From Rhodothermales bacterium (GTDB lineage Bacteria; Bacteroidota; Rhodothermia; Rhodothermales; Rubricoccaceae): DNA of 35,252 nucleotides. Under the pieces are notes generated by a model, which saw only the letters and a list, made by a program, of their open reading frames with translations, did not search any database and was not told where the DNA came from. Shown here piece after piece: positions 1 through 35,252 of this stretch (its first letter is position 1; every line of letters starts with the position of its first letter). The translations under genes were made by a program, and so were the position numbers. Location of the stretch: the NCBI GenBank assembly GCA_038233965.1, contig JBBSUZ010000001.1, positions 1 to 35,252 on the forward strand, given 5' to 3'.

Positions 1-82
1 AGCTCTGTTGGGGGTCCATCGTCATGTCGTCTCAGGTTGCCAGACCGGACGACGTTGACGTGGACCCCCTCCGTTTGTTGTC

Positions 83-1921
83 TCAGGGCCGGTTCACCGC
101 TTCGCGCACACCTACCTCGAATCCATCGGCTATGGAAAACTCGTCTGTGTACTTGTAGTCGCCCTGAACTGGCTTTCCTACAGGCGTTTCTCCGGTGATC
201 GCCGCCGTCACGCGGGGCTTGGTGATGTGCTCACAGATTCCCCACTGCTCCCACTCGGGATCACCGGGCCGGAGCCCCTGATTCTGGAGAGATGCCTGCT
301 CAGCGGCGGCGACCTCGTTGTTGGTCACGCAGATGCACTGGCGGCTTCCACCGTCCTGACGGTTCAGGCGCATGACGGCGTGCGTTGTAGTGCCGGAGCC
401 GGCGAAGAAGTCGAGGATGGTGGCGTGTGGCTTGTCGGCAACGAAGAACCTGAGACAGTCCTCGACGGCGTAGAGCGATTTCGGAAAGGGGAACTTGCGA
501 CCGGGTAGAATGGAGCTGAGAAGGCGGCTTCCACCGTTACCGGCGTCGTGAGCTGGTATACGCCAAACATCTGACGGCACGAAGACAGTTTCTTGTTCGG
601 AGGCGGCAGTAATAACAGATCCATCTGGTTTGTGGCCAAGAACTGGGAATTGTCCCTGCTCAACTTTTTCGCGCTCACCTTTGTTGAGATAGTACAGTGC
701 CGTACGCGATTCTCGCCACGGTCCTATCTTTGCATAACCTTGCTCAATAAGCTCTTTTATCCGTGACGGACTGTTTTGCCATGTACCGTCTGTTCCATCC
801 TTTCGTATCGGCCAAACGGCGACACAGCCAGGTGGAGTTGGCACCTCCAAAATATCTTCGCCATAATAGGAATCTCCTACGCCAGCAAAAATTGAGTGAT
901 CTATTTGTTTCTTTATAAAGATAGGATAAAAACTGTTCCTCCCATCCTCGCGCCTCGCGTTCGTTCCGTCGCGCCGCATAAGTCGCCAGCGAAGAATAAA
1001 TTTATTCTTTGTCTGTACTGGGTTCCAATCCTCTGGCAAGGCCTGGGGGATAGGCCTGGCAGTGCCTAAAAACACAAAGTAGATGTATTCTACCGATCGG
1101 GAAAATGTGCCCTTGCGGGGCACGCCCCCAGTATTGATCGATGAGCTTACCATTGTGATACGAGCACCCGCAAAGGTCTGTTCAAGTAGCAAACCTAGGC
1201 GCAAGTACTCCTTCTCATCAATCGTGACGATCAGAACGGAATCCACCGGGTTCAGCAGCTCCTTCGCGACAAAGAGCCGTCTCTCGATCATGGCGAGCCA
1301 CTTAGAGTGCCGATACAGGTCCTCTGTCTCCACATAGTCGTTGTTGTACTTCCAGTCCCGCGCCCCTGTGTTGTACGGTGGGTCGATGTAGATGACGTCG
1401 ACCTTTCCCCGGTGAGTGTAGGTGAGCGCCTTCAGCGCGTGGTAGTTCTCGCCGTTTATGACCGTGTGGTAGGGCTTGACGCCGCCGCGCTCGACCTTCC
1501 CGGTCGAGACGAGTCCAGGGTAGATGGTGTCCCGGAATTCGGCAACCACCACGAGGTCGTCGACCGACACGTCTCGGGTTTCTCGCTCAGCACTCCCGGC
1601 TATCTCGATCTGTGCGACCCTCGTACCGTCAGAGGCAGAGACAATCGTCTTGACATACCAGGGCCGCTGATCTCCCTTGTTCGTCGTCCCCCGCTCGAGC
1701 AGTACCCGCACTTTATCGCCTTTACGTACGGGTCGTTGCGGCAACTCGACAGCTTCTGGCCTGTGACGCTCGAAGTTTAGTCCGAAGGCGCGGCGTGACG
1801 AGAGTGCTCGGAACTCACGCTCTAGGTCCGCGCCTAGCTGCTGGTCCTTCGCTTTGGTCTGAGCGATTAGCTCCGTGAGTCGAGACACTTCAGCAAGGCG
1901 TGTGACGGTATTTCGGAACAT
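83..1921 (-). CDS. Site-specific DNA methyltransferase, beta-class N6-adenine/N4-cytosine, type III Mod-like
   Basis: 612-aa ORF. Catalytic motif IV VIYIDPPYNTG (DPPY at about aa 180) precedes AdoMet motif I FFAGSGTTTHAV (about aa 505), which is the beta-class order with the variable region between them. The blocks NGENYHALKAL, HSKWLAMIERRL and VTIDEKEY are typical of Mod-type enzymes. Confidence 0.9.
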   Translation of the reverse strand: MFRNTVTRLAEVSRLTELIAQTKAKDQQLGADLEREFRALSSRRAFGLNFERHRPEAVELPQRPVRKGDKVRVLLERGTTNKGDQRPWYVKTIVSASDGTRVAQIEIAGSAERETRDVSVDDLVVVAEFRDTIYPGLVSTGKVERGGVKPYHTVINGENYHALKALTYTHRGKVDVIYIDPPYNTGARDWKYNNDYVETEDLYRHSKWLAMIERRLFVAKELLNPVDSVLIVTIDEKEYLRLGLLLEQTFAGARITMVSSSINTGGVPRKGTFSRSVEYIYFVFLGTARPIPQALPEDWNPVQTKNKFILRWRLMRRDGTNARREDGRNSFYPIFIKKQIDHSIFAGVGDSYYGEDILEVPTPPGCVAVWPIRKDGTDGTWQNSPSRIKELIEQGYAKIGPWRESRTALYYLNKGEREKVEQGQFPVLGHKPDGSVITAASEQETVFVPSDVWRIPAHDAGNGGSRLLSSILPGRKFPFPKSLYAVEDCLRFFVADKPHATILDFFAGSGTTTHAVMRLNRQDGGSRQCICVTNNEVAAAEQASLQNQGLRPGDPEWEQWGICEHITKPRVTAAITGETPVGKPVQGDYKYTDEFSIADGFEVGVREAVNRP

Positions 1922-2259
1922 ACCCCGGCCGGAACGGGCAGAACGGCTTCATCTGCACAGAGCGACGTCACGCCAAGTACGCGGCGCAGTCCGTCTTCGC
2001 GCAAGCGTCCCGGCCGAGACAGCGCTCGCGGCGGCTGAAGGAACGCAACTTCGAGTCTGGCACGGATTTGCTTGCCCGGCTCCGCGAGACGCTGGCGGCC
2101 GCTCCTAAGCTTTGAGGCATCCACCAAATGCTGCGCCGCTGTTCGAGCAGACCATTCATGGAGACGGCGCGCTGGCACCACTCTCCATGTGGCATTGGAA
2201 GCGCGTCCCTGGAAAGAGAATGAGCGCAATTCTCAGGCCGGGGACAGAATCAGAATCGC

Positions 2260-2279
2260 CGTGTCTCAGCTGAGACACG
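2260..2279 (-). terminator. Perfect 20-bp palindrome CGTGTCTCAG/CTGAGACACG, possibly a terminator or operator
   Basis: Read directly from the sequence. On the minus strand it is followed by GCGATTCTGATTCTGT (moderately U-rich). It lies between the rep-like operon and the methyltransferase gene. Confidence 0.35.
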
Positions 2280-2720
2280 CTCTCTCATCCGCCCCATCAA
2301 CCGGCAGTGGTGCCTGGACGAGATCGGTCAGGTTGGGGACCTCGTCTTCGGCGTCGAGGTTGAGCATCTCCCTCTCGAAGGTGGGCGGCGTTGAGGCGGG
2401 CGTGTCGGGATCGCGCCTTCTCCACCGGGAGACGCGAAAGGCCATCCTCACAGGTTATCGGATGATGGAAGTTCAATGCTTGTCACTGGCCTTCCTCGCC
2501 CTGTCTGTCGACCTCAAAGTGACGACGGCCTGCGATGACGCTTCCTCCTTCCACCATGCGCTTGTGCAGTGGCACGCCGAGCCGTTTCAGGCTGCGCTGT
2601 GGGACCGAGGCTCCCGTCTGCCTCGGTGATCTTGTCTGGCTTCTTTGCCTGTCGATGCTGTCGCCACCCCGATTAATACCCTTTCCTCTCATCCTGTTGC
2701 CTTTGGTAGAGGAGCCTTTC

Positions 2721-2814
2721 AAAGAGAGGCTGCAGGAAGAAAGGGGGAGGGAGGAGGAAGGAGGAGAAGGGGAGAGAAGAGGGGGAAAGAGGAAGAAGGG
2801 GCAGGAAGGGGGAA
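2721..2814 (+). repeat. Polypurine/polypyrimidine tract (GA-rich on the plus strand)
   Basis: About 94 nt with only a handful of pyrimidines, including an uninterrupted purine run at 2734-2801 (aggaagaaagggggagggaggaggaagg...). Confidence 0.9.
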
Positions 2815-2850
2815 CTAGTTTGCCAAGCTCTCAACCCCTCCCAAGTGTCA

Positions 2851-2933
2851 AATGGCTCCCTGCGTCCTGAATTAGAGCTTTATGGCTCGTTTGGGACACG
2901 TGATATTTTTTAGTACTGGGCCCTGAATGGCTC
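2851..2933. repeat. Three direct WATGGCTC repeats flanking an AT-rich patch, iteron-like
   Basis: AATGGCTC at 2851-2858, TATGGCTC at 2881-2888 and AATGGCTC at 2926-2933. The AT-rich stretch tgatattttttagtact is at 2901-2917. All of this lies immediately 3' of the polymerase-like gene. Confidence 0.45.
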
Positions 2934-2937
2934 ACGG

Positions 2938-4617
2938 TTACAGGAAGGACTTCTCTTCGAGGATGAGCCCCCCGAGCGGGAGATTTGCCACTGCTGCCGC
3001 CTGGGCCACCGCGTCCGGCGGGATCTCGCCCTGAACAGCCAGACCGTCGTGTTCGTGCGACAGAACCACGAACCCAAAGTCCTTCGACGATGCCGCGAGC
3101 GCGTGAATGAAGGCCGCTTCCCGGCCCTGGAGCACGAACGCCACCAACCGCCCTCGGCGCTGCGTCCGTGAACGCCCGAGGTCCTCGACTGCCACCTTCG
3201 CCCCGACGGCGTTCGTGATGTAGGTGAGCCCGTCCACGTTGTTGACCTGCCCCTGAGCCTGAACGAGCTCGCGCTCGAGCCACGTGTACCACGTCCGCAG
3301 CGCGACTCGGAGGCCAGCCGTGTAGTCGAGGAACCGCTTGTGCGTCGCGACGAACTCGTCCGGACCGACGGCATTCAGGATCGTCTCCGTGACTGTCCCA
3401 CGGCTGACGCTAAACGAGTACACCTTCCGCGCACGCGGCCCACGTCCCCGTGAGGCCGTCCTGACGCCGACCTGACGGCTCATCGGCAGCAGGCGCGCCT
3501 GAGCTTCAGACGGGACGCCGGCGGCCATGAGGACGGCATAGAGCACCTTCTTCCATGTGTCCACGGGCAGGCCTACGTAGGCCGCCGCTTTGTCCTTTCC
3601 CTCAACAGCGTACCGTTCCAGCCACGACCCGTCGATCCCCGCCTCCTTGAGCAGCACGAGCAGGATCATGGCCTGGCTGGCACGAAGGTCGTAGTTGCGG
3701 AAGTTGGGCACGTTGGTGTAGGCGGCGACTTTCATCTCGCGGGTGCAGCTCTGGAGGCCACCGTCGATCTGCCCGAGCCGGCCGAACGCCTGCGCGGTCA
3801 TGGCCGGCTCGTATACCCAGAGGCCGTCAGGAGCATCCTTGTCGAGCGGGCGGGCGCTCTGCGCGTGCACGGCCTGTGCGCAGAGCAGGTCGTTGACATA
3901 GCGGCCATTCGCGGTTGCCCACTCCTTCTTGTCTTCCACGGGCGTTGCGTCGGCAATCGCCTTCATCTCGGCGACGTGCTTCCAGATCGCTGGAAGGTTG
4001 ATGACCGACGGGCCGACCGCGTCCATGGCGCGGCGAATGGGCCTCGGAAGGGCGTTGTTGCCCCGGCCCGTGCGGGTGGACTTGGTCTTCCGAGCCGTCG
4101 GCTTCCCTTGGACGACGTTGTACAGGCGGAACTTCGTAGTCGCGGTGTCGGGCGTCAGACCCGCCTCGGCGTAGCGGCGGCGGACGTCGAGCGGAACGCG
4201 GTACTCGCGGCAGAGCCCCCGAGCGATCGAGTGCTCCTTGACCTCGATGAAGCCCTCGTCGAGGAGATACTCCCAGTCGGCGTCTCGGAAGTAGCGCCGG
4301 ATGAACAGCGAGGAGATCGGGACGAACGAGTCGGCGATGCCCAGCGCTGTCTCCTCGTCCATGTCCGCGTCGTCGATGCTGACCGGCGAGAATCGGCGGG
4401 ACGTGAGGATATAGAGGAACAGGGCGCGAGTCTGCTGCTGCGTGTGCACCGAGATCTCGGCCACCACGCCATCGGCGAACAGCGACTGGCTGGCCGTACC
4501 CGGAATCCACGTTCTCGGCGGCCGGGTGCGGCCCAGCGGCTGGGTGCGGCCCAGCGGGCGGGTGCCCGAGCGTACGCTTTTGTAGCTCTGATCGTCGTCG
4601 TCGAAAATGCTAGCCAT
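2938..4617 (-). CDS. Putative replication protein with divergent family-A (Pol I-like) polymerase motifs and no recognisable exonuclease domain
   Basis: 559-aa ORF with normal amino-acid composition. Motif A-like FRNYDLRASQAMILLVLL (D310). Motif B-like VGLPVDTWKKVLYAVLMAAG (K356/K357). QG motif VLQGREAAFIHALA (Q497, compare PolA IQGSAADIIKLAM). Motif C-like VLSHEHDGLAV (H523-D524, compare VHDE). The order and the A-to-B spacing (about 46 aa) resemble PolA enzymes. Confidence 0.6.
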   Translation of the reverse strand: MASIFDDDDQSYKSVRSGTRPLGRTQPLGRTRPPRTWIPGTASQSLFADGVVAEISVHTQQQTRALFLYILTSRRFSPVSIDDADMDEETALGIADSFVPISSLFIRRYFRDADWEYLLDEGFIEVKEHSIARGLCREYRVPLDVRRRYAEAGLTPDTATTKFRLYNVVQGKPTARKTKSTRTGRGNNALPRPIRRAMDAVGPSVINLPAIWKHVAEMKAIADATPVEDKKEWATANGRYVNDLLCAQAVHAQSARPLDKDAPDGLWVYEPAMTAQAFGRLGQIDGGLQSCTREMKVAAYTNVPNFRNYDLRASQAMILLVLLKEAGIDGSWLERYAVEGKDKAAAYVGLPVDTWKKVLYAVLMAAGVPSEAQARLLPMSRQVGVRTASRGRGPRARKVYSFSVSRGTVTETILNAVGPDEFVATHKRFLDYTAGLRVALRTWYTWLERELVQAQGQVNNVDGLTYITNAVGAKVAVEDLGRSRTQRRGRLVAFVLQGREAAFIHALAASSKDFGFVVLSHEHDGLAVQGEIPPDAVAQAAAVANLPLGGLILEEKSFL

Positions 4618-4733
4618 TGGGCTGGAAGTTTGGCTCAGAGCGCCACCAGCGGAGCAGGACTCTGAGCTATGAGAAGGGGATGGGGAGATGGCGGCTGCCA
4701 GACGCGGCTAGCGCTCTGGCAGCCGAGATGGGG

Positions 4734-5060
4734 CTACGCCGGCACGCCGTTGATGAGCAGCGTCCCGACCTCGAAACGAGGTGCCAGCCGGCCGGAATCG
4801 AGCAGGTCAATGATCTCGCTGCACTCCTCGGGGCGCAGTTCGGAGATCTGTTCACGGAGAGCGTCCTTCGTGAGCAGATCCACGATCACCTCAGGCCCGC
4901 CACACTTCAAATCGAAATCCCTGTCGTCCAGGGTATAGATCAGCGCCTCGCCTGTGTGCATCGTACTGCCGATGATGAGGGAGTACGTCCCACCGTTCGG
5001 ATCAATGGCGATCAGGCCGCCCTTGGCCGGGATGTCTGCTGGCGCAGGAAAAACAAGCAT
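4734..5060 (-). CDS. Hypothetical protein (108 aa)
   Basis: ORF with balanced composition, lying between the HTH gene and the polymerase-like gene on the same strand. I recognise no motif. Confidence 0.55.
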   Translation of the reverse strand: MLVFPAPADIPAKGGLIAIDPNGGTYSLIIGSTMHTGEALIYTLDDRDFDLKCGGPEVIVDLLTKDALREQISELRPEECSEIIDLLDSGRLAPRFEVGTLLINGVPA

Positions 5061-5139
5061 CGTGCTGTATGGTCATGATGGTGCCGTCAGGCAGCATCGT
5101 GTGTATGCCGGTCCCCGTGTGGGCTCGGCGTGGAAGTCC

Positions 5140-5430
5140 TCACGCACCCGCCTGCCCAGCCAGCCGCGAGACGGCGTGGCGGGAGTAGTAAACTGACCGA
5201 CCGACGCGGCGCACCGGAAGAAGGCCCAGGCTGGCCCAGCGGCTCAGGGTCGTGCGATGCCGCCCGTAGAGCTTTGAGGCCACGGCCGGCGTGACCCACT
5301 CCTCACCCTCCGCGACATGCGTGAGGATGGTCGCCAGGTTGCGGCGAAGCGACCGCTCGACCGCCTGGTCCACGGAGGAATCGACGAGGGCGCGGAGCGC
5401 GCTTTGCGTCGTGATGATGATGTCGGGCAT
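5140..5430 (-). CDS. Excisionase/AlpA-type helix-turn-helix DNA-binding protein (MerR-superfamily HTH_17-like)
   Basis: 96-aa ORF. The segment WVTPAVASKLYGRHRTTLSRWASLGLLPVRRVGRSVYYSRHAV matches the typical Xis/AlpA HTH-plus-wing pattern. It is the first gene of the minus-strand operon in the element. Confidence 0.75.
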   Translation of the reverse strand: MPDIIITTQSALRALVDSSVDQAVERSLRRNLATILTHVAEGEEWVTPAVASKLYGRHRTTLSRWASLGLLPVRRVGRSVYYSRHAVSRLAGQAGA

Positions 5431-5485
5431 GGCCGAGCGGGTTGGGAGGTGGCCTAAGCTTCCCCCACACGACCCGCAACCGCTA

Positions 5486-5522
5486 CCCGGTTACCTCCCG
5501 ATTACCCCCCGGTTACCTCCCG
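5486..5522. repeat. Three 11-bp-phased direct repeats (CCCGGTTACCTCCCG, CCCGATTACCCCCCG, CCCGGTTACCTCCCG)
   Basis: Perfect 15-mers at 5486-5500 and 5508-5522, with a degenerate copy at 5497-5511. They sit 56-92 bp upstream of the HTH gene start (5430). On the coding strand they read GGGAGGTAACC / GGGGGGTAATC / GGGAGGTAACC. Confidence 0.6.
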
Positions 5523-5526
5523 TTTG

Positions 5527-5715
5527 GCTAGTGCAGCGCCTCGTGATATCTGACAGGTATCACCCCGATCCTTGTCATCCCGGACCCCGATCCGGGATCT
5601 GCCTTTTCCTACGATATGTCCCTGGAAAGGCAGATCCCGGGTCAAGCCCGGGATGACATGGTTTGGGTGTAGAGGATGATTTCACCCGTCACACTCGACG
5701 TGATGCTGCACTAGC
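5527..5715. repeat. 189-bp composite imperfect palindrome, MITE/REP-like or cruciform-forming
   Basis: Outer inverted 11-mers: GCTAGTGCAGC at 5527-5537 and GCTGCACTAGC at 5705-5715. Inner arms at 5573-5609 and 5624-5658 share TGTCATCCCGG and CGGGATCTGCCTTT blocks. Each arm also contains its own small hairpin (CCCGGA...TCCGGG and CCCGGG...CCCGGG). Confidence 0.6.
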
Positions 5716-5869
5716 GCTCGTCTTCGCTTATAGACGTCGGCTCTCCGAAGGCACCCGCCCGCTGAAATTTTAGCACGCTGTTTAGAGCTTTATCGTTAAA
5801 TGATTCGGGCCTTATCCCTTTATCTGTCATAAAAGTGCTCTGCTTCGATTCTGGATTTTCGCGAAGCAT
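5711..5869 (-). CDS. Possible small ORF (52 aa), hypothetical
   Basis: My manual translation of the minus strand gives MLRENPESKQSTFMTDKGIRPESFNDKALNSVLKFQRAGAFGEPTSISEDER. It lies in the AT-rich region downstream of the 233-aa ORF. There is no homology evidence and it is below the ORF-track length cut-off. Confidence 0.2.
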   Translation of the reverse strand: MLRENPESKQSTFMTDKGIRPESFNDKALNSVLKFQRAGAFGEPTSISEDER

Positions 5870-5965
5870 ATTTGAAAGCAATTTTGATATTATGGATACT
5901 GTTGCTGTGACGCCCCCATTGTAGTTTTCAACATAATAATTATATATTAGTCTGCCAATTATTAA

Positions 5966-6667
5966 TCATGCACTATTAGGGCCAAATCTATTACCGCTGA
6001 TAGCACTGCAGTACATAGGCGATACATCACCATATGTTTTTATGGTATTCGAATCAGAGCTGATCTCAGTCGCTTCACCTACTACTTCAGCTTCGTCCGG
6101 TACCTCCAGTATGAAGGGGCCCTCTGTGAGCCACATCTCATCAGTGCGGCGTCTTATCTCAGATTCGGCAGCTTTGAGACGGCCTGAAACGAGAGCAAGA
6201 TATTCTTTCGCTTCTTTAAGGTCTGTCTCCGCAGACCACAAGAAGTCGGCGGTCACTTTGGTCGCTTCGGCCCAATTAGCTCCTTCCTTGAATGTGCGGG
6301 AGTAGACCGCATTCCTCCTGCTACCGGGATACTCAACCTCGCAGGCCGCCGCATCTGCCCCTTCTTGTTCGAGTCGGCGTCGGACGGCCACCCCGGCGCT
6401 CCGAGCGCCGCGCACTTCGTCTGACAGCAATTGAACGCTCTTCACTGCGCTCGTCTTCAGCTGCGTCAACTCGTCGCGAAGGTCTCGTAGGTCTCCTAAG
6501 GACAGAGATGGGTCAATCACTGGATCGTCTGGAACCGGACGTGAGCCGGAGTCGAGTACCCAGGCATCGTAGCGCGCCTTGTACTTCGAAATGGAGATCC
6601 TCGTCCGCTCCTCCTGTTCCAGTCTAAGACGATCTGCCTCTTGCTTCTCTTCAGTTATTGAGCGCAT
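5966..6667 (-). CDS. Hypothetical protein (233 aa), AT-rich cargo gene
   Basis: ORF with a plausible, charged, coiled-coil-like composition. The opposite-strand ORFs here are Ser-rich junk. Its 3' half is far more AT-rich than the host. I recognise no motif. Confidence 0.65.
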   Translation of the reverse strand: MRSITEEKQEADRLRLEQEERTRISISKYKARYDAWVLDSGSRPVPDDPVIDPSLSLGDLRDLRDELTQLKTSAVKSVQLLSDEVRGARSAGVAVRRRLEQEGADAAACEVEYPGSRRNAVYSRTFKEGANWAEATKVTADFLWSAETDLKEAKEYLALVSGRLKAAESEIRRRTDEMWLTEGPFILEVPDEAEVVGEATEISSDSNTIKTYGDVSPMYCSAISGNRFGPNSA

Positions 6668-6869
6668 CAGGGTTGATGCCCGAGAGCGATGGAGTGTTCA
6701 GAATAGCCCAAGGTCTGCGCGAGTCCAGGCAGACCCGATGGCCGAGTTCTGACCCGGACAGGCGAGGCCACGAAGGCATCGAGATGGTTACCTTTGGCCA
6801 CAGCGTTGACGACTATGCTCCTGCTGCCCACAAGTTCTTGCAAGACAGGGGTATAAGTGCAAGGGTTTG

Positions 6870-6943
6870 TGGGCGGTGAGGGACTCGAACCCCCGGCCTA
6901 CTCGGTGTAAACGAGCCGCTCTAACCAGCTGAGCTAACCGCCC
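6870..6943 (-). tRNA. tRNA-Val (anticodon TAC)
   Basis: The reverse complement GGGCGGTTAGCTCAGCTGGTTAGAGCGGCTCGTTTACACCGAGTAGGCCGGGGGTTCGAGTCCCTCACCGCCCA folds as a 74-nt cloverleaf. The anticodon loop is TTTACAC and the T-loop is GGTTCGAGTCC. Confidence 0.95.
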
Positions 6944-6951
6944 GACACGCG

Positions 6952-6977
6952 CGAGGCCCGGCTTTCACCGGGCCTCG
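6952..6977 (-). other. 10-bp stem-loop in the tRNA-Gly/tRNA-Val spacer
   Basis: CGAGGCCCGG (6952-6961), a 6-nt loop, then CCGGGCCTCG (6968-6977). This fills most of the 35-nt spacer. Confidence 0.5.
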
Positions 6978-6978
6978 G

Positions 6979-7051
6979 AGCGGGAAACGGGATTCGAACC
7001 CGCGACCCTCAGCTTGGGAAGCTGATGCTCTACCAACTGAGCTATTCCCGC
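6979..7051 (-). tRNA. tRNA-Gly (anticodon CCC)
   Basis: The reverse complement GCGGGAATAGCTCAGTTGGTAGAGCATCAGCTTCCCAAGCTGAGGGTCGCGGGTTCGAATCCCGTTTCCCGCT folds as a 73-nt cloverleaf. The anticodon loop is TTCCCAA. Confidence 0.95.
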
Positions 7052-7080
7052 AAGCCGCCCGGACGCCCGGGCGGGAGACG

Positions 7081-7110
7081 AAGCTACGCGACGCGGGGCA
7101 CGGGGGGCAA
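7081..7110 (-). promoter_or_regulatory. Candidate promoter of the tRNA-Gly/tRNA-Val operon (TTGCCC-18 nt-TAGCTT)
   Basis: On the minus strand the -35-like TTGCCC is at 7105-7110 and the -10-like TAGCTT is at 7081-7086. The layout and the GC-rich leader hairpin match those upstream of tRNA-Ala. Confidence 0.35.
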
Positions 7111-7287
7111 CCCGCCGACCATGTCGGGCCAGCGGGCTGGCCGGAAGTCAACGTCCCTTCACCGAGTCACGGCCTAGGCGGGCGTATCATCGCCGCACGG
7201 CCGTCCGAGTGGCGCACTGAGGTGTGCAGCGCGGGCGGCGATTTTGTCTCTGACCTTTCCGGCCCGGCTCGCCCGGCCCGCCTCCCG

Positions 7288-7443
7288 ATGAAGCGCACCT
7301 ACCAGCCCAGCCGCCGCAAGCGGGCCAACAAGCACGGCTTCCGCTCCCGCATGGCCACCAAGAACGGCCGCAACGTTCTCGCCCGCCGCCGCGCGAAGGG
7401 CCGTCACGCCCTGACGGTTCACGACACGAAGGCTAGCAAGTAG
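7288..7443 (+). CDS. rpmH: 50S ribosomal protein L34
   Basis: [44 protein letters not shown] is the canonical L34 sequence. I used the internal ATG at 7288 of the 7222-7443 ORF. Confidence 0.95.
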
Positions 7444-7447
7444 GCCC

Positions 7448-7936
7448 GTGGCGGCTCTCCCCGACGACCGCGCGCCCCGGCTCCACGCCTTCCCGCGCGG
7501 GCGCCGTCTGAAGCGCCGCCGCCTGCTCCGGCCCCTCTTCGACCGCGCCCGGCCCGACGTCGGGCGCGTTCGTGTCGGGCCGGTCGTGCTGCTGACGCGC
7601 GTCGTCGCCCGCGCCGAGACCGGGGCCGATAGCCCCGTTCAAGTGGCCTTCGCCCCGGGCCGCATCGTCCGCGGAGCCGGCCGGGTCCGCCTGCGGCGCG
7701 TGATGCGCGAGACCTTCCGGCTGCACCAGCAGCCGCTCGTCGATGCCTTCGCCGGCCGCCCGGACTGCCTCTCGGCCGTCGTCCTCTTTCGCGGGCCGGC
7801 CGCGACGGCCGAGGCCGACGTCCGGCGGTGCCTCCCCGAGGCCCTCCGCCGCGCCGCCGACCGCCACGCCAGCCGGCCCGTCGCCGCGCTCCGGCACCCC
7901 GACGCGGACCGCACCTCTGGCCCGCCGGCCGCGTAG
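7448..7936 (+). CDS. rnpA: Ribonuclease P protein component
   Basis: The position immediately after rpmH, a GTG start, a basic N-terminus RLKRRRLLRPLFDR and VAFAPGRIVRGAGRVRLRRVMRE fit RnpA. It has a longer C-terminal tail than usual. Confidence 0.8.
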   Translation: MAALPDDRAPRLHAFPRGRRLKRRRLLRPLFDRARPDVGRVRVGPVVLLTRVVARAETGADSPVQVAFAPGRIVRGAGRVRLRRVMRETFRLHQQPLVDAFAGRPDCLSAVVLFRGPAATAEADVRRCLPEALRRAADRHASRPVAALRHPDADRTSGPPAA

Positions 7937-7975
7937 CGCGGCCTCCCCAACCCGCGCCCCGGCGCGCCCGACTAC

Positions 7976-9880
7976 GTGGAACCGCAGGGATTCGACCGCA
8001 ACGCGCTCATCGGCATCCTCCTGATGTCGCTGCTGCTCGGCGTCTGGATGGTCTACACCGCGCCGACGCGCGACCAGGCCGCCCGCCAGCAGACCATCGC
8101 CGACTCGACCGCTGCGGCCGAGACGCGCACGCAGGACGCCTCGCCCGACGACGCCGAGATCGGGCCGGCCGCGCCGGGCGTGCTCACCGCCCCGACCGAC
8201 TCCACCTTCGCCAGTGCCGGCGACTCGACGGCCGGCCCGGGCCGCCTCGTGACGGTCCGCACGGACAAGTACGAGGCGACGTTCTCGACGCGCGGCGGCA
8301 CGCTCGTCCGCTTCCGCCTGCTCGGCTTCAACCATGCGTCGACGGCCGAGCCGGTCGAGCTCGTCTCGGCGCGCAACGGCGCGCTCGGCGTCGGCTTCGT
8401 CCCGCCGCAGGGCGCCTACCTCGACACGCGGACGCTCGCGTTCGCGCCGAGCGTCGGCGCCACGCCGTTCGCGGGCGATACGCTCCGCGCGACGGACGGC
8501 CCGGCCGAGCTCCGCTTCGAGACGCGCATGCCCGGCCAGAACGGCCGCCCCGGCGCGCTCCGCTTCGTCTACTCCTTCGCCCCGGACTCGTACGACGTCG
8601 GGATGCGCGTCGAGGCCGTCGGGACGGACGCGCTCGCGCGCGGCTCCTACGACCTCGCGTGGAACGGCGCGCTCCCGCTCGCCGAGGAGGACCCCAAAGG
8701 CGAGACCACGCAGGCCGGCGCCTATCTCCGCTCCGGCGGCGAGACCGAGTCCATCCACCTCCGCAAGCCCATCACCGCCGACCCGATCGAGCGCACGGGC
8801 AACGTGGACTGGGTCGCGGTGAAGACCAAGTTCTTCATCGCCGCCGTCATCCCGACGGCGCCGACGGTCGCGGCCGGCGCCCGCCTCACGGGCCAGCAGG
8901 TCGGCACGGCCGGCGAGTCCGGCTTCTCGCAGGACTTCACGGCCACGCTCGAGATGCCGGCCCTCGCGGCCGGGCAGGCGCAGGCGCTCACGCTCTACCT
9001 CGGCCCGCTCGAGCTGCGCCGCCTCGCGACCGACGGCCTCTACGACACGGTCGACTTCGGCTTCGGCGGCTTCATCACGCGGCCGATCGCGCGCTACGTC
9101 TTCGCGCCGCTGTTCGCCTTCCTCTCGACGTTCATCGCGAGCTATGGCCTCGTCATCATCCTCTTCGCGCTGATCGTGAAGCTGGTGCTGTGGCCGCTCA
9201 CGAGCGCGTCCTACCGCTCGGCGGCCAAGATGCGCGAGCTCCAGCCCGAGCTCGCCGCGCTCAAGGAGCAGTTCCCGGACGACCAGCAGAAGCAGCAGGA
9301 GGGCATGATGCGGCTCTACAAGGAGCGCGGCGTCAACCCGCTCGGCGGCTGCCTGCCGATGCTGCTCCAGTACCCGATCCTGATCGCGCTGTGGCGCTAC
9401 TTCCAGAGCACGCTCGTCCTCCGCGGCGAGTCGTTCCTGTGGGCGCACGACCTCTCGGCGCCGGACGTCATCGCGATGCTGCCGTTCCGGATTCCGGCCT
9501 ACGGCGACCACGTCTCGGGCTTCACGCTGCTCATGGCGGCGTCCATGATCGCGACGATGAAGCTCTCGCAGCCGTCGGGCAACGCCGTCACGGGCCAGCA
9601 GAAGGCGTTTCTGTACCTGATGCCGGTGATGTTCCTGTTCTTCTTCAACGGCTTCCCGGCCGGCCTGAGCCTCTACTACCTCGCGTTCAACATCTTCTCG
9701 GTCGTCCAGCAGCGGATCGTGAACAACCAGGTCCACGCGCAGGCGCAGAAGGGCGAGATCCCGGGCATCGGCGCCGCCGTGACGGTCAAGGGCACGCCGA
9801 AGGCGAAGACCAACGGCCGCGCGGGCAGCATCACGTCGCGCGCCGTCGCGGACGCCGCCGCGCGCCGAAAGAAAAAGTAG
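7976..9880 (+). CDS. yidC: Membrane protein insertase YidC (long, Bacteroidota-like form)
   Basis: 634 aa. It has an N-terminal TM segment (FDRNALIGILLMSLLLGVWMVY), a large periplasmic domain and the conserved C-terminal core (NPLGGCLPMLLQYPILIALW, GLSLYYLAFNIFSVVQQ). Synteny is rpmH-rnpA-yidC-mnmE. Confidence 0.95.
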   Translation: MEPQGFDRNALIGILLMSLLLGVWMVYTAPTRDQAARQQTIADSTAAAETRTQDASPDDAEIGPAAPGVLTAPTDSTFASAGDSTAGPGRLVTVRTDKYEATFSTRGGTLVRFRLLGFNHASTAEPVELVSARNGALGVGFVPPQGAYLDTRTLAFAPSVGATPFAGDTLRATDGPAELRFETRMPGQNGRPGALRFVYSFAPDSYDVGMRVEAVGTDALARGSYDLAWNGALPLAEEDPKGETTQAGAYLRSGGETESIHLRKPITADPIERTGNVDWVAVKTKFFIAAVIPTAPTVAAGARLTGQQVGTAGESGFSQDFTATLEMPALAAGQAQALTLYLGPLELRRLATDGLYDTVDFGFGGFITRPIARYVFAPLFAFLSTFIASYGLVIILFALIVKLVLWPLTSASYRSAAKMRELQPELAALKEQFPDDQQKQQEGMMRLYKERGVNPLGGCLPMLLQYPILIALWRYFQSTLVLRGESFLWAHDLSAPDVIAMLPFRIPAYGDHVSGFTLLMAASMIATMKLSQPSGNAVTGQQKAFLYLMPVMFLFFFNGFPAGLSLYYLAFNIFSVVQQRIVNNQVHAQAQKGEIPGIGAAVTVKGTPKAKTNGRAGSITSRAVADAAARRKKK

Positions 9881-9902
9881 AGACGCCCCGCCGGGGCGTC
9901 TC
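9880..9902. repeat. REP-like GC hairpin GAGACGCCCC-GCC-GGGGCGTCTC
   Basis: Perfect 10-bp stem starting at the last base of the yidC stop codon. Related copies are at 10001-10023 and 21849-21886, with a half-site at about 9930-9940. Confidence 0.7.
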
Positions 9903-10000
9903 GGACGGGCCGCGACGTCTTCACCACGCCGGGGCGTCTTGAGCAACCTGCCGGTCATCTCCGACCGACGACCAAAGCACCTGGCAGGGCGCGCTGGCCG

Positions 10001-10023
10001 GAGACGCCCCAGCTGGGCGTCTC
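10001..10023. repeat. REP-like GC hairpin GAGACGCCC-CAGCT-GGGCGTCTC
   Basis: 9-bp perfect stem with the same core motif as 9880-9902, in the yidC-mnmE spacer. Confidence 0.7.
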
Positions 10024-10051
10024 TACGGGCGGACCCTCTCACCGACTGCCG

Positions 10052-11422
10052 ATGGCGGACGACGCTCCCATCATCGCCCTCGCGACGGCCCGAGGCGCGT
10101 CCGCGCTGGCCGTCGTGCGCGTCTCGGGCGCGGGCGCGGTCGAACTCGTCGCCTCGCGCTTCTCGCGTCCCGACCTCGCCGATGCGCCGGGCCACTCGGT
10201 CCACACGGGCTGGATCGTGGACGCCGCGGGCGAGCGCGTGGACCAGGTCGTCGTGACGGTCTTCCGCGCGCCGCGCTCGGCCACGGGCGAGGACACGGCC
10301 GAGGTCACGACGCACGGCGGCGACGCCGCGCCGCTCGCCGTGCTGCGCGCGCTCGTCGGCGCGGGTGCGCGGCCGGCCGCACCGGGCGAGTTCACGCAGC
10401 GCGCCTTCCTGAACGGCAAGCTGGACCTCGCGCAGGCCGAGGCCGTCGCCGACCTCATCCATGCGACCGGCACGCGCGGCGCCCGCGCCGCCGTCGCGCA
10501 GATGCAGGGCCGCATCGGGGACGCCGTCGCGGACGTCCGCGAACACCTCGTCGACGTCGCGGCGCTGATCACGCTCGAGCTCGACTTCGCCGAGGAGGAT
10601 GTCGACTTCGCGGACCGCGCCGACCTGGCCGTCCGCCTCGACGCGGCCGACGCCCGCCTCGCCGAGTTGCTCTCGACGGCGCGCCTCGGGGCACTTCTCC
10701 GCGACGGCGCGCGCGTCGTGCTCGCCGGGCGGCCCAACGCGGGCAAGTCCACGCTCGCCAACGCGCTCGCCGGCCGCGAGCGCTCCATCGTCTCGGACGT
10801 CCCGGGCACCACGCGCGACGCCGTCGAGACGGACGTCGAGATCGACGGCTTGCGCGTGCGTCTCGTCGATACCGCGGGCCTGCGGGAGACGGACGACGCG
10901 ATCGAGGCCGAGGGCACACGCCGCGCCCGACAGGCCCTCGAGTCCGCCGACGCCGTCCTCTACCTCGCCGACGCCGGCGCCGGCCTCGACGCCGACGAAC
11001 GCGCCGACCTCGACGCGCTCGCCGCGTCCCGCCCGGACCTGCCCGTCCTGCGCGTCGCGAGCCGGTCGGACCGCGTCGCCGCTCCGCACCCGACACTCGT
11101 CGGCGCGCTGGCCGTCTCGGGCCGCGACGCTGCGGCCGACCCCGCGCTGCTCGACCCGCTCCGGGCGTCCATCCTCGCCGCCCTCCGCGCCGACGATGCG
11201 ACCGACGATGCCCGCGCCGTCAACGAGCGCCACCGCGCCTGCCTCGCCGACGCGCAGGCGGCCGTCCACCGGGCGCAGGCCGCGCTCGCGCGCGGGACAG
11301 ACGCGGACCTGCTCGCGCTCGACCTCCGCGACGCGCTCCACGCCCTCGGCCTCGTCACGGGTGCCGTCACGGCGGACGACGTCCTCGGGGCCGTCTTCTC
11401 GCGCTTCTGCATCGGCAAGTAG
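10052..11422 (+). CDS. mnmE: tRNA modification GTPase MnmE
   Basis: 456 aa. N-terminal IIALATARGASALAVVRVSG, G-domain GRPNAGKSTLANAL and DTAGLRET, and the diagnostic C-terminal FCIGK. Confidence 0.95.
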   Translation: MADDAPIIALATARGASALAVVRVSGAGAVELVASRFSRPDLADAPGHSVHTGWIVDAAGERVDQVVVTVFRAPRSATGEDTAEVTTHGGDAAPLAVLRALVGAGARPAAPGEFTQRAFLNGKLDLAQAEAVADLIHATGTRGARAAVAQMQGRIGDAVADVREHLVDVAALITLELDFAEEDVDFADRADLAVRLDAADARLAELLSTARLGALLRDGARVVLAGRPNAGKSTLANALAGRERSIVSDVPGTTRDAVETDVEIDGLRVRLVDTAGLRETDDAIEAEGTRRARQALESADAVLYLADAGAGLDADERADLDALAASRPDLPVLRVASRSDRVAAPHPTLVGALAVSGRDAAADPALLDPLRASILAALRADDATDDARAVNERHRACLADAQAAVHRAQAALARGTDADLLALDLRDALHALGLVTGAVTADDVLGAVFSRFCIGK

Positions 11423-11428
11423 CCGACG

Positions 11429-11896
11429 CTACGCCAGCGCCAGCGCCTCCGGCGCGCGCTCCATGTGCACCGACGCGTTCGCGTACGTCAGCCGCCACGT
11501 GTCGAGCTGCTCCTCGGTCAGCCGGTCGATCAGCGCCGCGACCTCGTCGATCGACTCGTCGACGTCGGCGAAGAGCAGGCGGATCGTCTCGGGGTCGGGC
11601 CTCTCCGAGACCCACATCTTCATCGCCGCGAGCTGGTTCAGCACCTGGTCGCGCAGCATCTCGCGGACCTCGACGATGACCTGGCTGCGCAGTGAGCGCT
11701 CACGGCGGCTGTTGGCCCACGCGATGAGGCCGTGGATCAGGCCGATCGCGATCGCCGTCGCGAAGATGGCCACGGCGACCGGCACGTCCCGCAGTGACAT
11801 CACCCCGGCCATCGTGACGAACCCGGCCGTCAGCACGACGACGTAGATCTCGACGCGCCGGACGAGATGACGAGTGACGGGAGAGGCGGCCTGCAT
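11429..11896 (-). CDS. Hypothetical membrane protein (2 TM segments plus a cytoplasmic helical domain)
   Basis: ORF 11429-11935, with the start probably at the internal ATG at 11896 (MQAASPVTRH...). Hydrophobic segments are VEIYVVVLTAGFVTMAGV and VAVAIFATAIAIGLIHGLIAW. It is convergent with mnmE. Confidence 0.55.
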   Translation of the reverse strand: MQAASPVTRHLVRRVEIYVVVLTAGFVTMAGVMSLRDVPVAVAIFATAIAIGLIHGLIAWANSRRERSLRSQVIVEVREMLRDQVLNQLAAMKMWVSERPDPETIRLLFADVDESIDEVAALIDRLTEEQLDTWRLTYANASVHMERAPEALALA

Positions 11897-12440
11897 GCAT
11901 ATCGAGATTGACACGTCAAACGGAATCGGATGCATCGGGGCATCTTTCAGTCAGCGCGCCGGATGGGGGCGTCTGCGTTGCGCCAGAACCGAGTGAACCG
12001 AACCTGTCGGGCGCATGAGTGAGCCACGTGGCTGCGCTGGCGCTCTGCGCAAACGGCCGACGTGGAGATCGGTGAACGGCTGACGGTGTAGCGCGGCCGA
12101 CCCGCCTACGTTTCGGGCGTGTCCATCCGGTCTTTCGATGACGATGCTCCACGCGGCCCTCGGTACCCCGATCTGCACGCCGTCCGATGCTCGCCTCGGT
12201 CCGGTCGAGACGCGCCTCATGGCGGCCCTCTTCGACGCCGACGGCGCGACCGAGAGCGCGCGCTATCACGCCCACGCTCGACGCGCTGACCCGGCGCGGA
12301 CTCGTCGACCAGGCCGCGAGCCGCGTCTGGTTGACCGCCGGCGGCTTCGCGCTCCGCCGCGCGACCGGTCCGGGACGGCCGGCCGATGCCGGACCGCGGT
12401 CGTAGGATGCCGGGCCCGCCCCGCCCACGACTGCGCCCCC

Positions 12441-13187
12441 GTGATCAAGCTGTTCCTCGCCGACATCGACGGCTGCCTCTCCGAGCCGTACCGCCCGTTC
12501 CGCCTCGATGCCTTCGCCCGCCTGCGCGCCCACGTCGAGCGCGCCGAGACGGACGCGGGCGTGCCGCGCTTCGGCCTGTGCTCGGGCCGCAGCTACGCCT
12601 ACGTCGAGGCGACGGCGCAGGCCGTCGGCGTCCGCGCGCCGGTCCTGTTCGAGAGCGGCGGCGGCCGCTTCGACCTGCCCGCCGCGCGCATCACGTGGCA
12701 CCCGGACCTCACGCCGGCCGTCGAGGCCGAGCTCGCGGCCGTCCGCGGGTTCATGACCGCGACCGTCGTCCCGCGCGCCGAGACCGTCTCGTACGACTAC
12801 GGCAAGCGCGCGCAGGCCGGCATCGTCAGCCCCGTCGTCGGCGAGTGCGACGCGTTTCTGCCCGAGATCGAGGCGTTCGTCGCCGCGCACACGCCCGCGC
12901 TCGTCGCCTACCGGACGCCGTACTCGGTCGACGTCGTCCCGCGCGCGCTGACGAAGGTGCGCGCGATCGAGTGGCTGGCCGGGCAGGAGGGGCTCTCGAT
13001 GGACGAGATCGCCTTCGTCGGCGACACCGTCGGCGACGCGGCGGCGCTGCGGGCGGTCGGGGCCGGCTTCGCGCCCGCCAACGCCGATGCCGAGGCCCGA
13101 GCGGCCGCGACCGTCGTCACGCGCGGGGCTGTGCTCGACGGCGTCGAGGAGGCGTTCGCGATGTGTCTGGCCGCGAACGGGGCGTGA
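12441..13187 (+). CDS. HAD-superfamily hydrolase (HAD-IIB/Cof-like phosphatase)
   Basis: A GTG at 12441 gives VIKLFLADIDGCL (motif I DxDG). Motif IV is FVGDTVGDAAAL. The upstream part of the 12138-13187 ORF looks non-coding. Confidence 0.8.
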   Translation: MIKLFLADIDGCLSEPYRPFRLDAFARLRAHVERAETDAGVPRFGLCSGRSYAYVEATAQAVGVRAPVLFESGGGRFDLPAARITWHPDLTPAVEAELAAVRGFMTATVVPRAETVSYDYGKRAQAGIVSPVVGECDAFLPEIEAFVAAHTPALVAYRTPYSVDVVPRALTKVRAIEWLAGQEGLSMDEIAFVGDTVGDAAALRAVGAGFAPANADAEARAAATVVTRGAVLDGVEEAFAMCLAANGA

Positions 13188-13285
13188 CCGGGCGCCGCCG
13201 GATGCTCTTTTCGGTGCCCTTCGTGCGCTCGGGGTTTGATCTCGCGTTGGTGCTGCCGATACCTTGGCGCCCCACCGCAGGCCCG

Positions 13286-14125
13286 ATGCGCACCGTCCCG
13301 ACCCGTCTCCGCTCGTTCGCTGTCGCTGCCGCCCTCCTCATCGGGCCGGCCGCCGTGGCACAGCCGGCGGCCACGTCGAGCACGGGCGGCCCGAGCCTCG
13401 CCTCGGACCGTGCGCACGCGGCCCGCACGCCGCGCTCGCCCGACGCCGCGACGGCGCCGGCGTTCTACGTCGTCGCGGCCGGCACGTCGATGCGCCGCAC
13501 GCCTTCGGCGACGGCCCCGGCCGTCGAAACGCTGCGGCTGCGCGAGGGCGTCCGCGTGCTCGGCGACACGCTCGCCGGCGGCCGCCAGTGGGCCCGCGTC
13601 GCCTTCGGCGGCAGCCGCGGCTACGTCCCCGCCGAGGCGCTCTCGAACGTCTGGATCCGCGTCGACAAGTCCGACCGGACGCTCTACGTCTACCACGGCG
13701 CCGAGCTCGTCCGCACGCTCCCCGCCGACGTCGCCGTCTCCGACGGCGACAAGGTGCGCCGCTCGGGGCAGGACGAGCGCGAGCACTGGCGCATGCCCGA
13801 GGGCGTCTTCTACGTCGTCGGCCGCAACGACCGCTCGTCGTACTACCGCGCCTTCGTGCTGTCGTACCCGGACCCGGTCCACGCGCTGCGCGGCCTCGAA
13901 CAGGGGCTGATCACCGAGGCGACGTACCAGGCCATCGTCCGCGCCGACGCCGACGGCGTCGCGCCGCCGATGGGCACGTCGCTCGGCGGCCTCATCGAGG
14001 TCCACGGCTCGGGCTCGGGTCGCCGCGAGGCGTGGACGCGCGGCTGCGTCGCACTCCGCAACGTCCACATGGACGACCTGTGGGACATCGTGCAGGTCGG
14101 GACGCCGGTCGTGATCGAGCCGTAA
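13286..14125 (+). CDS. L,D-transpeptidase (YkuD domain) with N-terminal SH3b-like domain, secreted
   Basis: Signal peptide MRTVPTRLRSFAVAAALLIGPAAVAQ. SH3b-like segment YVVAAGTSMRRTPS...WARVAFGGSRGYVPAEAL. YkuD catalytic pattern EVHGSGSGRREAWTRGCVALRN (His...Gly-Cys). Confidence 0.85.
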   Translation: MRTVPTRLRSFAVAAALLIGPAAVAQPAATSSTGGPSLASDRAHAARTPRSPDAATAPAFYVVAAGTSMRRTPSATAPAVETLRLREGVRVLGDTLAGGRQWARVAFGGSRGYVPAEALSNVWIRVDKSDRTLYVYHGAELVRTLPADVAVSDGDKVRRSGQDEREHWRMPEGVFYVVGRNDRSSYYRAFVLSYPDPVHALRGLEQGLITEATYQAIVRADADGVAPPMGTSLGGLIEVHGSGSGRREAWTRGCVALRNVHMDDLWDIVQVGTPVVIEP

Positions 14126-14198
14126 GGGCACGCCGCCGGGGCTTGACGGCCGACGGGTTCGGGCGGGATGTTGCCGGCCCACACCCGCACGCCGCTCC

Positions 14199-14657
14199 AT
14201 GTCCCGTTTCGCTCTCGCATTCGCCCTCCTCGCCACGCTCTCCGCCTGCGACAGGTCTGGCCCCGATTCGGCATTCGACGGACTCTCGGGCAACCCCGCG
14301 CTGCTCGCCGGGACGTGGACGTGGGAGCGCACGACGAACTGCGGCGACGGCTCCGGGGGCTGCACCGACACGACGCCTGCCTCGACCGGGCGCGCCGAGA
14401 CGCTCACGTTCACGCACACGCCCGAGGCGGCGTTGCAGGACGGAACCGTCGCCGGCTACTTCAACGGCTCTGCGCTCGACCTTACGCCGTACCAGGTCAT
14501 CACGGCCGTGATCGACTATGCGGACCGGTCCGAAGGGGTCTACTTCCTGTCGCTCGAGACCCGTGGGCAGGTTCGGTTTGGCGTATCGGCCGACCGCCTC
14601 GTGATCTCGGATGCCGCCGTCGACGGTCCGACAACGACGTATCGCCGGCGGCGCTAG
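14199..14657 (+). CDS. Hypothetical lipoprotein
   Basis: Lipobox in MSRFALAFALLATLSAC. GC3-rich codon usage in this frame. No recognised domain. Confidence 0.7.
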   Translation: MSRFALAFALLATLSACDRSGPDSAFDGLSGNPALLAGTWTWERTTNCGDGSGGCTDTTPASTGRAETLTFTHTPEAALQDGTVAGYFNGSALDLTPYQVITAVIDYADRSEGVYFLSLETRGQVRFGVSADRLVISDAAVDGPTTTYRRRR

Positions 14658-14837
14658 CTCTTCAACCAGGTGCTCCGGATGGGTGCGCCAGACCAGGTTT
14701 TTCTCGCCCCTCCGGAAAGAGATGTCCGGCAGGACAGAGAGGGGCGAGCAGCGAGAGGCCAGAGGCGACGTGACGCTGCGCTAGCGCAACACCGCCCGGC
14801 GGCGGGGCGTACCCGGACCGTGCCCACGCCCCACCCG

Positions 14838-16211
14838 ATGACCGCCTCCTTCCGCCGCGCGGCCGTTCTCCTCGCCGCGTTGCTCGCCGCCCTGCTCGCC
14901 GCGTTGCCCGCGTTCGCGCAGCGCGCGCCCGGCGTCCCGACGCTCACCGGGCGGGGCCCGGTCGTCCACGTCACCGTCGACGGGATGGTGGACAACGCGC
15001 TCGCGCAGCGCATCGCGCGCGCCGTGGACCAGGCCGAGGCGACCGGCGCGTCCGCCCTCGTCGTCCGCGTGGACACCTACGGCGGCCTTCTCGACGCCGC
15101 CGACGCCATCCGCACGACGCTGCTCGAGGCCGACGTCCCGGTCGTCGCCGTCGTGGACCACAATGCGGCCTCGGCCGGCGCGCTCATCACGTACGCCGCC
15201 GACACGATCGTGATGGTGCCCGGCGCGTCGATGGGCGCGGCGACGGCCGTCGACGGCGAGGGCGAGGCCGCGCCGGAGAAGATCCAGAGCTACACGCGCG
15301 GCCTCATGCGCGCCACGGCTGAGGCCAACGGCCGCGACCCGCGCATCGCCGAGGCCATGGTGGACCCGCGGCTCGGCGTGCCCGGCACACTCGAGGCGGG
15401 CCGCCTCGTGACGCTCTCCGCGCAGGAGGCCCTCCGCCTCGGCGTCGCCGACGCCGTGCTGCCGTCCGTCGACGCCGCCGTGGCGGCGGTCGGGCTCGCA
15501 GACCGGCCGCAGGTGACGTTCGGGACGAGCCCGGCCGAGCGTCTGCTCCGCGTGCTCGGCTCGCCGGCCGTCGCGGCCGTCCTGCTGATGCTGATCGTCG
15601 GCGGCCTCTTCTTCGAGATGCAGGCGCCCGGGCTGGGCGTCGCCGGGGCCGTCGCGGCCGGGGCCGCGCTGCTCTTCTTCGCGCCGCACTACCTGCTCGG
15701 CCTCGCCGAGTCGTGGGAACTGGTGCTGTTCGGCGTCGGCCTCGTCCTGCTGATCCTGGAGGTGTTCGTGATCCCCGGCTTCGGCGTCGCCGGCATCTCG
15801 GGCATCGTGCTCGTGCTGGTGAGCCTCGTGCTGGCGCTCGTCCCGAACGCGGGCCTCGACATGCCCGCGTTCCACCTGCTCGCGCGCGGCGTCGGCACGC
15901 TCGGCGCGGCCCTCGTGCTGACGGTCCTGCTCGGGGTGTCGGTCGCGCGCTGGATGCCGCGCTCGTCGCGCCTCAACCGCCTCGTCCTGATGCCCGACCT
16001 CTCCTCCGCGGACGGCTACACGTCCGCCGACACCGACCACGAGCTCGTCGGGCAGCGCGGGACGGCGGCGACGCCGCTGCGCCCGTCCGGCGTCGCGCTC
16101 ATCGCCGACCGCCGCATCGACGTCGTCTCGCAGGGCGCGTTCGTCGCGCCGGGCGCGGCCGTCGAGGTGGTCTCGGCGCGCGGCGCGCGCGTCGAGGTCC
16201 GCGAAGTCTGA
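14838..16211 (+). CDS. Long NfeD-family membrane-bound ClpP-class serine protease (protease domain, TM region, C-terminal OB fold)
   Basis: Start at the internal ATG at 14838 (MTASFRRAAVLLAALL, a signal-like sequence). ClpP-like core VDTYGGLLDAADAI...HNAASAGALITYAAD. Multi-TM middle region. C-terminal NfeD OB fold GQRGTAATPLRPSGVALIADRRIDVVSQGAFVAPGAAVEVV. Confidence 0.85.
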   Translation: MTASFRRAAVLLAALLAALLAALPAFAQRAPGVPTLTGRGPVVHVTVDGMVDNALAQRIARAVDQAEATGASALVVRVDTYGGLLDAADAIRTTLLEADVPVVAVVDHNAASAGALITYAADTIVMVPGASMGAATAVDGEGEAAPEKIQSYTRGLMRATAEANGRDPRIAEAMVDPRLGVPGTLEAGRLVTLSAQEALRLGVADAVLPSVDAAVAAVGLADRPQVTFGTSPAERLLRVLGSPAVAAVLLMLIVGGLFFEMQAPGLGVAGAVAAGAALLFFAPHYLLGLAESWELVLFGVGLVLLILEVFVIPGFGVAGISGIVLVLVSLVLALVPNAGLDMPAFHLLARGVGTLGAALVLTVLLGVSVARWMPRSSRLNRLVLMPDLSSADGYTSADTDHELVGQRGTAATPLRPSGVALIADRRIDVVSQGAFVAPGAAVEVVSARGARVEVREV

Positions 16212-16212
16212 C

Positions 16213-16779
16213 GTGGCGGTTGTAGAAACTCCCTCAACCTCTCCACCCTTCCACCTTTCGACCCTCCCCCCCGTGGAACTGCTGCTGCCCATCGCCCTCG
16301 TCCTCGTCGGGCTCGTGCTCGTGATCGTCGAGGTCAAGCTCGTGCCCGGCACGCACGTCATCGGCGTCGCGGGCATGCTCGGGATGGCCGTCGGCATCGT
16401 GATCGCGTTCGTCGAGTTCGGCCTCCTCGGCGGGCTGCTCGTGCTCGTCGGGACGGTCGCGGCCGCGGCCGGGCTGCTCTACGTCCTCTGGGAGTCGGGC
16501 GCGTGGGACAAGCTCATCCTCACCGACAGCCTCCGGCGCGACGCCGACGCCGACCGCGCGGCGGACGAGACGCGCGCGCGCATCGTCGGGCAGGCCGGGA
16601 CGGCGGTGACGCCGCTGCGCCCGTCGGGCGTGGCCGAGATCGGCGGCGAGCGCCTCGAGGTCACGACGGAGGGCGCGTTCGTCGCCGCCGGCAGCCGCCT
16701 GCGCGTCGTCGCCATCGACCGCCGCCGGACGATCGTCCGCCTCGACGATGCCCGGACGGATGCTCCCGAGCCTGCGTGA
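16213..16779 (+). CDS. Short NfeD-family protein (TM helices plus OB-fold domain)
   Basis: TM-rich N-terminal half and C-terminal GQAGTAVTPLRPSGVAEIGGERLEVTTEGAFVAAGSRLRVVAI. The start is uncertain: GTG at 16213 or GTG at 16273, after a pyrimidine-rich tract. Confidence 0.8.
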   Translation: MAVVETPSTSPPFHLSTLPPVELLLPIALVLVGLVLVIVEVKLVPGTHVIGVAGMLGMAVGIVIAFVEFGLLGGLLVLVGTVAAAAGLLYVLWESGAWDKLILTDSLRRDADADRAADETRARIVGQAGTAVTPLRPSGVAEIGGERLEVTTEGAFVAAGSRLRVVAIDRRRTIVRLDDARTDAPEPA

Positions 16780-16837
16780 TTTAGGAACCGCGCCCGGGGT
16801 CGGGCGGGTAAAGGGGATCCACTCTCCATCTCCCATC

Positions 16838-17599
16838 ATGGCCTCGTTTCTCTGTGCCGTCGCCGCCCGCGACGCAATGCCCCGCGCCTTCGCCCTCGTC
16901 GAGCAGTCCGGCGATGCGGCCGCGCCGTCCTACACGGTCCGCGTCCTGCGCGCTCTCGACGCCGGCGACCCGATCGCCGACCTTCTCGCAGCGGCTGCGG
17001 CCGACGAGCAGACGGCTGGCAACGTCCGCTTCGTCACGACGGGTGGCCAGAAGGCTGCGGACGCGCTCCACGCGCGCGGGCCCTCCGCCTTCGCCGTCAC
17101 CGTCGGGCCGCGCGCGACCGACGCCGCGGGCGTCTCGCTGCAGGTGCTCGTGGACACGTTCGAGCGCCTCTACCGCGACGGCGCCGTGACGGTGCCCAAC
17201 CAGATCGACGCGGGCGCCGTCGCGGCGCTCTACGCCGAGGCCGACCTCGACGCCGCCGCCCCGGGCGGCGACCGCGACCCCGATGGCACGCTCGAGACGG
17301 ACACGTCGGACGGGCCGAATCCGGCCGTCGTCGAGCAGTCCGGCAGCGCTGCGCCGCTCTCGACCGAGGTCGTCCAGCGCCCGCTCTCGACGGACGAGTT
17401 GTCCGCGATGGCCGTCGCCACGAACGTCCGCGTCGGGCGGGTGGCGGCCGCGACGAACGGCCCGGAGCCAGATCTCGGCGAGCACGCCGACACGGCGACG
17501 GCGCTCGCGCTCGCCGTCTGGTTCGCCGAGGCCTCGCGCGACGACCTCCTGCCGACCGACAAGGCCGACGAGGCGTCCGCCGCCCGGATGCGCCGGTAA
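16838..17599 (+). CDS. Hypothetical protein (253 aa)
   Basis: GC3-rich codon usage in this frame, while the opposite-strand ORF is Arg/Gly junk. No motif recognised. It sits directly downstream of the two NfeD genes. The start could be 16838 or 16877. Confidence 0.6.
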   Translation: MASFLCAVAARDAMPRAFALVEQSGDAAAPSYTVRVLRALDAGDPIADLLAAAAADEQTAGNVRFVTTGGQKAADALHARGPSAFAVTVGPRATDAAGVSLQVLVDTFERLYRDGAVTVPNQIDAGAVAALYAEADLDAAAPGGDRDPDGTLETDTSDGPNPAVVEQSGSAAPLSTEVVQRPLSTDELSAMAVATNVRVGRVAAATNGPEPDLGEHADTATALALAVWFAEASRDDLLPTDKADEASAARMRR

Positions 17600-17624
17600 G
17601 CCCGGATGCGCTGGTAAGACTGAC

Positions 17625-17655
17625 GGCGCGGCGGAGGAAAGGCCTCCGCCGCGCC
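17625..17655. terminator. Bidirectional GC hairpin between convergent genes
   Basis: GGCGCGGCGGAGG (17625-17637), a 5-nt loop, then CCTCCGCCGCGCC (17643-17655). This is a 13-bp perfect stem. Confidence 0.55.
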
Positions 17656-17661
17656 TGCTGG

Positions 17662-18021
17662 CTAGACGTCGCGCTCGACCTCGTCGCGGTTCAGCGACAC
17701 CTCGATCTCGTTCGAGAAATGGCGGCGGCAGGCGTCGCCGTCCGTCTCGAAGACGTTGATGAGCGCGAACCGGCCGCGCTCGCTCTCGATCGCGAGGCGC
17801 GTGAACGTGGCGTCGTCGGCCATCTGCTCGTGCGTCGTCTCGGCGGACGAGATCGTGCCGTGGTACTCGAAGAACGTCGCATACCGCGAGCGGATCGCGT
17901 CGCGGCCTTCGGAAACGCCGTCGAGCGCGACGAGCGTCGCGTCGTCGGTGTAGAGGGCGGTGACGGCGTCGGCGTCGCCGTCGAGCAGGGCCTGGAGGTG
18001 GCGGTCGGTAAAGGCAGACAT
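17662..18021 (-). CDS. SnoaL/NTF2-like fold protein
   Basis: Start at the internal ATG at 18021 (119 aa). MSAFTDRHLQALLDGDADAVTALYTDDATLVALDGVSEGRDAIRSRYATFF is a typical SnoaL-like N-terminal pattern. Confidence 0.7.
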   Translation of the reverse strand: MSAFTDRHLQALLDGDADAVTALYTDDATLVALDGVSEGRDAIRSRYATFFEYHGTISSAETTHEQMADDATFTRLAIESERGRFALINVFETDGDACRRHFSNEIEVSLNRDEVERDV

Positions 18022-18127
18022 GGCGGGAGGGGAGGGGAGCGGACCGAACGGGTGCAGACCGGGCCGCGGTTCCGGGGGCGGAGCTTGCACGCTGCGCGAT
18101 CTTGCAGGCCCGATCCTCCTCCGACCG

Positions 18128-19537
18128 ATGCCCACCTTCTCACCCGTCCGGTGCGGACTCGCCGCGTTCCTCCTGGCGGCCGCCCCGGCCGCGTTCGCGC
18201 AGACTGCCGTTCCGCCCGCCGCCGCGCCCTACGCCGAGGCCGCCGCCCGCATCCGCGCCGCCGCACTCGCGGACTCGGCCGCCTACGACCGCATCGCCGC
18301 CATCTCGGACGCCCACGGCTCGCGCCTGAGCGGGTCGGACGCGCTCGAGAACGCGATCGACGACATCCTCGCCCGCATGCGCGCCGACGGGCTCGAGAAC
18401 GTCCGCGGCCAGCCTGCGCTCGTGCCCGTGTGGATTCGCGGGACGGAGGCGGCGACGCTCATCGGCCCGGCCGGCGAGACGCCGCTCGCGATCCTCGGGC
18501 TCGGCGGTAGCGTCGGGACGCCGGGCATCGAGGCGCCGGTGCTCGTCGTGTCGTCGTTCGACGAACTCACGGCGCGGGCGTCCGAGGCAGCAGGCCGTGT
18601 CGTCCTCTTCAACGTGCCGTTCACGACCTACGGCGCGACCGTCCGCTACCGCGGCGGCGGGGCGTCGGCGGCGGCGCGCGTCGGGGCGGTGGCTGCCCTG
18701 GTGAGGTCCGTCACGCCGCGCTCACTGAGCACGCCCCACACCGGCACGATGCGCTACGCCGAGGGCGTCGAGCGCATCCCGACGGCGGCCGTGACGGTCG
18801 AGGCCGCCGAGCGGATGCAGCGCATGCAGGACCGCGGCGAAACCCCCGTCGTGCGCCTGCGCATGGACGCGCACACGATGCCGGACCGCCTCTCGCGCAA
18901 CATCATCGCCGAGATCCGCGGCCGCGAGCGCCCGGGCGAACTCGTCGTCGCCGGCGGCCACATCGACTCGTGGGACGTCGGGCAGGGCGCGATCGACGAC
19001 CTCGACGGCTGCGTCGTCGCGTGGGAGGCCGTGCGCGTGCTGCGCCGCCTCGGGCTTCGGCCGCGGCGGACGGTCCAGGTCGCGTGCTGGACGAACGAGG
19101 AGAACGGCAGCCGCGGCGGCGAGGCCTTCCGCGACTCGCTCGGCACGGCCGTCGCCGACGTCCAGCTCGCGCTCGAGAGCGACGAGGGCGTCTTCGCGCC
19201 GCGCGGCTTCGGCTACACCGGCGCCGCGGGCGGGATGGAGACGCTCCGCGCGGCCGTCGAGCCGCTCATCCGGGATGCCCTGGAGGCGGAGCCCGCTGCT
19301 CAGATCGGCATCGTCTCCGGTGGCGGCGGGGCCGACATCGCGCCGCTGATGCAGGCCGGCGTCCCGGGCCTGAGCCTCAACACGGCCAACGAGGACTATT
19401 TCTGGTACCACCACACAGAGGCGGACACGGTCGACAAGCTGAACCCGCACGACCTCGCGCGCGCCGTCGCCGCGACGGCCGTGCTGATGTACGTCGCCGC
19501 CGAGATGCCCGAGCGCCTGCCGCACGGCGCGCCGTGA
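18128..19537 (+). CDS. M28-family metallopeptidase (carboxypeptidase Q-like), secreted
   Basis: Start at the internal ATG at 18128, with signal peptide MPTFSPVRCGLAAFLLAAAPAAFAQ. Zinc-ligand blocks are GGHIDSWDVGQGAIDDLDG and WTNEENGSRGG. Confidence 0.9.
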   Translation: MPTFSPVRCGLAAFLLAAAPAAFAQTAVPPAAAPYAEAAARIRAAALADSAAYDRIAAISDAHGSRLSGSDALENAIDDILARMRADGLENVRGQPALVPVWIRGTEAATLIGPAGETPLAILGLGGSVGTPGIEAPVLVVSSFDELTARASEAAGRVVLFNVPFTTYGATVRYRGGGASAAARVGAVAALVRSVTPRSLSTPHTGTMRYAEGVERIPTAAVTVEAAERMQRMQDRGETPVVRLRMDAHTMPDRLSRNIIAEIRGRERPGELVVAGGHIDSWDVGQGAIDDLDGCVVAWEAVRVLRRLGLRPRRTVQVACWTNEENGSRGGEAFRDSLGTAVADVQLALESDEGVFAPRGFGYTGAAGGMETLRAAVEPLIRDALEAEPAAQIGIVSGGGGADIAPLMQAGVPGLSLNTANEDYFWYHHTEADTVDKLNPHDLARAVAATAVLMYVAAEMPERLPHGAP

Positions 19538-19542
19538 CGGAC

Positions 19543-19616
19543 GGGGATACGGGATGAGGGATACGGGATCGGGGAATCCAGTCTGCTCATCCCGTATCCC
19601 ATATGCCCCATCCCCA
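19543..19616. repeat. GGGAT-type repeat/palindrome between convergent genes
   Basis: GGGATACGGGAT occurs twice (19544-19555, 19558-19569). GGGATACGGGATGAG (19544-19558) is the perfect complement of CTCATCCCGTATCCC (19586-19600). CCCCATCCCC is at 19606-19615. Confidence 0.65.
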
Positions 19617-19621
19617 CTCCG

Positions 19622-20560
19622 TTACGCCGCCGTCAGCGCGGCCTCGACGAACGGCGCGTAGGCCGCCATGACCGTCTCGCGGGCGGCGTCCGACAACTCG
19701 ACGAGCGGCAGGCGGACGTGCGGGTCCATCCGGCCCATCACGCCCAGGACCGCCTTGACGGGGACGGGGTTGGCCTCGGTGAAGCTCGCCCGCATCGCCG
19801 CGAGCAGGAGGAAGTGGAGCGCGCGGGCGCTCGACAGGTCGTCGGCCATCGCGCGGCGGACGAGCTCGGCCGTCGCGCCGGGGACGGCGTTGGCGCAGAC
19901 CGAGATGAGGCCGTCCGCGCCGAGCGCGATCGTCGGGAGCGCGAGGTCGTCGTCGCCCGAGTAGACCGCGAAGCCCTCGGGGCGGCCCGCGAGGATGTCG
20001 GCGATCTGGTTGAGGTCGCCCGACGCCTCCTTGGTCCCGACGACGCTGGGCACGGCGTCGGCGAGGGCGAGCTGGGTGTCGGCGCGGACGTTCTGGCCGG
20101 TCCGGCCGGGGACGTTGTAGAAGATGACCGGGCAGTCCGTCGCGTCGGCGATGGCCGAGACGTGGGCGACGAGCCCGGCCGGCGTCGGCTTGTTGTAGTA
20201 CGGGCTGACGACGAGCAGGCCGTCCGCCCCTGCGTCCGCCGCCGCACGCGAGAAGGCGACCGACTGCGCGGTGTCGTTGGTCCCGGACCCGACGACGACC
20301 GGCACGCGCCCGGCGACGTGCGCGACGCACAGCTCGACGAGCCGCTGCCGTTCGTCCGCGGTCACGGTCGGGTTCTCGCCCGTCGTGCCCAGCACGACGA
20401 CGGCCTCGACGCCGGCGTGGTGGCCCATGCCCGGCGTCTCGGAGCCGCCGATGACGTCGTCGAGCAGGCGGCGGAAGGCGGCGGCGTCGACGGCGCCGTC
20501 GGGCGTGAACGGGGTGACGAGCGCGGGCGCAGTGCCGCGGAAGACGGGCTGGCGGGACAT
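19622..20560 (-). CDS. dapA: 4-hydroxy-tetrahydrodipicolinate synthase
   Basis: Start at the internal ATG at 20560 (312 aa). Motifs: ALVTPF, GTTGE, VVSPYYNKP, FYNVPGRTG and the active-site Lys context VVGTKEASGD. Confidence 0.95.
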   Translation of the reverse strand: MSRQPVFRGTAPALVTPFTPDGAVDAAAFRRLLDDVIGGSETPGMGHHAGVEAVVVLGTTGENPTVTADERQRLVELCVAHVAGRVPVVVGSGTNDTAQSVAFSRAAADAGADGLLVVSPYYNKPTPAGLVAHVSAIADATDCPVIFYNVPGRTGQNVRADTQLALADAVPSVVGTKEASGDLNQIADILAGRPEGFAVYSGDDDLALPTIALGADGLISVCANAVPGATAELVRRAMADDLSSARALHFLLLAAMRASFTEANPVPVKAVLGVMGRMDPHVRLPLVELSDAARETVMAAYAPFVEAALTAA

Positions 20561-20636
20561 CGGCGTGGAGCGTGTGGGGCAGCAAGATCGTACCCTGTCG
20601 CCCCGGCGCGGGTCCCGCCCCCACGCCCCATCCGCC

Positions 20637-20957
20637 ATGCTCTGGACCTCGATCCACGACTGGTTCTTCGGCCTCGGGGCCGCCTACGGCGTCGATCCGG
20701 TCGTCTTCGGCGCGATCTACGTCGGCGCGATCCCGTTTTTCACGCTCTCGCTCGGGCTCGTCGTGCGCAACCTGCGGCGCGGGACGTCGCCGGTCGGGCC
20801 CGCGCTCGCAGCGGCGTTCTTCTTCGTCTCGGCGTACCTGTACCTGCTCGTCGTCGGGCACGACATCCCGGCGTGGGTCTACGTCGTCGTCGCGGCGATG
20901 CTCGTCGGCGGCGCGTGGTCCGCCGTGCGGAAGGTCCGCGCCCGGACGTCTGCGTGA
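20637..20957 (+). CDS. Hypothetical small membrane protein (about 3 TM segments)
   Basis: The internal ATG at 20637 gives MLWTSIHDWFFGLGAAYGVDPVVFGAIYVGAIPFFTLSLGLVV... with three hydrophobic segments. It is divergent from dapA. Confidence 0.5.
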   Translation: MLWTSIHDWFFGLGAAYGVDPVVFGAIYVGAIPFFTLSLGLVVRNLRRGTSPVGPALAAAFFFVSAYLYLLVVGHDIPAWVYVVVAAMLVGGAWSAVRKVRARTSA

Positions 20958-20974
20958 GTGATGCGGTACGGCGT

Positions 20975-21010
20975 TCGAGGTTCTGGGTACGCCGTGACCC
21001 TGAACCTCGA
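20975..21010. terminator. Hairpin between convergent genes
   Basis: TCGAGGTTC (20975-20983) pairs with GAACCTCGA (21002-21010). It overlaps a second possible stem, ACGGCGT/ACGCCGT. Confidence 0.35.
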
Positions 21011-21023
21011 CCCCCGCACCGTC

Positions 21024-21773
21024 CTAGCCCACCGATTCGAGGACGTCGTCGAGGGTGAAGAAGCCCGTCCGGCCCTGCACCCACTCGGCCGCGGTGACGG
21101 CCCCGGCGGCGAAGGCGCGGCGGTCGGTCGCGCGGTGCGTGATCAGGATCTGGTCCACCGCCGACTCGAGCCCGACCGTGTGCTCGCCCGCGACGCGCCC
21201 GGCGCGCGTGCTCGTCACGTGGAGCGCGGCGGGGTCGATGCGCCCGTGGACGGTCTCGGACTCGACGCGCGTCTTGCGGTCGAGCCCGGCGACGAGCTCC
21301 TCGGCGAGGCGCAGCGCCGTGCCGGAGGGGCTGTCGAGCTTGGCTGTGTGGTGGACCTCGTGGACGTACGCGTCGTAGCCGCCGGCCTCGACGCTGCCGA
21401 GGCGGTCGAGCAGCGGCATCAGCCCGCGCAGTGCGCGCACGACGAGCGCGACGCCGAGCGAGAAGTTCGGCGCCCACACGACGGCCCCGCCGCCGGCGTC
21501 GACGCGCGCGGCGATGCGGTCGAGGTCCGCCGTCCAGCCCGTCGTCCCGACGACCGCGCGCAGTCCGCCGTCGGCGTAGCGCTCGAGGTGGGCGATCGCG
21601 ACGGACGGGTCGGAGAAGTCGACGAGCACGTCGACGCCGGCGAGGTCGGCGGCGGTGGCGTCGAGGAACGGGCGGTCGGCGTCGAAGCGGGCGGCGACGG
21701 CGTGGCCGCGCTCCTCAGCGACGGCGGCGACGGCCTGGCCCATCCGGCCGGTTCCGACGAGGGCGATGGTCAT
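21024..21773 (-). CDS. dapB: 4-hydroxy-tetrahydrodipicolinate reductase
   Basis: Start at the internal ATG at 21773 (249 aa). NAD-binding MTIALVGTGRMG and the signature EVHHTAKLDSPSGTA. Confidence 0.95.
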   Translation of the reverse strand: MTIALVGTGRMGQAVAAVAEERGHAVAARFDADRPFLDATAADLAGVDVLVDFSDPSVAIAHLERYADGGLRAVVGTTGWTADLDRIAARVDAGGGAVVWAPNFSLGVALVVRALRGLMPLLDRLGSVEAGGYDAYVHEVHHTAKLDSPSGTALRLAEELVAGLDRKTRVESETVHGRIDPAALHVTSTRAGRVAGEHTVGLESAVDQILITHRATDRRAFAAGAVTAAEWVQGRTGFFTLDDVLESVG

Positions 21774-21815
21774 GGGGGATGGGGGATGGGGGATGGGGGA
21801 TGGGGGATGGGGGAT
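21774..21815. repeat. Tandem heptamer (GGGGGAT)x6, which is (ATCCCCC)x6 on the dapB sense strand
   Basis: Six perfect 7-nt units read directly from the sequence. The last unit abuts the dapB ATG (cat at 21771-21773). Confidence 0.95.
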
Positions 21816-21848
21816 TCGACCGGGACGTCCCCGTTTGTTCCGATCCCG

Positions 21849-21886
21849 AGGCCGTAGAGACGTCCCGCTGGGGCGTCTTCGGCCTG
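21849..21886. repeat. REP-like imperfect hairpin with the AGACG(T/C)CCC...GGGGCGTCT core
   Basis: gaGGCCGtaGAGACGtCCCgctGGGgCGTCTtCGGCCtg lies immediately downstream of the thrA stop (21896). Its core is related to the hairpins at 9880-10023. Confidence 0.5.
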
Positions 21887-21895
21887 ACGTGGACG

Positions 21896-24367
21896 TCACC
21901 GCATGGCTTCGGCGGCGCGCACGATGTCCGCGAGAACGACCGCCGCCGTGATGTCGGCAGACGCGCCGGGGCCGCGGACGACGAGCGGCGTCGCGCCGGT
22001 GCGCGCGGTGTGGAAGGCGACGGCGACCTCGGGCCCGCGCAGGCCCGCGAGCGGCGAGCCGGGCGGGACGGCCTCGACGGCGGCGCGGATCGACCCGTCG
22101 GCGTCTAGGCGGGCGACGAGCTGGAGGTCGCCGCTCGCGGCGCGCGCGGCCCAGCCGGCGTCGGCCTCGGGGAGGCGCTGCCAGAAGACGTCGAGCGGGA
22201 CGTCGGCGAGGCCGTCGGGCACGAGGGACTCGACCGGCGCCGCCTCGGCGTCCGGCGCGAGGCCGAGCTCGCGGGCGAGGAGGGCCAGCTTGCGCGCGAC
22301 GTCGCGCCCCGAGAGGTCGTCGCGGACGTCCGGCTCGGCGTAGCCCAGGTCGCGCGCCTCGCGGACCGCCTCGGAGAACGCGGCGCCCTCGCGCAGGCGG
22401 CTCATCACGAACGCGACCGTCCCCGAGAGGACGCCCTCGACGGCGCGGACCGTGTCGCCCGTCCGGACGAGGTCGCGCAGGCGCGACACGACGCCGAGCC
22501 CGGCCCCGACGGCGGCGTCGTAGAGGTACGGGGCCTCGGCGTCGCGGGCGGCGGCGTGCGCGCTCGCCCACGCCGCTGCGGGCCGGGCGGCGGCGGCCTT
22601 GTTGGGCGTCACGACGGCCACGCCGAGCCCGAGCCAGTCGGCATGACGGGCCGCGACGGCGGCGCTCGCCGTCGCGGCCACGACGACGATGCGGTCGAGG
22701 CGGGCGTCGGCGAGGTGCGCCGTGAGTGCGTCGAGGTCGGCCCCAGGCGCGTCGTCCAGCGTTGTCGAGGCCAGGCCGGCGTCGTTCCACGCGAGCCGCC
22801 GCGAGTCCATCACGCCGACGACGCGCAGGTTGAGGCCGGCCTCGCGCAGGCGCGGGCCTTCCGACTCCAGCAGGTCCAGCACGCGGCGGCCCAGGCGGCC
22901 GGTCCCGACCACGACGACGTGCGCGCGGAGGCGTCGGCACGCGAACGCCTCGTGGAGCGCGCGGACGGCTGCGGGGGCGTCCGCATCGGCGACGACGGCC
23001 GAGAGCGTGTGGTCGCCGCCGCCCTGCGCGAGCGCGCGGGCGTTGACGCGGGCGCGGCCGAGCGTCGAGAACATGCGCCCGCCGAGGCCGGGCGCGTCGT
23101 GGACGAACGCGCCGACGGCGGCGACGACGGCCGCGCCGCCCTCGGCCGTTACCCCGAGGACGTCGCCGCGTTCGATCTCGCGGGCGAGGGCCCGCTCCAG
23201 CGTCGCCACGACACCGGCGGCGTCCTGCTCGCGGACGGCCAGCCCGAGCGAGCCCTCAGCCGATGCCTGCGCGACGAGGTAGACCGGGACGCCCGCGAGC
23301 GGCGCGAAGACGCGCGCGGCGAGGTCCGCGACCTCGAGCACGCTGGCCCCGACGACGCGGACGAGCGCGACGTTGCGGACCGCCGTCAGCGCCTTGATCC
23401 GCGCCTCGCCGGGCTCAGCCGGTCCGACGCGCGTGCCCGCGCCGCCCGGGTTCATCGTGTTGGCGATGCGCAGCGGGATGCCAGCCGCGACGAGCGGGCG
23501 CATCGTGCGCGGGTGGAGCACCTTGGCGCCGAAGTGCGCGAGCTCGGCGGCCTCCTCGTAGCTCAGACGCGGCAACGAGAACGCCTCCGGCACGACGCGC
23601 GGGTCTGCGGAGAGCACGCCGTCAACGTCGGTCCAGATGACGCACTCGGTGGCGTCGAGCGCGCCGGCGAGGATCGTCGCCGTGTAGTCGCTCCCCGAGC
23701 GGCCGAGCGTCGTCGTGACGCCGTCGGCGGTCGCGGCGACGAAGCCGGTGACGACGGCGACGGCCGCCTCGCCTGCCGATGCGAAGGCGGCGTCGAGCGC
23801 GTCGCGGACGAGCCGGCGGGTCTCGGGCGTGTCGACCGTCGCCTCGCCGAAGCGGTCGTCGGTGCGCACGAAGGCCGTCGCGTCGAGGGCGACGGCCGGG
23901 TGGCCGGCGGCGCGGAAGGCGGCGGCGAGGACGGGCACAGACGCCCGCTCGCCGGCCGAGATCACGGCGTCGCGCACGCGCGGCGTGCACTCGCGCAGCA
24001 GCGACACGCCGTGCAGCAGGTCCGCGACCTCGCCGAAGAGGGCGTCGTGGAGCGCGTCGACGCTCGCCGCCTCGGCCGGAAGCACGAGCTCGGCCACAGC
24101 CGCCCGGTGCCGCTCGCGGACCTCGGCGAGCACGCCGCGCCACGCCTCGTCGCGCACCACAGCCGCGTCGACGGCGGCGATGAGGCGGTCCGTGACGCCC
24201 CCGAACGCCGACGACACGACGACGCGGCGGACGGTAGCCGGCGTGGCGAGACTCAGCCGGACGACCTCGCGCACGCGCGCAGGCGTCCCGACGGAGGTGC
24301 CGCCGAACTTGGCGACCTGCACCGGAGGGCGCGGAGGAGCGGGAAGCGGATCAGTCGGGTCGGGCAC
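21896..24367 (-). CDS. thrA: Bifunctional aspartokinase / homoserine dehydrogenase
   Basis: 823 aa with a GTG start. Aspartokinase N-terminus VAKFGGTSVGT. The central region is the likely position of the ACT regulatory domains, though I have not confirmed them by motif. C-terminal homoserine dehydrogenase with the NAD-binding VVVVGTGRLGRRV. Confidence 0.93.
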   Translation of the reverse strand: MPDPTDPLPAPPRPPVQVAKFGGTSVGTPARVREVVRLSLATPATVRRVVVSSAFGGVTDRLIAAVDAAVVRDEAWRGVLAEVRERHRAAVAELVLPAEAASVDALHDALFGEVADLLHGVSLLRECTPRVRDAVISAGERASVPVLAAAFRAAGHPAVALDATAFVRTDDRFGEATVDTPETRRLVRDALDAAFASAGEAAVAVVTGFVAATADGVTTTLGRSGSDYTATILAGALDATECVIWTDVDGVLSADPRVVPEAFSLPRLSYEEAAELAHFGAKVLHPRTMRPLVAAGIPLRIANTMNPGGAGTRVGPAEPGEARIKALTAVRNVALVRVVGASVLEVADLAARVFAPLAGVPVYLVAQASAEGSLGLAVREQDAAGVVATLERALAREIERGDVLGVTAEGGAAVVAAVGAFVHDAPGLGGRMFSTLGRARVNARALAQGGGDHTLSAVVADADAPAAVRALHEAFACRRLRAHVVVVGTGRLGRRVLDLLESEGPRLREAGLNLRVVGVMDSRRLAWNDAGLASTTLDDAPGADLDALTAHLADARLDRIVVVAATASAAVAARHADWLGLGVAVVTPNKAAAARPAAAWASAHAAARDAEAPYLYDAAVGAGLGVVSRLRDLVRTGDTVRAVEGVLSGTVAFVMSRLREGAAFSEAVREARDLGYAEPDVRDDLSGRDVARKLALLARELGLAPDAEAAPVESLVPDGLADVPLDVFWQRLPEADAGWAARAASGDLQLVARLDADGSIRAAVEAVPPGSPLAGLRGPEVAVAFHTARTGATPLVVRGPGASADITAAVVLADIVRAAEAMR

Positions 24368-24432
24368 GGGCGGCGGGAGCGGGGCGTCGGCAAGCTATCC
24401 CGCGCCGGCGGCGCGTCTTCGCCGGGGCTCCA

Positions 24433-24462
24433 TTGACGGGCTCGGCGCGGCCCCGCTATCTT
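24433..24462 (+). promoter_or_regulatory. Candidate promoter of tRNA-Ala (TTGACG-18 nt-TATCTT)
   Basis: The -35-like TTGACG is at 24433-24438 and the -10-like TATCTT is at 24457-24462, 34 nt before the tRNA. A GC-rich palindromic leader GCCCGCCCGGACGTCCGGACGGGC follows. Confidence 0.4.
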
Positions 24463-24495
24463 CGCGGCCCGCCCGGACGTCCGGACGGGCTCGTC

Positions 24496-24568
24496 GGGGC
24501 GTTAGCTCAGTTGGTAGAGCGCTTCAATGGCATTGAAGAGGTCAGCGGTTCGACTCCGCTACGCTCCA
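24496..24568 (+). tRNA. tRNA-Ala (anticodon GGC)
   Basis: GGGGCGTTAGCTCAGTTGGTAGAGCGCTTCAATGGCATTGAAGAGGTCAGCGGTTCGACTCCGCTACGCTCCA folds as a 73-nt cloverleaf. It has the G3:U70 identity pair and the anticodon loop ATGGCAT. Confidence 0.95.
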
Positions 24569-24573
24569 CGCAA

Positions 24574-24613
24574 GGAAACGGCCTCTGCGGTATCGCGGAG
24601 GCCGTTTCCTTTT
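24574..24613 (+). terminator. Rho-independent terminator after tRNA-Ala
   Basis: GGAAACGGCCTC (24574-24585), a 12-nt loop, GAGGCCGTTTCC (24598-24609), then TTTT. Confidence 0.8.
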
Positions 24614-24650
24614 GGATGAACGCTCGCTGCCTGGTTGCCACCTGGCTGGA

Positions 24651-25861
24651 TCACGGCAAGACGGTGCGCGAAGCTGCGGTTCGGTGCGTCCATCTGGTCC
24701 TCAATGTTGTAGAGGTTGCCTTCGGTTGCACAACGGGCGCGTTGGGGCGGCCTCCTGATGTGGCTCGCTCACGCTGCTTGCCAAACGACTGGGCCAGCGT
24801 CGGCGAGAGGGTCGTGTCTGCGGGGCCCCGGGGACGGCGTCCCGGCGGAGGCCTCAGCGGGCGACTCGCCGGCCGGCCCGAGCGCGAGGTCGAGCATCCG
24901 CATGATGCCCGAGTAGATCGTCCTGGAGTGCTCAACCTCGAACGCCGCGGCGACGTGCGTCGCGGCCGCGTCGAGCCAGAGGACGTCGATGAGGCGGACC
25001 GCGTCGGCGCCCGGGGCGTCGCGGAGCGCGTCCGGCAGCGCCGCCAGGCAGCCGTCGGCGAGGCGCCCGCCGGCGTAGGCCCGCGAGCGGTCGTTGGACG
25101 CGATCCAGACCGAGAAGCCGAGCGCGCGGCCGCGTTCGCCTCGCGCGCCGCCGCCTCGCGGACCCGCCCGAGGTCAGCCTGCGCCTCGGGGGCGTCCGCG
25201 ATGGGCGGGGCCGAGTAGCGTCCCGACCCGACGTCGAAGAGGAGCCCGGCGACGGCGCAGAGGTCGTTCGAGAGCAGGTCCCGGTGGAGCGCGTTGCGGC
25301 GCAGGATGCCCTCGCGCATCTCGAGGTAGTGGTCCCACCGGCCGAGCTTCACCGAGGCGCCTGTGAGCGCGTTGTAGCCGTTCACGATGGCCGTGTTAAA
25401 CGGCGGCGTGAGCGTCGGGTGGAGGAAGTAGAGCTGGTTGGCCGCGGCCGGGCCGAGCCCTTGACCTTGCGCTCGTCGAGGCGCCGGATCGAGGCGACGA
25501 GCGCCTCGGCGGTCGAGCAGCACGCGCAGGCGTCGAGAAAGGCGCCGAACGCCTGCTGGTTGCCGCGGTCCTCGTAGATGTCCGGGATGCGCATCTTCGG
25601 CTTCCAGAGGAAGGCGTGGTCCGCGCCGCGGAAGATCTGCCGCTGCTCGGCGACCGAGTGGACGACGGTCTCGAGCGACGAGCCCTTATAGGCGTTGCCG
25701 AACGTGCCGGCCTCGATCTCGGCGACGACCTGCGCGATGCTGTGGCGGATCGAGCGGGAGTTCTTGATCCGCTCGGGCCAGAGAAACCACGACTGGTGAG
25801 TCGCGCCGGGGTCGTCGCGCCAGCGCTGGATGAGCGCGCGGACGGCGGCGTCGTGCCGCAT
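24651..25861 (-). pseudogene. Frameshifted PD-(D/E)xK restriction-endonuclease-like gene
   Basis: One continuous protein is recovered only by joining three frames. Frame A (25861 down to about 25460) ends ...[11 protein letters not shown]. Frame B continues [16 protein letters not shown]...[14 protein letters not shown] to about 25130. Frame C (my manual translation) reads [21 protein letters not shown]...[44 protein letters not shown] and stops at 24769. Both shifts are consistent with 1-nt deletions. IDVLWL...FEVEH is a PD-(D/E)xK-type pattern. Confidence 0.7.
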
Positions 25862-25899
25862 GGAGGGATGGGAAAAGGTCGCCGAAAGTAAAGGCGGGC

Positions 25900-26412
25900 T
25901 CAGGAGCCGTGGTGCGCGAATACCGTCGTGCCGGCGTCGGTGAGCAGGAGCACGTCATAGGGCTGGACCGTGTCGCCCTGCTCCATGCCGGGCGAGCCGA
26001 GCGGCATCCCCGGCACGGCGAGGCCGCGGGCGTCGGGGCGCTCGGTGAGCAGCCGCTCGATGTCCTCGACCGGGACGTGCCCCTCGACGACGTAGCCGTC
26101 CACGATGGCCGTGTGGCACGAGCGGGCCTCGGCCGGGACGCCGTTCGCGTCCTTCACCTCGGTGATGTCGTCGCGGTCGATGGTCTCGACCGGGAAGCCG
26201 CGCGCGCGGAGGTGCTCCGTCCACGAGGCGCAGCAGCCGCACGTGGGCGACTTGTACACGACGACGGTGGGAAGCGACGGATCTGGAGCGACGGATGCGA
26301 CCGGGACGGTGGGCGTCGAGGCGGCAGGCGCCGGAGCGCTTTCCGGCGCCGCGTCCGGGGAGCACGCGGCGAGCAAGAGCGGAAGAGCGGCGAGGGCAGT
26401 GAAGCGGGTCAT
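25900..26412 (-). CDS. DUF411-family (CopG-like) periplasmic metal-binding lipoprotein
   Basis: Lipobox LLLAAC. The conserved blocks YKSPTCGCCASW, CHTAIVDGYVVEGHVP and GLAVPGMPLGSPGME are characteristic of DUF411 proteins found in copper-resistance loci. Confidence 0.85.
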   Translation of the reverse strand: MTRFTALAALPLLLAACSPDAAPESAPAPAASTPTVPVASVAPDPSLPTVVVYKSPTCGCCASWTEHLRARGFPVETIDRDDITEVKDANGVPAEARSCHTAIVDGYVVEGHVPVEDIERLLTERPDARGLAVPGMPLGSPGMEQGDTVQPYDVLLLTDAGTTVFAHHGS

Positions 26413-26460
26413 CGGTGGCGCGGCTGAGCCGCGGTGTGGAGAGAACCAGTGTGGAGAGAA

Positions 26461-29400
26461 TCAGAGAGAGTCGTGGGCGCTCGCCGCGGGGGCGAGGGGT
26501 TCGAAGGCCAGGTCGGGCGCCGCGAGGCCGTCCCCCGACGCCTCCTCGCGGAGCGCGCGGCGCAGCCGGCGGCCCTGAACGACGGCGTAGAGGGCGGGAA
26601 TCATCACGAGCGTGTGGACGGTCGACGTGATCAGCCCGCCGACCATCGGCGTCGCGATCCGCTGCATCACCTCGGCGCCCGTGCCCGTCCCGAACATCAC
26701 CGGCACGAGCCCGATGATCGTCGTGAAGACGGTCATGAGCTTCGGCCGGACGCGGTCGACGGCGCCCTCTTCGAGGGCCGCTTTGAGGCGCGGGACGGAC
26801 GTGAGCCGGCCCGTCCGCTGGTACCGCTTGACGGCCTCGTCGAGGTAGACGTGCATCACGACGCCCGTCTCGGCCGCCAGCCCGGCGACGGCGATGAGCC
26901 CGACGCCGACCGCGATCGAGAAGTTGTAGCCCAAGGCCAGCATCAGCCAGACCGCGCCGACGAGCGCGAACGGCAGCGGGATCATGAGCAGGAGCGCCTC
27001 GGTCGCGCTCCGGAAGTGCAGGAAGAGCAGCAGGAAGATGAACGCGAGCGCGACCGGCACCAGGACCGCGAGGCGCCGGTTGGCGCGCTCCAAGAACTCG
27101 TACTGCCCGCTCCACTTCAGCGAGTAGCCCGGCGGCAGCGTCACGCGGGCCTCGACGGCCGCGCGGGCGTCCTGCACGTACGTGCCGACGTCGGCGCCGT
27201 CGTTGAGGTCGACGTACACCCAGGCGTTGGGCCGGGCGTTCTCGGACTTGATCATCGGCGGGCCGGCCGCGAAGCGGAACGAGGCGAGCTGCCCGAGCGG
27301 CACGCTCGCGCCGCCCGGCACAGGCACGAGCACGCGCCGGAGCGCCGGCAGGTCGGAGCGCAATCCCTGCGGGTAGCGGACCGTCACGCCGTAGCGCTCC
27401 AGCCCCTCGACGGTCGTGGTCACCATCATCCCGCCGACGGCGACGGCCAGCACGTCCTGCACGTCGCCCGACGTGAGCCCGTAGCGCGCCGCGGCGGCGC
27501 GGTCGACCTCGACGTCCAGGAACGAGCCGCCCATGACGCGCTCGGCATAGGCGCTCCGCGTGCCGGGCAGGCCGGCCACGGCCGCCTCGACCTCGCGCCC
27601 GAGGCGGTCCAGCACTTCCAGATCTGGCCCGCCGATCTTGATCCCGACCGGCGTCTTGATGCCCGTCGCGAGCATGTCGATGCGCGTCTTGATGGGGCTC
27701 GTCCAGGCATTCGTGACGCCCGGAAACTGGACGGCGGCGTCCATCTCGGCCACGAGCGACTCGCGGGTCACGCCGGCTCGCCACTCGGACTCCGGTTTGA
27801 GCGTGATCGTCGTCTCGATCATCGAGAGCGGCGCTGGATCTGTCGCCGTGTCCGCGCGGCCGACCTTGCCGAAGACGCGCGCGACCTCGGGGAACGAGGC
27901 CAGGATGCGGTCCGAGCGCTGCAAGACGTCCTTGGCCTGCTGCGCCGAGACGCCCGGCAGCATCGTCGGCATGTAGAGCAGGTCGCCTTCCCAGAGCGGC
28001 GGCATGAACTCGGAGCCGATCTGCGGGAACGGCACCAGCGTGCGCCCGAGCGTCAGCCGCTGCACGGGCAGGATGGTCAGCAGCAGGAGCGAGAAACCGA
28101 CCACCAGGACCGTCCGCGGGTGGCGGAGTGTGCCGCGGATAACCGGCCGGTAGACGCGGATGAAGAACGAGGCGATGGGATTGTCGCGCTCGGCGCGGAT
28201 GCGGCCGCGCACGAAGACGGCCATCAGGGCCGGCACGAGCGTCACCGCGAGGATCGCCGAGGCGGCCATCGAGAACGTCTTCGTGAGCGCGAGCGGCCGG
28301 AAGAGGCGGCCCTCGCTGCCTTCGAGCGTGAAGACGGGCAGGAAGCTCACGGTCACGATGAGCAGCGAAAAGAACAGGCTCGGCCCGACCTCCTTCGCGG
28401 CCTCGATGACGGCGTACAGCCGCTCGGCCTCGGTCAGTTCTGGCGGGTCGCCCGCGGCACCGTCACCCGAAGCGCCAGGGCGCTTCGCCTCCCGCGCCCG
28501 CTCGATGTGCTTGTGCGCGTTCTCGACCATCACGAGGCTCGCGTCCACCATCACGCCGATCGCGATCGCGATGCCGCCGAGGCTCATGATGTTGGCGTTG
28601 ATGCCGAGGAGCCGCATCACGCCGAGCGCGATCAGGATGCCGATCGGGACCGAGACGACGGCCACGAACGCGCTCCGCACGTGCAGCAGGAACACGAGGA
28701 CCACGAGCGCGACGACGAACAGCTCCTCCCAGATCTTGGATTTCAGCGTCTCGATGGCGCGCTCGATGAGCCCGCTGCGGTCGTACTCGGGCACGACCTC
28801 GACGCCGGCCGGCAGGCCGGCTTGCAACTCGCCGAGGCGCGCCTTGACGGCTTCGATGGTCTCGAGCGCGTTGCCGCCCTGCCGCATCACGATGATGCCG
28901 CCGACGACCTCGCCCTGCCCGTCGCCGTCGGCGATGCCGCGGCGCAGCGCGGGCCCGAAGCGCACGTCCGCGACCTGCCCCACCGTCACGGCCGTCCCGT
29001 TCTCGGCCTTCACGACCACGCCGCGTACGTCGTCCAGCCCGCGCAGGTAGCCCGTGCCGCGGACGACGAACTCGCGCCCGCTCATCTCCAGCAGCCGCCC
29101 GCCGACGTCGCGGTTGCTGCGCCGGATCGCCGAGGCGACCTGCCCGATGGGCACGCCGTAGGCGGCGAGGCGCTGCGGGTCGACCACGACCTGGTACTCG
29201 CGCTCGAAGCCGCCGATGGCTGCGACCTCGGCCACGCCCGTCACCGATTGCAGCTCGGGGCGGAGGTAGAAGTCCTGCACGGCGCGGAGCTGCGACAGGT
29301 CGTTCGTGCCGGTCGTGTCGCGGAGGCTGTACTCGTAGACCCAGCCGACGCCCGTCGCGTCCGGTCCTAACTCGGGGTCGGCGCCGGCCGGGAGGCGCCC

Positions 29401-29754
29401 GCGGATCTGCGAGAGCGACTCGAGCACGCGGCTGCGCGCCCAGTAGAGGTCCGTGCCGTCCTCAAAGATGACGTAGACGAAGCTCGTCCCGAACATCGAG
29501 TAGCCGCGGACGGTCGCCGCGCCCGGGACCGAGAGCATCGTCGTCGTGAGCGGGTACGTCACCTGCTCCTCGACGACCTGCGGCCCCTGGCCGGCATAGT
29601 CGGTGCGGACGATGACCTGGACGTCTGAGAGGTCCGGGAGCGCGTCGACGGGCGTCGTGTAGGCCGCGACGCCGCCGAGCACGGCGACGAGCGCGGTCAC
29701 AAGACCGACGAGGAGCCGGTTCTCGGCGCTCCACTCGATAAGGCGTTCGAGCAT
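26461..29754 (-). CDS. cusA: CusA/CzcA-family heavy-metal efflux RND transporter
   Basis: Start at the internal ATG at 29754 (MLERLIEWSAENRLLVGLV...; 1097 aa). The upstream 374 codons of the 1471-aa ORF overlap cusB and are Arg/Gly junk. It has typical HME-RND N-terminal and TM blocks. Confidence 0.93.
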   Translation of the reverse strand: MLERLIEWSAENRLLVGLVTALVAVLGGVAAYTTPVDALPDLSDVQVIVRTDYAGQGPQVVEEQVTYPLTTTMLSVPGAATVRGYSMFGTSFVYVIFEDGTDLYWARSRVLESLSQIRGRLPAGADPELGPDATGVGWVYEYSLRDTTGTNDLSQLRAVQDFYLRPELQSVTGVAEVAAIGGFEREYQVVVDPQRLAAYGVPIGQVASAIRRSNRDVGGRLLEMSGREFVVRGTGYLRGLDDVRGVVVKAENGTAVTVGQVADVRFGPALRRGIADGDGQGEVVGGIIVMRQGGNALETIEAVKARLGELQAGLPAGVEVVPEYDRSGLIERAIETLKSKIWEELFVVALVVLVFLLHVRSAFVAVVSVPIGILIALGVMRLLGINANIMSLGGIAIAIGVMVDASLVMVENAHKHIERAREAKRPGASGDGAAGDPPELTEAERLYAVIEAAKEVGPSLFFSLLIVTVSFLPVFTLEGSEGRLFRPLALTKTFSMAASAILAVTLVPALMAVFVRGRIRAERDNPIASFFIRVYRPVIRGTLRHPRTVLVVGFSLLLLTILPVQRLTLGRTLVPFPQIGSEFMPPLWEGDLLYMPTMLPGVSAQQAKDVLQRSDRILASFPEVARVFGKVGRADTATDPAPLSMIETTITLKPESEWRAGVTRESLVAEMDAAVQFPGVTNAWTSPIKTRIDMLATGIKTPVGIKIGGPDLEVLDRLGREVEAAVAGLPGTRSAYAERVMGGSFLDVEVDRAAAARYGLTSGDVQDVLAVAVGGMMVTTTVEGLERYGVTVRYPQGLRSDLPALRRVLVPVPGGASVPLGQLASFRFAAGPPMIKSENARPNAWVYVDLNDGADVGTYVQDARAAVEARVTLPPGYSLKWSGQYEFLERANRRLAVLVPVALAFIFLLLFLHFRSATEALLLMIPLPFALVGAVWLMLALGYNFSIAVGVGLIAVAGLAAETGVVMHVYLDEAVKRYQRTGRLTSVPRLKAALEEGAVDRVRPKLMTVFTTIIGLVPVMFGTGTGAEVMQRIATPMVGGLITSTVHTLVMIPALYAVVQGRRLRRALREEASGDGLAAPDLAFEPLAPAASAHDSL

Positions 29755-29756
29755 CG

Positions 29757-31253
29757 TTACGGGGTGGTTGTGCCCGACGGGGCGCTCATGTCCATGCCCG
29801 GCATCGAGCCGCCCGAGGCGCCGCCGGACATGCCGGCGATGGCGCTGGACAGGCGGGCCTCGGAGTCGATGAGGAACTGCGCGCTCGTGACCACGCGGTC
29901 GCCGACGCTCAGGCCCGAGAGGATGCGCGTGACGCCGCCCGCCTCCTCGCCGACGCGGACCTGGACCGGCCGGAAGCGGCCCTCGCCGAGCGCGACGATC
30001 ACGACGGCCTCGCCCGGCGCCTCGGCGCCGGTCCGCACGACGGCCTCGCTCGGCACCGTCGGCCCGGCTGCGCCCGCGGCGCCGTAGAGCGTCGCGGTCG
30101 CGGTCATGCCCGGCCTCAGGCGCCCTCCTGCGTTGGCGAGCGTGACGCGCGCCGTGCCCGTCCGCGTCGCCGGGTCGACGGTGTCGTACACGAAGTCGAC
30201 GCGGCCGCGTATCTCCTCGCCGGGCAGCGACGTGACGGCGACGACGGCGCGCGTGCCGGGCTTCACCCAGCCCAGGTCCTGCTCGGGCACGGCCACTTGG
30301 AGGTAGACCGCGCCGAGGTTCACGATGTCCATGAGCGGCATCCCCGGTGTGGCCTGCATCCCGTCCGTAACGCGCTTGTTCTGGACCGTCCCCGAGGCCG
30401 GCGCGAAGATGGTGACCGTCTCCTGGACGTTCCCCGAGCGTTCGACGGCCGCGATCTGCTGCTGCCCGAGCCCGAACAGGCGCAGCCGCGTCCGCGCCGC
30501 CTCGACGAGGCGCTCCGAGCCGGCCCCGCCGTCGAGCAGCGCGCGGTTGCGCGTCGCGAGGAGCAGGTCCTGCTGCGTCGCGACGAGCTCGGGACTGTAG
30601 ATCTCCAGCAGCGGCTGCCCCTGGCGCACGCGCTGCCCTTCGGTGTCGATGTAGAGACGCTGCACGAAGCCGCCGACGCGCAGCACGACGGTCTCGCGGC
30701 CGGTGTCGCGCGCCTCGAACGTGCCCGTCGTGCGGAGGTCGCGCTCGATGCCCTGCGACGCGACGAGCGCCGTGCGGACGCCCATGTTCTGGAGCGTGAC
30801 GGGGTCGATCTCGACCACGCCGGCCTCGCCACCGCTGACCTTCACCGGCATGAGTTCCATGTTGCAGATCGGGCACAGGCCGGGCCCGTCCTGGACGATC
30901 TGCGGGTGCATCCCGTCCTGGTAGACGATGCCGTCGCCGTTCGTATCGAACTGCGCGAGCGGCCCGTCGGCCGCGACCGGCGCCATCTCGTCCGCGTGCG
31001 GCGACCGGGTGATGGGGACGTTTGCCGGGGCCAGATCGTCGCGCGTGAGCGCCCAGATGCTCACGGCCACGACGGCGGTCAGGAGGAGGACGCCCGCGAC
31101 GACGAGCGCGCGGCGGTGCTTCGGGTCGCCCGGCCGCGGAGGGCGCTCGGCGTAGACGTCGGCCGGATCTGGCGCGTCGTCGAGAGCCGCCGGTGGGCCG
31201 GGCGGGGGGACGGCCGCGGGGTCCACCGGGTCGCCTGTAGGGTCGCTCGTCAT
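29757..31253 (-). CDS. cusB: Efflux RND periplasmic adaptor (CusB-like) with N-terminal heavy-metal-binding domain
   Basis: Start at the internal ATG at 31253 (498 aa). TM anchor RRALVVAGVLLLTAVVAVSIWAL. Metal-binding motif MHPQIVQDGPGLCPICNMELMPV. Beta-barrel and lipoyl-like adaptor blocks. The stop is 2 nt before the cusA ATG. Confidence 0.9.
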   Translation of the reverse strand: MTSDPTGDPVDPAAVPPPGPPAALDDAPDPADVYAERPPRPGDPKHRRALVVAGVLLLTAVVAVSIWALTRDDLAPANVPITRSPHADEMAPVAADGPLAQFDTNGDGIVYQDGMHPQIVQDGPGLCPICNMELMPVKVSGGEAGVVEIDPVTLQNMGVRTALVASQGIERDLRTTGTFEARDTGRETVVLRVGGFVQRLYIDTEGQRVRQGQPLLEIYSPELVATQQDLLLATRNRALLDGGAGSERLVEAARTRLRLFGLGQQQIAAVERSGNVQETVTIFAPASGTVQNKRVTDGMQATPGMPLMDIVNLGAVYLQVAVPEQDLGWVKPGTRAVVAVTSLPGEEIRGRVDFVYDTVDPATRTGTARVTLANAGGRLRPGMTATATLYGAAGAAGPTVPSEAVVRTGAEAPGEAVVIVALGEGRFRPVQVRVGEEAGGVTRILSGLSVGDRVVTSAQFLIDSEARLSSAIAGMSGGASGGSMPGMDMSAPSGTTTP

Positions 31254-32527
31254 CGGTTCAGAGGGGTCGTCGTGCCGAGGGCACGGGTGAGATCGGCCGC
31301 GGCGGCGAGGCGCCGCGCGAGCGCGTCGACGTAGCCGAGCTGGACCTGGAAGCGCGACCGCTCGGCGTCGAGGAAGGCGAGCACGTCGACGGCGCCGGTG
31401 GTGTAGCCCGAGAGCACGGACTCGACCGTCACGACCGACTGCGGGAGCAGGACGTCTTCGTAGAGCGCAACTGTCTCCTGTGCGCGGCGCGCGTCGGAGA
31501 GCGCGTCCGCGACCTCCGTCCGGACGTCCGTCGCGGCCGCTCGGCGCCGCGCCTCCGTCGCCTGCTGGCGCAGCCGGGCTTCGTCGAGGCGCGCGCGGAG
31601 GCGGCCGCGGCCGAGTGGGATGCGGACCGACGCCATGACGCCGAACGCGTCGCGTCCGTCGGCGCTCATCGGGACGCTCGCGTCGCCGACGTCGGTGTAG
31701 ACGACGCCCACGCCGAGGTCCGGGTAGAACGCCCGCTGCGCGAGGGCAACATCGGCCTCGGCCTCGACGACGGCCGCGTCGGCCGCGGCCACCTCGGGCC
31801 GGCGGGCGAGCGCGGCGCTGAGCGCGTCGGCACCCGGCAGGGCTGGCGTCGTAACGACGATGCCCCCGACCGCGAGGTCGGGCTGGTCGAGCAGGCGGGC
31901 GAGCGTCTGGACGGCCGAGGCACGGCGCCGGTCGAGGTCCAGCAGGCGCTCGGCGAGGCGCTGGCGTTCGAGCTGGATCTGGAGAATGGACCCCTGCGAG
32001 CCGCGGCCGACCTCGTAGCGGACGGCCGCGGCCTCGGTGAACGCGTCGAGGCGCTGCCCGTACGTGCGGACGACGGCCGCTGCCTCCTGCGTCTGGTACA
32101 GGTCGGCGAAGGCGAGCGTCGCCATCCGGGCGAGGTCGAGGCCGGTCGCCTCGGCTCGGTACCGCGCGCCCTCGGCGGCGGCGCCCGCGGCGTCGCGGCG
32201 GAGGCCGAGCGTGCCGGGCCACGGGAACGGCTGCTCGATCCGCCACTGGCTGCGAAGCGTGCCCCGCGCCGAGTAGACCGGGTAGGGCGCGACCATGACC
32301 GAGGCCGTCGGGTCGGGGAGCGCCCCGGCCTGGTCGCCGCGGCGAGCCAGCGCGCGGGCGTCGAGACGTACGGCGGCGAGCGTCGGGTTCTGCGCCGCGA
32401 CGGCGTCCAGCACGACGTCCAGCCGGAGCGTGTCAGGCGCCTGCGCGTGGGCCGCAGGCGAGAGGGAGGTCGCTGCGACGAGCGCGCAGACGAGCCGCGC
32501 GAGACGCGCGGGAGAGGCATGGTCCAT
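31250..32527 (-). CDS. cusC: TolC-family outer membrane efflux protein (CusC-like)
   Basis: 425 aa with signal peptide ...SLSPAAHAQ and two repeated TolC-type helical halves. Its stop overlaps the cusB start (ATGA). Confidence 0.88.
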   Translation of the reverse strand: MDHASPARLARLVCALVAATSLSPAAHAQAPDTLRLDVVLDAVAAQNPTLAAVRLDARALARRGDQAGALPDPTASVMVAPYPVYSARGTLRSQWRIEQPFPWPGTLGLRRDAAGAAAEGARYRAEATGLDLARMATLAFADLYQTQEAAAVVRTYGQRLDAFTEAAAVRYEVGRGSQGSILQIQLERQRLAERLLDLDRRRASAVQTLARLLDQPDLAVGGIVVTTPALPGADALSAALARRPEVAAADAAVVEAEADVALAQRAFYPDLGVGVVYTDVGDASVPMSADGRDAFGVMASVRIPLGRGRLRARLDEARLRQQATEARRRAAATDVRTEVADALSDARRAQETVALYEDVLLPQSVVTVESVLSGYTTGAVDVLAFLDAERSRFQVQLGYVDALARRLAAAADLTRALGTTTPLNR

Positions 32528-32593
32528 GAGAGCGGTCGGATCGGCGGGACGTGCGAGCGCCGGCGACGCGGGCGCAGAACATCAGGGCGTCGA

Positions 32594-33001
32594 TCAGACC
32601 TGGAGGACCGAGAGGGCGAGGTGCCGGCGGCCGAGCGGCGGCGGACCTGTGTCGTGGGGACGCGCGTGGACGACCGGGTGCGAGGGGACGCACTCGAATA
32701 CCTCCGAGACGACGGCCTGCAGTGGCGCGGCCACCGGAGGCGTGAGGGCCGACGGATGCGGGGACGCCGGGGCGAGCGCGCAGCACGCCACGACAGACGG
32801 CGCGCCGAGCGAAGCGTCCGGCGTCGGGCACTGCGAGGCCGGGCAGAGGTGCCCGCAGCAGTCTCGCCGGGACGCAGCAGCGCTCGCCTCGGCCGGAGTG
32901 GCCGAGAGGGAGACGAGTGCAGCGACGAGGAGCGTCGCCAGCACGCGAGCCGGTCGGGTCGAGAGGGTCACGTCCCAGAGATACGGCGCGCGGCGTGCCA
33001 A
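32594..33001 (-). CDS. Small secreted Cys-rich protein, first gene of the cus operon
   Basis: 135 aa with a signal-like ARVLATLLVAALVSLSATPAEA. Cysteine clusters are DCCGHLCPASQCP and VVACCALAP. The C-terminus is GPPPLGRRHLALSVLQV. The start codon is uncertain. Confidence 0.55.
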   Translation of the reverse strand: MARRAPYLWDVTLSTRPARVLATLLVAALVSLSATPAEASAAASRRDCCGHLCPASQCPTPDASLGAPSVVACCALAPASPHPSALTPPVAAPLQAVVSEVFECVPSHPVVHARPHDTGPPPLGRRHLALSVLQV

Positions 33002-33160
33002 CGTCCCTCGCGAACCTTAAAAGACGCTCAGGTTAGACGCGGTCCACGATCTATTCGTCTCCGCGTCGGTAGACAGAAACCTGTCCGCGACCGGGGTGCC
33101 CGTGCCGGCTGGTAACGGTGACGCTCTCGGCGCGTTTGTCCAGGAAAGCCCCCGCCCTCC

Positions 33161-35252
33161 ATGCGACCCGACACGCTCTCTCCGCTTCCCTCCGACTCGC
33201 GCCCCGCCGCATCGACCGGCGACGGAGCCGCGTGCCCGCTGCCCGAGTCGGAGCCGACCCATGCCCCGGCCAGCGCCCCGGCCAGCGGCACCGCCGACGC
33301 CAGCCTCTCCGAGACGAGTCTCTCCGTCGGCGGGATGACGTGCGCGTCGTGCGTCGGGCGCGTCGAGCGGGCGCTCGCGGGCGTCGACGGCGTCGCGTCG
33401 GCCGCGGTCAACCTCGTCACCGAGCGCGCCACCGTCCGATACGACCCGGCGCGCGTGACGCCGGCCGACCTCGCCGAGGCCGTCGAGCGGACGGGCTACG
33501 ACGTGCGGACCGAGGAGACGACGCTCGCGATCTCGGGCATGACGTGCGCCTCGTGCTCCGGGCGCGTCGAGCGGGCCCTCCTCGCCGTGCCCGGCGTCGT
33601 CTCGGCGACGGTCAACCTCGCGACCGAGCGGGCCAGCGTGCGGACCGCGCCCGGCGTCACGGTCGCCGACCTGCGCGCAGCGGTCGAGCGGGCGGGCTAC
33701 GACGTCATCGAGACGGAAGGCGGCGCCTCGGCGGACGCTGAGGGCGACGCTCGCGAAGCCGAACGTCTCGCGCTGCGGCGGCGCCTGCTCTGGGCGGCCG
33801 GCCTCACGCTGCCGCTTGTGCTGGTCGAGATGGTCCCGATGCTCGTGCCGGGCGGCATGGCATGGGTCGAGTCGTTCGTCCCGATGCAGACGCTCTGGCT
33901 CGTCATGTTCGCGCTCGGCACGGCCGTCCAGTTCGGGCCGGGCTGGCGCTTTTACAACACGGGCTGGGCGGCCGCGCGCCACGGCTCGCCGGACATGAAC
34001 ACGCTGGTCGCGCTCGGCACGTCGGCCGCCTACGGCTACTCGCTCGTCGCGACGTTCCTGCCGGGCGTGTTGCCGCCCGAGGCGGTCCACGTCTACTACG
34101 AGGCGGCCGCGGCGGTCATCACGCTGATCCTGCTCGGCAAGTACCTCGAGGCGAAGGCGAAGGGCCACACGTCCGAGGCGATCCAGCGGCTCGTCGAGCT
34201 GCGCCCGGCGACCGCGCGCGTGGTCCGGGGCGGCGTCGAGACCGAGGTCGCGGTCGAGACCGTCGTCGTGGGCGACGTGGTCCGCGTGCGGCCGGGCGAG
34301 ACCGTCCCCGTCGACGGGACCGTCGCCGAGGGCACGAGCTACGTCGACGAGTCGATGGTGACGGGCGAGCCCGTGCCGGTGCAGAAAGGCGTGGGCGCCG
34401 AGGTCGTCGGCGGGACGGTGAACCAGGCCGGGGCGCTGCTCGTGGAGACGACGCGCGTCGGGGCCGACACACTGCTCTCGCAGATCGTGCGGCTCGTGGA
34501 AGAGGCGCAGGGCTCCAAGCCGGCCATCCAGGCGCTCGCGGACCGCGTCGTGGCCGTGTTCGTGCCGGCCGTGCTCGTCATCGCCGTCGTCGTGTTCGGT
34601 GTGTGGCTCGCGGTCGGGCCCGATCCCGCGTTGACGTACGCGCTCGTCGCTGCGGTGAGCGTGCTCATCATCGCGTGCCCGTGCGCGATGGGCCTCGCGA
34701 CGCCCGTCTCGGTGATGGTCGGGACGGGCAAGGCGGCCGAGATGGGCGTCCTCTTCCGCACCGGCTCGGCGCTACAGACGCTGTCCGAGGTCCAGATCGT
34801 CGCGCTCGACAAGACGGGCACGCTCACCGAGGGCCGGCCGACGCTGACGGACCTGCGCCTCGCGCCCGGTGCCGGCCTGTCCGAGGACGACCTGTTGCGG
34901 CTCGTCGCGGCCGCCGAGGGTCCGAGCGAGCACCCGGTCGCGCGCGCCATCGTGACGGCCGCCGAGCGCCTGGGCGCGGCGCCGGCCGTGGCCGGCTTCG
35001 AGTCGATCAGCGGCATGGGCGTCCGTGCAACCGTCGAGGAGCGCCGCGTCGAGGTCGGGGCGGACCGCTTCATGGCCTCGCTCGGGCTCGACGTGGCGGG
35101 CTTCGAGGCAGACGCTGCGCGCCTCGGCGACGAGGGCAAGACGCCGCTCTACGCCGCCGTGGACGGGCGCCTCGCCGCCGTCCTCGCCGTCGCGGACCCC
35201 ATCCGGCCGACGACGGCCGAGGCGATCCGCGCGCTCCACGCGCAGGGCCTCC
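33161..35252 (+). CDS. copA: Copper-translocating P1B-type ATPase (3' end beyond the window)
   Basis: This open frame is not in the ORF track because it has no stop in the window. The ATG at 33161 gives [12 protein letters not shown]... It has two HMA domains ([24 protein letters not shown]), TGEP (MVTGEPVPV), a CPC motif ([12 protein letters not shown]), the phosphorylation site DKTGTLT, and SEHPVA. Confidence 0.95.

Follow-up and report, generated by a model that had tools for sequence, protein, structure and literature searches.

We analysed a 35,252-nucleotide stretch of DNA from a Rhodothermales bacterium (the window) and found on its minus strand, at positions 2938-4617, the gene for a divergent polymerase with a family-A fold and no exonuclease. 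Our reading, to which we give a probability of roughly 0.6, is that this polymerase belongs to the TV-Pol family, in the subset that carries a TV-PolN domain, that its gene is part of the backbone of an integrative element at tRNA-Val, and that it would work as a primase-polymerase. TV-Pols are predicted primase-polymerases of transposons and viruses that were described computationally in 2008 by Iyer, Abhiman and Aravind (Biol Direct 3:39, PMC2579912). The polymerase is therefore a new member of a known group; a preliminary description of this DNA had suggested that no class of tRNA-integrated elements with a standalone, exonuclease-less PolA-like replication protein was described, but TV-Pol is that class and the claim of novelty is unsupported.

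A polymerase family without a database name

The open reading frame begins with ATG and encodes 559 amino acids followed by a stop codon, and its designation as a TV-Pol-type polymerase gene draws on the ORF call, an AlphaFold model, fold matches in the PDB and an hhalign comparison with PolA. Four motif strings had been picked out from the letters alone in the preliminary description, and all are present, at residues 309-319 (YDLRASQAMIL, nucleotides 3661-3693), 348-367 (VGLPVDTWKKVLYAVLMAAG, 3517-3576), 495-508 (VLQGREAAFIHALA, 3094-3135) and 520-528 (SHEHDGLAV, 3034-3060), with the two palm aspartates correctly numbered as D310 and D524.

Searches of Pfam, NCBIfam, PHROGs, PADLOC and PDB sequences gave no match for the polymerase, either with the single protein or with a 17-sequence profile, and Pfam DNA_pol_A (PF00476) does not match it even at E ≤ 1. 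The family, which comprises 972 clusters at 50% identity, has no name in Pfam, NCBIfam or PHROGs, is invisible to PADLOC too, and is annotated everywhere as 'hypothetical'.

Fold and homology to family-A DNA polymerases

AlphaFold models the polymerase with a pLDDT of 82.3 and a pTM of 0.80. A Foldseek search with this model returned 161 PDB matches at E ≤ 1e-3, the best 50 of which are all family-A DNA polymerases, with the top matches at a probability of 1.00 and E values from 4e-6. Among the viral structural matches are phage proteins annotated as PolA and the replication protein of a virophage (Zamilon virus V6BPG7).

At the sequence level, we compared a family profile of 137 sequences with a PolA profile of 36 sequences using hhalign, which aligned them over 204 collinear columns with P = 2.3e-6 and 89% probability, in the same motif register that had been proposed in the preliminary description. 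The 137 sequences, like the 128 in which invariance was counted, are diverse, with only 25-50% identity overall. Replacing the PolA profile with a single E. coli Pol I, T7 DNAP or T7 RNAP sequence aligned the expected regions without reaching significance (P = 0.03-0.2), so that the 36-sequence profile is needed for significance. Similarity to canonical PolA is detectable only by profile-profile comparison or structure.

Since the predicted fold matches, the profile comparison is significant and the active-site residues are conserved (see below), the claim of a divergent family-A polymerase homologue is supported. Of the motifs typical of PF00476, A (DYSQIELR), B (RRxAKxxNFGxxYG) and C (HDE) can be made out only in the profile-profile alignment, and several of their canonical residues are replaced. 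Judged by these comparisons, the polymerase is a homologue of the canonical family-A DNA polymerases that lies outside the curated PF00476 family.

Domain architecture

The protein starts with a disordered tail (residues 1-33, nucleotides 4519-4617 on the minus strand, as for all segments that follow) that is poorly conserved in the alignment of relatives, is modelled with pLDDT < 50 at residues 1-31, and holds an in-frame 18-nucleotide tandem duplication (RPLGRTQPLGRT; repeats D2 and D7 at 4518-4562). It is followed by an extra N-terminal domain (residues 38-190, 4048-4506), assigned by DSSP as mostly helical with a short beta-hairpin, which is the equivalent of 'TV-PolN'. A fold search with the model of this domain gave no significant match (best E = 0.5) and no nuclease, and the weak matches are nearly all winged-helix regulators. 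The domain has no conserved acidic (DEDD) residues, no conserved acidic cluster appears within residues 1-240 across the family, and none of 17 family members carries a nuclease Pfam domain. We rejected the idea that the domain is an exonuclease remnant, as it has neither conserved acidic residues nor a nuclease fold match, and conservation, fold search and Pfam scan agree that the polymerase is exonuclease-less, as first described.

The thumb (residues 192-253, 3859-4044) is built from a pair of long helices that run antiparallel (H208-224 and H230-252 in DSSP, both with pLDDT > 90), and its D243 is 93% conserved. The helices directly precede a beta-hairpin (residues 265-300, 3718-3825) with strands E273-275 and E281-283, R280 (3778-3780) and, after it, GGLQS and K296; in the alignment, the GGLQS residues correspond to the PolA motif 'TGRLSS..PNLQNIP'. 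No motif had been recognised in the first 300 residues, but only residues ~1-190 fall outside the polymerase core, since residues 192-300 comprise the thumb coiled-coil and the R280 hairpin.

Motif A (residues 306-325, 3643-3702) is a strand ending in D310 (3688-3690) followed by a helix, with Q315 at the steric gate. The fingers (residues 326-460, 3238-3642) contain motif B with the invariant K356 (3550-3552), Y360 and M364, and an insertion at residues 380-405 that is confined to the closest relatives and modelled at low confidence (pLDDT < 50 at 386-405). The C-terminal palm (residues 461-559, 2941-3237) carries N469, an LQGxEA motif (Q497-G498 and E500), the motif C residues H523-D524-G525 (3043-3051) and the invariant K556. 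Among 10 longer family members, we found no helicase or primase fusions; one, a distant member, has a C-terminal HNH_3 domain and another a weak HTH_36 match.

Conservation of the active site

In the hhalign alignment, R280, D310, K356, Q497 and H523-D524 pair with Klenow R668, D705, K758, Q849 and H881-D882, and further pairs are Q289 with Q677, Q315 with E710, Y360 with F762, M364 with Y766 and G525 with E883. Seven residues (R280, D310, K356, N469, E500, D524 and K556) are invariant among 128 sequences, and the Q497-G498 pair is kept in all or almost all of 128-137. In the full set of 137, R280 and D310 are each conserved at 100% and D524 at 99-100%, so that the two palm aspartates on which the first assignment hinged are kept in homologues. 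With both metal-binding aspartates, the motif-B lysine, the hairpin arginine and the QG pair invariant or nearly so, the family is conserved as expected of a functional active site, and the site appears intact.

The departures from Pol I noted in the single sequence recur throughout the family. Four residues before the motif-B lysine, Arg occurs in only 4 of 137 sequences, with Val in 82 and Lys in 19; the position of Klenow Y766 is Met in 105 of 137; motif C reads HDG instead of HDE, with Gly in 99%; and the steric-gate position of E710 is Gln in 124 and His in 13, never Glu. In the fingers, D353 is kept in 82 of 137 members.

Taken by itself, the loss of the motif-B Arg and of the Y766 and E883 equivalents could indicate a catalytically dead fold that now serves as a structural protein or as an initiator that binds DNA, and in some 'Pol' partners of mobile elements only an RRM core is left, which may be inactive (Rice 2023, PMC10061031). 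Against the persistence of the catalytic aspartate pair, the motif-B lysine, the hairpin arginine and Q497-G498 across 128-137 sequences, we regard this as very improbable.

Substitutions at the steric gate and in motif C raise the question of a single-subunit RNA polymerase, which would transcribe the element's genes or make long RNA primers in the manner of the T7-type RNAPs, themselves derived from PolA. The Pol I residues that exclude ribonucleotides are replaced family-wide, including Gln or His for E710; HDG resembles the HDS of T7 RNAP, to which there is a local match around motif C with a downstream 'G.IP.DA' in common; and ancestral TV-Pol-like enzymes have been proposed as RNA-polymerising primases (PMC2579912). 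We nevertheless consider an RNA polymerase unlikely, as there are no RNAPs among the best 50 of the 161 PDB matches, the ~560-residue protein has no N-terminal promoter-binding or specificity-loop apparatus (T7 RNAP has 883 residues), and hhalign gives P = 0.11 with a T7-like profile compared to 2.3e-6 with PolA, the T7-like profile being much shallower (Neff 1.9, sequences 62-100% identical). Pfam RNA_pol (PF00940), the T7-type family, does not match the polymerase. With the structural matches and the shallow-profile P value as they are, the closeness to T7-type RNA polymerases suggested in the preliminary description is not demonstrated.

Membership of the TV-Pol family

As described in 2008, TV-Pols consist of a minimal PolA core of 400-600 residues with no nuclease fusion or conserved linkage, in which the thumb is a coiled coil of two antiparallel helices ahead of the palm, an RRM-like palm provides two highly conserved metal-chelating aspartates, and the fingers feature an RxxxK motif besides a conserved Asp (PMC2579912). 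A subset, found beside lambda-type integrases or resolvases at hot spots that hold R-M operons, has an additional globular domain at the N-terminus, TV-PolN, predicted to be all-helical; IS605/IS630 transposases are also among the TV-Pol neighbours (PMC2579912). The polymerase in the window shares the size range and the lack of a nuclease, the thumb coiled-coil before the hairpin, the template-contacting hairpin arginine (R280, 100% in 137 sequences), the palm pair D310 and D524, and the invariant fingers lysine K356. Like the subset with TV-PolN, it has an extra, mostly helical N-terminal domain (residues ~38-190), and its relatives' loci have integrase, resolvase or transposase neighbours in R-M-rich settings, the window itself showing a tRNA junction and R-M cargo. 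Hosts of the Bacteroidetes type, among others, are also common to both.

Some features differ. The Arg of RxxxK is not conserved here, where it is mostly Val; the N-terminal domain is modelled as helices with a short beta-hairpin, where TV-PolN was predicted as strictly all-helical; and there is no linked D5-like helicase, unlike in the D5-linked TV-Pols.

The Microcystis phage Ma-LMM01 is named as a TV-Pol carrier (PMC2579912) and offers a direct point of comparison. Among all ORFs of this 162-kb phage, our family HMM matches MAP_030 alone, with E = 1.4e-38. The alignment covers HMM positions 6-375 only, which leaves motif C of MAP_030 outside but includes the N-terminal domain, so that the extra domain of the polymerase in the window has a homologue in the N-terminus of MAP_030. 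MAP_030 also has Val four residues before the motif-B lysine, and it adjoins IS200/IS605 TnpA and TnpB. The canonical PolA profile matches only MAP_178 and MAP_180 in this phage, and MAP_134 is a DnaG-type primase. By elimination, MAP_030 is probably the Ma-LMM01 TV-Pol of the 2008 description, because the phage genome as a whole offers no other non-canonical candidate.

Comparison with other PolA-type and element-borne polymerases

Canonical family-A enzymes (Pol I Klenow/KlenTaq, T7 gp5 and the apicoplast polymerase) share with the polymerase the thumb-palm-fingers layout and the collinear series of TGR hairpin, motifs A and B, QG and motif C. The polymerase differs from them in having no 3'-5' or 5'-3' exonuclease, a core of ~370 residues compared to ~410 or more, and replacements at the equivalents of R754, Y766, E710 and E883.

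The nearest biochemical precedent is CcPol-MP of SCCmec, a PolA-type primase of a mobile element for which de novo priming of DNA synthesis was demonstrated experimentally (Bebel et al. 2020, PMC7581432) and which so provides a mechanistic precedent for priming by PolA-type enzymes of mobile elements; according to its authors in 2020, no other TV-Pol had been characterised (PMC7581432). CcPol is close to the housekeeping Pol I, keeps the equivalents of E710 and F762, is dNTP-specific, and needs the OB-fold protein MP and is co-operonic with the helicase Cch2 (PMC7581432, PMC10061031). Mobile elements of Bacillota encode related PolA-SSB primases, with the gene for a small ssDNA-binding partner of the OB-fold type placed between the pol and helicase genes (Rice 2023, PMC10061031). 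The polymerase here resembles CcPol-MP in its family-A catalytic domain, the absence of a working exonuclease and its setting on an integrative element beside site-specific recombinases. Its sequence is far more divergent, with no Pfam DNA_pol_A match and Gln or His at the steric gate, and it has an N-terminal domain of its own, whereas we found neither a helicase nor a recognisable OB-fold partner. On these two absences we rejected a CcPol-MP-type architecture, the one small neighbouring ORF moreover lying upstream instead of downstream and not being widely conserved.

The divPolA2 proteins of barbaviruses and Vibrio phages, which may be RNAPs according to their authors, are likewise divergent PolAs with no exonuclease, an N-terminal globular domain and variable neighbourhoods, and have an active palm (Virol J 2024, PMC11348598). 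We rejected membership of this group, as the polymerase has no homology to its representative AUR84708.

Primer-independent family-B polymerases, the piPolBs, are found on tRNA-integrated elements. By analogy, the polymerase here may resemble them in concept, as a self-priming replicative polymerase that is the hallmark of a tRNA-inserted element, even though it belongs to family A and they to family B. The piPolB of pipolins is mentioned alongside the PolA-SSB primases (PMC10061031).

The island beside tRNA-Val

ARAGORN and Rfam place a tRNA-Val(TAC) at 6869-6943 on the minus strand, the 3' end of which abuts the island. The GC content is 51-66% across positions 1-6868, compared to 74% in the host DNA, and this low-GC island against the tRNA 3' end bears out the tRNA-integrated setting that had been proposed; tRNA-Val is likely the integration target. 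The window shows neither an integrase nor a second att site, because the island runs past its left edge.

All other genes of the island discussed here are also on the minus strand. Its cargo includes a type III R-M methyltransferase (Mod) at 83-1921 (PADLOC PDLC03645 MTase_III, E = 2.2e-272; Pfam N6_N4_Mtase). Directly upstream of the polymerase gene lies an acidic 108-residue ORF (4734-5060) without a family match, which is kept only in the closest elements, with 73% identity to the ORF in the related locus L098, 34% to that in L099, and a common C-terminal motif 'SG..APRF...L.I.G.PA'. Next comes a 96-residue DNA-binding protein (5140-5430) of the HTH_17, excisionase- or MerR-like type (PF12728, E = 3.5e-7; phrog_66 'excisionase and transcriptional regulator'), with homologues at the same position in loci L001 (49% identity) and L003 (38%). 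The first island gene beside the tRNA encodes a coiled-coil-like protein of 233 residues (5966-6667, called as an ORF with no family match), which is unlike the proteins of 285-324 residues that take its place in L001, L002 and L003.

Two non-coding stretches stand out. At 5486-5715, which at 51% GC is the lowest-GC intergenic stretch of the island, three 11-nucleotide-spaced repeats (5486-5525) are followed by a hairpin ~190 nucleotides long (5527-5715; repeats D1, I1, I3 and I4). The stretch folds with z = -6.8 as DNA and -8.4 as RNA, none of 200 shuffles folds as well, and Rfam gives no match for the hairpin. As a guess, we mark it as a candidate cis element, an origin or a regulatory site. 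In L001 and L003 the corresponding space between genes measures only ~115-137 bp, and the contigs of the close relatives end before reaching it. An interpretation of the hairpin as a MITE-like repeat was rejected, since it is a single copy with none elsewhere in the window or in the loci of relatives.

The second stretch (2734-2828, minus strand) comprises the motif GCTTGGCAAACTAGTTCCCC (2809-2828), which begins ~110 nucleotides past the polymerase stop codon, and then an 81-nucleotide polypyrimidine tract (2734-2814) that is purine-rich on the plus strand. The motif has the same sequence in L098 and L099 as in the window. Over 678 nucleotides beyond the stop codon, the window and L098 are 77% identical despite their different cargo.

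Recurrent neighbours and a probable role in replication

Across relatives' loci, we observe a conserved backbone of HTH_17 gene, small ORF and polymerase gene beside integrases or recombinases, with cargo that varies. A tyrosine integrase adjoins the polymerase gene in L001, a resolvase and an integrase occur in L007, DDE transposases flank it in L002, and on the Calothrix plasmid6 a large serine recombinase is found two genes upstream. R-M genes accompany the polymerase in the window, L002, L003, L006 and L014, as part of a variable R-M and defence cargo, and in L014 the ORF adjoining the polymerase also matches the family HMM (E = 7.7e-15). No helicase gene lies downstream of the polymerase in the window, L001, L003, L006, L098 or L099, and none is linked to it in any context that we examined.

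This setting could also be read as that of a repair, translesion or defence-associated cargo polymerase that does not initiate replication. The polymerase gene is always found amid R-M, Thoeris, DarT and other defence genes, its distant homologues occur in jumbo phages that possess their own replicases, and phage Ma-LMM01 encodes a regular PolA and a DnaG primase besides its homologue. However, the defence genes differ from locus to locus while the HTH_17-small ORF-polymerase string and the recombinase link recur, PADLOC gives no match, and on the 13.7-kb circular Calothrix plasmid6 the polymerase is the only recognisable replication-type gene, which makes a cargo role quite unlikely in our estimate. 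A defence-system component as the primary explanation was rejected because of the PADLOC result and the variation in cargo.

The proposal that this is the replication gene of the element is plausible from the conserved backbone and the Calothrix plasmid, and so stands as a reading of genomic context. We infer that the polymerase is likely a primase-polymerase that replicates the excised element. In such a scheme, a recombinase would excise the element with the assistance of the HTH_17 protein, and the polymerase would bind a site specific to the element, for which it may use its N-terminal domain with the weak winged-helix resemblance. It would then start synthesis de novo, from dNTPs or rNTPs, and extend the product, so that either the circular form is replicated or a second strand is made after transfer, with host proteins providing the helicase and bulk synthesis.

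A bolder form of the primase-polymerase proposal, which we advance only tentatively and hold to be possible rather than probable, is that the TV-PolN clade represents a self-sufficient PolA-type initiator that can do without a helicase partner, in which the N-terminal domain reads the element origin and the altered sugar-selection residues (Gln or His at the steric gate, HDG, no motif-B Arg) allow ribonucleotide starts. The candidate origins would then be the iteron and 190-nucleotide hairpin (5486-5715) and the motif with its polypyrimidine tract (2734-2828). TV-Pols have been proposed as a minimal, possibly ancestral form of the Pol I/T7 RNAP superfamily (PMC2579912), and if the clade does start chains with ribonucleotides in this way, it would stand as a living intermediate that links DNA polymerase I with the T7-type RNA polymerases.

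The TV-PolN-type clade is large, with its 972 clusters, and is a backbone marker for integrative elements with R-M and anti-phage defence cargo, so that recognising its polymerase would sharpen the delimitation of such defence islands. At ~560 residues and with a confident model, the polymerase is also a candidate for studying how a PolA active site initiates chains and chooses between dNTPs and rNTPs.

Fold and relationship to family-A polymerases

The gene at 2938-4617 (minus strand, ATG start) encodes a 559-aa protein that has no match in Pfam, PHROGs, NCBIfam or PADLOC, and sequence searches of the PDB returned nothing with either the single protein or a 17-sequence profile as query. An AlphaFold2 model built from 17 homologues was confident (mean pLDDT 82.3, pTM 0.80) and, when searched against the PDB with Foldseek, gave 161 matches at E ≤ 1e-3. 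The best 50 of these 161 are all family-A DNA polymerases, including Taq, Klenow, Bst, M. smegmatis Pol1, T7 gp5 and the apicoplast Pol (probability 1.00, TM 0.30-0.40, 365-625 alignment columns). Using hhalign, we also compared a profile of 137 homologues with a PolA profile made from E. coli Pol I residues 476-928, T7 gp5 and 34 diverse IMG/VR PolAs. This aligned 204 collinear columns between query residues 270-531 and Pol I 656-889 with 89% probability (P = 2.3e-6); hhalign of the family profile against single sequences was not significant. Two independent lines, structural matching of the model and profile comparison, thus establish the polymerase fold, and both support the view of the preliminary description that this is a highly divergent family-A homologue.

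The four peptide strings on which that description relied lie where it placed them, D310 and D524 are correctly numbered, and its motif register is right, as shown by the hhalign pairing with E. coli Pol I: R280 with R668, Q289 with Q677, D310 with D705, Q315 with E710, K356 with K758, Y360 with F762, M364 with Y766, Q497-G498 with Q849-G850 and H523-D524-G525 with H881-D882-E883. A fifth motif, FGRLgQxxGGLQS against TGRLSSxxPNLQN in PolA, had been overlooked. The suggested closeness to T7-type RNA polymerases found no support: none occurs among the best 50 of the 161 PDB matches, and hhalign against a shallow T7-like RNA polymerase profile gave P = 0.11, with only motif C and a downstream 'G.IP.DA' aligned.

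In the model, a disordered tail (residues 1-33) is followed by a domain made up mainly of helices plus one short beta-hairpin (residues ~38-190) and a thumb of two long antiparallel helices (residues 192-253). Modelled separately (pLDDT 73), residues 1-262 had no significant PDB match (best E = 0.5); nearly all weak matches are winged-helix regulators (PadR, MarR, HxlR), a mere hint that the N-terminal domain may be winged-helix-like and DNA-binding. No nuclease occurs among the matches of this region and no acidic residue before D243 is conserved across 128-137 members, which bears out the proposed lack of an exonuclease. Within the gene, an 18-nt tandem duplication (4518-4562) doubles a short peptide (RPLGRT/QPLGRT) of the N-terminal tail, which is disordered and not conserved.

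Family size and active site

We searched 1.84 billion representatives exhaustively with the family HMM, which matched 972 clusters (50% identity) at E ≤ 1e-3, 464 of them at E ≤ 1e-30, mostly 480-560 aa long with end-to-end HMM matches, and all named members are annotated 'hypothetical protein'. Across 128-137 members, R280, D310, K356, N469, E500, D524 and K556 are invariant, both aligned aspartates among them, and D243, G279, Q289, K296, N308, Q497, G498, H523 and G525 are at least 90% conserved. Such a pattern, in members only 25-50% identical overall, is the signature of a working active site.

The deviant residues listed in the preliminary description are real, and they are traits of the whole family. 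Four positions before the motif B Lys (K-4), 82 of the 137 members have Val and only four have Arg; 105 of the 137 carry Met at the Y766-equivalent position; the steric gate holds Gln in 124, His in 13 and Glu in none; and motif C is HDG. Judged from sequence, a Gln/His steric gate together with HDG would leave the use of rNTPs possible.

Membership of the TV-Pol family

A class that fits this protein was defined in 2008 by Iyer, Abhiman and Aravind as the 'transposon-virus polymerase' (TV-Pol) family, with members 400-600 aa long in Bacteroidetes, Planctomycetes, Proteobacteria, Firmicutes, cyanophage Ma-LMM01, Sputnik and others (PMC2579912). Their core is a minimal PolA/T7-RNAP unit with a thumb coiled-coil, a beta-hairpin whose Arg never varies, two Asp in the palm, and HTH-like fingers that hold an Asp and RxxxK; linkage to a nuclease is seen in no known case, and the proteins either are joined to D5-like helicases, by fusion or by gene linkage, or carry an N-terminal helical domain, TV-PolN (PMC2579912). 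The TV-PolN subset adjoins gamma-delta resolvase, lambda-type integrase or IS605/IS630 transposase genes at integration hot spots where R-M operons abound, and the primase-polymerase activity of TV-Pols is a prediction of the 2008 authors (PMC2579912). All structural features are present in the 559-aa protein except the Arg of RxxxK.

As a direct sequence test, we ran the family HMM over the whole Ma-LMM01 genome, where it matches one ORF only, MAP_030 (506 aa, E = 1.4e-38). The match begins at HMM position 6 and therefore includes the N-terminal domain; IS200/IS605 TnpA and TnpB flank the gene, and the K-4 Arg is absent here too. The canonical PolA profile matches only the regular split polymerase (MAP_178 and MAP_180), and MAP_134, the other transposase-linked candidate, is a DnaG-type primase. 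By elimination, MAP_030 would be the Ma-LMM01 TV-Pol of the 2008 paper. We estimate the probability that the 559-aa protein belongs to TV-Pol at about 0.85; the earlier claim that no such class had been described is wrong because the protein is a TV-Pol.

The PolA-type primase of SCCmec, CcPol-MP, has been demonstrated to prime and extend DNA (PMC7581432, PMC10061031). CcPol is close to Pol I, in contrast to the 559-aa protein, and retains residues equivalent to E710 and F762 and is restricted to dNTPs, whereas here Gln or His at the steric gate goes with HDG. CcPol further differs in requiring an OB-fold partner and in being co-operonic with a helicase, whereas no helicase is linked to the polymerase in any context examined. 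The phage family divPolA2 (PMC11348598) has a similar architecture and was rejected as a homologue, as it is not homologous at the HMM level.

Genomic context

A 6.9-kb island with a GC content of 51-66%, bordering the 3' end of tRNA-Val(TAC) at 6869, contains the polymerase gene; the remainder of the window has 74% GC and carries core genes including rpmH and yidC. This island extends past the window's left edge, beyond which its far end, any integrase and a second att repeat would fall. It is inserted beside a tRNA-Val/tRNA-Gly pair (6869-7051) that adjoins an rpmH, rnpA-like, yidC and mnmE cluster (7222-11422). Given the 74% GC and family matches from Rubricoccaceae and Rhodothermaceae, the host probably belongs to the Rhodothermales.

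Among relatives (L001, L003-L005), a string consisting of an unknown ~290-320-aa protein, an HTH_17 protein, a small ORF and the polymerase recurs. The polymerase is followed by a 612-aa type III R-M Mod methyltransferase in the window (83-1921, minus; PADLOC PDLC03645, E = 2e-272), type I R-M and Thoeris-like genes in L006, Eco57I / T5orf172-ResIII in L003, DarT/Macro, a reverse transcriptase and type I R-M in L002, and type I R-M in L014. Because the upstream string recurs while the downstream genes vary, the polymerase, itself without a PADLOC match, is a backbone gene and not cargo. A tyrosine integrase adjoins it in L001, transposases flank it in L002, L014 has a resolvase-type HTH protein upstream of it, and L007 encodes both an integrase and a resolvase. 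Jumbo Vibrio phages and two cyanobacterial plasmids carry distant homologues.

A Res partner of the Mod subunit, if present, would be beyond the left edge, and an inverted repeat with 22-nt arms (10-31 / 48-69) lies just past the Mod stop codon. The L001 homologue P0004 (467 aa, 71% identical; 9439-10059 / 10001-11404 region) is apparently N-terminally truncated, and a 206-aa ORF overlapping its start probably codes for the missing part, pointing to a frameshift or a misassembly of the contig. In L014, a Rhodothermaceae MAG, an ORF that immediately precedes the polymerase gene and overlaps it (8944-10134 / 9848-11650) matches the family HMM (E = 7.7e-15) and may be a frameshifted duplicate or a stand-alone N-terminal-domain paralogue, an arrangement described for TV-PolN in 2008 (PMC2579912).

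Replication role, candidate partner and cis elements

Calothrix sp. NIES-4105 plasmid6 (AP018296) is circular and 13.7 kb long, and its homologue (12314-13693 plus 1-483) is intact across the record start, with an open frame of ~620 codons that matches the family HMM at E = 4e-134; a large serine recombinase is encoded two genes ahead of it. In the PLSDB gene table, the part ahead of the record start has no entry and the rest is entered as a short 'hypothetical protein' (43-486). Plasmid6 carries no gene recognisable as a Rep, primase or replicative helicase and therefore gives circumstantial support for a replication role, and it is plausible that the polymerase is the element's replication gene, as first proposed. 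After excision of the element, the enzyme would prime and extend DNA, either on the circle or on incoming ssDNA, in line with the proposal for TV-Pols and the activity demonstrated for CcPol-MP.

Directly upstream of the polymerase, an acidic 108-117-aa ORF is found in the window (4734-5060, minus) and in the two closest elements, L098 (122-448) and L099 (1471-1824), with a conserved C-terminal motif, 'SG..APRF...L.I.G.PA'. It had zero matches in any library searched and no detectable relation to the same-position small ORFs of L001 or L003; by analogy with MP, the small OB-fold partner in CcPol-MP, it could be a partner subunit of the polymerase.

Upstream of the HTH_17 gene, an intergenic region of 535 bp has the island's lowest GC (51%). 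In it, three tandem 11-nt-spaced CCCGGTTACCT-like repeats (5486-5525) are directly followed by nested inverted repeats that make a ~190-nt hairpin (5527-5715; z = -6.8 as DNA and -8.4 as RNA, with 0 of 200 shuffles folding as well), which matched no Rfam family. The 5486-5715 element is single-copy in the window and all fetched loci, and might serve as an origin or priming site or act as a regulatory RNA. About 110 nt past the polymerase stop codon, an invariant 20-nt motif, GCTTGGCAAACTAGTTCCCC, precedes an 81-nt polypyrimidine tract (2734-2828; purine-rich on the plus strand). This region is common to the three closest elements, those of the window, L098 (2338-2370 region) and L099 (3717-3730), and could be an origin or priming site; the window and L098 are 77% identical for 678 nt past the stop codon despite different cargo genes. 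In the conserved, nominally non-coding stretch downstream of the polymerase (2266-2722, minus), ~2290-2420 is nearly identical to L098, and a putative 61-aa ORF (2266-2451, minus) containing '...TPPTFEREMLNLDAEDEVPNLTDLVQAPLPVDG' could encode a small protein.

What is new is another member of a computationally defined family, not a new category; the TV-Pol clade seen here is large, absent from annotation libraries and unusual in its active site.
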